Shown here one piece after another: positions 1 through 64,000 of a DNA stretch of 64,000 nt. The notes beneath the pieces were generated by a model. It was not told where the DNA came from, ran no database searches, and saw nothing but the letters and a program-made list of their open reading frames with translations. The first letter of the stretch is position 1. Every line of letters begins with the position of its first letter. Origin of the DNA: Methanotrichaceae archaeon (GTDB lineage: Archaea > Halobacteriota > Methanosarcinia > Methanotrichales > Methanotrichaceae). The DNA is taken from NCBI GenBank assembly GCA_963748825.1, contig CAVVKN010000002.1, positions 1-64,000 on the forward strand, written 5' to 3'. The translations under genes were made by a program, and so were the position numbers.

Positions 1-1
1 T

Positions 2-343
2 TATCCCGATACCGGTAATTTCATCACGTTTGTTTCCAACTTGCGGTCTCGGCGCAGCATGCGGGACTGTGTCCGGGTGTTTGCCTCGGTGACGGATTTT
101 CCGGTGCAATCCATTGCCACTCTGGCCCTTGTGCCGGGAGTGTCCTGGAGTGATCATCTGGCGTTTTGGCGGCACGGTTATAAGGCTTTCATGATTACCG
201 ATACGGCTTTCTATCGTTATCCCTATTACCATACGGCTCAGGATACACCGGATAAGCTCAATTATGTGCCGTTTGCAGAAATGACTAACGGCCTGTTTTT
301 GATGTTATCCCGACTGACGAAAGTGGAAAATCGCAATCCATAG
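2..343 (+). CDS. M28 family peptidase, C-terminal part (5'-partial)
   Basis: Frame is open from position 2 (YPDTGNFITFVSNL...). Motifs WSDHLAFW and DTAFYRYPYYHTAQDTPDKL are typical of M28 C-termini. Confidence 0.8.
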   Translation, partial: YPDTGNFITFVSNLRSRRSMRDCVRVFASVTDFPVQSIATLALVPGVSWSDHLAFWRHGYKAFMITDTAFYRYPYYHTAQDTPDKLNYVPFAEMTNGLFLMLSRLTKVENRNP

Positions 344-744
344 TTAGCTAAGCGTTTGCCGTATTGCAGCCTATATTGTGTTTTGAAAATGGCGCAATAC
401 ACTCCGCTTTAGCAGACTAAAGACTTGCCTGTTTGTCACCGGATCGTCCAAATGCCATGCTGATTGAAGTCCTATTAACTCCAACGTTATCACGGCCCAA
501 TTTTAATATCCGACCGACAACAGCCGTTTATTCGTGGCCGCCATTGGTCTTAGGCCTCACCCAGACATTAGGCATCGGTCGGCTGAAATAGCGTGCTACC
601 CAGCAAAATAGTGAGGCATAATTGCCAGAATAGGATTGCAGAATTATTTGCAATCGCAAATTTTGGAACAAAACCAATCTATGTTCCTCGGCAATCATTG
701 CGGTTATTGCCGGCTATCCATTTGCATTAAATATAAAGTAAGAC

Positions 745-1671
745 ATGAGAAAAATAGCCACTAAAGTGTTAAAACAAATAAACAAGGCCTATGCCAGAAA
801 AGTGATTGATCTCAATGAGTATCGACAGCAGAAAAAAGCAACAGAAGACCTGTTCAAGCAAATAATCACCACAGAAAAAGCCATTAAAACCGGACATGAT
901 CCTTTACATGCTGTTTATATCCATACCCAAAACCTGTTATCAATACTGGTAGAAGCCTTACAAGCTATTCCTGAACCGGCCTTGAGTCGTTTCTTTAATA
1001 CCGTTGCAGCGGCTGATGATGCCTATGTTCCAAGCGGTCCTCCGATGAGCCCCCTCACGAAAAGTTATTTTAATTGCTGGCTATTGTTTGATATGACTGC
1101 CGGAATCCATAAAGAAACTTTCACGACAATTATCATCGATCTGGCAAATCAGTTCGGTTTACATAAAGCGATGTTGGAAGTCATGCAGACGATGCAAGAC
1201 TCTCGCATGGGCATATATGAATTTATGGGACGTCAGGGTGACAAAATTTTATTAAGAGAGCTAATGGGCACTGAAGTCATTCCCTGTATCTGCCCCGCGG
1301 GTTACCGGGGAACACAGCAGGGAGAACTGTGGTTTGTAAGGATTTTGCCTCCTGTCTTAGCGCCATTTGATTACCGTGTTATCTTCACTACACCCTATGT
1401 ATTGCTTAGCCCCGGCAAGAATAGCTGGGAAGCGTATCTTAAGCGCACGATTAGCGACAAGAAAACCAAGACCACGGCAAACTCCCTGGAAAATCTGATG
1501 AAACAGGGCTTGTCAGATTATTATTGGAATGAGTATATTTTCCAGGCCTATGTGAATCACAAACCAGACGTTATTTATCTTCAAGGGTTGCCTGATGTCA
1601 GCTCATCCAGACCTCATCATACCGATATGCCCAAGTATGCATCACTATTACCGGATAGCCCTTTATCATGA
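745..1671 (+). CDS. Conserved hypothetical protein
   Basis: 308-aa ORF with globular composition, 24 bp upstream of recD2; no family recognised. Confidence 0.7.
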   Translation: MRKIATKVLKQINKAYARKVIDLNEYRQQKKATEDLFKQIITTEKAIKTGHDPLHAVYIHTQNLLSILVEALQAIPEPALSRFFNTVAAADDAYVPSGPPMSPLTKSYFNCWLLFDMTAGIHKETFTTIIIDLANQFGLHKAMLEVMQTMQDSRMGIYEFMGRQGDKILLRELMGTEVIPCICPAGYRGTQQGELWFVRILPPVLAPFDYRVIFTTPYVLLSPGKNSWEAYLKRTISDKKTKTTANSLENLMKQGLSDYYWNEYIFQAYVNHKPDVIYLQGLPDVSSSRPHHTDMPKYASLLPDSPLS

Positions 1672-1695
1672 GCAAATAGCTTTAACCGGCCGTCA

Positions 1696-4167
1696 ATGAA
1701 CACTATTACTGAAGTTTTGACAGGTATTGTCAGCAGGGTGACTTATCACAACCCCGCGACGGGCTGGTCGGTCCTGCGTGTGCAACCCTTTCAATCGCCA
1801 CAACAACAAGAAACCGTCACGGTTCATCAAACCAAAGTCTTTGCCGGCGCCACCATGGAATTTCGTGGCGCCTGGACCATTGATCATAAATACGGCCGGC
1901 AATTCAAAGCCACCGAAGCGATTGAAAAGAAGCCGGCCACGACGGCCTCTATTGAAAAATATCTCGGCTCTGGCCTCATTAAGGGGGTGGGTCCGCAAAC
2001 GGCAAAACAGATTGTTAAATATTTTCAGAAAGACACCCTGGCTATCTTTGAAAATGAGATACAGCGCTTAACTGAAGTCCCTGGCATCGCCAAAAAGAAA
2101 CTAAAAATAATTGAGCAGGCATGGACTGAGCACCGTGCTATCAGAGAAGTGATGCTATTTCTTCAGGGCCATGGCATCAGCACCCTGTTTGCAGTGCGCA
2201 TTTATAAAGAATATGGCGATAAAGCGATAGCGATGGTCACAGAAGATCCCTATCGGCTGGCGAATGATATTTATGGGATTGGCTTTTTCTCGGCGGATAA
2301 AGTGGCGCTGAGTATTGGCTTGGCGGAAAACAGCCAACAACGTATGATGGCAGCGATCAAACATGTGTTGGCCGCCAGTCGTGAGCAAGGCCATTGTTAT
2401 CTGACCGAGCCACAGATCAATACCGGCATCATTGAACTGATTGCAATAAACCTGGGTGAACGGCTAAAAGAGTATCTGGGCTTAATGCAACAAGCCGGTC
2501 AGCTTTGTACCCGACTCCTTAACAAAGATACTGTGGAAACCATCGGCTATTACTCAAAGACACTTTTTTATGATGAAACCGCTGTCGCTGCCATACTACG
2601 GGGAATGAAGGAGCCTGTCGCGAGTGAGCCGGAGAGAATTGCCCAGTGGGTCACTGCCTATTGCCAGAATAAACACATCACGTTAAGTGATGAACAGGCC
2701 AATGCCGTTAACGGCGTGGTGCAACACCGTTTTTCAATACTGACTGGCGGACCTGGCTGCGGAAAAACCACGACGACCTTAGTGATCGTTCGTCTACTGG
2801 AGGCCATGAACAAGACCGTTTTACTGGCTGCGCCTACTGGACGTGCTTCGCAGCGGATGAGCGAGGTGATCGGCCGGGAAGCTAAAACCATTCATCGACT
2901 GCTGGAATGGAAAGGCGGTGAGTTCCAGATGAATGAAGCCTCCAAATTAAAAACCGATTTCCTGATTGTCGATGAATGCTCGATGTTGGATATCAGTTTA
3001 ACGGCGTCCTTATTAAAAGCGGTACCCCTTGACTGTCAGGTGCTGTTTATAGGCGATCCGGATCAATTACCTGCTGTCGGAGCAGGCAATGTCCTTAAGG
3101 ATATGATTGCTTCCGAAGTGATCCCCTGTTTTCGATTAACGCAGGTTTTTCGTCAGGCGCAAGCCTCCTTGATCATCCAATATGCGCATCAGATTAATAA
3201 AGGACAAACACCGGCTATTGAGTCACCGTTTAAAAACCCTGAGCTCTGGCACAAAAAAGCCGATTGTTTGTTTATTGATTCGGATGAGGCGACTCAAGAG
3301 CAACTGGGTTTTATTACCCGCGTGAAACGCCATTTTGATTGGAAAAACCCTGAGTTGGAGAACCTGGTTGCCGATCAATCCCATCAGTCACCCTTCGAGT
3401 TCAGAATAGAAGAGGCCATCAAGTCCGCTTATGAAGTGGACTTCGTGGTCCCTGATAAATTCAAACATGTGGATATTGAGCAATTAACACAAACTGAGGC
3501 TCAGGTTGATGCGCTGAAAGCGGTAGTCAAGAAAATACATCCGTGGTCTTCACTGCATTATGGCCTATCTGCTGTTGATACCGTGGTTAAGCTTTATCTT
3601 GAGTGGATTCCCAAATACCACGGACAGGATACAGAAATTCAGATTTTAACCCCAATGACCCGTGGCAGTCTGGGCTCTGCCCATCTCAATCAGGTGATTC
3701 AGGCAAAAGCTAACCCACCCGCTGAAAACAAGTGTCAATTGAAAGTGGGGGAACGGATATTCAGAGAAGGGGATCGGGTGATACACCGTCGCAATAATTA
3801 CGATCTTAATGTCTTCAATGGGGATATTGGCAAAATCGTGACCATAGATAATGAGGAACTGACAGCAGTGGTGACTTTTTATCCGGATCACAGAGCAGTG
3901 CAGTATAAAAAAGAAGATATTATGGAGCTCGATCTGGCTTATGCGATTACCATTCATAAGTCTCAGGGCAGCGAATTTAAAGCGGTTATTATTCCTATCC
4001 TTAGCCAACATTTTAAAATGCTTTATCGTAATCTTATTTATACGGGATTAACGAGGGCAAAGACTTTAGCGGTCTTTGTCGGCACCCGGAAAGCCTTATC
4101 CATGGCGATACGACAACAGGATGTGAGCCAGAGACAGACGGCTTTAGAGGTCTTGATTAAGGCGTAA
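1696..4167 (+). CDS. recD2: ATP-dependent RecD2-like SF1B DNA helicase
   Basis: N-terminal OB-like region, HhH (IKGVGPQTA), Walker A GGPGCGKT, DECSM, GDPDQLPAVG, LAYAITIHKSQGSE and LIYTGLTRAK. Confidence 0.93.
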   Translation: MNTITEVLTGIVSRVTYHNPATGWSVLRVQPFQSPQQQETVTVHQTKVFAGATMEFRGAWTIDHKYGRQFKATEAIEKKPATTASIEKYLGSGLIKGVGPQTAKQIVKYFQKDTLAIFENEIQRLTEVPGIAKKKLKIIEQAWTEHRAIREVMLFLQGHGISTLFAVRIYKEYGDKAIAMVTEDPYRLANDIYGIGFFSADKVALSIGLAENSQQRMMAAIKHVLAASREQGHCYLTEPQINTGIIELIAINLGERLKEYLGLMQQAGQLCTRLLNKDTVETIGYYSKTLFYDETAVAAILRGMKEPVASEPERIAQWVTAYCQNKHITLSDEQANAVNGVVQHRFSILTGGPGCGKTTTTLVIVRLLEAMNKTVLLAAPTGRASQRMSEVIGREAKTIHRLLEWKGGEFQMNEASKLKTDFLIVDECSMLDISLTASLLKAVPLDCQVLFIGDPDQLPAVGAGNVLKDMIASEVIPCFRLTQVFRQAQASLIIQYAHQINKGQTPAIESPFKNPELWHKKADCLFIDSDEATQEQLGFITRVKRHFDWKNPELENLVADQSHQSPFEFRIEEAIKSAYEVDFVVPDKFKHVDIEQLTQTEAQVDALKAVVKKIHPWSSLHYGLSAVDTVVKLYLEWIPKYHGQDTEIQILTPMTRGSLGSAHLNQVIQAKANPPAENKCQLKVGERIFREGDRVIHRRNNYDLNVFNGDIGKIVTIDNEELTAVVTFYPDHRAVQYKKEDIMELDLAYAITIHKSQGSEFKAVIIPILSQHFKMLYRNLIYTGLTRAKTLAVFVGTRKALSMAIRQQDVSQRQTALEVLIKA

Positions 4168-4288
4168 GCCATTAGGGCCAGACATAAAACCGGCAATCTG
4201 GAAACACGCAACTTCCATTGACATTATTCCTCCCGCTAAAGGTTGCGGCTCCAGGAAACAGATAAAACCAGCACTATAAAATTGAACA

Positions 4289-4558
4289 ATGGCCAAGGTA
4301 AAAAAGAAGCTTACAACTGCTCAGAAGCGTGTAAGAAAAAAGACCAAAGAAGAAAACCGAAAAAAGTACCTATGGGTATTCCTAAATGGAAAGCAAGTAA
4401 AAATCAAAAGACCGCCCATGATCGAAGGAATTGATGCTGAAGAGTATATCCAACAAAATGCTGATCCAATATGGCTGCATCAAAACGGCATGTGGGAATA
4501 CATCAGGGACGAGGGGGAAAAGCACGAAGCCGATGCTGAGGACATGGATAAACTGTAA
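4289..4558 (+). CDS. Small hypothetical protein with basic N-terminus
   Basis: 89-aa ORF, protein-like (NADPIWLHQNGMWEY). Confidence 0.65.
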   Translation: MAKVKKKLTTAQKRVRKKTKEENRKKYLWVFLNGKQVKIKRPPMIEGIDAEEYIQQNADPIWLHQNGMWEYIRDEGEKHEADAEDMDKL

Positions 4559-4621
4559 TGCCATTTTTTTAAACGGGCATATTTTCCCAACTGTTTGACA
4601 AGCCGAAAACCGATGAATTGA

Positions 4622-5578
4622 ATGTCTCAGCCAGGTAATAAAAACGATCAAGCAAAGCTTCCGGACAAGCGCTTTCCTTGTGGTTACGCGCAAACTAGCG
4701 AACAACACCGGCAAAATTTAAACGACATCGTTGAGTCGCACCTTAACGAGGCAAAAAATCGTGTCACGCCAGTCTATTTGAAGTATTTTGCTTCGCCGAG
4801 TGTTGTCTTAAGCCGCCATTGGCGACACCGAGGCGATATTCCCAAGGAGTTAGCTACCCTGCCGCGTTCTGCTTGGGGCTTTATCAAGTCAGCAGCCAGC
4901 GTTAAGAAAAATCAGCCGGATAAACAACTCAATTCTATTTCTTTATCGGGTAAGCAACTTGAGTTGTATACCGCGATTGAAGTCGAGTTGCTTGATTTAC
5001 GCGGCTTGGACAAAAAGCTTCAGGATTATGTCGCTCATTATCAAGCCAATTTCGATGCCAAATTGAGTGATTTACTTAACGGACTTCCAACAAATCAGCG
5101 TGAGGAAGTTGAGAGACAACTCTCCCATCATATTGAACGAATGTCTCTTCCTGTTGAAGGTTCACGAGAAGCATTGATGTTTTTATTGACCGGCTTAATG
5201 GGTAAAGGTCTGGGAGCCAGTGGCTTTGGAAGTAGCATTGCTACTGGTCAAGCTGCTGCAACAGCGATTTATACAAGCAATCTGTCCTGGTGGGGCAGTC
5301 TATGGGTGAGTCTAACCGGAGTTCCTGCTTGGGTAGGTTTGGTTGGAGCGACAAGCGGATTACTGGCAACACTCATCATCGCGCCTTTTTTCGCACCTTT
5401 GCTGGAAGTTGGCGTCAATCGATTTCGAGGCAAAAAAATGTTACTTGAAATCATTGAGCATGTGAGGACGCGTGTCATCAAACCGCCAAGCGATGCGGTG
5501 GATGTTTTAGGAAAGCTTGCTGTCTATCTGCAACTGCTTCCCGATATTATTCGTTTTGCGGCTAAGATCAAGCCATGA
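4622..5578 (+). CDS. Hypothetical protein with C-terminal Gly-rich hydrophobic segments
   Basis: 318-aa ORF with predicted TM segments near aa 185-260. Confidence 0.65.
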   Translation: MSQPGNKNDQAKLPDKRFPCGYAQTSEQHRQNLNDIVESHLNEAKNRVTPVYLKYFASPSVVLSRHWRHRGDIPKELATLPRSAWGFIKSAASVKKNQPDKQLNSISLSGKQLELYTAIEVELLDLRGLDKKLQDYVAHYQANFDAKLSDLLNGLPTNQREEVERQLSHHIERMSLPVEGSREALMFLLTGLMGKGLGASGFGSSIATGQAAATAIYTSNLSWWGSLWVSLTGVPAWVGLVGATSGLLATLIIAPFFAPLLEVGVNRFRGKKMLLEIIEHVRTRVIKPPSDAVDVLGKLAVYLQLLPDIIRFAAKIKP

Positions 5579-5859
5579 TTGAGGTAGTGTATAACCTTTT
5601 CCAGGCACAAAATTTAGCGACAGGATACGGCTTATCTTATGCTCTATTGAGTAGCCAAATAAAGCAACTGCCAATTCAAAGGGGTATTAATTCCGTTATT
5701 AAACATTGAGTCGCCGGTTTACCTGAAAATGTTTATCAACACCGGATATCTATAATAACTACCGTATAGGATCCTTACCTGGTCCGAGTCTATCCTTTTA
5801 TCCGTGTTTACTTATTTTCCGAAACGCGAGTAAAATCCCTCAAACCAAGGGAGGCTTTT

Positions 5860-6285
5860 ATGTCTGAAGGGTTGATACTCATTTTTGTCCTTTATATTAT
5901 TTATCTCATTATGAAAAAACCAAAAACCACCACCGAAAAGCCAGTGCCTAAAGCTAAAACTGAACAACCCACTACGACCGTAGCCACTAAAGCAACTTCT
6001 AAAAAACCAAGCCCGGATCAGAAACCCGCTAAAAAGACTCAAGCCGTGGCTCCCCAACCGGATGCGGCGGCGCCGGAAATAGCAATGCCTGAACGCGTGG
6101 GTTTGACTGCGGGAAACATTTGGCATTACTTGACTGAAAATGGCGCTACTCCTGTTGCCAAATTGGTTCGGGAGCTTCCTGAAGAAGAAAAAATCATCCA
6201 GCGCAGCATTGGCTGGTTAGCTCAGGAAGGCAAAATAACGCTCGACACAGTTGACCGGGTTGAGACCATCGCCTTGAAAGGCTAG
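5860..6285 (+). CDS. Winged helix-turn-helix protein (DUF2582-like) with N-terminal membrane anchor and K/T/P-rich linker
   Basis: C-terminal VGLTAGNIWHYL...IQRSIGWLAQEGKI; GGAGG SD upstream of 5860. Confidence 0.75.
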   Translation: MSEGLILIFVLYIIYLIMKKPKTTTEKPVPKAKTEQPTTTVATKATSKKPSPDQKPAKKTQAVAPQPDAAAPEIAMPERVGLTAGNIWHYLTENGATPVAKLVRELPEEEKIIQRSIGWLAQEGKITLDTVDRVETIALKG

Positions 6286-6355
6286 CCGTTATGATGATTT
6301 TGTCGAGTAATGGGTAGCAGTATACCTTTTAAAATCGCTATAAAGCATTGAGCTG

Positions 6356-7201
6356 ATGGGAAGCACTGCACAGTCTTCAAGTGGGCAAACTGCTCACACC
6401 AAAGTTTTCCTGGTCACCGGTGCTACCGGGGCGATAGGCAAGGCCATTGCCCGGCAATTGGCTAACATACAAGATTCCAAGGTGGTATTAGTATGCCGCG
6501 ACCAACAGAAAGCGGTATTGGCGGTCAATGAAATAACGTCTCTGACCGGAAATTCCGAAGTGAGCTATGAGCTTGCCGACTTAAGCCGGTATGAACAAAT
6601 CCACAACTTGGCAAAACGGTGGCAAGGACCTTTACATGTTTTGATCAACAATGCTGCTTGTACACCCCGCTCTCGACAGGAAACACCTGAAGGCATTGAA
6701 ATGCAGTTTGCCACTAATGTTCTTGGCTACTATTGGTTAATCGACGAATTCATGGAGATATTAAAAGCATCAGCGCCTGCGCGTGTTGTTAATGTAGCCA
6801 GCTACTGGGCTGGAGGACTGGATCTCAATGATTTGGAATTCACTCGCCGAAGCTATGATAATGACCAGGCTTACCGGCAATCCAAACAAGCCAACCGTAT
6901 GCTAAGTTCAGTCTTTGCCGAAAAATTAAAGCCCTATCAGGTCGCTGTCAATGCCTGTCATCCTGGCGATGTGAATTCGGTGTTGAGTAATAATTTGGGA
7001 TTTGGTGGACATGAAACGCCAGATCAGGGAGCCGAAACGCCGGTTTGGCTAGCGACTCATCCTGTCGGCCAGGAATATACAGGGCGATACTTCGAACATT
7101 TACGCGAAACAAATTGTCTTTTTGCTCGCGATAAACACATGGCAAACGCTCTTTTTGAGAGTTGCGCAAACTATGCTAAACATAAAAGTGAAAAAAAATG
7201 A
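6356..7201 (+). CDS. SDR family NAD(P)-dependent oxidoreductase (retinol dehydrogenase-like)
   Basis: TGATGAIG, LINNAA, YRQSK catalytic motif and HPG. Confidence 0.9.
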   Translation: MGSTAQSSSGQTAHTKVFLVTGATGAIGKAIARQLANIQDSKVVLVCRDQQKAVLAVNEITSLTGNSEVSYELADLSRYEQIHNLAKRWQGPLHVLINNAACTPRSRQETPEGIEMQFATNVLGYYWLIDEFMEILKASAPARVVNVASYWAGGLDLNDLEFTRRSYDNDQAYRQSKQANRMLSSVFAEKLKPYQVAVNACHPGDVNSVLSNNLGFGGHETPDQGAETPVWLATHPVGQEYTGRYFEHLRETNCLFARDKHMANALFESCANYAKHKSEKK

Positions 7202-7213
7202 GCTAAATCAATT

Positions 7214-7226
7214 GGACTGGAATCAA
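7214..7226 (-). pseudogene. rpoN: 5' stub of RNA polymerase subunit N (Rpo10), cut at the bacterial/archaeal junction
   Basis: Six nt after the rps9 stop the minus strand reads TTG ATT CCA GTC C (MIPV; RpoN begins MIPVRCFTCG), preceded by the SD AGGTGA. rpoN normally follows rps9. Confidence 0.65.
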
Positions 7227-7232
7227 GCAGTT

Positions 7233-7631
7233 TCACCTGTAGGACTTTTGGTACTTAGACCTGGCACCAAGTCCACCGAACTTTTTCCTCTCTTTGTGCC
7301 GATGATCGTTGACGAGGAGATTTCGGTCGTACTCGGAGAAAGCCTCTTTCAGTCCGGTATCGCCAGTCCACTCCACAATACCCTTGGCGATGGCCGTTCT
7401 TACGGCATCCGTCTGGCCCATGGTACCGCCGCCGGCAACAACGACATCGATATTCATTGTTTTTATCAGATCTCCCGCGATCTGAACGGGTTCTTGAATC
7501 TTGAGTCTGGCAAGGCGGGGCTCGTAAATCTCTAAGGGCACCTTGTTGATGCGCACAACGCCCTTTCCATCTTTTAAAGTGGCCCTTGCAGTTGCCGTCT
7601 TCTTCTTACCCGAGGTATTAATTATCTTCAT
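7233..7631 (-). CDS. rps9: 30S ribosomal protein uS9
   Basis: [18 protein letters not shown] and the C-terminal [17 protein letters not shown] (archaeal type). Confidence 0.97.
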
Positions 7632-7641
7632 AGCAAGCCCT

Positions 7642-8061
7642 TCAGAAGTTTGCGCCGAGTCTTCGGCTCAAGGCCCCAAGCTCGATATATTTGTTATTGC
7701 TCTCGGTTCTCATCTTAGCAGCGGTTGGTTGCTCTAATGGCATTCCCTTCAGCTCTCTGGGTATGCCCACAAATATCCGCAGCCGGGAGAATGCATCTCT
7801 TCCCCGTCTCATCTTGTAGGGAAGCATGCCACGTACCGTCCTCTTGAGGATCATTTCTGGTCGGCGGGGGAAGTAGGGGCCTCTCTCCTTATGGCCGCGG
7901 TCCCTTGTCTGCCCATACTCAGCAAAAATGGAATCTTTCCCACCAGTAATGAGTGCCTTCTCGGCATTGACGATCTTGACCTCTTCGCCTGCCAGGAGAT
8001 TCTTGGCGGTTACGCTCGCCAGGCGTCCCAGGACCAATCCAGTTGCATCTACTACTATCAT
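7642..8061 (-). CDS. rpl13: 50S ribosomal protein uL13
   Basis: [12 protein letters not shown] and [10 protein letters not shown]. Confidence 0.97.
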
Positions 8062-8065
8062 TGCT

Positions 8066-8425
8066 TCACCTCAAAATCTTTATGCCCGATCCCTTGGGAT
8101 GTTCGGCCATCAGCTTTTCAATCGTCAGACATTTCCCGCCAGCTGCCTGAATCTTGGACAATGCCTGGCTGCTAAAATTGAAAGCTGCCACGGTAACGCT
8201 GTGTTCCAGATCGCCGGAGGCCAGCACTTTTCCGGCCACGAGCACAGTATCGTTAGACTGGGTGTGCCTATTGATCTTGCTGAGGTTTACAGCAGCGTAG
8301 TTGCGACTGGGCTTCTCCATTCTCTTGGCGATATCGCGCCAGAGGGGTGCGCCAGTTTCGCGAGAGGCCGCCTTAAGTTCACCGATAAGACGGACTATCC
8401 TTGGATTTGTCTTTTCAAATGCCAT
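8066..8425 (-). CDS. rpl18e: 50S ribosomal protein eL18
   Basis: [21 protein letters not shown]; GGAGGA SD at 8431-8436 favours the ATG at 8425. Confidence 0.96.
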
Positions 8426-8433
8426 TTCAATCC

Positions 8434-8532
8434 TCCGCACGGCCCCAATCGGGCCGACTCACGCGCAAAGCCGCGCGCGTTCGAACCTGTTATTTGGTTC
8501 ATGCGCCCAGGGCATCATTATCCCTGTGCGGA
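8434..8532 (-). ncRNA. Structured 5' leader of the rpl18e-rpl13-rps9 operon (closing helix plus four hairpins)
   Basis: Helices 8434-8440/8526-8532, 8441-8445/8451-8455, 8461-8466/8475-8480, 8483-8487/8496-8500 and 8509-8512/8522-8525. Confidence 0.6.
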
Positions 8533-8556
8533 ATATCTAGATCGACAATGCGCCAG

Positions 8557-8572
8557 TATTTAAGGGTTTTCC
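8557..8572 (-). promoter_or_regulatory. Archaeal BRE/TATA promoter of the r-protein operon
   Basis: Minus strand GGAAAACCC-TTAAATA, about 25 nt upstream of the structured leader. Confidence 0.6.
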
Positions 8573-8738
8573 AAAGCCTGTCGCAGGGCGGCATAAGAAT
8601 TTTGTCTTGAAAGTAGCAGCAAGACGCTGTCCTGCCATGGAAGTAAGCTGAAGGCATAGAGAACATTTTCGGATCTATAGTTCGTACCAAAAGTAAGGTA
8701 TTAATGTAAGAACCATTAGAAAAATACACTGAAGTAAA

Positions 8739-10001
8739 ATGATCGACATCCTCCTCCCTGCCTGCATCGCTTTTGGTTTTGCTCTGGGAATCCTGAGCGG
8801 CCTTACCCCGGGTCTGCATCTGAACAACTTTGCAGCCATGCTGCTGGCCATCTCGCCGCAGCTGTTGGCCATGGGCCTCTCGCCCTTTCAAATGGCCTCG
8901 ATCATTCTGGCCGCCAGCATCTCTCAAACATTCTTTGATGCCATTCCAGCCATCTTCCTGGGCGCGCCGGACTCTGAGACAGCCTTGACCGTTCTGCCCG
9001 GCCAGAGGCTCATGCTGGAGGGGCGAGGCATCGAGGCGGTGCGGCTCTCGGCTCTGGGCAGTGCGGGATCAGTGCTTTTTGCTATTCTCTTGATCATCCC
9101 GCTTTCCTGGATCGTCTCCAGCTACTACGATTATCTCACAAAATATGTGGGCATTCTGCTTTTAGCCATCGCCCTCATGATGATCAAGTCGGAGAGAGGC
9201 CCCTGGATTGAGGGACAGGGTTCCTGGGTACACTGGAAGTACAAGGCAGTTGCCGCGCTGCTTTTCATAACCAGCGGCCTTCTCGGCATATTTGCTTTTG
9301 ATCACGAGGAGTTGCTGAGTTCACCCCTGGGTCTGGAGCCGCAGGTGCTCCTGCCCCTCCTGTCCGGCATCTTCGGTGCCTCCTCTCTTCTGCTCAGCCT
9401 TTCCACAGAAACGGAGATTCCGGAGCAGAAGGAGAGCGAGATCAAGCTCTCATCCAGCGCCCTCGCCAAAGCAGTCTTCTCCGGCGGCCTGGGGGGCTCG
9501 GTAGTGGCCTGGATTCCCGGTGTCTCGCCTTCCGTAGCTGCGATAACAGCGCGCTTGGGGGCTATTCCTAGCCCGGAGGAGTTCCTGGTCTCTATTGCCG
9601 GAGTGAACACTGCCAACGCCCTATTCTCGCTGGTGGCACTTTATGTGATAGACAAGCCCAGGAGTGGAGCGGCAGCAGCCATCCAGGAGCTTATGACTCT
9701 CGACCAGAGCATATTGGCCCAGATGATACTAATTGTAGTAATAGTTGCGGCGGCATCCTATCTGGCCTGCATTGGCGCGGCGCGCCTGGCCGGGCGGGCC
9801 ATATCCCAACTCAACTACCGGCTGCTCTGTTTAAGCGTGCTGTTCTTTTTGGTGGCTATGACCTACGCTTTTACGGGGATCTTCGGGCTGTTCATCTTCT
9901 TCCTGTCCACGGTGGTGGGCCTGATTGCGCCGGTGGCAGGAATCCACAGGACGCATGCCATGGGGGTGCTGATGCTGCCGCTGATTTTGAGGTATATCTA
10001 G
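8739..10001 (+). CDS. Tripartite tricarboxylate transporter permease (TctA/DUF112 family)
   Basis: Polytopic membrane protein with GLTPGLHLN and IPAIFLGAPD...VLPGQRL. Confidence 0.85.
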   Translation: MIDILLPACIAFGFALGILSGLTPGLHLNNFAAMLLAISPQLLAMGLSPFQMASIILAASISQTFFDAIPAIFLGAPDSETALTVLPGQRLMLEGRGIEAVRLSALGSAGSVLFAILLIIPLSWIVSSYYDYLTKYVGILLLAIALMMIKSERGPWIEGQGSWVHWKYKAVAALLFITSGLLGIFAFDHEELLSSPLGLEPQVLLPLLSGIFGASSLLLSLSTETEIPEQKESEIKLSSSALAKAVFSGGLGGSVVAWIPGVSPSVAAITARLGAIPSPEEFLVSIAGVNTANALFSLVALYVIDKPRSGAAAAIQELMTLDQSILAQMILIVVIVAAASYLACIGAARLAGRAISQLNYRLLCLSVLFFLVAMTYAFTGIFGLFIFFLSTVVGLIAPVAGIHRTHAMGVLMLPLILRYI

Positions 10002-10082
10002 AACGCATAAGTGGAGCGGTTCGCGTTTGATCATGAATATAATCCCGTTCTGCAATTCTCGTAGATTCTCACAAATTCCGAT

Positions 10083-11330
10083 TTATCGAAGCCATGTCCT
10101 ACCTGAGGTTACCAAGAATAGAGCCATGAAGAACCAGCCAAGAAATCCTTCCACCAAACCTATGTATTTATAAATACCAATCCAGATTATCGATTTTGAG
10201 TTGGCAGTAAATGCTAGTGCGCTATAATAAAAAGCATCGCCAATTGACTGGAGTCCGCTGATCCCTCTTCCATTCCAAAGAAGAAATGCAAAAATGGTAA
10301 TTAAAAACGCACTAAAACATAGCGGGCGAAATGGACGGACACCGTAACCGCATGACATGCATGATAATAAATCAAAAACCTTTTTTAATCCTATACCTCT
10401 TTGTTTTTGAATTCGCTTTCTATATAAATAATAACAATTATCTGAGTCATCAAATTGCCCTAAATTTCTAAAATTTGTAACTAATGCCAAAAGTACCGGA
10501 TCATCGCAGCTTAATTGATTCTTGATAGTGTTCCACTGAACATTAACGCGAGTAAACATCGCACCTGTTAGATAGATGTGATTTTCGAAATTGGATGCCG
10601 AGAAGTCCGCAATATAAAAACTTACGTAAGAGAAATCAGAAGTATTATTAAACCTATTATTTATAAAATCTGCAGTTCCCTTCACCTTTGAGCCAATGAA
10701 GAAAACTTTATCACAAAATTGAGTGTTTAATAGCCGGATAGATTCTCCAAAGAACCGACAAAAGGAAAAATCAGCCTTACCACGAAAAACTGCCTTTGAG
10801 AATTCTGCTAAGCCATGGAATACGGCGTAACGGAATGTGGATTCACCCCCGAAGAGGATATTCTTGCTATGCATGCCCCAAAAAAAGGCATCCTTTTGGA
10901 ATATAGCTTGGTCAAACCGAACAAGCGTACCTTCGGTGAATTGAGTATTTGCAAAGCTAACATCATCAATGAATCGAACATTGGCAAAAGAAGCATATCC
11001 TGTGAATATCGCGTCTCCAAATCCAGCAAATTTGCTAAATACGGATCCCTGAAAATCGGCGTTGATAAACGTTGTGCCAGAAAAATCAATATGCCCCATA
11101 AAATTCACGTTAAGAATTCTCGTTAATCCCTGAATATTGGAATGCTTTATCTTTATGGGCATTTTTATGATGCAACGACCATCATCACCCGGCGGCAATT
11201 TTAACCTGCATAGATCTAAATTGCCTGTAATTGTGATCCCGTCATAATCTACCACCTCACTATTTTCGATTTGAGCGATAATAATTTCGGCGGGAATAAA
11301 CTTATTGGGCGAATCAATTTTTGCATCCAT
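10083..11330 (-). CDS. Pentapeptide-repeat protein with C-terminal ion-channel-like membrane domain
   Basis: Repeated ADFxxxxF units; CGYGVRP followed by TM helices and AFYYSALAFT. AT-rich. Start uncertain (11330 or 11384). Confidence 0.8.
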   Translation of the reverse strand: MDAKIDSPNKFIPAEIIIAQIENSEVVDYDGITITGNLDLCRLKLPPGDDGRCIIKMPIKIKHSNIQGLTRILNVNFMGHIDFSGTTFINADFQGSVFSKFAGFGDAIFTGYASFANVRFIDDVSFANTQFTEGTLVRFDQAIFQKDAFFWGMHSKNILFGGESTFRYAVFHGLAEFSKAVFRGKADFSFCRFFGESIRLLNTQFCDKVFFIGSKVKGTADFINNRFNNTSDFSYVSFYIADFSASNFENHIYLTGAMFTRVNVQWNTIKNQLSCDDPVLLALVTNFRNLGQFDDSDNCYYLYRKRIQKQRGIGLKKVFDLLSCMSCGYGVRPFRPLCFSAFLITIFAFLLWNGRGISGLQSIGDAFYYSALAFTANSKSIIWIGIYKYIGLVEGFLGWFFMALFLVTSGRTWLR

Positions 11331-11496
11331 AATAAGGACTTTAGATTTAAACAAAGTATATACCGCTGGCGCCAAAGACTGCAAAGGTTAAGTTAACCGA
11401 GTTGCTCCGGAGCCAATGTGGCGATCAAGATTGTATTCCCTTATCATGGAAAGATTAAAATGATATAATCGCATAAAATTATAGGCAAGGAGATTT

Positions 11497-11784
11497 ATGA
11501 ACGAGCAGATACAAGCGGCACGCGAGAAAGCGCTGGAGATTTTACAGAAGAATGGGATCAAACGCGCCGCCTTCTTTGGCTCCATTGTGAGGGGAGAAAT
11601 GACTGATGAAAGCGACATAGACATCCTTGTCGAATTCGAAGGCCGAAAGAGTCTCCTCGACCTCGCCGGCTTGAAGCTCGATCTAGAGGATGCTCTGCAA
11701 AGGCGAGTAGATCTTCTCACTTACAGGTCGCTGCATCCCATGCTCAAAGACAGGATTCTCGCAGAACAGGTCCCGATATTATGA
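11497..11784 (+). CDS. Minimal nucleotidyltransferase (MNT family)
   Basis: FFGSIVRGE...SDIDILVEF and RRVDL. Confidence 0.9.
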   Translation: MNEQIQAAREKALEILQKNGIKRAAFFGSIVRGEMTDESDIDILVEFEGRKSLLDLAGLKLDLEDALQRRVDLLTYRSLHPMLKDRILAEQVPIL

Positions 11785-11885
11785 CGATTAGTAGCGACTG
11801 CAAGAGCTGAAAGCAATCATTGAAGAAAAATAGGTTCTGCAGGGTTTATTGATCAACCCTGACTCATTTTGTACCCATTAAGTGA

Positions 11886-12071
11886 TTAGTATCTTCTGGG
11901 TGGTCTGGCAGGCTTATGCTTCTGGTAGCAATCGCTGCAGTACACCGGCCTGGAGCCATCGGGCTTGAAGGGAACTTGACATGTCTTTCCGCACTCTGCG
12001 CAGGTGGCATCGTGCATCTCTCTTGGGCCGCTGCTAAAGCCGCCCCTGTTGCCGCTTCCATATCCTTCCAT
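11886..12071 (-). CDS. CxxC-x17-CxxC zinc-finger protein
   Basis: CAECGKTCQVPFKPDGSRPVYCSDCY with Gly/Arg-rich N-terminus. Confidence 0.92.
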   Translation of the reverse strand: MEGYGSGNRGGFSSGPREMHDATCAECGKTCQVPFKPDGSRPVYCSDCYQKHKPARPPRRY

Positions 12072-12395
12072 TTTAATTCACTTACCTTTGGCATCGATTC
12101 CATGAATCGATCCTACTACAAAACATCCTATCAAACTCAATTGATTAGACGATCTGTAGCATCAATTCAGATGTCTAACTTCATTATATACTCGTTGGTC
12201 AAAGCCAACCGATTGAAAATAATGGGAAAGGAAATTGAAATTCATGAGCTTTCGGGGAAATTTTTAGTGGCAGTTTCGATCCATCGCCAGTATTAGATTT
12301 CAGACGACATCGCATTCATGCAAAGGCTTTAACTATCCATTTTGCCATGTCGCTGCCATTACAGCATTTCCAGCAAGAAGCCAGAGGGACCAGCA

Positions 12396-12866
12396 ATGAT
12401 GAACTCAATTAATAGAAAAGCAACATTAATGGCCCTTGCGATCATCTGTTTGCTGCCCCTAGCCATGACGGGAGACTGCCGGGCGGCCCCCGAAGGGCAG
12501 ATGAATGGCAACGCCTCCGGGCCGGTACGGGTGTTTCCAGAGTCTCCTGTTGTCGTGAATGACGGGACCATGGACGAGGCGCTCAAGATCTACTCGCCTT
12601 TTGTCTTGGACTGCTGGGAGATAGGCTGCCGGCCCTGCCAGCTTATCGAGCCAAAGATAAACCAAATGGCAGAGGATTTTAAAGGCCGGATAGTATTCGG
12701 CAAGCTGTGCATCGATCGAAATCCTATTACTATGCGCAAGTATGGGGTATCAAGAACTCCAACCCTGCTTGTCTTCGAAAACGGCACTCTCGTGTATAAG
12801 CAGGTGGGCAATTATCCTCAAGAGGAGCTGGAGCACATAATTCTGACCGTCCTGCATATGCGGTGA
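12396..12866 (+). CDS. Secreted thioredoxin family protein
   Basis: Signal-like N-terminus, CRPC active site and cis-Pro motif TPT. Confidence 0.85.
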   Translation: MMNSINRKATLMALAIICLLPLAMTGDCRAAPEGQMNGNASGPVRVFPESPVVVNDGTMDEALKIYSPFVLDCWEIGCRPCQLIEPKINQMAEDFKGRIVFGKLCIDRNPITMRKYGVSRTPTLLVFENGTLVYKQVGNYPQEELEHIILTVLHMR

Positions 12867-12872
12867 GATCGC

Positions 12873-15269
12873 TTACCCTTTGTAGTCCCCTCCTACCAGT
12901 TCGCGAATCCGCTGTGCGATCTTTGGCCCCACCTTTTCCACCTCTTGCAGCTGCTCAGGAGAGGCGGTCATTACCTTCTCGACGGATCCGAAATGCTTGA
13001 GCAGGTTCTTGGCTACCGCCGGCCCCACGCTGGAAATGGCCGAGATCAAGTACTCTTGCTGCTCTTTGAGCGTCCTGGCGGTCTTGTGGCCATGCACCTT
13101 CGGCTCGTGCCCTTCCCGCATCTCTCTTCGGGCCAGCAGAGCAATAACTGCGGCCGTTTCATCCCGATCTTCCGTGGGAATGATGGGGACGCCGTAGTCT
13201 ACAGCCACAGAGGCCATTGCTCCGCGAATGGAGCTGGCGTTCATCTGCCGGGTGTAAAGATCCCTGCCCTCTAAAATCAAAACCGGCCGATCGTAAGTCC
13301 TGGCCAAATCCGCTATCTGCCGGAATAAGTTTCTCTGCGGATCGATGATCGAGGCCACAAAATCCTGTGCCGTTTTGCGTTCGATGGCCACCCGATCACT
13401 GACCACATAGTCGCCCACCTCCAGATTCTTGACGGTGACATCGAGGCCCAGAGACTCCAGAAGCTTTGCCATCTCTCTCTCCCTTGAGTCCACAAAGATT
13501 TTGGCAGGCATTTTGCCCGGTTCTTCCGCTTCTTTTTGCTCTTTTTTTGCAGCGTTATTCACTTCATGCGGCACGACTCTTTGCCCTTCGTTCTGCTCTT
13601 CGCTTGGCCCTTTGCTCGGCCCAATATTTTGCCATGCAGCCAGGCCTTCATCCTTCTTTGCAGGTCCAGCATGCCCGGCAGGTCCGGCCGGATCCTCGGT
13701 TATCTGAAGCTGCCGGGGCAAGAACTCCACATGCCGCGATTCCTGGGCCTGACCGCTCAGATCTCGCATCTGCCTGTTCATGGTCTTTTCTTTGCGGTCT
13801 GATATCCAGTAATAGGCCTCATCGCGCGTGCCCTTGGCCATTAAAACTACCACTCTGCCGGCTCTCGCCCTGCCGGTCCTGCCTTTGCGCTGAATGCTGC
13901 GAATCTCGGAGGGCACAGGCTCATAAAATAGGACCAGATCCGTGGCAGGAATATCGATTCCCTCTTCCCCCACCGATGTCGCAATGAGGACATTGAATTC
14001 TCCTGCCCGAAATTTCTGCAAAATCTCTGCTTGCTTCTTTTGGCTGAGGCCTTCATCATTCTCGCGGCTGGATTGCCCCACAAATCGCACGGCTCGAATG
14101 GCGGGATCATCTTTCAGGAACTTAAGAAGAGATGTGGCAGTGTCTCGATAGTTGGTAAAGACCATGATGCGAGACTCGGGCTTCGAGCCAATCTGCTCCT
14201 GCAGTATTCTCTTTACCTCGGCAGGCTTGGGGTGCTCCACATCCAGCTTTTGCAGGGCATCTACAACCTGCAGGAACCCGGGGTCTTGCATTATCCGCCG
14301 GGATGCTTTGGAACCGCTTCGCGAGAGGGCTTCACCCTCTAGCCTCTGAAAATATCTGGCCAGTGCATCCGGGCCCTGCGTCTCCGCCAGCTCGACGGCA
14401 TGATGCAGCTTGAAAATCTCGGCCATGAGAGATATGGCCACAAATGTGGATTTATTTGCCTGCGTCTTGGCCGAGGACATGAGAGTGGCCTGCAACGTCA
14501 GAAGCTCCTTCTTGGATGACTTGGCATCGATTCTGACCGGGCTGATGCCTAGCCGGTTCAGATCATCGATTCTGGTCTTGAGCAGCTCCTCGATGGCTGA
14601 GCGGATAAGCAGAAGCTCTTTGGGAACGGTAAGCTTCACCCACTCTATCTCCCGCATGTGGACAAATGGGGCGACATCGGGATCATTTTCCGTACGGGTC
14701 TGGATCTTCTCAATGCCCAGGTTGGTGCAGATCTCGGCAATCTTCTCGCTCTGGCTGCCCGGGCTGGCGGTGATCCCCAGGACCAGGGGGAGGCTTGCCT
14801 CGCGATGATAGCGATCGGCGATATAAACATAAGCATAGTTGCCCACTGCCCGGTGCGCTTCGTCGAAAATCACCAGGGAGACATCTTTAAGATCGATCCT
14901 TCGGGAGAGAAGATCATTCTCGATCACCTGCGGAGTGGAGACAACGATGCTACTTTGCCCCCAGGATTCGACCCTTTTTTCCGGAGGGCTCTCCCCGGTC
15001 ATCATGGAAACTATATCTCTGTCTCTGAGTACACGCTGCAAGAAAACGGCATGCTGCTCCACCAGAGGCTTGGTAGGAGCCAGAAAAAGAATCCTGCCCT
15101 TATCCATTCGAGCCAGCAGCACCATGAGAGCAATGACGGTCTTGCCAAGACCCGTAGGTACTACAATAAGGCTGGAGGCCTTGAGAGCCGTGGCGGCCAA
15201 ATCCAACTGGAAGAGCCGCTTCTCTACCGTTTGCGGTAATAGGTGCGGATGCTCCAGGTAGGTGCACAT
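12873..15269 (-). CDS. hef: Hef (FANCM-like) DEAH helicase with ERCC4 nuclease domain
   Basis: PTGLGKT, DEAH, QRKGRTGR, ERCC4 motifs VDSRE/GDY/ERK and C-terminal HhH. Confidence 0.95.
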   Translation of the reverse strand: MCTYLEHPHLLPQTVEKRLFQLDLAATALKASSLIVVPTGLGKTVIALMVLLARMDKGRILFLAPTKPLVEQHAVFLQRVLRDRDIVSMMTGESPPEKRVESWGQSSIVVSTPQVIENDLLSRRIDLKDVSLVIFDEAHRAVGNYAYVYIADRYHREASLPLVLGITASPGSQSEKIAEICTNLGIEKIQTRTENDPDVAPFVHMREIEWVKLTVPKELLLIRSAIEELLKTRIDDLNRLGISPVRIDAKSSKKELLTLQATLMSSAKTQANKSTFVAISLMAEIFKLHHAVELAETQGPDALARYFQRLEGEALSRSGSKASRRIMQDPGFLQVVDALQKLDVEHPKPAEVKRILQEQIGSKPESRIMVFTNYRDTATSLLKFLKDDPAIRAVRFVGQSSRENDEGLSQKKQAEILQKFRAGEFNVLIATSVGEEGIDIPATDLVLFYEPVPSEIRSIQRKGRTGRARAGRVVVLMAKGTRDEAYYWISDRKEKTMNRQMRDLSGQAQESRHVEFLPRQLQITEDPAGPAGHAGPAKKDEGLAAWQNIGPSKGPSEEQNEGQRVVPHEVNNAAKKEQKEAEEPGKMPAKIFVDSREREMAKLLESLGLDVTVKNLEVGDYVVSDRVAIERKTAQDFVASIIDPQRNLFRQIADLARTYDRPVLILEGRDLYTRQMNASSIRGAMASVAVDYGVPIIPTEDRDETAAVIALLARREMREGHEPKVHGHKTARTLKEQQEYLISAISSVGPAVAKNLLKHFGSVEKVMTASPEQLQEVEKVGPKIAQRIRELVGGDYKG

Positions 15270-15583
15270 GATTGATCCAATGCTCTCTTGTTGTATTTGA
15301 TTTCATTGTATCAAAGCTGGTTCAAATTCCCTGGCTCTTTTGGGGTAGATTAGGTCTATTGATCTATATTTATTATTAATATTATATCATCTATACGATC
15401 CTTAGACTTATCATGGCTTTCCTAAACTCGTTCCTGGATACGAGGAAGATTACAAGAATCTGAGTGGTTTTGAAGGATAAATTTATATAATATAAAAGTA
15501 ACACATTGATAGAAAGCTAAATCTCGCTTATTTAGCGAAATAGCTTAAATTGATCGCTTAAAAAAAAGGGGGCGAAAAAGAAA

Positions 15584-16384
15584 ATGAAGGGAGTAGTAAT
15601 AGTAGCATTTATGCTTGCAATTGCCCTTATAGGGGGTTGCGGCACCGTGCTAGCTAATCCACCACTGGTACCACCAGTGCAGTATGAACAGTTCTGTGAA
15701 GCACAAAAAGTGTCCGGAACAGGAATTATCGATGTCAGCACGTCGATAATCGATAAGAAGATCGCACTTGAATACTACAACACCATGGCCGGCGACGGCG
15801 ACATGGAGCTTGACTCCGAGCATGCTTACTCTCAAGATCCTGAGAAGCTAAAGAGGACTGTAAGCTCGGTAAACAACAGCAACGAGTCCGGCTTTAACCT
15901 CGTCGAAACCACCAAGCTGACATATGCAGGCGATACACCTCTGACCGGCGGCAAGTACCTGCATTCCAAGGCATTTTACGGCGGCATCGGCGCTGATGTT
16001 CAGGAGATGTTCTCCGTAAACGAGATGGAAAAGGATGAAACCGCATTCTTTGCCTCTACGACGCCTTATCGGCCGAAGGACAATGTCAGCCCGGAGGACT
16101 TGATCAAAAAGCTCAAGGCTGCAGGAAGAAACACTTCCGAAGTCGAGAGGCTCATGACGGCCAGCAATGATATCTATGTCCCGTCCCATCTCATCGGCCT
16201 TGAGACCAAGAACTCCTTCAATGGTACCTGGGGCACCGATGCCAAGTGGCACAAGATATTCTACAAGGATATCAAGGCCCACGAGATGTTCACAGGAACC
16301 TTCGAGGCAGAGAAGACCATAAAGTTCCATGAGAATCCCGTGCCCGAAAGAATCCGTGTGCCATGTGAAGGCATTGACTGCTAG
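15584..16384 (+). CDS. Secreted hypothetical protein
   Basis: Signal peptide; beta-rich; shares motifs with the adjacent ORF. Confidence 0.8.
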   Translation: MKGVVIVAFMLAIALIGGCGTVLANPPLVPPVQYEQFCEAQKVSGTGIIDVSTSIIDKKIALEYYNTMAGDGDMELDSEHAYSQDPEKLKRTVSSVNNSNESGFNLVETTKLTYAGDTPLTGGKYLHSKAFYGGIGADVQEMFSVNEMEKDETAFFASTTPYRPKDNVSPEDLIKKLKAAGRNTSEVERLMTASNDIYVPSHLIGLETKNSFNGTWGTDAKWHKIFYKDIKAHEMFTGTFEAEKTIKFHENPVPERIRVPCEGIDC

Positions 16385-16441
16385 GCCGAGAAAGCCTGCA
16401 GTTTTTTCTTTTTTTTTTAAAGCTTTAGGTGGGGGGTTAGC

Positions 16442-17626
16442 ATGAAAAGACAAATGATTTGGATAATGATAACATTCATCCTGACGGCAGCCCCGGTATT
16501 GGCAACGGTTGAGGACTCGGGCATGGCTCCTGGTGATGTTTCGAGCAGCCCATGGACTGGTTTCACATCGCCAACTTTGCCTACATTTCTGCCCAGCCCC
16601 TGTTCCGGTGATTCCGGTAGCCTCTTCGTTGCCATCGGCCTTACCGGGCCAGAGTCAGAACCGGATAAATTGTATACAACCCCGGGCAAACCACTGGACT
16701 TCATGGTCACGGTAAGTAACGATGGTAGAACGGAGGTGGAGGCACAGGTCGGCGTCAAGCCGGAGGGCTGTCCATTTGAATGGTTTAGCTGGACGACCAC
16801 TCCCATGACCATTCCGGCTGGAGTCTCTCGCTCGGTGGCCCTGCAAGTTTTTCCGGATACAAACGCAGTAGCCGGGGAGTACAGATTCGCGGTGGAGGCC
16901 TCGGCCAAATGCCGCAGCTCTGGGCAAAGAGAAGCTAAATTCAAGGTGCAAGCATTCGACTACGCTTCAGAGACCACTGTCGCCGGCACAGGCCAGTTTC
17001 AGATGAATAAAGACCTCAGATCCATGAACTCTGGCATCAAATCCACCAAAAACGTGCTGTTTTCCGGCAGCGTGGATGCTCTAGTAAAGAATGAATATAT
17101 GGTGGACGAGGCATTGGGCAAAAATGCCAACTTCCAGGAACAGGATGCAGTTGACAACTACAATGCCGTCTCTCTTGGGGATGCGCTTTTAGGGACAGAG
17201 AGCTTCAAGAGTTCTGCGATCTTCGGTGGAGTGGGTGCCAAAGTCCGGGAAAGCTATGATGTGCAGCAGATGGAGTTCAAGAACCAGGATTTCGTACTGC
17301 ATCAGACAGGATCTCTAAAGAAGACGGCAGAGTTCAAGACGATGGACAACTTCACTGGATATTACATGATAGATGCCAAGCAGGTAATTCCCGGTCAGAA
17401 GAATCTGAAGGAGTTTGAGGAGTATTTCGGATCCTTCGAGATCAATCGAAGAATACTCTTCCGCAATAAGCCGACATCCGAATCTCTGTGCTTTGAGGCA
17501 GATTGCGCGAAAAAGCCAGGCCCCGATAATAGCTATAAAGCCCCAGGGCAATTTGTTAGCCCCTGTTCAAGCGGCTCATGTAATAAATTCACGAATGCTC
17601 TCAATGCCTTCTCTAAGTCCGCTTGA
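16442..17626 (+). CDS. Secreted hypothetical protein (Ig-like N-domain plus domain paralogous to 15584-16384)
   Basis: Signal peptide; Ig-like segment (VTVSNDG...AGEYRFAVEA); C-domain motif FGGVGAKVRE. Confidence 0.8.
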   Translation: MKRQMIWIMITFILTAAPVLATVEDSGMAPGDVSSSPWTGFTSPTLPTFLPSPCSGDSGSLFVAIGLTGPESEPDKLYTTPGKPLDFMVTVSNDGRTEVEAQVGVKPEGCPFEWFSWTTTPMTIPAGVSRSVALQVFPDTNAVAGEYRFAVEASAKCRSSGQREAKFKVQAFDYASETTVAGTGQFQMNKDLRSMNSGIKSTKNVLFSGSVDALVKNEYMVDEALGKNANFQEQDAVDNYNAVSLGDALLGTESFKSSAIFGGVGAKVRESYDVQQMEFKNQDFVLHQTGSLKKTAEFKTMDNFTGYYMIDAKQVIPGQKNLKEFEEYFGSFEINRRILFRNKPTSESLCFEADCAKKPGPDNSYKAPGQFVSPCSSGSCNKFTNALNAFSKSA

Positions 17627-18177
17627 TATTTTTTTATTATTTTGAATACCCAGCCGCAGAGCTGCTGTATACTCAAAATAATAAATATAAATAATAATAT
17701 ATGTATGTAGCATTTTCATTGTTGGGCATTTATCGAAATAAGTAAATGGCGAATTTGCTAAAGGAATTAGGCGAAGATCTCGGGGGTAATGAAAGAATAT
17801 GTCATTTCAATCTTCCATTGCTCTTCGCCCAATCTACTAACTGCGTTCATTCTATTTAAATCTTTTCTTATTAATTAAGTATATTTAAGATTGCCTTTAT
17901 TTTAGAGATCATAAACACAATGCTATTATTGAATATCACAATCAATTATGTTGCATTACAATTTATTTAATGTATTTATGTCATATTCATAACACAATCC
18001 CTCCGACTTTTTTATTAAATTTTTATAGCATTATTCAATATACTTGCGTTGGATTTGGAGAATTATTGGTATTGAGTCTAATGGCCCCGATATAAGCAAA
18101 AGGAATAAATGGTTAAAGCTCACGTACCTGAAAAAGGGGTCTGATTGAGTACCCTTTTGAGAAAGGAGGTTCATAAA

Positions 18178-18585
18178 ATGAAGTTGATTCTTACATTATT
18201 CGTTGTCACGATTCTTTTAGCAGGCGCTGCCGTCACGGCCAGCGCTGCCGATGTTCTGGATTTGAGCACGTTAGGCAAGAAACCGAGCATGGAAGCTGTT
18301 TCTCTGCCCAGGCTCTCGCCTACTATGCCGACTATTGCGCCAACCTCTCTGGGAGGCAACCTGAAAAGCAATGTGCTCGATCTCAGCACTCTGGGAAAGA
18401 AAACACAGCCCAATGTGAGCGCGACCATGATCAAGGGTCCATCTCCGGTTACAATCACACCCATGTTCGCCGTTAAGAATACAAATGTAACCAACCAGGC
18501 CGGCACTGTCTTTACCCTGCCCCAGGCAATTTCTGCCAACCCCTCGGTCTACACTCCGCCCATTGCCATATTTGGCGGAGCTTAA
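18178..18585 (+). CDS. Secreted Pro/Thr/Ser-rich hypothetical protein
   Basis: GGAGGT SD, signal peptide and an internal duplicate VLDLSTLGKK. Confidence 0.75.
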   Translation: MKLILTLFVVTILLAGAAVTASAADVLDLSTLGKKPSMEAVSLPRLSPTMPTIAPTSLGGNLKSNVLDLSTLGKKTQPNVSATMIKGPSPVTITPMFAVKNTNVTNQAGTVFTLPQAISANPSVYTPPIAIFGGA

Positions 18586-18595
18586 AGAGGAAGAA

Positions 18596-18745
18596 ATGAA
18601 TGTTGAGCTGAAAGTGGATGGAAAGGCCATAGAATTAAGTGCCTTCCCGCAAGAGATCATCGCTAACGTGGCAGTAGCCATGGCCGAATCCTTGCGAGGC
18701 GTTGGTCAGGACTGGAAAGGAATTGAGATCAGAATAGAAAAGTGA
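18596..18745 (+). CDS. Small hypothetical protein
   Basis: 49-aa ORF MNVELKVDGKAIELSAFPQEIIANV... directly downstream of the previous gene. Confidence 0.7.
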   Translation: MNVELKVDGKAIELSAFPQEIIANVAVAMAESLRGVGQDWKGIEIRIEK

Positions 18746-18753
18746 TAATTTTC

Positions 18754-19239
18754 TCAATCCTTCTTGCTCTTTTTAAAGACAGATGTGAGATCTATAAAAT
18801 AAGTGCCATCCTTGACCGCCATAATCAGCTCATCCCTCTCGAATAGAGATGGCAGATTTAGCTCGTAGGTGCCTGGTGCCGTTATCATGACGCTCTCCAG
18901 AGCCTTCTCTTCTGGCTTGCCATCACTTTGGGGGGTGTCCTCGAACTCTTTCTTGGCTGGGATGCAAAGCGGCGGAGAAAGTGTCGTGACAGGAGCTGAT
19001 CTTTGCATAGCCGGCATCTCCTCTTCTATTGCCATCGACTCTCTTTCCTTTCTCCTGGGCGGTATCCTTACGCCCATCGCCCGAGTTATGATCTGCTCCG
19101 GCGCTAGCATCTGATCCTTCAAATCCTGTGGCTTCTTTTTCACGAACATGAACTTCTTACCGCCACAATTCGGGCAGCCCTTCAGGATATCCTCCCCCAA
19201 GTCAAAGACATTGCTACAACGGGTGCAGATATGAGGCAT
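18754..19239 (-). CDS. oapC: Zn-ribbon protein, OapC/DUF2072 family
   Basis: MPHICTRC...ILKGCPNCGGKKF and PGTYELNL; third gene of the operon. Confidence 0.85.
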   Translation of the reverse strand: MPHICTRCSNVFDLGEDILKGCPNCGGKKFMFVKKKPQDLKDQMLAPEQIITRAMGVRIPPRRKERESMAIEEEMPAMQRSAPVTTLSPPLCIPAKKEFEDTPQSDGKPEEKALESVMITAPGTYELNLPSLFERDELIMAVKDGTYFIDLTSVFKKSKKD

Positions 19240-19608
19240 CTAGTCCCCCACTGAGACCTTGGTGCTGATCTGATATTTGTCCTTCTCAATTGTGCGTAGC
19301 TGGTTGGCAGGGCCGATGACCGTCATCCTGCCCTTAAGAGATCTGCCAAATATCCTGTCCAAAAACGACCCTTCCTTCTTGGAAGGGTAGCTCTCGATCT
19401 CTATTCCGGAGAATTCGTCTACCCGAATCTCGGACATGGTCATCTCGATGAGGCGCACCTCCTCATCAGAAGTCAGGCCGCTCTCCAAAACCACGATCTT
19501 GCCATTTTTGACCTTGTCCAGGATGAGCCGAATCTTTTCCATGGAGGTCATTTTCTCCAGCTTCTCCCCGGAAATGAGGTCCATTTGCACTTCTCTCATC
19601 AAGATCAC
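19240..19608 (-). CDS. oapB: OapB/DUF2073 family protein
   Basis: [25 protein letters not shown] and TVIGPAN. Confidence 0.88.
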
Positions 19609-20243
19609 CCAAAATGAGCTGCTATCGCCTGATAAAGGTTATCTATATTCGATCCTTCTAGGGCGGAGATCGGCACCATGGCATGCTGGGGGAAGGCAGC
19701 CTTAATTCTGGCCGGCGAGGCGTTGGGCAGATCCATCTTATTGGCCACAATGAGAAGGGGAAGCTTCCTTGCTTCCATGTTTCCAATCACTACCACATTG
19801 ACCTGAGTATAAGGATCCTCGGTTGAGTCCATAACTAAGAGCACCCCGTCCAGGTCATCCAGCCATTTGATCGCTTCAATGACGCCTTCCGTAGCCTCCT
19901 TGGCCCTCTTCTTAGACTCGGCCTCGGAGAGGCCGAAGACCATGAACTCCTTGAAATCAACCTTTGTGGCCATGCCTGGTGTATCGACTATATCCAGCTC
20001 GATGCTCGAGCCGTTGGCGTTAATCACCACACCCTCCTTTCTCATGGCCCTGCGGGTCTCATGTGGGATGGGAGAGGCCGCTCCAAAGCTCTCGCCATCA
20101 CTCCAGTCGTGCAGAATCCTGTTGGCCAGTGTGGTCTTTCCGGCATTAGGCGGGCCATAAAGTCCGATCTTGGCCCTCTTTTTTTTAAATATCCTGTTTA
20201 TCCAGGTCCCAAGGCTCTCCTTGAGGCTGCTGAAAATACCCAT
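19605..20243 (-). CDS. oapA: Era-like GTP-binding protein OapA
   Basis: [16 protein letters not shown] and SAL. Confidence 0.9.
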
Positions 20244-20427
20244 ATCCTACCTCAGATCTGATAAGCGCATATCTGTACTAATAATTTTCCGTGACTTTTA
20301 TTCTGACATAGTCCTGCCCGTGCTAATGCCGGGCTTGGACTTAAGAGATGATGCGTTATCGTATAGATTATAATAATATAAACGGATGAGACAGAATGCG
20401 TGGTGAAAGAAAAAAGCAAAAAATGCC

Positions 20428-21522
20428 TTAGCCGAAGATATCCTGGGCCGGGCAATGGCAGACGAATCCCTCGAACTGCCCACAGCTACGCAAAGCCTTC
20501 CAGGCATCTTTCAGGGAAGAGTCCTTGATATTGGCATAGCTTTCCTGCAAATAGGGACAGGCTCTGACGCTGCCGTCAACTGCTACATGCAGCCACCTTC
20601 TCCCGGCCATGCAGCCCATCAATTGGCCCTCAAAATAGGTATTGGCAAAAAGCCGCGGCCCGCCTGGCGTGGAGTTGATCTTCTTGTAAAGGTCAACGAT
20701 CATCTCCTTCTCAATCAATGTCAGCTTTTCCTCAGGAGTTTTCGGCATGCCCTCCCAGATGGACAGCTCCTGCACACCCAAATCCGTGGCCAGCTCGTAG
20801 AGATCCAAGATTCTGTCCACCTGACCGGCCTTTATATGGCAGGACATAGTGACCATCAATCCCGTCTCCAGAGCGATGCGTATGGCCTCCAGGGCCTTGG
20901 CATGAGCCCCGCCAACCCCCCTCACCAGGTCATGCTCCTCGGGATTAGTGCTGTAAACGCCAATGATAAGATTATAAAGCCCGGCTTCTCTGAGCTTGAC
21001 CGCCTTCTCTACCGTCATGTCCAGACCAGGTGTGAAAAGATTTACCACGGCCTTCTCAGGATCGACATGCTTTATCAACTCGAAGATATCCTCTCTCAAA
21101 AGGGGATCTCCTTCAGTAAAGGTGACGATGCAAGTGCCCATATCCAGGGCCTGGTCGATGGTGCGCAAAATGTCCTCGCGGGAGAGCTCTCCTTCACCCT
21201 CCTTTATCAGGCAATGGTCACATTTTGCACCGCAGCGTCTTGTAACCTCTATGGAGAGAGTCTGAGGCACCGGCCGGCCTATCGCTGTCCGCGCTTCATT
21301 GACAAGCAGTCTCTTGAAGGGGCCGCTGGGAATGGGCGGAAGCCATGTACTGGCAACTATATCCTTCAGCCTGACCTGAGCAGGCTTCTCCTCCGCCAGC
21401 CTCTGATTTATCATCTTCAAAACCGGCTGGATCATGCGTGCCAGAGCACCCGTTGCCTGCAGGGCTCGGAGATCCCGATCGAAGTCCACGCAAAGCGCGG
21501 CCGTCTTGATAAGCTGGGTCAT
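20428..21522 (-). CDS. Radical SAM protein with C-terminal SPASM/twitch-like domain
   Basis: CGAKCDHC (CX3CX2C) and CMAG...DGSVRACPY. Confidence 0.88.
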   Translation of the reverse strand: MTQLIKTAALCVDFDRDLRALQATGALARMIQPVLKMINQRLAEEKPAQVRLKDIVASTWLPPIPSGPFKRLLVNEARTAIGRPVPQTLSIEVTRRCGAKCDHCLIKEGEGELSREDILRTIDQALDMGTCIVTFTEGDPLLREDIFELIKHVDPEKAVVNLFTPGLDMTVEKAVKLREAGLYNLIIGVYSTNPEEHDLVRGVGGAHAKALEAIRIALETGLMVTMSCHIKAGQVDRILDLYELATDLGVQELSIWEGMPKTPEEKLTLIEKEMIVDLYKKINSTPGGPRLFANTYFEGQLMGCMAGRRWLHVAVDGSVRACPYLQESYANIKDSSLKDAWKALRSCGQFEGFVCHCPAQDIFG

Positions 21523-21621
21523 TATGGTCCCACTTTTTTCGTGGCAGTTATAGAGTTATCGCTACAGGGAGAGATAAGGTTAAATTGACCCTGCCTCTTG
21601 TACGAGAGCGGTGAAGCTAAA

Positions 21622-22812
21622 GTGTCTGAAGTTGTACTGGCCTATTCAGGCGGCCTGGATACATCTGTTTGTATTCCGCTCCTCAAAGAGCGCTATGGAT
21701 TTGATAGAATAGTCACCGTTCTGGTGGACGTAGGCCAGCCGCGGTCGGATATCGAGCGCGGAAACCGCAGAGCAAAGCAGCTGGCGGACGAGCACTACAT
21801 CATAGATGCAAGAGAAGAGTTCGTAAAGGACTACATCTTTCCGCTCATCAAAGCCAACGGCTCTTACGAGGGATATGTTCTGGGAACGGCCATAGCCCGG
21901 CCGCTGATCGCCATCAAAGCAGTCGAGATCGCCAAGCAAAAAGGCATAAAGAACCTGGCGCACGGATGCACCGGTCGCGGCAACGACCAGTTGCGCTTCG
22001 AGGCCATCTTCCGGGCGACAGACTGCCGGGTCATCGCACCCATGCGGGAGCTGGACTTAGCCCGCGAATGGGAGATAGATTATGCGCGCGAGCACGGCAT
22101 AGAAGTTGCCGTTACCCGCGATAAGCCCTGGTCGATAGACGAGAACATCTGGTCCCGGTCCATTGAGGGAGGAAAGCTGGAGGATCCCTACTTCGAGCCG
22201 CCCGAGGAGATCTATGGCTGGACGAAAACGCCGGATGCAAGCAAGAGCGCGCAGGTAGTGGAGATCGAATTCCGGCAGGGCGTCCCTGTCTCTTTGGATG
22301 GCGTGCAGATGGGCGGAGTAGAACTGATTGAGAAGCTCAACTTGATTGGCGGCGAGCACGGCGTGGGCAGAACGGATATGGTGGAGGACAGGGTGCTGGG
22401 CCTGAAGGCGCGCGAGAACTATGAGCATCCTGCGGCAACTATTCTCCTCACGGCACATAAGGATCTCGAGCGTCTGGTCTTATCCCGAGCTGAGCTTCGC
22501 TTCAAGGTCATGGTGGACGAGGCCTGGTCGGAGCTGGCCTATATGGGCCTGGTGGAGGATCCACTATACTCCGATCTGAATGCCTTCCTGGATCAGTCCC
22601 AAAAGAGGGTCAACGGCTCGGTCAAGATGAAGCTCTACTGCGGAAATGCCATCCCTGTAGGCCGCCAGTCCCCCGACGCACTCTATGCTCAGGACATGGT
22701 CTCCTTCGACTCCCAGACCTTGAGCCAGAAGGATGCAGAAGGCTTTGCTAAATATCACGGCTTCCAGGCCAGGCTGCTCAAGAGAAAAGGGCTCAAGAGA
22801 ATGGGTGTATAG
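21622..22812 (+). CDS. argG: Argininosuccinate synthase
   Basis: [24 protein letters not shown] and SIDENIW. Confidence 0.97.
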
Positions 22813-22861
22813 TGAATTTCCCACATAGATTTATTTGATATCGCTGCCCAATATTGTCAGT

Positions 22862-23251
22862 ATGTCAAGACTCGTGATATCTGAGGACGCCAGATCTGAG
22901 GATCTGGCTGTACTCGCCCTTGCCTTCAACGAGATCGTCCGGCTTCCTGTCACCATGCGAAGTGCGAGATTTCCCGGCGTGCGAGTGGAGAAAGGGCAGG
23001 TTTTAGATAAGGAATACAGTGGACCTGTCCTGGAAGAGGTTATCCGAACCGGCAAGAGCATTCGCACCACTCCTGAGCGGGGTGCTTATCAGGGAGTGCC
23101 TGTGTCCGTCGCACCCATATTAGTAGAAGGCCGAGCCGTCGCCGCAATTGGGGTAGTGGATGTGATCGGCACTATCGATATTCCAGAGGTCTTCGGGGCC
23201 TATGGCGATGTCTTGAAACAGGTCTCAGGTAAGGTGCCAGAGAAGAAATGA
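22862..23251 (+). CDS. DUF2111 family protein
   Basis: LPVTMRS...GVRVEKG, YSGPVLEEVI and AAIGVVD; methanogen-type family. Confidence 0.75.
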   Translation: MSRLVISEDARSEDLAVLALAFNEIVRLPVTMRSARFPGVRVEKGQVLDKEYSGPVLEEVIRTGKSIRTTPERGAYQGVPVSVAPILVEGRAVAAIGVVDVIGTIDIPEVFGAYGDVLKQVSGKVPEKK

Positions 23252-23706
23252 AGATCCGGAGAGCGCAGCCCTGTGATCTGGCCCAGATTGTGCAAATAGA
23301 GGGGCTCTGCTTCCCGGAGGAGACCGCTTTTCCGCCCAAGATGTTCGCCTACCTGATACGCTATGCGGTGTCTCTTGTGGCCTGCGAGCCGGAGAAGAAA
23401 GTTTTGGGCTTCATCATGGGATATACCAGCGGAATGGCAGGCGCCGTCTATACCCTGGACGTTCACCCCAATTACCGCAGGCAAGGCATAGGCAGCAAGC
23501 TACTCCTGGCTTTAGAGGAGAGGCTGGCTCTACTAGGGGCCCAGGCGATCCGACTTGAGGCCGCTTTAGACAAGACGGGTGCCGTAGAGCTATACAGAAA
23601 AGCCGGCTACCAGGAGCGGGAGCTGGTCAGGAACTATTATGGTCGCGGAAATCATGCCGTGCGCATGTGGAAGAATTTGGATGTGTGCTTATGCTTAACG
23701 ACGTAG
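23248..23706 (+). CDS. GNAT (RimI-like) N-acetyltransferase
   Basis: VHPNYRRQGIGSKLL, AVELYRKAGY and NYY. Confidence 0.9.
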   Translation: MKIRRAQPCDLAQIVQIEGLCFPEETAFPPKMFAYLIRYAVSLVACEPEKKVLGFIMGYTSGMAGAVYTLDVHPNYRRQGIGSKLLLALEERLALLGAQAIRLEAALDKTGAVELYRKAGYQERELVRNYYGRGNHAVRMWKNLDVCLCLTT

Positions 23707-24575
23707 CCCGGATGAGAAGCGGCGAGATGGAGGCCGATCTTTCTGCCAAGGTAGATAAGCTGATTGACGAGTTCATGGCGATAGTTGACGCCACGACCGA
23801 GGAGAGACATCTGCAGAGAGGCATTTCCAGAAGCCAGCTCCCATGCAGCATGGTGGCCATCCTGGACAAAGAGAGCCTCTCCATTTTGGCTCAGTTCCGG
23901 CTAGAGAACAGGACTGCAAGCTATTTTTATAGGCCTGATATCGCTCTGACGCCTCAGCAGGCGGCCAATAGCGCCCAGTGGGAGTTCGGCTTCGAGGATG
24001 CATTTATCATCCAGTTTCCGGCAAAATTGGTAGCACAAAGCAGCCAGGAGCGGCATGCTGCTTTGCAAAAAGTAGCCTCTGAGCATATCGACTCGGAGTT
24101 CCTAAGGCTGGAAAAGATGCTCAGCCTGGTGCGCGCCCGTCCCATATTTGGAAAGGCAGTCTCGCCGGTCGGCGCAAGGACTCTCCTTCTGCTCCTGCCA
24201 CAGGAAGCAAACCTGCGAAGAAATGAGGACGCCATCATAAACGCGAGCCTGGCCAACAACCTGCCAATTGTTGAGGCAGAAGACATCAGGAGCGGTAGAT
24301 CCGCCGTGCGTGAGATGTGGGATTCACTCAATCATGCAGCAGTGATCATTGCCGATCTCACGGGAGCTGACGCCGGGGTGATGTATGGCCTGGGCATTGC
24401 TCATACACTGGGAAAAGAGACGATCTTGATTCACCCGCAAGGCTCAAAATACCTGACAGATATTCCCAGGACATATAGAATAGAATACGAGGATAGTGAT
24501 GCTGGCAGGGCAAAGCTGGAAGAGCAGCTTTCCCTGATGCTTGGCACCATGCTGGCGCCTGCTGTGGAAGATTAG
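23691..24575 (+). CDS. Hypothetical protein with C-terminal nucleoside 2-deoxyribosyltransferase-like domain
   Basis: IIADLTGADAGVMYGLGIAHTLGKETILI; start uncertain. Confidence 0.7.
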   Translation: MLNDVARMRSGEMEADLSAKVDKLIDEFMAIVDATTEERHLQRGISRSQLPCSMVAILDKESLSILAQFRLENRTASYFYRPDIALTPQQAANSAQWEFGFEDAFIIQFPAKLVAQSSQERHAALQKVASEHIDSEFLRLEKMLSLVRARPIFGKAVSPVGARTLLLLLPQEANLRRNEDAIINASLANNLPIVEAEDIRSGRSAVREMWDSLNHAAVIIADLTGADAGVMYGLGIAHTLGKETILIHPQGSKYLTDIPRTYRIEYEDSDAGRAKLEEQLSLMLGTMLAPAVED

Positions 24576-24694
24576 GTCAATGCCTGGAAAATTACACAGG
24601 TGCCTATAACGTTATATATGTCCTGCATTTATACGAAGCTGCGACTCCGAATTCAGGTCTCCTAGCTTCATTTGACCCAGGAGGGGGAAAGAGG

Positions 24695-25834
24695 TTGAAA
24701 AAGATACGGTTGGCAATCGCGGGCTTGGGAAACTGCGCAAGTTCCCTGATTCAGGGGATCGAATATTACAAACATACTGACGAGAAGGAATGCATTGGAC
24801 TTATGCATTATGATGTATGTGGTTACAGAGCTGGCGATATAGATGTTGTGGCGGCCTTCGACATAGATGCGCGAAAGGTGGGCAAGGACGTAGGCCAGGC
24901 CATATTTGCGCCCCCCAACTGCACCAAGGTGTTCTATCCTGATGTTCCCCGCAAAAACGTAGAGGTCAAGATGGGGCCGGTTTTGGACGGCGTTGCTCCT
25001 CATATGCTCAATTATCCTGAGGACAAGAGATTCGTCGTAGCTGATGCCAAGCCATGCGACGTGAGAAGCGAGCTGGAAGGTTCTGGCGCTGACGTGCTGG
25101 TAAATTACATGCCGGTGGGATCGGAACAGGCCACGCGCTTTTATGCGCAAGCCGCCTTGGATGCCGGCGTTGGCTTTGTCAACTGCATGCCGGTCTTCAT
25201 TGCCTCTAACCCAGAGTGGGCCAGGAAATTCCAGGAGGCAGGTGTGCCAATTGTTGGCGACGACATAAAATCACAAATCGGTGCCACCATTGTTCATCGC
25301 GCCCTCACTCAGCTTTTCAAGGACAGAGCCTGCGCCATGGACCGGACCTACCAGCTTAACATTGGCGGGAACACGGATTTCCTGAATATGCTCAATCGGG
25401 AGAGGCTCAAGTCCAAGAAGATCTCCAAGACAGAGGCCGTGCAGTCCATTCTGGATGTGCCCCTGAACGAGGATGATATACACATCGGCCCCTCGGACTA
25501 TGTGCCCTGGCAAAAGGACAACAAGGTCTGCTTCCTGAGAATGGAAGGCAGGGTCTTTGGAGATGTGCCCATCAATCTCGAGCTGCGCCTCTCCGTGGAG
25601 GACTCGCCCAACAGTGGAGGAAGCTCCATTGATGCCATCAGGATCTGCAAGCTGGCCAAAGATAGAAAGATCGGAGGGCCGCTTCTGGCCATATCCGCTT
25701 ACACTATGAAGCATCCCCCTGTGCAGTATCCCGATGAAATGGCAAAAGAGATGGTGGACAAATTCATCCTGGGTGAAGCGGGCGAGCTGAAGAATGTGGC
25801 GACCTGCCAGCCGCAGGCTGTGACGGTTAAGTAA
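24695..25834 (+). CDS. ino1: myo-inositol-1-phosphate synthase
   Basis: GLGNCASSL, GDDIKSQIGAT, GGNTDFLNM and VEDSPNSGG. Confidence 0.95.
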   Translation: MKKIRLAIAGLGNCASSLIQGIEYYKHTDEKECIGLMHYDVCGYRAGDIDVVAAFDIDARKVGKDVGQAIFAPPNCTKVFYPDVPRKNVEVKMGPVLDGVAPHMLNYPEDKRFVVADAKPCDVRSELEGSGADVLVNYMPVGSEQATRFYAQAALDAGVGFVNCMPVFIASNPEWARKFQEAGVPIVGDDIKSQIGATIVHRALTQLFKDRACAMDRTYQLNIGGNTDFLNMLNRERLKSKKISKTEAVQSILDVPLNEDDIHIGPSDYVPWQKDNKVCFLRMEGRVFGDVPINLELRLSVEDSPNSGGSSIDAIRICKLAKDRKIGGPLLAISAYTMKHPPVQYPDEMAKEMVDKFILGEAGELKNVATCQPQAVTVK

Positions 25835-25851
25835 TTATCTAATTTTATTCC

Positions 25852-25873
25852 TTGGCCGTGGAGACACGGCCAA
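25852..25873 (+). terminator. 9-bp hairpin with GAGA tetraloop after ino1
   Basis: TTGGCCGTG-GAGA-CACGGCCAA. Confidence 0.5.
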
Positions 25874-25977
25874 CGAATGCAGCTCTTCTAATTGATTTCA
25901 CGAATAGCATCTATGAATTGCAGATCCAATAGTTATTCATATCTGCAAATCAGCCATGAATATCCAGGTGATAGCCC

Positions 25978-26310
25978 ATGTTCTTTCAATATGCTGATGC
26001 CACACCGGTGCAGATGGTCCCCGGACTGATTCGTCGGACCCTGGTCGGTGGTGACAAGCTGATGATTTGCCGGTTTGACTTGGACCGCGGAGTGGAAATC
26101 CCGAGCCACTCTCATCCTCATGATCAGGCAGGCTATGTGGTTTTAGGAAAGGTCCGAATTACCGTAGACGGCAAGAGCTTCGATCTTGGACCTGGGGATA
26201 GCTACTCTGCCCCCTCCGGCGCCTTGCACTCGGCAATAGCTTTAGAGCCATCAGTGGTGGTGGATACATTCAGCCCGCCCAGAGATGACTACCGCGCCAC
26301 TCCCGGTTGA
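25978..26310 (+). CDS. Cupin domain protein
   Basis: PSHSHPHDQAGYV, PSGALHS and DTFSPPRDDY. Confidence 0.9.
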   Translation: MFFQYADATPVQMVPGLIRRTLVGGDKLMICRFDLDRGVEIPSHSHPHDQAGYVVLGKVRITVDGKSFDLGPGDSYSAPSGALHSAIALEPSVVVDTFSPPRDDYRATPG

Positions 26311-26458
26311 TGCGTCTAAAAACGAATAACAAAGCGGGTTCTGCAACTTTGGCCAATCCGGCAATTGGAGGAGGGTGATGCCACTTTGCATATCCAAAAA
26401 TTATACCTAATCCAAACTAATATTAGTAAAGAATGCCAACAGGACATCTGATCCTCCT

Positions 26459-27944
26459 ATGAACCCGATAATGAGACTGCTTTATAAAGCCAGGCATAGC
26501 TTCTTTCTCTTTGGCCTGGCCAGCCTTCTCTGGTTTATCTTCCGGACTGGCTGCAAGCCCACCCGCATGAGCTACCCCTGCCAGCAGGCCTCGGCTGCCA
26601 GCGGAAGCATGTGGCTCGCATCCTATGTTCTGCCTTTCGTCCTGGCCATCCGCTCGCCGGAGAGGGCAGCTGCGAGAGACAAAGGCCTGATCCTGGCCGG
26701 CCTTCTGCTGCTCTTGCTCGTCTCTTTATTCTGTTCTAGGTGGTTCCTTCAACATTCTGGGCCCGGCACAAATGGCGGGAGATGATGCCGCGGCGGCAAG
26801 CAAAGGAGATAGTATCATGATCAACCTTTCCCAAATGCGCTCGCAATCCCTGGAGCCCTCGGACATCTTTGCGGTAAACGGCACCTCCGGAAACGATGAT
26901 GCAGTGACGAGATTGATCGCGCTGATGAATGGTCACGGCCAGCCCTTCTATGCCCAAAACGACTCTTTGGGAATCATCGGCAAGGATGACGTAGTAATAA
27001 TCAAGGTCAACAGCCAGTGGGATGAGAGAGGAGGCACCAATTCCGATCTCATCAAAGCTCTCGTCCAGGCCATCCTGGATCATCCACAGGGCTTTAGCGG
27101 CGAGGTGGTCATCGCCGACAACGGCCAGGGCCAGTACGGCTCGACTGGCAGTGGCGGCAGCCTGAGCTATGCTGAAAACAACGCTGAAGATAAAGGCCAA
27201 TCCATGCAGGCTGTGGCCGACTCCTTTCCGGATCAAAAGGTATCGACCTATCTCTGGGATACGATTACTAACAAGAAGGTCGGTGAATATGCAAAGGGAG
27301 ATCTGGCAGACGGCTACATTGTATCCGGGCCGCCGGATGCACAGACCAAGATCGCCGTCACCTATCCCAAGTTCCAGACCAAATACGGCACTTACATCAG
27401 CTTTAAGCTGGGCGTCTGGGATGCTGACAATCAGAGCTACAACTCCGACCGGCTCAAGGTATTGAACGTCCCTGTGCTCAAAACGCATGGAGGCTACGGC
27501 GTCACCGCCTCGGTCAAGCACTACATGGGAGTGGTCTCAGACCGGCTCAGCCGGGAGGCAGGCGGCAGGGCTCATAATTCTGTAGGCTCGGGGGGCATGG
27601 GAACGCAGATGGCCCAGACGCGATTTCCGAACCTGAACATCCTGGATGCCATCTGGGTTAACGCCAAACCCAGAGGGGGACCAAGCACCTCCTACGAAGA
27701 TGCCGATCAAGCCGGCATCATTGCCGCCAGCATAGATCCAGTGGCCTTAGACTATTGGGCCGCCAAAAATATCCTCATGCCTGCCACCAGGGAAAAGGGC
27801 TATGATAATCTGGAGTCCCTGGATCCGGATAACACCTCTCCAGGTTCCTTTGGTGGCTGGCTGAGACTCGCTTTAGCCGAGATCCAAAATGCAGGGCACC
27901 GGGTCACTGTGAGCGAAAAGAGCATGAATGTCTATCTGGCCTGA
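26459..27944 (+). pseudogene. DUF362 family protein split by an apparent frameshift near 26720-26727
   Basis: N-part (KPTRMSYPCQQ plus TM) and DUF362 part (VIIKVN, NVPVLKTH, ASVKHYMG, DPVALD) are in different frames but read continuously across GTCTCTTTATTCT. Two genes (26459-26785 and 26772-27944) is the alternative. Confidence 0.6.
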
Positions 27945-28067
27945 GAGAAAAAGAATAACCAGGGGGACGTACAACACGCTGCTCGTGCATCATTGGACCT
28001 TGGGCATTGTCGTGTCGCTGGCCATAATCAGCTAGCCAAGAAGCGGATTATCAAGGAGAATGCAAGA

Positions 28068-28619
28068 GTGTTGGCACTGATAGTATACGGCACCAGAGGC
28101 GGCGCTACAAAAGAGATCGCCCAGGAGATGGAAAAAGCGCTGGCTGAGAAAGGCTGCAAGGTTACTGTGAAGGATGCCAAAGAATCAAGCGGCATAGACG
28201 TCGAAGCCTTCGACCTTATTATCGTTGGCAGCGGTGTTCGGGCAGGCAAATGGGAAGGGAAAGCAACGGATTTCCTGAAGAAATATCAGCAGGCTCTCGC
28301 CAGAAAGAATGTAGCGCTATTCTCGTCGGGCATGATGGCTGGCGATCCTGCTATGATGAAGGAAAACGAGAAGAGCATTGCCAAGGTAGCGGCTGCCTTC
28401 CCGGCGATCAAGCCGGTAGCTTTGGCGTACTTCGGCGGCTATCTGGATTTCAATAGTGGAAACCTCATCGTCCGCCTCATCAGCGGGGCCATGAAAAAGC
28501 ACCTGGAAAAGAAGGGCATCGACACCAGCAAACCTTACGACACGCGAGACTTTGCAGCCATTCGCAAATGGACTGGGGAAGTAGCAGCAAAGGCGAATGA
28601 AGCGCAATTCAGAATTTAG
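28068..28619 (+). CDS. Flavodoxin domain protein (HemG-like)
   Basis: LIVYGTRGGATKEIA, IIVGSG and DTRDFAAIRKW. Confidence 0.85.
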   Translation: MLALIVYGTRGGATKEIAQEMEKALAEKGCKVTVKDAKESSGIDVEAFDLIIVGSGVRAGKWEGKATDFLKKYQQALARKNVALFSSGMMAGDPAMMKENEKSIAKVAAAFPAIKPVALAYFGGYLDFNSGNLIVRLISGAMKKHLEKKGIDTSKPYDTRDFAAIRKWTGEVAAKANEAQFRI

Positions 28620-28701
28620 AACAAAAGGCTGTCGCGCGTTAACCAATATTAATTTGAATAGAGATTGCTTTGCATTAATAATGATTCCGAAGGAGAGCCA
28701 C

Positions 28702-29844
28702 ATGATTGCCAGGAGAGCTGAAGAGATCGCCCCTTTCATCGTCATGGATGTCTTGGAGAAGGCGCGGGAGATGGAGCGGCGGGGAATTGATATCATCCAT
28801 CTGGAGGTGGGCGAGCCGGATTTCGATATTCCCGCAGCAGTCAAAGCTGCCACCTGCAAGGCACTGGAGGATGGACTCACCCACTACACGCATAGTCTTG
28901 GCGATATGGAGCTGCGAGAGGCCATCTGCCGGCACTATTTGGATGCCTATGGAGTTTCTGTCAAGCCGGAGCAGATAGTGGTGACATCCGGCACCTCGCC
29001 TGCTTTGATGCTTGTCTTTGCGGCGCTGCTGGAGAGGGGCCAGGAGGTCATATTCTCCGATCCTGGCTATGCCTGCTATCCCAATTTCATAAAATTTTTG
29101 GGAGGCGTTCCCGCAAGAGTGCCTGTCTATGAAAAGGACGGCTTTCAGTTGCAGCCGGAAGCGATCCAAAAGAAGATCAGCAGAAAGACAAAGGCCATTC
29201 TCATCAACTCGCCCTCCAATCCTACGGGTTGCCTTCTCTGTGAAAGCAGCATGCGCTCTATTGCAGAGTGCTCGCCCTACATAGTCTCCGATGAGATCTA
29301 TCATGGCCTGGTCTACGAGGGCCAGGAGCATAGCATCCTGGAGTTTTCCGACCACGCCTTCGTCTTAAACGGCTTTTCCAAGCTCTATGCCATGACGGGC
29401 TATCGACTGGGCTATCTCATCGCCCCAGAGAGATTCATCCGGCCCATTCAGAAGATGCAGCAGAACTTCTTCATCTGCGCCGGCTCGCTGGCTCAGAGGG
29501 CGGGCATCGCCGCTCTGCAGGAGACCGGTCCGGAGGTGGCGGAGATGAAGAGGATCTACAACGAGCGCCGAAAGTTTATGATCAAGCGCTTAAAAGAGCT
29601 AGGCTTCTCCATCACCGTGGAGCCGACGGGAGCCTTTTATGTCTTTGCCAATGCCAGGAGCTTTTCGGGCGACTCTTACCGGCTAGCCTTCGACATCCTG
29701 GAGAAAGCGCATGTGGGCGTGACGCCGGGAATCGACTTCGGGCAAAATGGTGAGGGATATTTGAGGTTCTCTTATGCCAATTCCGTGGAAAGAATTGCCG
29801 AGGGGCTGGACAGGATTGAGAAATACTTGAACGAGCGGAATTGA
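28702..29844 (+). CDS. PLP-dependent class I/II aminotransferase
   Basis: GEPDF, NSPSNPTG, SDEIY and GFSKLYAMTGYRLGY. Confidence 0.93.
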   Translation: MIARRAEEIAPFIVMDVLEKAREMERRGIDIIHLEVGEPDFDIPAAVKAATCKALEDGLTHYTHSLGDMELREAICRHYLDAYGVSVKPEQIVVTSGTSPALMLVFAALLERGQEVIFSDPGYACYPNFIKFLGGVPARVPVYEKDGFQLQPEAIQKKISRKTKAILINSPSNPTGCLLCESSMRSIAECSPYIVSDEIYHGLVYEGQEHSILEFSDHAFVLNGFSKLYAMTGYRLGYLIAPERFIRPIQKMQQNFFICAGSLAQRAGIAALQETGPEVAEMKRIYNERRKFMIKRLKELGFSITVEPTGAFYVFANARSFSGDSYRLAFDILEKAHVGVTPGIDFGQNGEGYLRFSYANSVERIAEGLDRIEKYLNERN

Positions 29845-29954
29845 GCTGTTCTCCTCGACATAATCCCAACAAGACATAACTGCAATAAGTTTAACTGTAG
29901 GCAAATTTTATATTCTAGTTCTTTAGATTACTTTTATAAAAAAATTAATTTAAC

Positions 29955-31061
29955 TTGAAAGGTGATTTGATAAATCTAAGCAGGGAGACCGAAAATGGCA
30001 GGTTGGATTTCATCGACGCCATTCGCGGGATTGCGGCTCTAACAATTGTTTTCTATCACCTGAGCTTTTTGCGCCTCCCTCTACTATTGGAAGAGCATGT
30101 TCTCCTAGCAAGATCCAGCTTAATTTTATTCTTCATCATCAGCTCCTTTACTCTTTATTTTTCTTTAGATAATAAAAGACATGAAGAGAAAAGATTCCAA
30201 AAATTTTACCTGCGCAGACTCTTCCGAATAGCACCATTGTTTTATATAATGATAATAATCTATTTAATTAAAGATATATTTATTCTTAAAAATGTTCCAT
30301 CCACGGCAGAAATTGCTGCAAATTTTGCTTTTATATTTAATCTTTACCCACCCTACTTTGAAAGCATCGTCACAACCGGTTGGACCATCGGGGTCGAAAT
30401 GCTTTTTTATCTCATCTTGCCGCTCATCTATTTAGGCTTCAACACCATTACAAGATCGCTAATTTTCTTAGCATGCACCGTGGCCTTTGCTGATTTCATC
30501 CATTCCCTTCTCCGCCAATTCACTACATTTAGTCAGGAGATCATGCAGGGATATATGAGTGTGGCAAGCTTCTTGCCGGTTTTTTCTACAGGCATTATTT
30601 GTTATCTAATATACAAAAACGATATTCACAAATTAAGCAGTGGATATCGCAAGGGAACATCCGTATTATTATTTATAATTACGCTCTTTATTTTATTTAT
30701 TGTTGTATTCAATCCAGCTTTTTATTTTATTCCTCTTAGCGAGCGTTACTGGCAAGCGATAGCCTTCAGCACGCTTTTCCTTTCTCTTTCATTGTATCCA
30801 AATAAATTGCTGGTAAATGGAATAACAACATTCTATGGAAAGATCAGCTACAGCGTCTACTTGTTTCATCCTTTATTGATCTATTTTCTAAAACCGGTAT
30901 ACGGCTATATCTACACCCACATGGCTATGTCCATTGGTTTGAGCTTTCTATCTTGCCTTCTGCTAACACTTCTAATTCTGACTCCAATCTCTTGGCTAAC
31001 ATATCATACAATTGAGAAAAGTGGCATTGGGTATGGGAAAAAACTGATTGCCAGCCTGTAG
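29955..31061 (+). CDS. Acyltransferase family 3 (OafA/YrhL-like) membrane protein
   Basis: DAIRGIAA..HL, FYLRRLFRIAPL, WTIGVEMLFY and GKISYSVYLFH; AT-rich. Confidence 0.9.
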   Translation: MKGDLINLSRETENGRLDFIDAIRGIAALTIVFYHLSFLRLPLLLEEHVLLARSSLILFFIISSFTLYFSLDNKRHEEKRFQKFYLRRLFRIAPLFYIMIIIYLIKDIFILKNVPSTAEIAANFAFIFNLYPPYFESIVTTGWTIGVEMLFYLILPLIYLGFNTITRSLIFLACTVAFADFIHSLLRQFTTFSQEIMQGYMSVASFLPVFSTGIICYLIYKNDIHKLSSGYRKGTSVLLFIITLFILFIVVFNPAFYFIPLSERYWQAIAFSTLFLSLSLYPNKLLVNGITTFYGKISYSVYLFHPLLIYFLKPVYGYIYTHMAMSIGLSFLSCLLLTLLILTPISWLTYHTIEKSGIGYGKKLIASL

Positions 31062-31097
31062 CCAGCATCCCATAGATCGAAACGAAAAACATTATTT

Positions 31098-31526
31098 TCA
31101 GGAATCCAAAACAACTTCGTAGCCCTCTCTTTGCCACTGCTCTATCCCTTTGGTTAAATTATACAGCTTCGTGAATCCCAAAGACCTCATGAGCAGCGAC
31201 GCTCGCGCTGATCTAATGCCGGTGCGGCAGTAAAGCAGGTAAGCTTTATTTTGGTCCAGCCTTGCGATCTGATTGCTAAAGGAGGGCGATTTAAAATCCA
31301 GATTAATCGAGCCATTCAAGTGGCCGGTGCTGTATTCCAACGGGGTTCTTACGTCCAGGATCACCAGACACTTCGCATCCAATGAAATATCCTGAGACTG
31401 CATGCAGGAAAGTAACTCCACAAGTTCCCAGCATTCCAAAGGAGATAGCTGCTTGACTATGCATTCTTCTGTATCGTCAGGATGCTCTTCATTTGCAAAG
31501 GAAGTGGGCTCCAATTTTTCTGACAT
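31098..31526 (-). CDS. Rhodanese-like domain protein
   Basis: LDVRTPLEY..GHL and YCRTGIRS. Confidence 0.9.
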   Translation of the reverse strand: MSEKLEPTSFANEEHPDDTEECIVKQLSPLECWELVELLSCMQSQDISLDAKCLVILDVRTPLEYSTGHLNGSINLDFKSPSFSNQIARLDQNKAYLLYCRTGIRSARASLLMRSLGFTKLYNLTKGIEQWQREGYEVVLDS

Positions 31527-32729
31527 CTACACCCGCCAGATCTCTCGCGGCAGACGGGTCAGCCTCTCCACACCGTTCGCTCCGACTAGAAATGTGTCCT
31601 CAATTCCCACCACACCCTCTCCTGGATAGATCATCTTCGGCTCCACGGCAATGGTCATGTTCTCCACAATTTCGTGGTCTACGGGACCTAGCACGGGATA
31701 TTCATCTATCTGCAGCCCCACACCATGCCCCACAAATCCGGCTTTGCTCTCCGGGGGCCCTCCCAGGAAATCCTGATAGCCCAGCTTGAGGCCTTCCGCT
31801 TCCGAGAGACTCCATATCTCCCGGCTCTTCTTGCCGGGGCGAAGCTGCCGCGCTATGGCTTCTTCTATTTGCAGGGCGGCCTGGTGTGCATCCTCCAGCT
31901 TGGCCGGAAGCTTTCCCAGGCAGAATATGCGTGTCTCATCGGCGATGTAGCCGTTGTAGCATCCGGCATAGTCCACCAGCACACTCTCACCTCGCCTGAT
32001 CCTGGCAAATCCCGGCCCCTGGGCAAAGAAAAGAGACATGCCCTTTCCGCCCGTGGGTGAGGATACATAGCTTGGTATTGCTGCACTGGGGCCGGCCATG
32101 AGATGGCCCATGGGAAGTGCCTGATTAAACCTTCTAAATGCCACCTTGCCCTGATGGCCCAGGAGCCTCATGGTGCTCTCCACAACGACGGCCAGATCTA
32201 TCTCCCGCATTCCCTCACGAAGGTGGTCCGCAACGGTTGCGATACCTGCATCCAAAATCCGGGCCGCCTCGCGGATGAGCCGAACCTCAAAATCGGACTT
32301 CACAGAGCGAATGTGCTTGATGATCTCCGAGATATCAGAAAATTGGACATCTTCTCCCAGAGCCTTTGTTAGCCGGGCATAATTATTGTAGGGGAGCACA
32401 TCCAGCTCCAGGCCAATCTTGGCGTTGGCGGGCAGATCCAGATCTTTTTTGAGGAACTTGAGGCTTTTTTGCGGCTGCACGGTGAGAGGCGATTCCTGAC
32501 TGGCCCTCTCCAGACTCTTTCTTATCATGAGTGATGGCAGACCGTCCCTGGGAATGTAGATCAGACCTTCCTGAGCTGTGCCTGAGAAATAGCCCAGGTC
32601 CGTGGATTCAAACAATATGACACCGTTCAGTTCGCCCATCCGGTCCTGCAGTCTCTTTATCCTGGCATCGATCTCCGACCGGGGATGCAAAACGTACTCC
32701 ATCGATTCCACCTTATCCATATTACCCAT
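31527..32729 (-). CDS. M24 Xaa-Pro peptidase family protein
   Basis: RSVKSDFE, YIADETR, GHGVGL, VEP and GIEDT. Confidence 0.92.
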   Translation of the reverse strand: MGNMDKVESMEYVLHPRSEIDARIKRLQDRMGELNGVILFESTDLGYFSGTAQEGLIYIPRDGLPSLMIRKSLERASQESPLTVQPQKSLKFLKKDLDLPANAKIGLELDVLPYNNYARLTKALGEDVQFSDISEIIKHIRSVKSDFEVRLIREAARILDAGIATVADHLREGMREIDLAVVVESTMRLLGHQGKVAFRRFNQALPMGHLMAGPSAAIPSYVSSPTGGKGMSLFFAQGPGFARIRRGESVLVDYAGCYNGYIADETRIFCLGKLPAKLEDAHQAALQIEEAIARQLRPGKKSREIWSLSEAEGLKLGYQDFLGGPPESKAGFVGHGVGLQIDEYPVLGPVDHEIVENMTIAVEPKMIYPGEGVVGIEDTFLVGANGVERLTRLPREIWRV

Positions 32730-32803
32730 GTCTTATCGTGTCCCTTCTTCTATTCTGGGATTTCAGATCCATACTTGTCACTCAGGTTCTCTTGGTTCTC
32801 TTA

Positions 32804-33454
32804 TCACTCATAATTGGTTCCGATCTCTTCTTCCAGGTCCAGGAGGTATCTTCTCAGTACAGCCGTCCTTGCAGCGGCAAGCTTCTTGGCGCTCTCTGTA
32901 TGCATTCCCAATTCCAGTTTGAGCAGCTTTCTGTAGAAATGATCCAGATTCCATTTTCCGTCATCCGGCTCTCTGGACCGGCAGAAGGGATCGTCAGGAT
33001 GGTAAAGCTCTCTTCCCAAAGTTCCACCCGTAAGAAATACCCGGGCAATTCCAATGGCACCCAGGGCATCCAACCGGTCGGCATCCTGAAGTATCCTGGC
33101 CTCCAGAGTAACCGGAACAATTCCCTTAGAAAAGCGGTGCACATCTACAGCATAGTGCACCTTCTCTCTTGCTTCCTCCTCCAGCCCGATCGACTCCAGG
33201 AAAGCCTCCACTGCCCTTTTGCCCTGGCCCTTAGACTCGCCCTGCTTCGAGGTGTGCTTTTTTTCCGATCCCACATCATGCAGCAGGGCGGCTAGCAGCA
33301 GCACCTGCATATCCGCGCCTTCCTCCTGGCCAATGATCCGGGCATTTTTGTAAACTCTTAAGATATGCGATAAATCGTGGGCGGGATCAGCTACCTGGTA
33401 CATGGGCCGGATATCATTCAGCCAGGATTCGGGATCAAATTTATGGGGGGCCAT
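32804..33454 (-). CDS. HD domain phosphohydrolase
   Basis: HDLSHILRV, LLHDV and DADRLDALGAIG. Confidence 0.9.
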   Translation of the reverse strand: MAPHKFDPESWLNDIRPMYQVADPAHDLSHILRVYKNARIIGQEEGADMQVLLLAALLHDVGSEKKHTSKQGESKGQGKRAVEAFLESIGLEEEAREKVHYAVDVHRFSKGIVPVTLEARILQDADRLDALGAIGIARVFLTGGTLGRELYHPDDPFCRSREPDDGKWNLDHFYRKLLKLELGMHTESAKKLAAARTAVLRRYLLDLEEEIGTNYE

Positions 33455-33489
33455 CAAGAGATATATACTCCGTTGGTACAATTAATATG

Positions 33490-33960
33490 TTAGCTAATCG
33501 GCGCATAGATGATGGTGAGAATATCTTCTGGGGCAACCTCTCCGGGATCGTTCAGGTAAGCCTCTCTGACAGGCCCCGTTAGCGGAAGGCCGTTTTCCAG
33601 AAGCCAGGCAAAGAGCCTCTCGTAAACCGGTCCACTTGCTTCGTATGGACCCTTGTGAATTATCTGGGCCATCTTTTCGCCGGAAAGCTCGTAGCACTTG
33701 ATCTCCTCATTCTCGGGTATCTTTTCGGCAATGGGAACGCAGACCTCTATGTCGGCATTGCCTGCCTCATCGGCTTTCAGGGCTTCCTCTACGCTCTTTT
33801 CATGCCAGAGGTAGAGGGGCGGCCCGGCAATTATGGCTTCGTGGCTCATGGCATATTCAAAGAGAGCGGGCAGCATCTTTGCGATCTCTTTGTAATGCCC
33901 CCTCCGTCTCAATCCCGCTACGATTTGGGGCTTTTCTTCGACAATTGTAATTTCGATCAT
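33490..33960 (-). CDS. GyrI-like small-molecule-binding protein
   Basis: HKGPYE and GPVREAYLNDP. Confidence 0.88.
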   Translation of the reverse strand: MIEITIVEEKPQIVAGLRRRGHYKEIAKMLPALFEYAMSHEAIIAGPPLYLWHEKSVEEALKADEAGNADIEVCVPIAEKIPENEEIKCYELSGEKMAQIIHKGPYEASGPVYERLFAWLLENGLPLTGPVREAYLNDPGEVAPEDILTIIYAPIS

Positions 33961-34064
33961 ACTCAACAACCATTTCGTCAATTCAGCAATACTGCCAAAC
34001 TTTTTATAAGATCCGGTGCCAATTAGCAGCGATTATTTCTCATTGTCAAAGAGGTGTTCTTTGC

Positions 34065-34481
34065 ATGTTGCATAAAGATAAAAATAAAAGATTAATAAGT
34101 ACAAAGGCTTCGTCTATCTGGACCATTAAAGCGCTTGCAGCTGTGATGCTGCTTATCATGCTGGCATTGCCCGTTACTGCTCATCCGCCTGCCCAGGTAA
34201 GTCTCGCCTATGACAGCCAGAATCAGAGCTTAAATGTAACAACGACCCATGTCGTATCAAATCCCGCCAGCCATTATGTCTTCAAGATTGCCGTCCAGAA
34301 AAATGGAGAGCAAGTCTTAACTAAAGAATACACGAGCCAGCCCACTTCTTCCACATTCAGCTACGACTATCCCATAAATGCCACCAAGGGTGATGTTCTC
34401 AAAGCTACCGCCTACTGCAGCATTGCGGGAAGCAGATCCGGAGAGATCAAAGTTATGGAGGATGCAAAGCTCGCTGTTTAA
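34065..34481 (+). CDS. Secreted hypothetical protein (His-containing, possibly metal-binding)
   Basis: Signal peptide then AHPP, HVVSNPASHYV and YCSIAG. Confidence 0.7.
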   Translation: MLHKDKNKRLISTKASSIWTIKALAAVMLLIMLALPVTAHPPAQVSLAYDSQNQSLNVTTTHVVSNPASHYVFKIAVQKNGEQVLTKEYTSQPTSSTFSYDYPINATKGDVLKATAYCSIAGSRSGEIKVMEDAKLAV

Positions 34482-34502
34482 CAGGCAGGATAAGGGATCA
34501 AA

Positions 34503-34910
34503 TCAGCCTTCCCAGACCTCCATGGTCATATCATGATAGTACTCGATCCTCTGGGGGACGAATTTGAGAACTACGTATTCAGGGTTCTCCGGCTTCTGGA
34601 AATAGACTTCCATCTTAGGATTCCAGAACTTCTTTTTCGTCTCCAGGTCTTCATGGACGATGCCTTTGCCCTGGATCATCACATAAGGATCGTTAAAGTT
34701 CTTTCCGGACCAGATGGTGAGGGCAACTTCCGGGTTCTTCTTGATCTGCTCAACCTTGCGAGAGCTCTTCATGGTGGCCCCAATCAGGGTTAGATCGTCC
34801 AGACCAAAAAGGGCCATGAACCTCACAGCAGGCTTTCTTTCCTGTACGGTGGCAACGGCAGCCACGCGCTCGCCTCCCGTGACCTTAAGGATGTTTTCTT
34901 TTAGTGACAT
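34503..34910 (-). CDS. Pyridoxamine 5'-phosphate oxidase-like (general stress protein 26) protein
   Basis: PAVRFM, SRKVEQIKKNPEV and PENPEYVVLKF. Confidence 0.85.
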   Translation of the reverse strand: MSLKENILKVTGGERVAAVATVQERKPAVRFMALFGLDDLTLIGATMKSSRKVEQIKKNPEVALTIWSGKNFNDPYVMIQGKGIVHEDLETKKKFWNPKMEVYFQKPENPEYVVLKFVPQRIEYYHDMTMEVWEG

Positions 34911-34958
34911 GATTAATAGTATTGGTAACAACTTATTAATAAACTGTGGGGTAGAGAA

Positions 34959-35435
34959 CTATACCTTAATTTCCCGTTTGATCATCTCCGCCGAGATGGC
35001 GATCCCCTTGCAGGTGTGCATGTTTAGCGAGAGCAGAAGTCCCACCACATGGCCGTCCTGAATCAAGGGGCTGCCGCTGTCTCCCGGCCCAGGAAGATTG
35101 CCTAGCGGCAGCACCACATAGGCAATAGACCAGGTGGTGTCGGAGATGCGGCATAACAGGCTGCGCTGAGAATTTTTTAGCTCAGCTTCGCCCAGCCGGG
35201 GCTTTCCCAGATCGGTGGGTTGGCAGGCTCCCAGAAGGGGAAAGAAGGCCAGGTCGGCGTCGCTAGGCATGTAGGCTACCTTGCAGGCCAGGCCACCCAC
35301 GCGCAGATTGTGAGTGCCTGCTGCGTGAAAGATGTGCGCCGGAGCTACGCCTGCAAAGGCCCCTCGCCAGGGGACGACGGCACCGACCACTCCGCCGGAG
35401 CGACCCGCGATGAACTGGTCACCGGATTTGATCAT
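34959..35435 (-). CDS. Small trypsin-like serine protease domain protein
   Basis: APAHIF (His), DADLA (Asp) and PGDSGSP (Ser). Confidence 0.65.
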   Translation of the reverse strand: MIKSGDQFIAGRSGGVVGAVVPWRGAFAGVAPAHIFHAAGTHNLRVGGLACKVAYMPSDADLAFFPLLGACQPTDLGKPRLGEAELKNSQRSLLCRISDTTWSIAYVVLPLGNLPGPGDSGSPLIQDGHVVGLLLSLNMHTCKGIAISAEMIKREIKV

Positions 35436-35544
35436 TGCTAATTAATCGAATCTGCTAAGTAATTAGGATTTTCTAACCTGCTTGTGATATATAGTTCCAG
35501 CCAGGGAAAAGATATTTGTCCGTCACCAGCCAACTGCACTGAAG

Positions 35545-36129
35545 GTGAACGAAGTATTGCATTCTCGAATTCTAGCTTTATCCCTTCTCCTTTTGCTCGC
35601 CGCCGCATCCCCCGCCTTTGCCTACGGCAAGAGCGTGGAGGACCTGGTGGGCTCTTTTTCCATTGAGAAGACCATAAAGATTGGGAGCAGCAGCGAATGC
35701 TTTTCCTCCGCTGGCGCAGCCGATCCCCTTACCCCGCCCCAAAGCGGCGGCGCGAGCGCCCTGGCCGACGACCAGCCGCCGAGCGTTGCGGGCTTCGCTT
35801 TCCTGCCGCAGCAGATATCCGCCGCTACGCCGGAGCCCATCAACCTGACCGCTCACCTCATCGATGACCAGGGGGTTTGGGCGGCAGAGGCGACATTTTC
35901 CGGCCCGCTGGGAGAGGAAGCTGCCGCACTCTTTTCTTCCCAGAACCTCACCTCGGGAAATGCCAAAGATGGATATTATGGCGCACAGATGCTTCTTCCC
36001 CCGAGCAATGAGACGGGCGAGTGGCATCTGCAGAATTTGACCCTCGTGGACAGGGAAGGCAACCGCAGGGTCTTGATTGAGAAGGACTTGCAGGGCCTGG
36101 GTTTGCCCACGGTGATAACGGTCGCCTAG
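35545..36129 (+). CDS. Secreted hypothetical protein
   Basis: Signal peptide; Ig-like C-domain (GEWHLQNLTLVDREGN). Confidence 0.7.
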   Translation: MNEVLHSRILALSLLLLLAAASPAFAYGKSVEDLVGSFSIEKTIKIGSSSECFSSAGAADPLTPPQSGGASALADDQPPSVAGFAFLPQQISAATPEPINLTAHLIDDQGVWAAEATFSGPLGEEAAALFSSQNLTSGNAKDGYYGAQMLLPPSNETGEWHLQNLTLVDREGNRRVLIEKDLQGLGLPTVITVA

Positions 36130-36153
36130 TAAAGTAATGGAAGAGGGCAGCAG

Positions 36154-36576
36154 CTACTCGCCAATGATCTGCACAATCACTTTTCTCTGCCTGGGCCGAT
36201 TGTCCAGCTCCAGGAAGACGATCTGCTGCCAGGTGCCCAGCATCAGCCTCCGCTCGCAAAAGGGCACGCTGAGGCTTGGCCCCAGCAGCGCTGCTCGGAT
36301 GTGGGAATGGCCGTTGCCGTCATGCCAGCACTCATTATGGGCGTAATTGATCTCCATCGGTGCCAGCCTCTGCAGGGCCTCGCCGAGATCCGCCACCAGC
36401 CCATCCTCGAACTCGATGGTGGTAACGGCTCCTGTGGCCCCGGGAACAAAGACGGTGACCACGCCCGCATGCAGAGACGTGCTCTGCAATGCCTCTTGCA
36501 CTTCATCTGTAATGTCCAACACTTCGCCGCTTAGCGTCTCAAACTCCAAGTATCTGGTTACAATCAAAGTTGTCAA
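36154..36576 (-). CDS. YjbQ family (secondary thiamine-phosphate synthase) protein
   Basis: DGNGHSHIRAALLG and LGTWQQIVFLELD. Confidence 0.92.
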   Translation of the reverse strand: MTTLIVTRYLEFETLSGEVLDITDEVQEALQSTSLHAGVVTVFVPGATGAVTTIEFEDGLVADLGEALQRLAPMEINYAHNECWHDGNGHSHIRAALLGPSLSVPFCERRLMLGTWQQIVFLELDNRPRQRKVIVQIIGE

Positions 36577-36622
36577 CTCCTGAGTGTCAAAAAATTATTT
36601 ATCGCTTCCCAGTAGATCTATC

Positions 36623-37516
36623 ATGATGGCCTACTATGAGGCAGTCCGGCGCATTCTGATAATAATATTCGTAATTAACATAGCCACTGCCTTCGCCAAG
36701 GGAGGCTATGGCCTTCTCACCAACTCCCTGAGCATGAGCGCAGACGGCCTGCATTCCATCTTCGATAGCACCTCCAACATCATCGGCCTGGTGGGCATCT
36801 CTCTGGCAGCCCGTCCTCCTGATAAGGAGTACCCCTACGGCCATGCCAAGTTCGAAACCTTTGCCTCTTTGGGAATAGCCGTGCTGCTATTTGCCAGCTC
36901 TATTCAACTGGTCCTGGCGGCCGTAAATCGCTTGCAAAGCCAGTCCACACCTCAGATAACCGAGCTATCTTTCGGCATTATGGGCATAACCCTGCTCATC
37001 AATATTGGCGTCTCGGCTTACGAATACATTCTGGGCAAAAGGCTGAAGAGCAGCATACTGGTGGCCGATTCCATGCATACGCGAAGCGACATTTTCGCTT
37101 CTGTGGGCGTCATCCTGGGACTTGTCGCCGTCAAGATGGGCTATCCTCTGGCCGATCCGATCATAGCTATGTTTATCTGCGGCCTGATCCTCTTGACTGG
37201 TCTCGAGATTGTAAAAGACAGCTCTAAGGTATTGCTGGACAAAGCTCTGGTCGAAGAGAGAGTGATTGTCGATCTGGCAAAGTCGGTAGATGGCGTTTGC
37301 ACCTGCCACCGCGTGCGCACGCGCGGCATGACAGGAGAGATTTATGTGGATCTGCATATCGGAGTTGACTCGTCGCTTTCCATAGATGCAGCTCATAAAG
37401 TGGGCGAGAGTGTGGTGAGTATGATAAAAAGCAAGATCCCAGAGGTCAGGGATGTGGTCGTGCATCTGGAGCCCAAGGACTACTGCGAGATAAAGGCCCG
37501 GACGGCTTTGAAATAG
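36623..37516 (+). CDS. Cation diffusion facilitator (FieF-like) transporter
   Basis: ADGLHSIFD, YPYGH, ADSMHTRSD and VVHLEP. Confidence 0.93.
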   Translation: MMAYYEAVRRILIIIFVINIATAFAKGGYGLLTNSLSMSADGLHSIFDSTSNIIGLVGISLAARPPDKEYPYGHAKFETFASLGIAVLLFASSIQLVLAAVNRLQSQSTPQITELSFGIMGITLLINIGVSAYEYILGKRLKSSILVADSMHTRSDIFASVGVILGLVAVKMGYPLADPIIAMFICGLILLTGLEIVKDSSKVLLDKALVEERVIVDLAKSVDGVCTCHRVRTRGMTGEIYVDLHIGVDSSLSIDAAHKVGESVVSMIKSKIPEVRDVVVHLEPKDYCEIKARTALK

Positions 37517-37591
37517 AAAATAATAAAAATTAAAATGCAAAATTAATGAAATAAAGAAATAAAGAAGATAAAGAACGGAGTATGAGCAAAT

Positions 37592-40500
37592 ATGCAAAAT
37601 ATCACAATCACAGTCTCGGAGGCGGGAACTGCTGCCGCCAGGACCTTTGCCTACAAAATTCTGGTCGAGGGTAATGTCGTGGCAGAGAGAACGCTCACGC
37701 CAGTTCAAACTTCGCAGGTGCTAGAGACTTCATCTCAGTACTTCTCTCTTCTGCAGGGCACAGGGCAGGCCTCATCGAAAAGCTATCTGCCCATCCTCAG
37801 TGACGGGCTATTTCATCTCTTCTTAGAGAAAGGCTGGCAGGATTTCCAGGCCAAGATCTTGCCGGGTGCCAGACTTACTATCGCTTCGCCCATCCCGGAG
37901 GTGCTCCAGCTTCCCTGGGAGCTTCTTCCGCTTTTCGACCGGCAGATGGGCGACAGTGACAGCTTCGGCATCATTCGCCTGCCCAGGGCCACAGACGGGC
38001 TTATTGCCTCCTCGGTGAAGCTTTCGCCGGGGCCTTTGCGCGTACTTTTCCTGGCAGCCGAGCCGTTAGACTTTGAAGAAGAAGAGCAGTCGATCCAAAA
38101 GGTGTCAGAGGGCCTGGACATATCTCTCACGATCTGTGAAAGTGGCACCTGGGAAGAGTTGAAGAGCCTGGCTGAATCCTTCCAGCCTCATCTGGTGCAC
38201 CTGGCGGGCCAGGGAAAGATGTCCAGTGGCATTGTGGCATTCACTTTGCAGGGACCGGCGGGCCGGGTGGATCTGCGCTCGGCTGAGGAGATGGCCTTCG
38301 CCCTGAAGGACTCTGGCCTTGCGGGCATCATCCTGAGCGGCAAGCAGAGCGAGTCCGCTTCATCTCTACATCTGCTCTGCCAGAGGCTGGCGGAGAGCAT
38401 TCCACTGGCCGTGGCCTGGAATGCACCTACCGCGGCTACCCTGCCCTTATACCGGGCCCTGGCCGCGGGTCAATCAATGGATGAAGCGCTGCTATCCGTG
38501 CGCCGGGAGATCTCTGTAGCTCCTGTCCCTGCTCTTTCTCCGGTTTCCGTTCCAGTTCCCGCTCTGTACTCGATCTATGATCAACAAGGAATCTTCGACA
38601 TCCAAAAGAGAGAAGCTGCGCCTGCTTCCCTATGCCAGGAGTTCGCCGCCTTGCCGGGCCTGACGGAAGGCCGGGCGGAGTGCTTTGTGGACCGGAGACG
38701 GGATTTGCAGAAACTCCTTCCCGCTCTGCGAGAGGGTGGAGCGCAGGCTCTGATCATCACCGGCCCGGATGGCGTGGGCAAGAGCGCTCTGGCAGTTCAT
38801 CTCGCCCGCCTGCTGGCGCCCGCCGGCTACAGCATTCTGCCCATTTACAGCTCGCCGCATAATCGAATAAGCTCTGCCCGGCTCTTGGAGGCGGCTGTCG
38901 GCCATTTGAGCGGAATTGGAGAGGAAGCTGCTGCAAAAAGCCTCAAAGACCCGAGGCGCTCCGTCAGAGAGCGGCTACAGAATTTGATGGATGTGCTGAA
39001 AGCCTCTCGCATTCTGATGGTTTGGGATGGTCTGGACCTGGACGGGAAGACCGGCAAAATTTCTGACCCAGATTTGGCCGAGTTCTACAAGCTCATGATA
39101 AAAGGCATGACAGCAGGCCGCGTCATCATCACCTGCATGGCTTTGCCAGCCGATGCCCTGACCCTGCCCGCTCGCACCTGGCAGTGGAAGCTGGAGGGGC
39201 TTGGCCAGGCCGCATTCATTAGATATCTTCTCCGGGACGAGGCTGTGGTGGATCGCTATCGAAAAGGCGAGATCTCTTATGCCGAACTTGCCAAGCATCA
39301 CCTTGCGGCCTTGGGCCATCCGGCTCACCTGGCCCAAACAGGCAAAGCCTTGAGCTGGGGAGATCTCGCCGCCGACGAGGATCCGCTGGTAAAGCTCACT
39401 TCCCGGTTGGGCTCTGCCTCTAGCCACGCCCTCTTCCAGGCAGCGATCTTTAGCATAGCCATGAGCCCGGCTGGCCTGGCAGCCGTTTTCGGTGTAACAG
39501 AAGAGCAGTCCGCGGCCAATGCCCGTGAGTGGCAAGATCTCTCGTTGGCCTATGCAGTGGGAAAGCTGTGGGCAGTGCCATCAGCCCTTCGCGCTTCTCT
39601 CCTGGCGGCTTTGAGCCCGCAGGAACAGCGAGCTGCACAAAAGGCGGCCGGCGATTTTCTTAGAGACCTGGCCGTGGCCGGGCGCTCTGCAGAGCTCGGG
39701 CTCTCTCGCTTAGATGTCTTGCTGGAGGCGCGCGGGCACTATCTGTCGGCAGAGGATCTGGACGATGCAATCGCCGTAACTGCCCGCATCAGCGGCTATC
39801 TGCAAAGGCGCGGCTACTACTCTGAGCTGATGAGGCTAAACCAGGAGCTTTTGGATCTGGATAAGCAATCCGGCAGGCCTACGATCTGGATCGCCCAAGC
39901 CCATCTGGATCAGGGCGAATACAGAAAAGCGGCCGAATGGTACGGGCGAGCTCTGCAGATCGCCCCTGACGCTGCCGCTCAACACGGCCTGGGCACGGCT
40001 CTCCTGCACCAGGAAAAATATGACCTGGCAAAAGAGAGCCTGCAAAAGGCTGCGGATGCATTTCATGCAGCAGGTGACCCATCTGGGGAAGCGGCCAGCC
40101 TGAGTAGCCTGGCTGCCATTGACATGATGAAAAACGAAAATGAGGCCGCGAAAGAAAAGCTGCAGAAGATAGTAGAGATCATGAATAGCCTGGGGGATAT
40201 TAAGGGCGAGGCTGCAGCTTTGCAGGAGATGGCCCGACTGGATATGAATAGGTGTGATTATGACGGCGCGCGCCAGAGGCTCGTGAAATCATGTGAGCTA
40301 CTGGAAGAAGCCGGAGACAGGAAGGGCGCTGCTTTTGCCATCTTTAACCTGGCCAGCCTCGATCTGGAGAAGGGCGACTTCCAGCCAGCTGGCGCGGAGT
40401 TTGCGAAGGCTCTGCCACTTTTTCAGGAGATGGGCGATCGGGCCGGCGAAGCCGCCATCCTGCACAGCCTCGGCATGATCCATTCTCAGGCCGGAGAGAA

Positions 40501-40831
40501 AGAGAAGGCGATGCAAAGCTTCCGGAAAGCCCTGCAGATCAATCAAGAGCTGGCCGATAGACCCGCGGAAGCGGGAGCCTTCTTCCAGCTCGGAGCTTTG
40601 GCCGTGCAGCAGGATAAGATGCAAGAAGGCCTGCGGCTCATGGCCCTGGCTGCTATAGTTTTAAGGAGCATCAAGAGCGATGATGTGAAGAACGTCGAGC
40701 CGCTGGTGGAGAGGCTGGCTGCGCAGCTTAGCTTAACTCAGGAGCAGTTCATGGTCCTGGTGCAGGAGGTCCTGCAAAGCTACGCCAGGGACCGGGGCTG
40801 GGGTCTGGTGGAGAGGGCCTGGGGCAAGTAG
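37592..40831 (+). CDS. CHAT-like domain + STAND/NB-ARC-like NTPase + TPR repeat protein
   Basis: QLPWELL and PLRVLF (CHAT), FVDRRRD, Walker A GPDGVGKS, Walker B LMVWDGLD and C-terminal TPRs (GEAAILHSLG). Confidence 0.85.
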   Translation: MQNITITVSEAGTAAARTFAYKILVEGNVVAERTLTPVQTSQVLETSSQYFSLLQGTGQASSKSYLPILSDGLFHLFLEKGWQDFQAKILPGARLTIASPIPEVLQLPWELLPLFDRQMGDSDSFGIIRLPRATDGLIASSVKLSPGPLRVLFLAAEPLDFEEEEQSIQKVSEGLDISLTICESGTWEELKSLAESFQPHLVHLAGQGKMSSGIVAFTLQGPAGRVDLRSAEEMAFALKDSGLAGIILSGKQSESASSLHLLCQRLAESIPLAVAWNAPTAATLPLYRALAAGQSMDEALLSVRREISVAPVPALSPVSVPVPALYSIYDQQGIFDIQKREAAPASLCQEFAALPGLTEGRAECFVDRRRDLQKLLPALREGGAQALIITGPDGVGKSALAVHLARLLAPAGYSILPIYSSPHNRISSARLLEAAVGHLSGIGEEAAAKSLKDPRRSVRERLQNLMDVLKASRILMVWDGLDLDGKTGKISDPDLAEFYKLMIKGMTAGRVIITCMALPADALTLPARTWQWKLEGLGQAAFIRYLLRDEAVVDRYRKGEISYAELAKHHLAALGHPAHLAQTGKALSWGDLAADEDPLVKLTSRLGSASSHALFQAAIFSIAMSPAGLAAVFGVTEEQSAANAREWQDLSLAYAVGKLWAVPSALRASLLAALSPQEQRAAQKAAGDFLRDLAVAGRSAELGLSRLDVLLEARGHYLSAEDLDDAIAVTARISGYLQRRGYYSELMRLNQELLDLDKQSGRPTIWIAQAHLDQGEYRKAAEWYGRALQIAPDAAAQHGLGTALLHQEKYDLAKESLQKAADAFHAAGDPSGEAASLSSLAAIDMMKNENEAAKEKLQKIVEIMNSLGDIKGEAAALQEMARLDMNRCDYDGARQRLVKSCELLEEAGDRKGAAFAIFNLASLDLEKGDFQPAGAEFAKALPLFQEMGDRAGEAAILHSLGMIHSQAGEKEKAMQSFRKALQINQELADRPAEAGAFFQLGALAVQQDKMQEGLRLMALAAIVLRSIKSDDVKNVEPLVERLAAQLSLTQEQFMVLVQEVLQSYARDRGWGLVERAWGK

Positions 40832-41019
40832 AGACCGGGATAAAGAAAAAGCATTTCGGCACCCCATTCGTCCTGTTGGCGGCGATCTTCCCCGCGACTG
40901 TTGGCGAAGGAAGCCCCACCATTTTCTGGTGCCGGTCGAGTACTGCGAAATCAGGCCGCAAATATGCTCAAGCCTTTTCACAATGGCTTGAATAGCTTCA
41001 TTGCACTTGTCCTGTTTAC

Positions 41020-41394
41020 CTAGAGCGATGCCCTTGTTGCTTTATTCTCGCCGTCTTCTGCTTTGGGGTTAGCATCAGCTGTCGTACCCCTGGCGATGTT
41101 ATCCATCCTGGCTATAGTATCCACACAAACCCCCTCCCTGACCTCCTTATCTATCCTGGCTGTGGCGGCTTGCTCCTGAGCCTTGAAATGTGAATTATAG
41201 GCCACGGAAACGATCGCAATAACGGCACCCAAGATCGTGGTCAACAAGCCCATTAATCCTTCTGAGATATCGACCTTTGGCATCGTAACGATTATAACTA
41301 CAATAGCAACTCCAAAAAGCGCCAAAAGACTTACCGCCAGCACCGTCAAGATAAAACGGGTGTTTTTAATTTCTTGCGTGAATATATTAAACAT
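41020..41394 (-). CDS. Hypothetical two-TM membrane protein
   Basis: Two hydrophobic helices followed by a charged tail. Confidence 0.6.
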   Translation of the reverse strand: MFNIFTQEIKNTRFILTVLAVSLLALFGVAIVVIIVTMPKVDISEGLMGLLTTILGAVIAIVSVAYNSHFKAQEQAATARIDKEVREGVCVDTIARMDNIARGTTADANPKAEDGENKATRASL

Positions 41395-41719
41395 AATCTA
41401 TCAACTCTATCTGCTTGTTCCAAACCCATTTCTTTCTTATGGGCCCGATTTTTGACTGAGGATAACTTGTATCTTATGCGATTGCTTAATACTTTAAATT
41501 ATTGGTTTTTTTAGAAGTTTGCATCCAATGTGATTTTAACAATCCCGAGAATCCGATTTTGCGGTTGTATTTGTTCACATGTTTGAGCATGTGGATGGCG
41601 ACATAGGCCTGCTCTCCGGGGAAGCTTTCTGCCGCAGTGCTGAGAATGATTGAGAGAGCGTAAATCAAGAGTATACACTCCCGATAAAGAAAAGACGCCA
41701 GGGGCCTCTGTCCCGTCGT

Positions 41720-43858
41720 CTATCCGCCTTTCGCCGCCGGAACCTCGTCCACCCCGCAGGCGGCGATCTTCTCGGCAAGCTTTGCCAGCACATCCTTTCT
41801 CATGCCGCCTACGAATTTGATTGATCCCACTACCAGATGCCCGCCTCCGGAGACGCCGCCATTGGGGATCTCCTCCATCAGTTCTTTTACCATTCTAGGA
41901 ATGTTCATTTTTACGGCCTTACTGCGCAGCACGGCAAAGTCCGGGCCGTAGCCAATGGTGACAACGGGCTTTCCGGCATACTTCTTGCAGAGTCGATCGT
42001 GCACCTCGCCACTGGTCTTGCCGGGCGGAGGGAAGGTGAACTTGTGGGCGAAGTTCTCCACATCCAGCACATTCATTATGATGCCATTGGGCAGTTTTGT
42101 GCTCTTCACATTGCCCATGCTGGCCCTCAGTTGCTCGTCAATGGCGGCATTGGCCTGCTCGCACAAAAGCTCCACGATCCTTTGATGCCGATCCAGCCGG
42201 CCCAGGCATAAGATGTCGTTTATCAGCCCCCGCCCGTCATTGAAGCGCTGCCAGAATGCCTCGTAGTCCAGGGCCAGAGCGACCTTCTTCAGGTCCTCCC
42301 GGCTGTACTTGTCCTCGACCAGCTTTATGTAAGCTGCCGCCTCCGGCGCTTCGCTTCTGTCGCCCACGGCTGAAACCGCCGGGAAGTGCTTGATCTTGCT
42401 CTCCACGGCAGGGTAGATCATGCGGGCGATCTCTGTGGCCAGCATGCCCGTGGTCAGCCCGAAGTCGCCGCCTGCGTGCGCGGGATTGACATGAGCGATA
42501 AGATACTGGTCCACGATCTTGTGGGGATGATGGTGATCTACGACCAGCATCTCCATTCCGTAGACCTGAGCCTGGCGCATGGCCGGAACATCCTCTTCCG
42601 TGGAGCCGTTGTCCATCAAAACTATGAGCGGCATCTTCTGGCCGTGCCGGGTCTGATCCTCCAGAGCATAGGTCAGATCCTTTGTCACATCCTCCAGCTC
42701 ATAAAAGGGCGCTTTGCTGGGAGCACGCCGGTAGTTGTGGTACTCGGCATCAGGCCCGCCTACCTCCGTGATGAGCGGCAAGATCGCCATCTCGATGGCT
42801 ACCGCCGCGGTGATGCCGTCGGCATCGGCGTGATGGCGCACCACTATGGGCTGGGACTTGAGAACCGCCCGGCGAATCTCCTTGGCCACTTGCTTCATGG
42901 CCGGCAAGAGCTTTGTCATGATCTCGCTTTTCACCAGAAACTCGGTCTCTGAGGGCTCGGCGCGCCGGTCAATCGCCTGTTCAATCAGGTCCTTGACAGT
43001 GGATGCTTCTCCGCCCCAAAGGCGCTTCATGGACTTGATCTCGACCTGAACCTGATTGTTGCGCAGGCTTACCTCGCCAATGACGCGCACCATCATCTCG
43101 TTGTCAATATCGGCGTAGGCCCGCACACCGGCCCGCTCAAAGGCGGCACAAAAGACCAGCCCGCAATCGTCCGCGATGGTGAAGATGGTCGGGCCCCCCG
43201 TCTGCTTGACCTGGATGACCTCCCCCTTGATCATGATCTGCTTTCCCACCAGCTTTTGCAGATCCGAGGTCTTGGATATTGGAAGCTCCTTTTCCACCTC
43301 AAAAGTGTTGTACTCCTTCAGCTCGGCCGGCTCCAGCTCAATGTTGCCGTTTGCAAGAATATTTCGCACCGTGACGAAGATGCTGTCGCCCACCTCAGGC
43401 TTGCTTTTCAGGTATTTGTTGTGGGCGAGGCCCCTCACGCTCTCGGATAGATCCACAAAGGCCCCAAAGCTGGCCAGGCCATTGACCTTTCCCTGATAAA
43501 TCTCGCCTACAACGACATCTCTGACATCACAAGCAGGATCGAGAATGTGCACGAGCGGCTTTTTGGCACAGCGCTCGCATAGCTCCTTTTTGCTAGTGAG
43601 CTTGGATTTGCACACGACGCACAGGTACTCGCGCCCCAGGCCCTCGCAGGTCGGGCAGCTCTCTGTAACCGGCATCTTGCCCGAGCCCTGGCAGACGCTG
43701 CATTTCGTGGAGCCGCTATCAATAAGCTCCTTCATATCCTTATCCGACGCCTCTCCCAGGGAGATGGATCCGGTCTTTCCGCTGCCACTGCAGTTGGGAC
43801 AGGGCTTCTCTCCTACCACCAGGTAGCCCTTGCCCCGACAAATCTCGCACAGGTTCAT
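41720..43858 (-). CDS. Archaeal RecJ-like DHH phosphoesterase with DnaJ-type Zn finger, S1 and OB domains
   Basis: CxxCxGxG repeats, S1 (FGAFVDL), HHADADG, DNG, DHH and GGGH. Confidence 0.92.
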   Translation of the reverse strand: MNLCEICRGKGYLVVGEKPCPNCSGSGKTGSISLGEASDKDMKELIDSGSTKCSVCQGSGKMPVTESCPTCEGLGREYLCVVCKSKLTSKKELCERCAKKPLVHILDPACDVRDVVVGEIYQGKVNGLASFGAFVDLSESVRGLAHNKYLKSKPEVGDSIFVTVRNILANGNIELEPAELKEYNTFEVEKELPISKTSDLQKLVGKQIMIKGEVIQVKQTGGPTIFTIADDCGLVFCAAFERAGVRAYADIDNEMMVRVIGEVSLRNNQVQVEIKSMKRLWGGEASTVKDLIEQAIDRRAEPSETEFLVKSEIMTKLLPAMKQVAKEIRRAVLKSQPIVVRHHADADGITAAVAIEMAILPLITEVGGPDAEYHNYRRAPSKAPFYELEDVTKDLTYALEDQTRHGQKMPLIVLMDNGSTEEDVPAMRQAQVYGMEMLVVDHHHPHKIVDQYLIAHVNPAHAGGDFGLTTGMLATEIARMIYPAVESKIKHFPAVSAVGDRSEAPEAAAYIKLVEDKYSREDLKKVALALDYEAFWQRFNDGRGLINDILCLGRLDRHQRIVELLCEQANAAIDEQLRASMGNVKSTKLPNGIIMNVLDVENFAHKFTFPPPGKTSGEVHDRLCKKYAGKPVVTIGYGPDFAVLRSKAVKMNIPRMVKELMEEIPNGGVSGGGHLVVGSIKFVGGMRKDVLAKLAEKIAACGVDEVPAAKGG

Positions 43859-43967
43859 CCTGGAGATTGACGCACCTTTGGAATTTAGCTATTTTGCAAG
43901 GGTCCGGCTACGGCGCAAAAAAAGCAAGCCAATTAAGACTAAATAAGATGCCAGCCCTCCCGTGGGC

Positions 43968-44510
43968 ATGCGAGTCGTGGTTTTACGCATCGGCCACCGG
44001 CCGGAGAGAGACAAGAGGATCACCACCCACGTGGGCCTGGTGGCCAGGGCCTTCGGAGCGGAAGAGATGCTCCTCTCCGGGCGCGACTCTCACGTAGAAG
44101 AGAGCCTGGCTGATGTGGCAGAGCGCTGGGGAGGAGGCTTTCGTCTCCAGTCGGATGTCTCCTGGAAGGGAGAGACGGTGCGCTGGAAGGAGGCGGGAGG
44201 AAAGGTGGTTCACCTCACCATGTACGGCTCCAACCTGCCCGATGTGATCGACGAGATTCGCGAATGTGAGAACATCCTGGTAGCTGTGGGTGCAGAAAAG
44301 GTTCCGGCCGAGATGTACGATCTGGCGGACTGGAATGTGGCCGTGGGCAACCAGCCCCATTCCGAGGTGGCGGCACTGGCGGTCTTCCTGGATCGGCTCT
44401 TTATGGGTCGGGAGCTTCATGATGCATTTGAGGGCGGCCTTAAGATTGTGCCCTCTCCACACGGAAAACAGGTCTTGTATCCGGAATACTGCCCGGAAAA
44501 AGAAAAGTGA
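43968..44510 (+). CDS. trm56: tRNA (cytidine56-2'-O)-methyltransferase
   Basis: LRIGHRPERDKRITTHV, VHLTMYG, GAEKVP and NQPHSEVAAL. Confidence 0.96.
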   Translation: MRVVVLRIGHRPERDKRITTHVGLVARAFGAEEMLLSGRDSHVEESLADVAERWGGGFRLQSDVSWKGETVRWKEAGGKVVHLTMYGSNLPDVIDEIRECENILVAVGAEKVPAEMYDLADWNVAVGNQPHSEVAALAVFLDRLFMGRELHDAFEGGLKIVPSPHGKQVLYPEYCPEKEK

Positions 44511-44516
44511 AACTCT

Positions 44517-45587
44517 ATGAGAATATTAGTAATAGGCATCAACATCAGACACATTGCCCGTTCCGCCAGCTTGGCCGGCCATGAGGTCTTCGCGGTCGAT
44601 TGTTACTGCGATGTGGACCTGGCCAGATGGGCAAAAGAGACGGCTAAAATGCCTCGCGAAGGGGCAAAAGAGCGTCTCCCGTTTTATGTGGAAAAGTTTC
44701 GCCCTGATGCGGTTGTCTTGGGGCCTGGCCTGGAAGAAGCATCCGTCCAGGGAGTGCCTGTGCTCAATAACCCGCCAAAAAAAACGGCTCAGGTCTCAGA
44801 TAAGCTCTGGCTGGCTCGTTGGCTGGAAGAGATGGGCTTTCCCTTCATAAAGACAAAGCCCTTCGCGATCAGGGATCGCCTGAGCTTTCCCTTTCTAGTC
44901 AAGCCGCGCAAGGGCGCTGGAGGCGTGGGATGCAGAGTTGTAAGCTCCTCCTCCGAACTAAAATGGGAAGAGGGCCTAATCGCCCAGGAGCTGATCATTG
45001 GCCGGCCCGCCAGCGTCTCGGTCATTGGGAACGGTCGCGAGGCGCGCGCCATCGCCGTCAACGAGCAGCTCATCGGCGTGCCCTGGGCTGGGGCGAAAGG
45101 ATTCAGGTACAGCGGGAACATCACGCCCCTCGAACCTCCGCAGTACGAGATAGGGCAGATGGCGGAAGAGATTATCGCGAAGCTGGGTCTCGTGGGCAGC
45201 AATGGAGTTGATTTTTTGCTCACCGAAAAAGGTCCCGTGGTGGTCGAGGTCAATAGCCGCTTTCAGGGCAGCCTGGATACTGTGGAATTGTCCGGCGGAG
45301 ACAATGTCTTCCAGGCTCATCTGCAATCCTTTTTGGGAAGGTTGCCAAGGCTGCCTGCTCCAACTAGTTGCACAGCAGGCAGAATCATAGTCTATGCCCC
45401 CTGCGATCTGACCATTGAGGCGGAACTGGTCAGAGACTGGACGGCAGATGTGCCTGGGAAGGGATCGCGAATAGCCGCAGACGATCCAATCCTGTCCATA
45501 TTGGCCCTGGGATCAAGCAGAGACGAGGTAATAGCCCGGCTAAAGACGAGAGCGGCAATTCTAGGCGAGATAATAAAAACAAAATGA
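44517..45587 (+). CDS. ATP-grasp domain protein
   Basis: VKPRKGAGG, QELIIG, GSNGVDF and EVNSRFQG. Confidence 0.88.
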   Translation: MRILVIGINIRHIARSASLAGHEVFAVDCYCDVDLARWAKETAKMPREGAKERLPFYVEKFRPDAVVLGPGLEEASVQGVPVLNNPPKKTAQVSDKLWLARWLEEMGFPFIKTKPFAIRDRLSFPFLVKPRKGAGGVGCRVVSSSSELKWEEGLIAQELIIGRPASVSVIGNGREARAIAVNEQLIGVPWAGAKGFRYSGNITPLEPPQYEIGQMAEEIIAKLGLVGSNGVDFLLTEKGPVVVEVNSRFQGSLDTVELSGGDNVFQAHLQSFLGRLPRLPAPTSCTAGRIIVYAPCDLTIEAELVRDWTADVPGKGSRIAADDPILSILALGSSRDEVIARLKTRAAILGEIIKTK

Positions 45588-45894
45588 TCGATTACCAGGA
45601 TACTACCCTGTAGAGCCAGTTGCTGACCAGTGTCCAGACCTTGACAAAGCCTGAGCCTTTCTCCAGCTTTTTTTTGTCATTTTCGCTATACTTTTTTCCA
45701 TCCTTCATCCACGAGTCCATGATATAGGATTATTTCTCGTTTGAATTTAACAATGTCGGTCTACAGCGATAGTGCCATTGGAGCCAGGAGGGCTAGGAAT
45801 AGCCGTTCCGGCATCAGTATAAAAAGATGATGCTTGATAAAGATAATATAACATAAGGGGGAAGGTACTGGTAGAGAGAAATGTTGGGGATTAA

Positions 45895-46443
45895 ATGAAG
45901 TCACCGGAAAGAATTACCATCGCTTTAGACGAAGAGACTGCTGGCCTGTTCAAGAAGATGAAGGAAGACCTGGGCATGTCCCAGAGCGAGCTGATGCGAG
46001 AATCCCTGAAGTTCTTTGGCAAACACAAGATGCTCTTTGACTTCGCCGAGGACAAGAAGGTTTACACCCATGCGGAAATGCTCTCAGCAGGCGAGCATGT
46101 AATCCTGGATATCGATCACTGGATAATGTTTCTAAGCTTCATTGAAACTCATCCGGACAAGGAAAAGTTCTGGAATATGCATAAAGAGGTCTGCCAGGCT
46201 CATGCCGAGCAGTTCAAACACAAGCTCTTCAATGCGGAGAGCATCTTGAAAAGACTTGAGATCTGCAACCTCTTTAATATGAGCAAGACAGGCAAGAATG
46301 AGTTCACTCTCATCTTCGGCTCGAATGCGCCCAAGAAATTCGTGCGCATTGAGCTGGAGGAGATCTTTGCCGGCATGGGCTTCCTGGTTGAGATCAAAGA
46401 TGACTTCTCAAAGCTGAGGATCAAGGTAATTCATGATCTTTAG
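45895..46443 (+). CDS. Ribbon-helix-helix (CopG-like) transcriptional regulator
   Basis: RITIALDEE...SQSELMRESL. Confidence 0.8.
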   Translation: MKSPERITIALDEETAGLFKKMKEDLGMSQSELMRESLKFFGKHKMLFDFAEDKKVYTHAEMLSAGEHVILDIDHWIMFLSFIETHPDKEKFWNMHKEVCQAHAEQFKHKLFNAESILKRLEICNLFNMSKTGKNEFTLIFGSNAPKKFVRIELEEIFAGMGFLVEIKDDFSKLRIKVIHDL

Positions 46444-46463
46444 CACCATTACGAATTTATGGA

Positions 46464-46967
46464 ATGAATAAAACAGCACCATCCATGGATCTCAAAGCCC
46501 ATGTACAGGGATTCATGGCCAAAAGAGAGGTGCAGCTTAGCGATGAGCTGGCCGAAAAGTACGGCGTTCCTCCCGAGGAAGTAGCCGGTGTGGTAAATTC
46601 CTTTTTGAAGGATACCTACGGACCGGCGATAAGGCTGGCCCAGGACATTGATGGCAAAGAGGGGGTAGTGCTTCTCTTTATCGGCAGAAAAGACTGCAAC
46701 ATCTGCAGGAGAAGCGAGCCGATTCTAGAGAGCTTTCTGTCTTGTCACAAGAATTTAGAGCTGGTAAAACTGGACTATTCCCAGCCTTCTGGCCTGCTCT
46801 ACCATATGATTCATGGCCGGGAGAATGGCATGCTCCCTTTGATTGCTTTTATCTTTCGGGGAGCCATAAGGATGATCTTTACCGGAGAGTGCCTTCACAA
46901 TGAAGTTTATGAAAAATATTATAATGACGTGCTAGCAGAATGCAGCCAAAATATATATGCTCACTGA
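46464..46967 (+). CDS. Thioredoxin-fold protein
   Basis: CNIC motif followed by LP in a thioredoxin-like arrangement. Confidence 0.7.
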   Translation: MNKTAPSMDLKAHVQGFMAKREVQLSDELAEKYGVPPEEVAGVVNSFLKDTYGPAIRLAQDIDGKEGVVLLFIGRKDCNICRRSEPILESFLSCHKNLELVKLDYSQPSGLLYHMIHGRENGMLPLIAFIFRGAIRMIFTGECLHNEVYEKYYNDVLAECSQNIYAH

Positions 46968-46994
46968 GATTACAGAAGTGCTGCGAGGGAGATT

Positions 46995-47663
46995 ATGACC
47001 ATAATCGTGCTCAACTTCAAGACCTATCGTGAATCGACCGGCCCGGAGGCTCTACGCTTGGCGGAGATATGCGAGGACATTTCCCAGGATTATTCTGTGC
47101 AAATAGTGGTAGTGCCCCAGGTAGCCGATATCCAGATCATCTCTAAGGCCGTAAAGATACCAGTCTATGCTCAGCATGTGGACGGTGTGGGATATGGCGG
47201 CTTTACGGGCCATGTGACTGCCGCGTCTTTGAAAGCTGCGGGAGCGGCCGGATCTCTCATCAACCACTCCGAGCGAAGGCTCAAGCTGGCTGATATTGAG
47301 GCCTCCATTTCTGCCTGTCGTCAGGCCGGCATAAAAACAATAGTCTGTACCAACAACGTGGCCACAACACGTGCCTCGGCCGCACTGGAGCCGGATTATG
47401 TGGCGGTAGAGCCGCCCGAGCTAATCGGCAGCGGCATTCCCGTATCCAAGGCGAATCCACAGGTCATTTCTCTGTCCGTTGATGCCGTCAAACGCATCGC
47501 ACCGGAGGTAGGTGTGCTCTGCGGGGCGGGAATAACACACGGCGAGGATCTGAGAAGCGCGCTGGAGCTAGGATCGGTTGGGGTCTTGCTAGCTTCCGGA
47601 ATTATCAAGGCAAAAGACCAGCGCAAGGCTTTAGAAGATCTGGTGACGGGAGCTAGGAAATGA
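46995..47663 (+). CDS. tpiA: Triosephosphate isomerase (archaeal type)
   Basis: NFKTY, INHSERR, AVEPPELIG and GVLLASG. Confidence 0.97.
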   Translation: MTIIVLNFKTYRESTGPEALRLAEICEDISQDYSVQIVVVPQVADIQIISKAVKIPVYAQHVDGVGYGGFTGHVTAASLKAAGAAGSLINHSERRLKLADIEASISACRQAGIKTIVCTNNVATTRASAALEPDYVAVEPPELIGSGIPVSKANPQVISLSVDAVKRIAPEVGVLCGAGITHGEDLRSALELGSVGVLLASGIIKAKDQRKALEDLVTGARK

Positions 47664-47926
47664 TAGCGGTGCACGTTCGTGTCTCAGGCCGAGTGCAGGG
47701 CGTTTTCTATCGCGCCTTTACCCAAGAGCGGGCACGGGCTCTGGGGGTAAAAGGCTTTGTGAGAAACATTCCTGGCGGAGGAGTGGAAGCTGTGTTGGAG
47801 GGAGAGAGAAAGCAAGTTGGCGAGCTGCTCAAAGCCATGAAGTCGGGACCTACTGGAGCCATAATCCTGGGAATGGAGTTCTCCGAGCTGGAAAGCAAAG
47901 GGTACGAGGATTTTGAAATAGAATAG
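47660..47926 (+). CDS. acyP: Acylphosphatase
   Basis: VSGRVQGVFYR and GFVRN. Confidence 0.93.
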   Translation: MIAVHVRVSGRVQGVFYRAFTQERARALGVKGFVRNIPGGGVEAVLEGERKQVGELLKAMKSGPTGAIILGMEFSELESKGYEDFEIE

Positions 47927-47937
47927 GATGTGATCTC

Positions 47938-48108
47938 ATGCTTACCATCAACAGATACAAATGCTGCTACTGTGGTGCCTGCGTCGGAGTCTGCCCGACA
48001 TGTGCCCTGGAGCTTGTGGAGACCTGGCTCGAGGTCTCGGCAGAGTGTAAGGAGTGCAGCCTGTGCACCAAGATATGCCCCGTGGGGGCCCTGGAGGTCA
48101 AGGCATGA
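47938..48108 (+). CDS. 2[4Fe-4S] ferredoxin (56 aa; absent from the ORF track)
   Basis: Manual translation MLTINRYKCCYCGACVGVCPTCALELVETWLEVSAECKECSLCTKICPVGALEVKA; ATGA overlap with the next gene. Confidence 0.92.
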   Translation: MLTINRYKCCYCGACVGVCPTCALELVETWLEVSAECKECSLCTKICPVGALEVKA

Positions 48109-49280
48109 AGTGCGACTTGATTGTGGTAGGTGGGGGCCCCGGCGGATCTATGGCCGCAAAGACGGCCGCCTTGGCTGGCCTCAAGGTAGTCATGCTGGAG
48201 AAACGCCAGGAGATCGGTGATCCTGTGCGCTGCGCGGAGGGCGTCAGCAAGAGGGCCTTATGCCGCATGATGAAGCCCGAGCCGGAATGGATATCCTCCG
48301 AGGTAAAGGGTGCCAGAATCTATGCTCCGGACGGAAAAAGCATAGTCATGTCCGAGGACAAGAGCGGCGGCGAGGTGGGCTACGTCCTGGAGAGAAAGGT
48401 CTTCGATCGAGGCCTTGCCATGCAGGCTGCCCAGGCGGGGGCAACGGTTCTGGTCAAGACCAGAGCTTTGGGTCTGCTAAGGAAGGATAAAGCAATCTGT
48501 GGAGTTTCGTGCTTACGCATTGGTGAGCCCCTGCAGATCGAGGCGCCCCTCATCATCGGTGCGGACGGTGTGGAGTCCAAGGTGGGACGCTGGGCGGGCA
48601 TTGACACTACATTGAAGTTGCAGGATATCGAATCTTGCGCCCAGTTCCTGGTGCATGATGCATCTATTGATGATGAATACACAGAGTTCTTTTTGGGAAA
48701 CAGCATCGCTCCCTCAGGATACGCCTGGTCGTTTCCCAAGGGTAATAAGCTAGCCAACATCGGCCTGGGAATTCAGGGCTCCCGGTCCAAGCCCGGCGAA
48801 GCAATGCGTCTGCTACGGCAGTTCATGAGGACCCGCTTTCCCAATGGCAAGGTGGTGGAGATGGTAGTGGGAGGAGACCCCTGTTCCGGGCCCATCGACT
48901 CTGCAATTGCGGACGGTGTGATGCTGGTGGGTGATGCGGCTCATCAGACCGATCCGCTCACGGGAGGAGGCATTCTCAATGCCATGCAGGCGGGAATCAT
49001 CGCTGGTGAGGTAGCAGCAAAGGCCATAGCTGCAGGCAATGTCCGCCGGTCCGGGCTGCAAGAGTATGAAGACCGCTGGCGAGACGATTTTGGTAAGGTT
49101 ATAGCCCGGAGCTTCCAGTTCAAAGAGTTCTTCGTCAAGCTTACTGATAACGACCTAAACCAGCTCATCGGATCTCTGGCCAAGGAGGACATAACCAAGA
49201 TGGACCTGCCCGGCATGCTGCGCGTTCTCTTCCGGCTCAACCCCAAACTGCTTTGGGGGCTAAAAAGCATGATAGTTTAG
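48105..49280 (+). CDS. Digeranylgeranylglycerophospholipid reductase (GGR family)
   Basis: GGGPGG, PVRCAEG, PSGYAWSFP and GDAA...PLTGGGI; coupled to the ferredoxin. Confidence 0.92.
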   Translation: MKCDLIVVGGGPGGSMAAKTAALAGLKVVMLEKRQEIGDPVRCAEGVSKRALCRMMKPEPEWISSEVKGARIYAPDGKSIVMSEDKSGGEVGYVLERKVFDRGLAMQAAQAGATVLVKTRALGLLRKDKAICGVSCLRIGEPLQIEAPLIIGADGVESKVGRWAGIDTTLKLQDIESCAQFLVHDASIDDEYTEFFLGNSIAPSGYAWSFPKGNKLANIGLGIQGSRSKPGEAMRLLRQFMRTRFPNGKVVEMVVGGDPCSGPIDSAIADGVMLVGDAAHQTDPLTGGGILNAMQAGIIAGEVAAKAIAAGNVRRSGLQEYEDRWRDDFGKVIARSFQFKEFFVKLTDNDLNQLIGSLAKEDITKMDLPGMLRVLFRLNPKLLWGLKSMIV

Positions 49281-49356
49281 CTCTTTGGTCTTAGGGGAGA
49301 ATAGTTCACGATTATTCTCTCCTAAAGGGGCTTCTTGTCTTTGCGCTTTGCCTCAT

Positions 49357-49905
49357 CTACACCAGAACCGATGAGCCGTCCTCTCTCTTGGGCAGCCGAT
49401 CCATATCGAAAATTACCACTATTTTCTCCTTATCTGCATCAATAGCTGCCACACCCATGTGGAAGATGTAGCGCATCGTCCGCCGTCCGTCCGGAATCTG
49501 CAGTTTGTGCTCCCGGCGCAGGATAATGGCGCTGGCCGTCTGGAGAGAGGGGGCGCTTTGCAGGAATAAGAGGCCGGGCAGGTTGAGGCGATGGTGGCTC
49601 GTTGTTGGATATTTCTCGCCAATCAACTCGCCCAGCTCTTCGCGACGAATCATCACTTCCTTCTCGCCGCTATTCACGACAATCTGGCTCTCGTCTGCAT
49701 GCACCTGGTCGATGTGAGAATGGAGTGCATAGAGCACGTAGCTGTCCCCGCGTCCCTTGTTTTCCGGGGGTAGAAGGGCTTCCAGCTTCTTCATAAAGGG
49801 TCGCAGAAGAGGACTGGTCCCGGCAAAGAGAGCCCCGGGGAGGTTTTCAACCTCGGTCCTGGCCAGCTCATTGAGGTCCTTCTCGCGGACCATTATGGAT
49901 ATCAT
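49357..49905 (-). CDS. Conserved hypothetical protein
   Basis: Globular ORF; start uncertain. Confidence 0.7.
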   Translation of the reverse strand: MISIMVREKDLNELARTEVENLPGALFAGTSPLLRPFMKKLEALLPPENKGRGDSYVLYALHSHIDQVHADESQIVVNSGEKEVMIRREELGELIGEKYPTTSHHRLNLPGLLFLQSAPSLQTASAIILRREHKLQIPDGRRTMRYIFHMGVAAIDADKEKIVVIFDMDRLPKREDGSSVLV

Positions 49906-50321
49906 GATGATACATTCGCCTGCTGGGAAATATATCTTGCTCAAGTCCCGGGGGCTATCTCATTTGAGGTGATCCAGCTACATGCAATCTGCATTCTACA
50001 TCACTTTTTCTTTATAAATAATCTAACAATTGAATACATATCTATTCTCTTTAAATTAATCATTTAATCTCATGTGGTGATATGATCCGTAAAAGGCAGG
50101 CAAAATCACCCTGGCTGTGCAACTCCATTAGTGGGCGTTTGGAAATTGCCACAAATATAAAATCTCAACTCACTACATTCGTGGCTGCAAAGTCATCTAA
50201 ATGTAAATGCCACTTGCTTTTTAAGTTATTATCTAAAGTATTAGTCTAATTAAGTAAAATTAAAGACATTCCCTTTCAAAACAAATTATTTATATCATTA
50301 AGTATTTGTGACAAGAAAAAT

Positions 50322-50711
50322 ATGGTGACGATTATGAAAGAGTCCACCGTAAAGATCCTGGATGACAAGGACATGGAATTTGTCGAAACGCTTCGATCCC
50401 TGAGCGTTCCGCGCAACGTTGCAACGCTCATAACCTTTCTGGCTAATGTGGATGAAGCCTCATCTCGCGAAATAGAGATGGGCTCTGACCTCCGGCAGCC
50501 GGAAGTGAGCATTGCCATGCGCACTCTGCGTGACAATAATTGGATAGAAGAGAAAGAAATCAAGCGCGAAGGCAAAGGCAGACCAATGAAGGTCTACTCG
50601 CTAAAAGCGGGCATTGATGCAATCATAAAGCATTTCGAGGAGGAGAAGCTGAATGAGTCTGCCCAGGCTATGGAGAGCATCCAGAGGCTAAAGCAACTCA
50701 TAGCAACCTAG
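50322..50711 (+). CDS. Archaeal winged-HTH transcriptional regulator
   Basis: SREIE..SDLRQPEVSIAM and GKGRPMKVY. Confidence 0.88.
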   Translation: MVTIMKESTVKILDDKDMEFVETLRSLSVPRNVATLITFLANVDEASSREIEMGSDLRQPEVSIAMRTLRDNNWIEEKEIKREGKGRPMKVYSLKAGIDAIIKHFEEEKLNESAQAMESIQRLKQLIAT

Positions 50712-50743
50712 ATAAAAAAACCGGGAGGGGAGCGGGCCTAAAA

Positions 50744-50989
50744 CTAACAGGAGGGACTGACAAGTACCTCCACCTCGATTTTTGCAGCAATATTGCGGCC
50801 TAATGATATCTTCGAACCGTTTATCTCAATTACTACCGGCCCGCCAAAGGGCTGAGAGGCAATTTTGCGGATGTGCTTTCCTTTTCGTATGCCCATGGAC
50901 TCAAACCTCTTCTCCCAACTGGCATCACTAACTGCCGTGACTTCCAGGGTCTGATTGCAGGGCGCCTTGGTAATATCTATGTACTCCAT
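50744..50989 (-). CDS. feoA: FeoA family protein
   Basis: RFESMGIRKG, QPFGGPVVI and SLGRNIAAKIEV. Confidence 0.85.
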   Translation of the reverse strand: MEYIDITKAPCNQTLEVTAVSDASWEKRFESMGIRKGKHIRKIASQPFGGPVVIEINGSKISLGRNIAAKIEVEVLVSPSC

Positions 50990-51078
50990 TTCTGATATTT
51001 CCTCTCCGTTCGACTGTTTTCTAGCTCTTCGTCCAATCCCGCTCCTTTGGATAAACCTTACGCAGCTATGAGAATGAC

Positions 51079-51891
51079 TCAGATGCGCACGTTCACACCC
51101 CTCTCGTTGAGGTATGTCTTCACGTTTCGGATATTCCACTCTCCGAAGTGAAAGATGCTCGCAGCCAGCGCAGCCGACGCATCGGTCTTCTTGAATACCT
51201 CCAGCATGTGATCAGGGCTGGCGCAGCCTCCCGAGGCGATCACAGGCACTTTTACCCTTTTGGCCACAGTGCCTGTGAGGGGGATGTCGAAGCCATCATA
51301 GGTCCCATCCCGGTCCATGCTGGTGAGAAGAATCTCCCCTGCCCCCAAGGATACCGCTCTGCTTGCCCAGGCGATGGCGTCAATACCTGTAAACTGCCTG
51401 CCCCCATAAAAGGAGCATTCAAACCAGCAGGGGCCTTGCTCGGTCTCTACGATCTGCCTGCCTTCTTCTAGGGTGTAGCGCCGCTTGGCATCAATAGCCA
51501 ATACGACGGCCTGATTTCCATATCGATCGGATATCTCGCTGATTAGCTCAGGACGTTTTAGTGCGGAGGTGTTCACAGTGATCTTGTCTGCCCCGGCATT
51601 GAAGACCTCTCTTGCCTGCTCCACGCTATTTATGCCGCCGCCTACGGCTAAAGGCACAAAGACCGATCGCGAGGTCTTTTTAATGACGCTCGTCATGGTC
51701 TCCCGTCGCTCGTGAGATGCCGTGATGTCCAAAAAGACGATCTCATCGGCACCGTCCTCATAGTATTGGCCGGCCAGCTCCCAAGGAACACCAGCATATC
51801 TTATCTGCTTGAACTCGATGCCCTTGACTACTCGCCCTCCCGGCACACCCAGGTCGCAGTCCAAACAGGGAATGATCCTTCTCGCTAACAT
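51079..51891 (-). CDS. hisF: Imidazole glycerol phosphate synthase cyclase subunit
   Basis: [27 protein letters not shown] and VIASGG. Confidence 0.97.
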
Positions 51892-52490
51892 CGTATGGAC
51901 CTCACAAAGTTCTCCAGGATTCTCAGGCCCTTGGCGCCCGACTTTTCGGGGTGAAACTGGGTGGCAAAGAGGTTATCTTTGCTTACAGCAGCCGTCACTT
52001 CCACCCCGTGCTCCGTGGTGGCGGCAATCACAGACCTGTCTTTTGGCAGGCCATAGTAGGAATGCACAAAATAGAACATGTCTCCATCAGAGATTCCATC
52101 CAGCATCTCCACAGGACGCTTGATGGAAAGGCCGTTCCAGCCCATCTGGGGAATCATCACGCCATCAGGCAGGCGCACCACTTTGCCGCCTATCCAGCCT
52201 AGGCCCGCAGCGCCGGGACTCTCTTCGCTCTCCTCGAAGAGCACCTGCATGCCAACGCAAATGCCGAGCATCGGTTTCCCTTCCCTGAAGTTCCGTAAAA
52301 GCGAGCTTTCGAATCGGGAGAGCTGACTCATGCAGCTTCCAAAGGCGCCCACCCCCGGAACTACTATGCCGTCTGCACCGTCCAGGCCCTCCGGATCGCG
52401 AACGATTCTGGGATTTCCTCCCACATAGTCCAGGGCGTTGTAGATGGAAAACAGGTTTCCCATACCGTAATCTACTATGACTATTGCCAT
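51885..52490 (-). CDS. hisH: Imidazole glycerol phosphate synthase glutaminase subunit
   Basis: [15 protein letters not shown] and QFHPEKS. Confidence 0.97.
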
Positions 52491-52660
52491 CTTTGTTATC
52501 CTTCTTTCACCAGCTATTTTAGATATCTCTATTTACGATCTTTGCATCACACCAGCCGGGAAAAGATCGTCATTCTTCTTGTCGCCTCTTTGGCGGGATG
52601 CTATTCTGTCCAGGCACAATTTTTCGGGAAATCAACTATATCGCTTTTGGTAGGCCCGCC

Positions 52661-52674
52661 GGAAAAGCTTTTCC
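52661..52674. promoter_or_regulatory. GGAA-N6-TTCC palindrome (NrpR-operator-like)
   Basis: GGAAAAGCTTTTCC between the divergent hisH and glutamate synthase-like genes. Confidence 0.45.
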
Positions 52675-52904
52675 TTTGGCCAAATTCATATAAGTTATGA
52701 TAAATTCATAAAAATCTTTTTGTATTCGAATGTCAGCATAACGTTCAGATCATACAATATCATAAAACCTGTCTCAGTTGCTGCAAAATTGGATCGATCT
52801 TGGGGAATTTTGATAATAGTACACCGCGCCAACGGCATCTTTCCCCTACTCCATTCTGCAGATTACCTACTGTCTGATATTACACAGCTAAAAGGTGGCA
52901 TTAA

Positions 52905-54512
52905 ATGAATCTTAGAAGGCCGAACGCCAATGAAGCAACGGGGACCTTCAATCGCTCCAGAGATGTCGTCCCCATGTCCGGAATTTGCACACGATGCATA
53001 GATGGATGTAAAGGCGGATGCGAAACCTGGCTTGCCTCTTTCCGGGGCAGAGAGGTGCTTTACCCCGGCCCCTTTGGAGAGATGACAGCTGGAGCCGATA
53101 AGAACTACCCACTTGACTATTCTCATCTCAACATTCAGGGTTATGCTGTCGGCGCACACGGTCTCCCTGAAGGGGTAAAACCGGGGCCGGACACATCCAT
53201 CTTCCCTAATGTGGACGTTACTACGGAATACGGCTGGTCTAAAAAGGTGAAGATGAAGCTGCCCATATTCACAGGCGCTCTGGGGTCCACGGAAATTGCC
53301 AGAAAGAACTGGGAGCACTTTGCCGTGGGAGCGGCCATATCTGGCATCACCCTTGTCTGCGGCGAGAACGTCTGTGGAGTGGATCCGGAGCTGGTTCTAG
53401 ACGGCAAAGGCAAGGTGCAAAAGTCTCCGGAGATGGATCGCAGGATTGAGACCTACAAGAGATTCCACGAGGGCTTCGGTGAGATTCTGGTCCAGATGAA
53501 TGTTGAGGACACGCGCCTGGGCGTTGCCGAATACGTCTCCTCCCGACACAACCTGGAGACCATTGAGCTGAAGTGGGGCCAGGGAGCCAAGTGCATCGGC
53601 GGCGAGATAAAGGTGGACACCCTGGAGAGAGCACTGGAGCTGAAGAGCAGGGGCTATGTGGTGCAGCCCGATCCCAGCAATCTAGAGGTGCAGATGTCCT
53701 ACAAGGCAGGGGCCATTAAAGAGTTCGAGAGGCACTCTCGCCTGGGCTTCGTCTCAAGGGATGGGTTCTTCGATGAGATCGACAGGCTGCGAGATTTAGG
53801 CTTCAAGCGCATCACCCTCAAGACGGGTGCCTACAGCATGGCCGAGCTGGCCATGGCCATACGATACGGTGCTGAGGCCAAGATCGATCTTCTCACCATC
53901 GACGGCGCTCCGGGAGGAACCGGCATGAGTCCATGGCCCATGATGAATGAATGGGGCATTCCCACCTTCTATCTGCAGGCTTTGGCCTATGAGTTCTGCG
54001 GCAAGCTCTCCAGAAGGGGTATGAAGGTACCGGACATCGCCATGGCGGGCGGATTTTCCTCGGAGGACGGAGTCTTCAAATCCATTGCCATGGGCGCGCC
54101 CTTTGTTAAAGCGGTGTGCATGGGAAGGGCCCTCATGATCCCGGGAATGGTAGGAAAGAACATCGGCAACTGGCTGGAGAAGGGCGAACTGCCTAAGAGC
54201 GTCTCCAAGTACGGCAGCAAGGCCGAAGAGATCTTTGTCTCCTATGAGGACCTCAAGGCCAGGTTCGGCCAGGAGGTAAAGCAGATTCCATGGGGTGCTA
54301 TCGGCCTTTATACCTACTGCCAGAAGTTCAAGACGGGAATACAGCAGCTCATGGCCGGATCTCGGAACTTCAACCTGGGCACCATCTCCAGAAAGGATCT
54401 CATGGCCCTCTCTGAAGAGGCGGCCTATGTCTCAGGCATACCTTACGTCATGGATGCCTACCGTGATGAAGCGGAAGAGATCCTGGACGCCTGGATCACT
54501 GTGACCGAGTGA
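52905..54512 (+). CDS. FMN-binding glutamate synthase family protein
   Basis: IELKWGQGAKCIGGE, IDGAPGGTG and AMAGG. Confidence 0.9.
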   Translation: MNLRRPNANEATGTFNRSRDVVPMSGICTRCIDGCKGGCETWLASFRGREVLYPGPFGEMTAGADKNYPLDYSHLNIQGYAVGAHGLPEGVKPGPDTSIFPNVDVTTEYGWSKKVKMKLPIFTGALGSTEIARKNWEHFAVGAAISGITLVCGENVCGVDPELVLDGKGKVQKSPEMDRRIETYKRFHEGFGEILVQMNVEDTRLGVAEYVSSRHNLETIELKWGQGAKCIGGEIKVDTLERALELKSRGYVVQPDPSNLEVQMSYKAGAIKEFERHSRLGFVSRDGFFDEIDRLRDLGFKRITLKTGAYSMAELAMAIRYGAEAKIDLLTIDGAPGGTGMSPWPMMNEWGIPTFYLQALAYEFCGKLSRRGMKVPDIAMAGGFSSEDGVFKSIAMGAPFVKAVCMGRALMIPGMVGKNIGNWLEKGELPKSVSKYGSKAEEIFVSYEDLKARFGQEVKQIPWGAIGLYTYCQKFKTGIQQLMAGSRNFNLGTISRKDLMALSEEAAYVSGIPYVMDAYRDEAEEILDAWITVTE

Positions 54513-54612
54513 GGATTTCGAATCGAAACAAAATCAGATGTTTAAGCAAGATAGCAATAACGAAAGCAAGCATGCACGGAATTAAGAATAATTAAGACCT
54601 GCAATTTTTTCA

Positions 54613-54647
54613 GGCATGGCGCAGATTTTAGTGCCATGCCCCTTTTG
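54613..54647 (+). terminator. Hairpin plus T tract downstream of the glutamate synthase-like gene
   Basis: GGCATGGC...GCCATGCC followed by CCTTTT. Confidence 0.5.
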
Positions 54648-54975
54648 CTTGCCGGCAAAATCCTCTTCTCTGCGATGCTGCTTCTTGAGGGGCGACTCAT
54701 TTATTCTTACAATCAAAATCAATTTATTAAGTTTTTTTATGATTTATTATGAATTCGCACACTAAGGACAATATTTAAATTCAATGAGGCCGTATTAAGA
54801 ATATAGCTTTTATGAAATTTATTAATCGCAAAAGTTTAAATAGGCCGACACAACATTTCCGGCCCCCTTAGTCATTTATAAATTTAACTCAGAATAGTTA
54901 AATAGCTAAGGATGGACCTGTGCATCCACCAGTCAAACATAAAGATTTGGGTAGATGCAAAACGGAGATGCAATA

Positions 54976-56223
54976 ATGTCCAAACCGAATCCCTTTGAGA
55001 TAGCCCAAAAACAACTCGACGATTGTGCTAAGATTCTGAACCTGGATGCCGGAGTGCACGAGTTCCTCAAGCACCCCAGGCGAGAATTCCACATATCTAT
55101 CCCGGTACGAATGGACGACGGCAGCATGAAGATGTTCCAGGGTTACAGAGTTCAGTATAATGATGCTCTTGGCCCCTGCAAGGGCGGCATAAGATACCAT
55201 CCTGACGAGACCATCGACACGGTGCGAGCCCTATCTGCCTGGATGACCTGGAAGTGTTCTCTTCTCGGCCTGCCCCTGGGCGGAGGCAAAGGCGGAGTCA
55301 TATGCAATCCCAAGGAGTTGTCCATGGGTGAGCAGGAGCGCCTCTGCCGTGGCTACATTGACATGATCTGGCAGAATGTAGGTCCCGAGAAGGACATTCC
55401 CGCACCTGACGTATATACCACTCCCCAGATGATGGCCTGGATGATGGATGAGTACTCAAAACTGACTGGCTCCAACAACTTCGGATGCATAACCGGCAAG
55501 CCCCTCTGCGTGGGCGGCTCTTGCGGCAGAAGCGATGCTACCGCCCGAGGGGGCATGTACGCTCTGCGAGAGGCTGCCAAAGAGTTCAACATCGATCTAT
55601 CGAAGGCAACCGTGGCCATTCAGGGATACGGCAATGCGGGAAGCTACGCCCATTCTCTGGCCAAGGAGCTTTTCGGCAGCAAGGTTGTCGCCGTCAGCGA
55701 CTCCAAGGGGGGAGTATTCAATGCAGCCGGCATAGATGCCGATGAGGCCGCCAAGGTTAAGGCCGAGACCTCAAGCGTGGCCAATATTCCCAACTCAAAG
55801 AAGATAAGCAATGAAGAGCTCTTAGAGCTGGATGTGGATATTCTCGTTGCTGCTGCCTTAGAGAACGTGATCACCAAGGAGAACGCAGGAAGGATCAAGG
55901 CCAAGGTCATTGTGGAGCTGGCCAATGGCCCCACCACACCGGAAGCTGACGCCATACTCTTCCAAAACAAAGTGCACGTCATTCCCGACTTCCTGGCCAA
56001 TGCCGGCGGTGTAACCGTCTCCTATTTCGAGATGGTGCAGAACATCATGCGCTACTGCTGGTCCTTCGATGAGGTCTACCAGAAGCTAGATGAGAGGATG
56101 ACCATGGCCTACCAGGGCGTCCTTGCCGCCTCAAAGAAGTACAAGGTAAACATGCGCCAGGCAGCCTACACCGTAGCTGTGGCAAGGGTCGTCGAGGCCA
56201 TGAAGATGCGCGGCTGGGTATAG
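54976..56223 (+). CDS. gdhA: Glutamate dehydrogenase
   Basis: GPCKGGIRYHP, GGGKGG, DIPAPD, QGYGNAG, ELANGP and PDFLANAGGV. Confidence 0.95.
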   Translation: MSKPNPFEIAQKQLDDCAKILNLDAGVHEFLKHPRREFHISIPVRMDDGSMKMFQGYRVQYNDALGPCKGGIRYHPDETIDTVRALSAWMTWKCSLLGLPLGGGKGGVICNPKELSMGEQERLCRGYIDMIWQNVGPEKDIPAPDVYTTPQMMAWMMDEYSKLTGSNNFGCITGKPLCVGGSCGRSDATARGGMYALREAAKEFNIDLSKATVAIQGYGNAGSYAHSLAKELFGSKVVAVSDSKGGVFNAAGIDADEAAKVKAETSSVANIPNSKKISNEELLELDVDILVAAALENVITKENAGRIKAKVIVELANGPTTPEADAILFQNKVHVIPDFLANAGGVTVSYFEMVQNIMRYCWSFDEVYQKLDERMTMAYQGVLAASKKYKVNMRQAAYTVAVARVVEAMKMRGWV

Positions 56224-56531
56224 GAGCGAGGCAAATTCCTGATTGGTTCAAAACCACCATGCATAGGTGCTTTGCGTTCTACTCGGGCTAGGGCCCATCA
56301 TAGGGGCGCAAAGGCCTCTTATTTTTGTATATATATGATATATTTAATTTTCAAAATGATTGTCTAGCAGCTTGCTGCGCTGGTACGCCGTTGCAGTTTT
56401 ACTAAATAGTTTTATTATATAATAAAACCCGAAAATGGATGCTATATCCATTTTATACAAATTAAATTAATATATTGTGATTTAAAAAAGTTCTACTCGC
56501 TTAAAATAGGTGGAAAAATTTGTAAAATGAC

Positions 56532-56786
56532 TCAAACCCGCACCTTCTCCGGTCTCTCTTCTCCTGCCCCCAATGGCCAATGCGCCGCCACATCCGCGCT
56601 TTCCGCCGGTAGATACCTCTCCCAAGGCCTCCAGAGCGGCTGCGTGCTGGCCATTCTCTCTTCCACGCCTTCTTCGGGCAGAATCTGATCCCAGGGCTTC
56701 ATGCACAGTACGGCAGCCCCTGCCCTCGTCTCCACCATTGCCGAGGGTAAATACCTCTCCCAAGTTGTCCAGTTTCTAGCTTTCAT
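56532..56786 (-). CDS. Small hypothetical protein with duplicated WERYLP motif
   Basis: AGGAG upstream of the ATG; internal repeat; T-rich terminator-like sequence downstream. Confidence 0.55.
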   Translation of the reverse strand: MKARNWTTWERYLPSAMVETRAGAAVLCMKPWDQILPEEGVEERMASTQPLWRPWERYLPAESADVAAHWPLGAGEERPEKVRV

Positions 56787-56956
56787 TTGCCTATCTCCTG
56801 ATACTTTTCTTGCTCTCTTCTATTTAGCTATTTTTAAGAATTGTTCATAATTATTCATAACATATTGCGTATGAAAAATTCATAAAATCATAACAAAATC
56901 ATTATGAGAATTGCCCACATGCCAATCCCTGACATCTAAACTCAGGTGTTGTGTGG

Positions 56957-57034
56957 ATGAGGTACATCGAGTTCACGCTTCACCCCGACGTCTACAGGTT
57001 TAGAATGATGAAGAAGGCCAGTAAAAAGCAATAA
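56957..57034 (+). CDS. Putative 25-aa microprotein MRYIEFTLHPDVYRFRMMKKASKKQ
   Basis: Manual translation; AGGTG upstream; divergent from the WERYLP ORF. Confidence 0.3.
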   Translation: MRYIEFTLHPDVYRFRMMKKASKKQ

Positions 57035-57093
57035 TCAACAAATATCAAAAATTAATAATAAGAGGAACAAAGAATGCCGATTTTCTCGCGCTT

Positions 57094-57440
57094 TCACGGG
57101 CTCTTTCTGCTCCTTCCCAGCACCATCTGCCGTGTTGCCCTATCCGCCTCTATATTGCGCCGGCAGATCGGGCAGACCCGGACCCATTCCAGGCCCTCAG
57201 AGTCCTTCTGCATGTTGGCAGGCAGAGAGGATTCGATCCTCCTCAACATGGGCTCCGTGGCATAGCGCGATGTGCAGATCTTGCAGGCCACCAGATCAAA
57301 GGACACATCAGGCTCCGGCACGGCCTCATCGAAAAGCACCAGAGTCAGAGCCTTGGCAGGGCAAAACTCCACGCAAAGATCGCACTTGTATGCCGAGCTT
57401 GTCAGTCCAGACGACTTCGATGAGACTGGCCAATATGCAA
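57094..57440 (-). pseudogene. 5'-truncated 4Fe-4S binding protein remnant
   Basis: YKCDLCVEFCP lacks the first Cys of CxxCxxCxxxCP; CKIC and CPIC follow; in-frame stop just upstream with no ATG. Confidence 0.55.
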
Positions 57441-57529
57441 CTTATGCAGGAACAGAGAGCGCTTTAGGGAAAGCGTTCAATGCGATCAATAAAATAGAAG
57501 CTTTCAGTTAGCAGAGCTTATATAACCTA

Positions 57530-57549
57530 ATGTAACACAAGGTTAACAT
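57530..57549. promoter_or_regulatory. Operator ATGTAA-N8-TAACAT upstream of the DUF2178-XRE operon
   Basis: Lies just downstream of the TATA box TTATATAA (57518-57525); identical arms recur at 62471-62490. Confidence 0.6.
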
Positions 57550-57558
57550 AGTGATATC

Positions 57559-57960
57559 ATGGATGTAAACGAGTCGAAAATTTGCAGAATGACGATCATC
57601 GTATCCATGGTAGCTTTGGTTGGCTGGTTTATGGCTGCTGGAAATGCTTATTTAGTGGCGATTTCTATAACTGCAGGTGCAGTTCTTTTCTATTTATGTA
57701 AATCTGAAATCAAAGAGGTCGTAGAGGATGAGAGGGATGTAAAAGTAAGCGAAAAGGCATCCAAGCTGGCCATAGGGATCTTCGCTGCGGCAAACATCTT
57801 GACCGGCGTTATCTTAATTGCGCTTAGATATAGATACCCTGAGTATATATATATCGGCTTTATCCTAGCATTCTCTGCCTCCTCTTTGATGGTATTATAT
57901 TCGCTTCTGTATGGATACTACAACAAGAAATATGGATACGAGCCTCTAAATGAAGAATAA
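57559..57960 (+). CDS. DUF2178 family membrane protein
   Basis: Four TM segments with EDERDVKVSEKAS; overlaps the XRE gene. Confidence 0.85.
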   Translation: MDVNESKICRMTIIVSMVALVGWFMAAGNAYLVAISITAGAVLFYLCKSEIKEVVEDERDVKVSEKASKLAIGIFAAANILTGVILIALRYRYPEYIYIGFILAFSASSLMVLYSLLYGYYNKKYGYEPLNEE

Positions 57961-58174
57961 AGTCAAGGTTTACCGGGCCATACACGATCTAACACAGGAG
58001 GAACTTGCCCAAAAGATGGGAGTGACCAGGCAGACAGTACTTGCCATCGAAAAGGGCAAATATAGCCCATCTTTAGACCTTGCCTTTAAAATGGCGAAGA
58101 TCTTTGGCGTTGAAATTGAGGATATTTTCACCTATGAAGCCCCTCAGGAGAATAACGACTTAGAAGGCGTTTAG
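57950..58174 (+). CDS. XRE family HTH transcriptional regulator
   Basis: LTQEELAQKMGVTRQTVLAIEKGKYSPSLDLAFKMA. Confidence 0.95.
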   Translation: MKNKVKVYRAIHDLTQEELAQKMGVTRQTVLAIEKGKYSPSLDLAFKMAKIFGVEIEDIFTYEAPQENNDLEGV

Positions 58175-58275
58175 ATTATTATAATTAGCTTCTGGATGAG
58201 TTTGGCATCGATCGAAGCTGGAAATATGGTCATAAATTCACGGAGAAATGCTCTCTCGATGGAGTTGATCTATAG

Positions 58276-59526
58276 GTGAACAAAGAGTCTCATGTCCGTC
58301 ACCTTATCCGTAAAATAAAGGCATCCACCGCATCTACAAAGTTCAGCGAGGAGCCGTTAATATTAGGGCTAGCCCTATTACTAATGCTATTACTACTGTA
58401 TGCCTTTGGGGCCTTTGCGCCTCAGGAGGGGATGTGGAATGGAACCTATGGCGGTACTGGGTCGGATGTTGGAAACTCAGTCTTACAGGCCAAAGATGAC
58501 GGATATGTCATTGCAGGCACCACCAGTTCCTATGGTGTTGGTAAAGGTGATGCCTGGCTGATAAAGACGAATCAAAAGGGCAACGAGAAGTGGAACAGGA
58601 CTTTCGGCGGATCTAGCGATGACTCTGGTGAAGTAGTGTTGCAGATCGAAGACAGCAGCTATTTGCTCGCCGGCGCGACAAGCTCCTTTGGTGCTGGAGA
58701 TTTTGATGCCTGGCTGATAAAGACCAACTTTGATGGGAAAGAGCATTGGAATAAAACCTATGGAGGGTCCAGCTACGATTGGGGTTACTCGGTTCAGGAG
58801 ATAAAAGATGGTGGCTATATCATCGCTGGTGAGACGAGATCCTATGGGGCCGGTGGAAGCGATGTTTGGCTGATAAAAACCGATGCGTCCGGTAATGAGG
58901 ATTGGAATAGAACCTTCGGAGGGTCGAAGGACGACGGCGGTCGTGCGGTACAAAGGACTAAGGATGACGGCTATGTTATCGCAGGTTTCACAGAGTCTTA
59001 TGGTGCAGGCGGCAAAGATGTCTGGCTGATAAAGACGGATGCTGCGGGCAAAGAGCAATGGAATATAACTTTTGGGGGATCGAGAGACGACTGCGGAGAA
59101 TCAGTCCAGCAGGTAAAAGATGGTGGCTACATCATCGCAAGCGGTGCAAATGCTCCTCTGACTAATAAATCCCTCACGGGTGATGCCTGGCTGATAAGGA
59201 CTGATTCCAATGGCACCATGCAATGGGGCAAGATCTTCAGCTTCGGGAATTCGGACTATAATCTTGGCACCGCAGCGCAAGAGACAAAAGATGGCGGCTA
59301 TATCCTCGCAGGTTACGGCTTAGGTACTGAGATAGACGCATGGCTGATAAAAACCGATAACGTGGGAATGAAGAAATGGGATAGAGTCCTCGATGAATCG
59401 GGCAGAAATGAAGGCTCATCGGTCCAGCAAGCTAATGATGGCAGTTACATCAGTACTGGTTGGACGATCTCTTCCGGAAATGTCGATGCCTGGCTAATGA
59501 AAATAGCGGAGAGAATGGAGTCTTAA
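58276..59526 (+). CDS. Membrane-anchored/secreted 7-repeat beta-propeller protein
   Basis: N-terminal hydrophobic segment; seven ~52-aa repeats W(N)xTFGG...DGGYIIAG...DxWLIKTD. Confidence 0.85.
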   Translation: MNKESHVRHLIRKIKASTASTKFSEEPLILGLALLLMLLLLYAFGAFAPQEGMWNGTYGGTGSDVGNSVLQAKDDGYVIAGTTSSYGVGKGDAWLIKTNQKGNEKWNRTFGGSSDDSGEVVLQIEDSSYLLAGATSSFGAGDFDAWLIKTNFDGKEHWNKTYGGSSYDWGYSVQEIKDGGYIIAGETRSYGAGGSDVWLIKTDASGNEDWNRTFGGSKDDGGRAVQRTKDDGYVIAGFTESYGAGGKDVWLIKTDAAGKEQWNITFGGSRDDCGESVQQVKDGGYIIASGANAPLTNKSLTGDAWLIRTDSNGTMQWGKIFSFGNSDYNLGTAAQETKDGGYILAGYGLGTEIDAWLIKTDNVGMKKWDRVLDESGRNEGSSVQQANDGSYISTGWTISSGNVDAWLMKIAERMES

Positions 59527-59784
59527 GTGGATTTTGCATTCTCTCCATTCATAGCCATTTTTCAGGCAGTTCTCTTTTCCAGCTTTCTCTGTGCTAAATA
59601 CTTGTGTGAAATAATTTCAGAATGATGGCACTTGAAAAGAGTTATGCCGTCCACTTATTCAGTTTGCATAGTTGCAATATGCTACGATATTAGTAATAAA
59701 ATATCTGCTGCATGCATGCTAAAGCTAAAATCCCTATCAGTGGCAAGCTGGAATGAAGATGCCTTTATTTAAACCTTTTCTTTT

Positions 59785-59856
59785 TGTTCAGAAAATCCGA
59801 ACAAACTGGTTAATATAGTATTTAAATCTTCTCTTTATGTTCGGAAAATCCGGGCA
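59785..59856. promoter_or_regulatory. Two TGTTC(G/A)G-AAAAT-CCG(A/G)(A/G)CA palindromic operators flanking a TATA-like box
   Basis: 59785-59803 TGTTCAG-AAAAT-CCGAACA and 59838-59856 TGTTCGG-AAAAT-CCGGGCA, with TTAATATA/TTTAAAT between them. Confidence 0.65.
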
Positions 59857-59944
59857 ATTTCAATAGATTTATCTAGTTATGAGTGGTATCAGTGGTTGTG
59901 CTTCCAAAAAGCACAGTTGAGCGAGTAAAGAGTGGGGAAATGTT

Positions 59945-60877
59945 ATGGAAGAAAAAGAAGCAAAGGATAAGCTGGCAAGCCTGCCTGTGAACCAGGCACC
60001 TTGCCAGGAGAGCCAAGAAAACAAAGCATCCTCCTCTCAGGAAATGGCAAAGCGTAGCTGTGGATGCGGAGAAGGTGCGAAAGCCAAGGGCACAAATGCG
60101 CCCCAATACGTCTACGCCCTTGGAAAGATCGAACCTCGCTTTCGAAGCATGGCCGTGGAAAGAGAGTTTGCCCAGGCCACTGGCAGGGCGGAGACAACCG
60201 GACTTACGGATCAACAGGCCTTCTATTCGGTTCTGTCAAAGAAGGAAAATAGGTATCTGGTACGTGATCTGTGTTGGGCCCTGGCCATAGGGGGTGTGGC
60301 CGCCTATATCCTGTTGCCGAAGGACCCATTGGATTTTGATCGTCTGGTGGAATCTGTCAATCCTCAACAGAATAAAGCGGACATAGATATCGTGGTCGGA
60401 TTAAAGGGACCAGTTGCTCCGCCTGAAATGTGCGCCGGGCTGCAGGTTCCCATAGTTGGGTTCGATCAGCTCTTCTCATTCAATAGAGAAGAGTTCATAA
60501 GGTCTATTCCACGTCCTGAGTCGATCCCTGAAAAGCAGGAGGAGAAGTTCAGAGCTGCCGCCAATGAGCTGTTCGACAGGATCCTGCAAATGGCGGACAA
60601 TACTGGAGCCACTGATGAACATAGGGCGCTGAATTACCTTTCAGTCCGATATCCAGCAATCTATGCCAAGGCGGCAGAGGAGTTCGAGTACAACTTTTCC
60701 CTGACAGGCGTAGAAGCCAGGCTATCGAGGCTAAGCGGAGCGCGAAAGATAGTCTCTGTGATCTTCACCTACACTAACAGGGAGACCGATGTCGTTGAGA
60801 AGTACTTCGTGCGCGTGGATGTGAGCGAAGAGTTTCCATTCCTGGTCACCAAGATGGCGCCGTACTACGACAGGTGA
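59945..60877 (+). CDS. Stand-alone PatG/PatA C-terminal DUF (PatG_D/PatG_C-like) protein
   Basis: SCGCG, YVYALGKIEPRF, NRYL..LCW, MCAGLQVP, NTGATDEHRALNYL.VRYP and EKYFVRVDVSEEFPFLVT; no S8 protease domain. Confidence 0.85.
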   Translation: MEEKEAKDKLASLPVNQAPCQESQENKASSSQEMAKRSCGCGEGAKAKGTNAPQYVYALGKIEPRFRSMAVEREFAQATGRAETTGLTDQQAFYSVLSKKENRYLVRDLCWALAIGGVAAYILLPKDPLDFDRLVESVNPQQNKADIDIVVGLKGPVAPPEMCAGLQVPIVGFDQLFSFNREEFIRSIPRPESIPEKQEEKFRAAANELFDRILQMADNTGATDEHRALNYLSVRYPAIYAKAAEEFEYNFSLTGVEARLSRLSGARKIVSVIFTYTNRETDVVEKYFVRVDVSEEFPFLVTKMAPYYDR

Positions 60878-60901
60878 ATAAATAAAACGGAGGTGAAATA
60901 T

Positions 60902-61078
60902 ATGACATGTTATTGCTGCTATAAATCCAATGGATCCTGTAGCTCTGGCCTCTTTTGTGCCTGGAACAACGTGGGCGCAGCATGCTCTGCTGCAGCTTCT
61001 GATTTTGCACGACGTTGTGGCAGTGGAGGGGGCTCTCTCTACTGGGGAATATACCCAGATTATTACTGCGGTTATTAG
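60902..61078 (+). CDS. 58-aa cysteine-rich peptide (8 Cys), putative RiPP precursor or toxin
   Basis: GGAGGTGA SD at 60889-60896; 24 bp after the PatG-DUF stop; followed by a T-rich terminator. Confidence 0.7.
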   Translation: MTCYCCYKSNGSCSSGLFCAWNNVGAACSAAASDFARRCGSGGGSLYWGIYPDYYCGY

Positions 61079-61237
61079 GGAAATATGTATTAAAAATTTT
61101 TATTTTTTATTTTAAAAGTTATCTATTTATGATATATTTGTGAAATATTCTACATTAGGATTAAAAAATAATTGCCATCTTGCGATGACAATCTGATGAC
61201 AATCCACTTACTATGGACTATTCTTCCTACAACAATT

Positions 61238-62446
61238 TCACGTCTCTTTTAGTTTTATTAGCCAAGTATCAATATCGTATGAAGTGCGGCGATGCGCATT
61301 TGTGCTGCCCGCAATTATATATCCATCTTTTATCTCTTGAACGGAATTTGCACTCTGTGTTCCCTGTCCTCCAAAGGCTTTGGTCCATTTTAAAGTCCCA
61401 TCGGAATCAATCTTTATCAGTAGAGCGTCACCTGGATCCGTGGCATTAGTGTTTGTGTAACCTGCGATGATATACCCGCCATCCTTTGTCTCCTTTATCC
61501 AATCGCCTTCATCTCTGCCAGGTCCACCAAATGTTTTATTCCACTCTACAATACCCTTTGAATTAGTTTTCACTACTAAGACATCGCTTTCCAGCTCAGC
61601 TTCATTAAACAACGCATTCGTCCATCCTGTAATAATATATCCTTTACCTTTTATTTCTTGAACAGATCTGCCAACATCCCCACTAGATCCGCCAAAAGTT
61701 TTATCCCATTCTTTATTTCCATCTGAATCTGTCTTTATCAGCCATGCATCAGCACTACCTGCACCATACGATTCAGTAAGACCTGTTACGATAAAACCAC
61801 TATCTTCTGTTTCAACTACTGACCACCCTTCATCATCCCCTGGCCCACCGAACGTTTTGTTCCACTGCTCTTTACCTGTTGAATCAGTCTTTATAAGCCA
61901 CAGATCGTCCTTTCCAAAGCCGTATGAGCTAGTAGCACCTGCAATGATATACCCGTCGTCTTTTGTCTCTTGGACCGAGTAGCCAGCATCATTATCCCGG
62001 CCTCCGAAAGTATTATCCCATTTTTTATTTCCCTTTGAATCCGTCTTTATTAGCCATGTATCGCTTTTTCCATTTCCATAGGACTCAGTGTAGCCTGTAA
62101 TAATGTATCCGCCATCTTTTGCCTGTTGGACGGACATACCTACATCAAGATTTACTCCACCAATGGTCTTATTCCACTCCTCAGTGCCATTTGAATCGGT
62201 CTTTATCAGCCAGAGATCACCGCCTCCCGCACCATAAGACTCTGTTAAACCTGTTAAGATGTACCCACTATCTCTTGTTACTTGGACTGAACCTCCTGGG
62301 TCGTTGCCATTGCCGCCGAAAGTTTTGTTCCATACCTCTTCAGGCTGAGCTGAAGCACCTAATATACTTAGCATCAGCATTGCTAACCCCAATATTACTA
62401 CTATCTTCAAAATATATCGCCTCTCAAAGTTGGTTGCATTTTTCAT
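61238..62446 (-). CDS. Secreted 7-repeat beta-propeller protein (paralog of 58276-59526)
   Basis: Signal peptide (ASA-Q); seven WNKTFGG...WLIKTD repeats. Confidence 0.88.
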   Translation of the reverse strand: MKNATNFERRYILKIVVILGLAMLMLSILGASAQPEEVWNKTFGGNGNDPGGSVQVTRDSGYILTGLTESYGAGGGDLWLIKTDSNGTEEWNKTIGGVNLDVGMSVQQAKDGGYIITGYTESYGNGKSDTWLIKTDSKGNKKWDNTFGGRDNDAGYSVQETKDDGYIIAGATSSYGFGKDDLWLIKTDSTGKEQWNKTFGGPGDDEGWSVVETEDSGFIVTGLTESYGAGSADAWLIKTDSDGNKEWDKTFGGSSGDVGRSVQEIKGKGYIITGWTNALFNEAELESDVLVVKTNSKGIVEWNKTFGGPGRDEGDWIKETKDGGYIIAGYTNTNATDPGDALLIKIDSDGTLKWTKAFGGQGTQSANSVQEIKDGYIIAGSTNAHRRTSYDIDTWLIKLKET

Positions 62447-62470
62447 TTAACCTGGAGTCATGTCACTCCT

Positions 62471-62511
62471 ATGTAAGTTGCATATAACATTATGTAATAT
62501 AAACTTTACTA
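62471..62511. promoter_or_regulatory. Tandem ATGTAA-N8-T(A/T)AC operators over the promoter of the second propeller gene
   Basis: 62471-62490 ATGTAA-GTTGCATA-TAACAT and 62492-62511 ATGTAA-TATAAACT-TTACTA; the second overlaps a minus-strand TTTATA box. Confidence 0.6.
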
Positions 62512-62867
62512 TTAGTAAAGAATAGCTCTCATAGGCAATATAGAAAACAGTTTAAATTATATTACTAATTTCATCGATAGCATTTAATTCCCTAAATGCC
62601 TCAATACAAGTAATTATTCTTTCAAATTTCAACCAACTAATATAATCTATAAAATTAATTAGATATATAATTTTCAAACATTGATATCTCAATCGCTAAT
62701 TAGATGCGGGCATCTCTGCTTGATTCAAGCTAATTCTAATTGAATTATACCTACATAGCTTTAAGCTGAACGTTATTTTAATATTCTCAAAGATCGCATC
62801 TAATATTAGAATTATGATCTAAAATTTATCTATCTAATAAAATCTAAAAAAACGAAAAGGTGTATCT

Positions 62868-63058
62868 ATGAGCGATCTGCTATCCGATAAAGTTCTTGGC
62901 AGCAAAACACTCAAGGCCTTGGCCTCAAGTAAGAGAACTACAATTATCAAAAATCTTTCTTCGAGGCGTATGACTGTGACTGAGCTATCTAAAATCTCTG
63001 GCCTTCCAAAATCGACGATCTATGACAATTTGAGCGTACTAGTACAGCTGGGCTGATA
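62868..63058 (+). pseudogene. Truncated ArsR-family winged-HTH regulator
   Basis: LKALASSKRTTII...TVTELS...KSTIYDNL. It ends before the wing; the expected AGLI lies in another frame, just before the IS. Confidence 0.7.
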
Positions 63059-64000
63059 TAAACCAACGTATAAGGTTTTATATATAATCATTGATAGATA
63101 CTCTGCAACAGGGGAGTATCAATGCCGGGTCCGAAACCATCAGCAATCAACTTGAACGACATCGAGCGCCAAGGTTTGGAATTGCTTGTTCGTCGTTATA
63201 ATACAGGACAGCAAAAAGTTATCCGAGCACGGATTGTTTTGTTGGCTGCAATGGGGAAAAATAATCGCGAAATCGCTAATGAATTAGAGGTGTCCTTGGA
63301 CACTGCTCGATTATGGCGGCAACGATGGCTGGACTTGCAGCCGATTTCTTTGGACGATCTGAGCATTGAAGAACGCTTGGATGACCTGCCAAGACCTGGA
63401 GCCCCATCTCGTTTAACCGCAAACCAAATTTGTCAGATCCAACAGCTGGCTTGTGAGAAACCTGAAAAATCGGGCCGTCCAATTAGCCAATGGACAAGTC
63501 GTGAGATTGCGGCTGAAATAATGAAGCGGGGCATTGTAGATACGATTTCTGCTCGTCATTCTGCCAGGATTTTAAAAAAAATGGTCTCCAACCACACTTG
63601 ATTCGTTACTGGCTAACACCTGCACCGGACGAACGGTTCGACGAAAAGGTAGACGACATCAATTCATTGTATCAACAAGCGCAGAATTTGGCTCAAAAAG
63701 GTGAAGTTGTAATGAGCATCGATGAAATGACAGGGGTGCAAGCTCTCGAACGCAAACACCCTGGATTGCCAATGGCACCAGGAAAAGTGGAACGAAGAGA
63801 GTTTGAATACATCAGGCATGGAACTCAATCATTCATCGTGAGCTTTGCGGTAGCCAGCGGAAGGGTTGACACCATTTCTTGCGGCGATACGCGCAATGAG
63901 GATGACTTCGTATCGCATATCAAGAAGGTGGTTGAAAGCACTTTAGACGCATCCCGCTGGCACTTTGTAGCCGACAACCTCAATATCCATAAATCAGAAT
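63059..64000 (+). mobile_element. IS630 family insertion sequence (3'-partial)
   Basis: Starts after a TA dinucleotide (TATA-AACCAACG; left end approximate); two-frame transposase. Confidence 0.85.
63122..64000 (+). CDS. IS630 transposase with -1 frameshift (3'-partial)
   Basis: OrfA 63122-63601 (HTH, PRPGAP, SQWT). The -1 frame continues LQPHLIRYW...SIDEMTG...FEYIRHGT...VADNLNIH. Slippery TTTAAAAAAAA at 63571-63581. Confidence 0.9.

Follow-up and report, generated by a model that had tools for sequence, protein, structure and literature searches.

The C-terminal domain of the cyanobactin proteases PatA and PatG is conserved, yet its role has lacked an explanation ever since the structure was determined in 2014 (PMC4259220), and a 2025 paper still describes it as a domain of unknown function, or DUF (PMC12639078). 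A 64,000-nucleotide stretch of DNA from a Methanotrichaceae archaeon, hereafter called the window, carries this domain as a free-standing protein followed by a very small Cys-rich one. Which role can the DUF have in such an arrangement? A preliminary description of this DNA proposed a minimal system that might bear on DUF function, and our analysis upholds this view, since the unit consists of two genes with no linked S8 protease, YcaO or oxidase.

Organization of the locus

All features considered here lie on the forward strand, and the elements reported earlier from the open reading frames were all found again in the sequence. The stand-alone PatG-type DUF gene, identified from the ORF list and Pfam, spans 59945..60877 and encodes 310 residues, its stop codon occupying 60875-60877. 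It is separated by a 24-nt spacer (60878..60901), at which the constant part of the module gives way to the variable one, from the start codon of the peptide gene at 60902..61078. Within the spacer, the Shine-Dalgarno (SD) sequence GGAGGTGA lies at 60889-60896, 5 nt ahead of the ATG. The peptide ORF as listed extends over 60893..61078, and its in-frame ATG at 60902 gives a leaderless product of 58 residues with eight cysteines, ending with TAG at 61076-61078. Past this stop the T-rich stretch 61097..61113, as read from the sequence, is a candidate terminator for an archaeon.

Upstream, the putative promoter region (59784..59857) contains an A/T-rich, TATA-like stretch flanked by two near-palindromic motifs of 21 nt, which are candidate operators: TTGTTCAGAAAATCCGAACAA at 59784-59804 and ATGTTCGGAAAATCCGGGCAA at 59837-59857. 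The motif pattern occurs at just these two sites in 64 kb (four strand-matches, against 0.30 expected), and both copies are kept in 6/6 aligned loci of the genus; we infer that they serve as regulatory sites. Between the second motif and the DUF start, the untranslated stretch 59858..59944, presumably the 5' leader of the mRNA, is nearly invariant in the six loci, and the block of conserved DNA begins approximately 150-250 nt ahead of the DUF start. An Rfam search of 59500-61300 returned a chance-level match only and no family on the 5' leader.

The DUF-peptide cassette sits in an islet of about 7 kb that also carries a transposase. The convergent genes downstream of such cassettes always encode membrane-anchored or secreted repeat proteins (SBBP propeller, TPR, HEAT and one unknown type). 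They were considered as immunity or partner genes of the peptide, an idea that was dropped because one and the same family of peptides can have differing neighbours downstream (locus L013 versus L127 and L128).

Conservation of the gene pair in Methanothrix and related genera

The small Cys-rich ORF is a real and conserved partner of the DUF gene, as the preliminary description had supposed: the comparison of stand-alone DUF neighbourhoods found it in 20 out of 20. These are all the window-type loci with readable downstream DNA, they span five genera of the family (Methanothrix and its kin), and in each an ORF of 39-71 residues with six or eight cysteines begins 18-34 nt past the DUF stop. Within the genus the arrangement is tighter, the spacer measuring 23-27 nt in 10/10 loci, nine of which have GGAGGTGA and one GAGGTGA; in all ten, start codon and SD directly precede the Cys-rich sequence. 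Such regularity is far from what chance would produce, since the source genome has 193 ORFs of 39-75 residues with at least six cysteines in 5.77 Mb of strand sequence, corresponding to 0.0013 expected starts per 40-nt stretch, or 0.00006 if an SD-like motif is included.

The locus is accessory: PatG_C is present in 4/37 genomes of the genus, with up to seven copies in a single genome. These seven copies carry differing peptide sequences, each window-type DUF gene being followed by one peptide. In one genome, three copies have truncated ABC-ATPase fragments beside them.

Full systems and the parts missing from the archaeal loci

In bacteria and in Methanoperedens-type archaea the DUF belongs to a larger core, in which an S8 protease, a PGF/CxxC mini-protein of approximately 70 residues and the DUF are followed by leader-bearing Cys-rich precursors. 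Among loci with enough flanking DNA, the protease is found in 44/48, the mini-protein in 63/67 and leader-bearing precursors in 49/59, while no other gene family recurs around the DUF in 82 loci. The leader consensus MNxPGFTAEASLY was built from 85 leaders. Bacterial-type loci combine one DUF with arrays of up to several different precursors. A literature search, with subscription journals and supplements outside its reach, found nothing on stand-alone DUF genes with Cys-rich peptides, on the PGFTAE leader or on the split core.

The window-type loci lack these additional components. The window contains no S8 gene, and the only two PF00082 matches of the genome lie on contigs C4 and C10; its single YcaO match, on contig C25, is unlinked to the locus. 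That no cognate S8, YcaO or oxidase is linked had been noted from the window alone and was borne out by the wider search for S8 or YcaO partners in trans, which returned these matches only. Queries with cognate S8 proteins (tblastn) against the archaeon's own genome retrieved only generic genes at E≥2e-7, and the mini-protein had no match there at E≤0.06. The mini-protein was likewise found in 0/13 Methanothrix-type loci; S8 scored 0 in the same loci, of which only 1/13 has enough upstream DNA to judge. Neither gene matched in four extended loci of 8.7-19.5 kb, and in five further related genomes S8 matches reached only 21-36 bits and the mini-protein gave none at E≤0.1. The MNxPGFTAEASLY motif occurs in 0/12 window-type loci.

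The locus represents a functional module of two genes, found in Methanothrix and its family, which is the protease-free and leader-free counterpart of the widespread S8/mini-protein/DUF/precursor core. Its constant part comprises the promoter, the 5' leader, the DUF gene and the ribosome-binding site; its variable part is a leaderless Cys-rich mini-protein of 39-71 residues with six or eight cysteines, predicted to be translated directly. It amounts to a natural deletion experiment, in which protease, mini-protein and leader are gone together and the DUF is still under strong purifying selection. Since loci without these three components remain intact and have multiplied, the job of the DUF must be independent of protease and leader, and their joint absence makes it separable from leader removal; by the same token, protease and mini-protein would serve the handling of the leader. 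What the DUF does then most likely concerns the Cys-rich core. The best explanation of the whole, to which we assign a probability of about 0.5, is that the DUF acts as a handling factor for an effector peptide.

The DUF protein and the possibility of an enzyme

The statement that the ORF consists only of the PatG-type DUF, without protease, held when checked with profile models: PatG_D (PF18047) matches residues 55-154 at E 4e-34 and 117.8 bits (cut-off 27), PatG_C (PF18065) matches residues 196-307 at E 6e-39 and 133.2 bits (cut-off 25.9; the scan of the genome gave 134.8 bits), and there is no further domain. The NCBIfam model for PatA gave 22.6 bits, below its cut-off of 421. Residues 1-54 have no Pfam match and are modelled as a disordered arm carrying a CGCG motif. 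A CxC or CxxC is present in the N-terminal arm of 11/12 archaeal and 50/70 other proteins; the arm was considered as an essential element of the DUF and rejected as such, the motif missing in 1/12 and 20/70, respectively. The sole PDB relative is 4uvq, matched by sequence profile at E 3.6e-5 and by Foldseek, from a model of moderate pLDDT (65), at E 3.3e-13 with TM 0.65/0.75, the only match below 1e-3; identity in the fold alignment is 18%. In the phylogenetic tree of the DUF, the window-type proteins form separate clades outside the 86-member clade of the full systems, a topology that fits loss and ancestry alike.

Forty-one positions, many of them polar, are at least 95% conserved in the leaderless and full-system groups alike. 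They include E72, E74, R103, Y104, R107, D130, C163 and D218, as well as N219, H226, R227, N230, R235, K286, R290 and D292. The window DUF is 55-68% identical to bacterial members, and 53-67% identical to those of bacterial-type metagenome loci retrieved with the DUF alignment. These numerous invariant polar residues suit an enzyme no less than a holdase. The DUF could then be an enzyme that modifies the Cys-rich core, for instance by cross-linking or derivatising cysteines, the product being a RiPP with the DUF as its sole tailoring enzyme and no leader-guided recognition. The conserved positions and the degree of identity across domains of life speak for such a role, as do the motif N-x-G-x-T-x-x-x-R-A-L-N-[YF], common to the window and PatG DUFs in the profile alignment, and the lack of any other candidate enzyme recurring in the 82 loci. 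However, the fold is presented as novel and without catalytic precedent in the structural report (PMC4259220), only 4uvq matches it in the PDB, and neither Pfam nor NCBIfam recognises a cofactor-binding motif in the DUF. Leader-independent modification of unrelated cores would also be unusual. We regard an enzymatic DUF as possible, if rather unlikely.

The Cys-rich peptide and the possibility of an intracellular role

The peptide begins directly with M-T-C-Y-C-C, and its ATG and SD stand immediately before the Cys-rich sequence, in agreement with the initial impression that it has neither leader nor signal sequence. It has no match in Pfam or NCBIfam. Its AF2 model, of pLDDT 88.6, shows a beta-beta-alpha-beta order that finds no fold match in the PDB (best E 6.8), and a look-up in the ESM Atlas returned no usable match. 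The preliminary description suggested that the DUF might bind, scaffold or package the peptide. A single complex prediction of DUF residues 52-310 with the peptide, run with two alignments, gave scores of 0.66, 0.16 and 0.00, which weigh on neither side of the question of binding.

Homologues of the peptide in eight other loci of three genera keep the Cys scaffold, and the number of cysteines is even in 20/20 archaeal peptides and in 68 of 83 distinct bacterial precursors. The peptides of the ten measured loci of the genus have 43-71 residues and six to eight cysteines; for bacterial cores, counted without the leader, the medians are 50 residues and six cysteines. Comparison of the archaeal peptides with 89 bacterial precursors (phmmer and hmmsearch) gave nothing better than E 0.02, so that homology of the cores is undetected and the label of leaderless core refers to position, size and Cys content.

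The loci yielded neither an exporter nor an immunity gene, and the peptide shows no signal sequence, so that its secretion is assumed. The same finding would suit a pair that acts inside the cell, with the peptide binding a metal or an iron-sulfur-type cluster, or serving as a redox or regulatory factor, and the DUF as its partner or loader. The host, a strict anaerobe, needs much metal, and most DUF arms carry the CxC or CxxC mentioned above. Moreover, the PatG DUF crystallised with bound Zn (PMC4259220). Against this stands the behaviour of the peptide gene, because a housekeeping protein for metal or redox purposes is not exchanged completely between loci that are otherwise almost the same, nor limited to 4/37 genomes of the genus or present as seven differing copies in one genome. 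Inspection of the Cys spacing revealed none of the known cluster motifs. An intracellular function appears quite unlikely.

Selection and exchange of the peptide cassette

The two genes evolve in different ways. The DUF gene has dN/dS ratios of 0.08-0.21 and is, judging from these values, under purifying selection; the peptide shows dN of 0.4-0.96 with saturated dS, even where the dS of the DUF is 0.09. DUFs that are 97% identical stand before peptides that are 36-44% identical, and DNA identity between loci, 95-100% as far as the peptide start, drops there to 35-50%, just after the spacer. Contigs assembled from four RNA runs, which carry no information on strand, start or level, depart from the window sequence at 60896-60899; in two of the libraries the DUF 3' end continues into three other peptide families, which is no proof of transcription. 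No contig of the four runs spans 60942-61300, an uninformative result, given that the relatives sampled there have different cassettes. These breakpoints show that the peptide is swapped as a cassette behind a constant DUF gene, by recombination at the 3' end of the latter. Remnants of the DUF 3' end also occur further downstream in 12 bacterial-type loci (13/95 loci if L019, which holds a whole second DUF copy, is included), and eight of these remnants, spread over six of the loci, have another precursor gene behind them at -7 to +82 nt.

Cassette exchange is a point absent from the preliminary description.

A tight two-gene operon with signals of co-expression, an accessory distribution and a hypervariable small partner might also suggest a toxin/antidote or immunity pair, in which the DUF neutralises a peptide toxic to the producer or its kin. 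Yet antidotes normally co-vary with their toxins, whereas here nearly constant DUFs precede divergent peptides, and a bacterial DUF serves arrays of several different precursors. PADLOC gave no match for the DUF, the peptide, the mini-protein or the flanking propeller proteins, and only generic subtilase models for the bacterial S8. We consider this explanation very unlikely.

That the pair is a decaying remnant of an S8-containing cluster, with a meaningless small ORF, is hardly credible: the common form of the family does have S8, mini-protein and leader peptides, and ABC-ATPase fragments do lie beside three copies, but the ORFs are intact in all readable loci of the five genera, omega is low, SD and spacer are conserved, the Cys scaffold is kept across genera, and chance would place such an ORF at only about 0.001 per site. 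S8-bearing relatives had been anticipated as possible evidence for such a remnant; the larger cluster did prove to be the common form, but the archaeal pair, intact, under purifying selection, present in up to seven copies and with DUFs outside the bacterial clade, is no decaying relic.

A proposed model for the DUF as handling factor

Returning to the DUF as a handling factor, we propose that it serves the Cys-rich core itself, acting as a sequence-tolerant holdase or carrier that would be made together with the peptide. It would respond to a general trait of the peptides, the best candidate being the C-x-C cluster in the first nine residues, hold the peptide, still reduced, in a soluble and harmless state within the cytoplasm, and hand it over for release. 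Once outside the cell, the cysteines, being even in number, would form three or four disulfides about a small alpha/beta fold. The effector would be the peptide, diversifying under the kind of pressure that competition between strains or surface interaction typically exerts. The cytoplasm of a strict anaerobe cannot form disulfides, which we count against this explanation.

A bolder version, doubtful at present, would have the DUF as a leader-independent machine, either carrier or thiol-directed enzyme, that grips whatever core it meets by the N-terminal C-x-C; its own flexible CxC arm, together with a shared metal ion or a mixed disulfide, might provide the contact. The peptides might then represent the first leaderless disulfide-rich archaeal effector mini-proteins, of a fold not in the PDB and traded between strains as cassettes.

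As it works without the protease and leader of its bacterial relatives, the module is a natural minimal system for finding the role of the DUF, and its two genes are few enough for reconstitution. The locus also defines a family of archaeal Cys-rich mini-proteins, whose confidently predicted fold is unmatched in the PDB, and exhibits a mode in which ribosomal peptides are exchanged as cassettes, in an organism of key importance to anaerobic digestion.

Comparison with known systems

Defensin-like, Cys-stabilised alpha/beta mini-proteins resemble the predicted peptide in their small Cys-rich fold and even cysteines; they differ from it in Cys spacing and in the beta-beta-alpha-beta order, for which the PDB offers no structural match. 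Leaderless bacteriocins are also small peptides translated without leader or signal and encoded beside accessory genes. In the Gram-positive examples, such as the enterocin L50 and aureocin A53 types, the peptides are cationic and helical with few Cys, and dedicated ABC exporters and immunity genes accompany them, whereas no such genes were found here, the window peptide is Cys-rich and its effector role is hypothetical. The orphan-cassette arrays of polymorphic toxin loci (CDI and Rhs types) share with the present loci a constant upstream sequence and a swappable variable module downstream; there the two form one fusion protein, whereas here they are separate genes and no immunity gene travels with the cassette.

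Many, though not all, cyanobactin pathways have a linked YcaO heterocyclase. The window locus has neither this nor two other features of these pathways, a linked S8 protease and a short core flanked by leader and recognition sequences. The C-terminal DUF of PatA/PatG (4uvq) has the same two Pfam domains in the same order and the same fold as the window protein, which is however free-standing and only a distant relative in sequence; it lacks an S8 domain, and its disordered N-terminal arm bears Cys. From the alignment, the Zn ligands H1087 and H1090 of the PatG DUF appear to be replaced by Q215 and D218. The cyanobactin partner is a short core that becomes heterocyclised and macrocyclised, in contrast to the large Cys-rich mini-protein considered here, and by NMR the PatG DUF did not bind linear PatE (PMC4259220), which counts against a handling role of the DUF.

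Another close arrangement is the split S8/mini-protein/DUF core. The window type differs in having no S8, mini-protein or leader and a single peptide instead of arrays. Both have a stand-alone DUF, 53-67% identical between them, with Cys-rich ORFs directly downstream, hypervariable peptides and signs that cassettes turn over at the DUF 3' end.

The DUF Protein and Its Downstream Peptide

The defining features of the 310-aa protein encoded at 59945-60877 of the forward strand (ORF listing) place it in the PatG-DUF superfamily, hereafter abbreviated as DUF. Pfam assigns PatG_D to residues 55-154 and PatG_C to residues 196-307, both far above the cut-offs, in agreement with the protease-free PatG-type protein of the preliminary description; residues 1-54 have no Pfam match. 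The NCBIfam model of the cyanobactin proteases PatA/PatG gives 22.6 bits where 421 are required, a low score because the S8 half is missing. The family profile finds a sole match in the PDB, namely the PatG DUF structure 4uvq (E 3.6e-5), which is again the only structure retrieved by a fold search (TM 0.65/0.75) with the AF2 model of the protein (pLDDT 65, residues 1-51 disordered). The gene is present in one copy in its own genome (2.88-Mb assembly, in which the window forms the start of contig C2). A protein that NCBI assigns to Methanothrix soehngenii is 93% identical, which makes the host a Methanothrix. The disordered N-terminal arm (residues 1-54, window positions 59945-60106) contains a CxC or CxxC motif in 11/12 archaeal and 50/70 other DUF proteins; this motif is common but dispensable.

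The peptide ORF follows on the same strand after a 24-nt spacer, running from the ATG at 60902 to 61078 (58 aa, 8 Cys), with GGAGGTGA at 60889-60896, 5 nt ahead of the ATG, and a T-rich stretch at 61097-61113, 3' of the stop. ORF listing and raw sequence reproduce the peptide, gap, Shine-Dalgarno sequence and T-rich terminator reported earlier. No family of Pfam or NCBIfam matched the peptide. Recognisable homologs are encoded at 8 further loci, which belong to three genera; they have the Cys scaffold in common and end in YPD-x-YC. A database search with the peptide alignment returned only 8 predicted proteins, none of them named. The family is predicted to have a fold without PDB match: the confident AF2 model from 9 sequences (pLDDT 88.6; beta 3-9, beta 18-21, helix 24-39, beta 45-51) matches no structure in a PDB search (best E 6.8). 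Every archaeal peptide has C-x-C or CC inside its first 9 residues, and the Cys count is even in 20/20 archaeal peptides and 68/83 distinct bacterial precursors. On both strands of the 2.88-Mb own assembly, only 8 ORFs of 39-75 aa combine six or more Cys with an SD-like motif, the peptide being one of them.

Conservation and Distribution of the Gene Pair

The gene pair is a conserved module that is co-oriented, tightly spaced, accessory and multi-copy. PatG_C is found in 4/37 genomes of the genus Methanothrix, the own genome included (one genus genome has 7 copies, in two arrays), in 25/392 genomes of the class and in 3/401 genomes of a phylum-wide draw. In all 10 genus loci the DUF gene is immediately followed by a 43-71-aa ORF containing 6 or 8 Cys, after a spacer of 23-27 nt that contains GGAGGTGA in nine of the ten and GAGGTGA in one; a downstream Cys-rich ORF is likewise seen in one MAG locus, one metagenome locus and, in four other genera of the family, 8 loci. 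The downstream Cys-rich small ORFs that the preliminary description proposed to look for at homologs are thus present in 20/20 loci with readable downstream DNA, whereas a background count in the own genome predicts 0.0013 ORF starts of this kind in any 40 nt.

Relatives with Protease and Leader

Within E 1e-3 the DUF family exceeds 7,500 proteins (170-543 aa), bacterial members being 55-68% identical to the window's protein; grouping at 50% identity gives 1,527 clusters, 360 of them below E 1e-30, fused forms of ~560-730 aa included. On three plasmids an S8 peptidase gene is directly upstream of the DUF gene, and no S8 was found on a fourth (L018). The bacterial-type set of 82 loci (4 plasmid, 78 metagenome) shows the order of what we call the full system, namely S8, a ~70-aa RLPGF...PCGGC mini-protein, DUF and then one to several ORFs with a MNxPGFTAEASLY leader and a Cys-rich tail. 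Where the flanks suffice, S8 is present in 44/48 loci, the mini-protein in 63/67 and leader-bearing precursors in 49/59, and no further recurrent gene family was found in this set. The mini-protein has the PGF motif in common with the leaders, which contain a median of 0 Cys; the tails after the [VILMA]-x-P-[QA] motif (median 50 aa, 6 Cys) agree with the archaeal peptides in size and Cys content. The full system is also present in another archaeal family, one DUF protein of which starts like an NCBI-named Candidatus Methanoperedens protein. A third family of the class (loci L109, L111 and L119) has more distant fused S8+DUF open frames of 715-754 aa, with a DUF part ~21% identical to the window's and, 3' of the fused gene, two tandem ORFs of 56-80 aa starting M(K/R)(L/I)P(K/M)QA(K/R)PV and having 4-5 Cys; these loci represent a third architecture of DUF and Cys-rich peptides.

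Using three cognate S8 proteins and three mini-proteins as tblastn queries, we found neither gene in the short loci of the window's type or in four extended loci of 8.7-19.5 kb. In the own genome the S8 queries match nothing but generic S8 genes (E 2e-7 or weaker) and the mini-protein is missing, while the search for partners in trans finds two S8 genes on other contigs and one YcaO on contig C25. Across five more genomes of the family the strongest S8 matches score 21-36 bits, in ORFs of 620-800 aa, and the mini-protein was not found; cognate S8 genes of full systems mostly score 280-470 bits where complete on the contig. In the window's type the leader, the protease that serves it and the mini-protein are therefore all missing at once.

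With two fused forms as its root, a tree of 104 DUF sequences, built by a quick method with a long outgroup branch, places the 86 full-system proteins in one starred clade (98) and the 16 leaderless-type proteins in three starred clades at the base, without resolution. The position of the archaeal type outside the full-system clade means that it is no recent offshoot of a bacterial cluster. As to whether S8 and leader were lost or the simplicity is primitive, the S8-bearing outgroup favours a putative loss.

Exchange of Peptide Cassettes

Between loci the peptide shows dN of 0.4-0.96 and saturated dS (Nei-Gojobori), even where DUF dS is 0.09 (L006/L009) or 0.155 (L012/L013), and its change is replacement, not fast point mutation. 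In pairwise DNA profiles a block that opens ~150-250 nt before the DUF start and extends as far as the ribosome-binding site is 90-100% identical; identity falls to 35-50% at the peptide start. Two near-palindromic 21-nt motifs in the upstream block, found nowhere else in the window, flank a TATA-like stretch and are both kept in 6/6 aligned loci; a nearly invariant untranslated stretch comes next. Contigs of four sludge RNA libraries, by themselves no proof of transcription, cover the DUF gene at 88-99% identity; those of two of these libraries (X3 and X9) depart from the window's sequence at 60896-60899 and continue for 158-255 nt, opening with the start codons of other genomic peptide families (translated consensus MGNCCAAC, MANCWCRL and MAQCWGCYQ).

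In 12 bacterial-type metagenome loci (L021, L027, L030, L036, L052, L059, L060, L072, L073, L076, L081 and L087), DNA downstream of the intact DUF gene contains remnants of the DUF 3' end. They are mostly the last 20-60 codons, some containing stop codons, and after 8 of them, which come from 6 loci, a further leader-bearing precursor begins at a distance of -7 to +82 nt. This suggests that new cassettes of DUF 3' end plus precursor displace older ones via recombination, a turnover compatible with an effector under diversifying selection.

Genomic Setting

The DUF-peptide cassette lies within a ~7-kb accessory islet, with housekeeping genes on both sides. Its other genes encode an XRE-type HTH protein and a membrane protein of type DUF2178 (Pfam), two SBBP-type beta-propellers (NCBIfam) and, at 63122-64332, an IS630-like transposase. 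A 285-bp direct repeat with 89% identity (57102-57386 and C2:64538-64822, the latter just outside the window) flanks the islet on either side. The repeated sequence is the 3' end of a ferredoxin-like gene, as if an insertion had duplicated its target. The gene downstream of the peptide gene is always convergent to it and encodes a repeat protein, either membrane-anchored or secreted, of SBBP beta-propeller, TPR or HEAT type or from an unassigned family. Repeat-protein neighbours are seen in the window at 61238-62446 (reverse strand) and 58276-59526 (forward strand) and in loci L005-L014 and L113-L128, among which no strict pairing of the convergent repeat-protein type with peptide family was found.

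In locus L103 (G005:C1:2981000-2999000), three ~3.5-kb repeat units at 5052-13645 each combine an ABC-ATPase fragment with a DUF gene and with a Cys peptide that differs from unit to unit. The ABC-transporter ATPase fragments are truncated (59-182 aa, PF00005), a hint that the ancestral unit had an exporter gene on its upstream side that was later lost. At 14760-17722 of the same locus, a 47-aa ORF with a Cys/Gly-rich tail precedes two ORFs of 502 and 388 aa, radical-SAM/SPASM-like by CxxxCxxC-type motifs read by eye; the group resembles a peptide-maturation locus of its own, close to the DUF array.

Possible Function and Comparison with Known Systems

We prefer, with a probability of about one half, to regard the DUF as a holdase or carrier for a predicted leaderless secreted effector. 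S8 and mini-protein would handle the leader and the DUF would handle the core, its recognition having to be generic because the cores are unrelated in sequence. Against this reading, the PatG DUF gave no binding to linear PatE (PMC4259220) and no exporter was found. Leaderless-type and full-system DUFs share 41 residues conserved at 95% or more in both, many of them polar, so that the core function is retained without protease or leader; the main rival, that the DUF itself is a tailoring enzyme, is possible, if rather unlikely. The even Cys counts are compatible with all cysteines forming disulfides once outside the cell; a metal or redox role within the cell is improbable, and a toxin/antidote pair slightly more so. 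The preliminary description's view of the locus stands as to the conserved DUF-peptide pair, but not in taking S8-bearing relatives to refute a functional pair: relatives do have an S8 cluster, but the archaeal type is no recent offshoot of it and the DUF gene is under purifying selection (omega 0.08-0.21, Nei-Gojobori), a dead remnant being very improbable.

No literature on stand-alone DUF genes with Cys-rich peptides was found, supplements and subscription-only papers lying outside reach. The locus turns a long-standing question on the DUF into a two-gene experiment. It differs from the cyanobactin pathway, since a search of the window locus found neither S8 nor recognition sequences nor a linked heterocyclase, and from the full split system in having neither S8, mini-protein nor leader. 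It works like leaderless peptide loci and like cassette-exchange loci, without being of either family. The locus is a protease-free, leader-free form of the known PatG-DUF kind.
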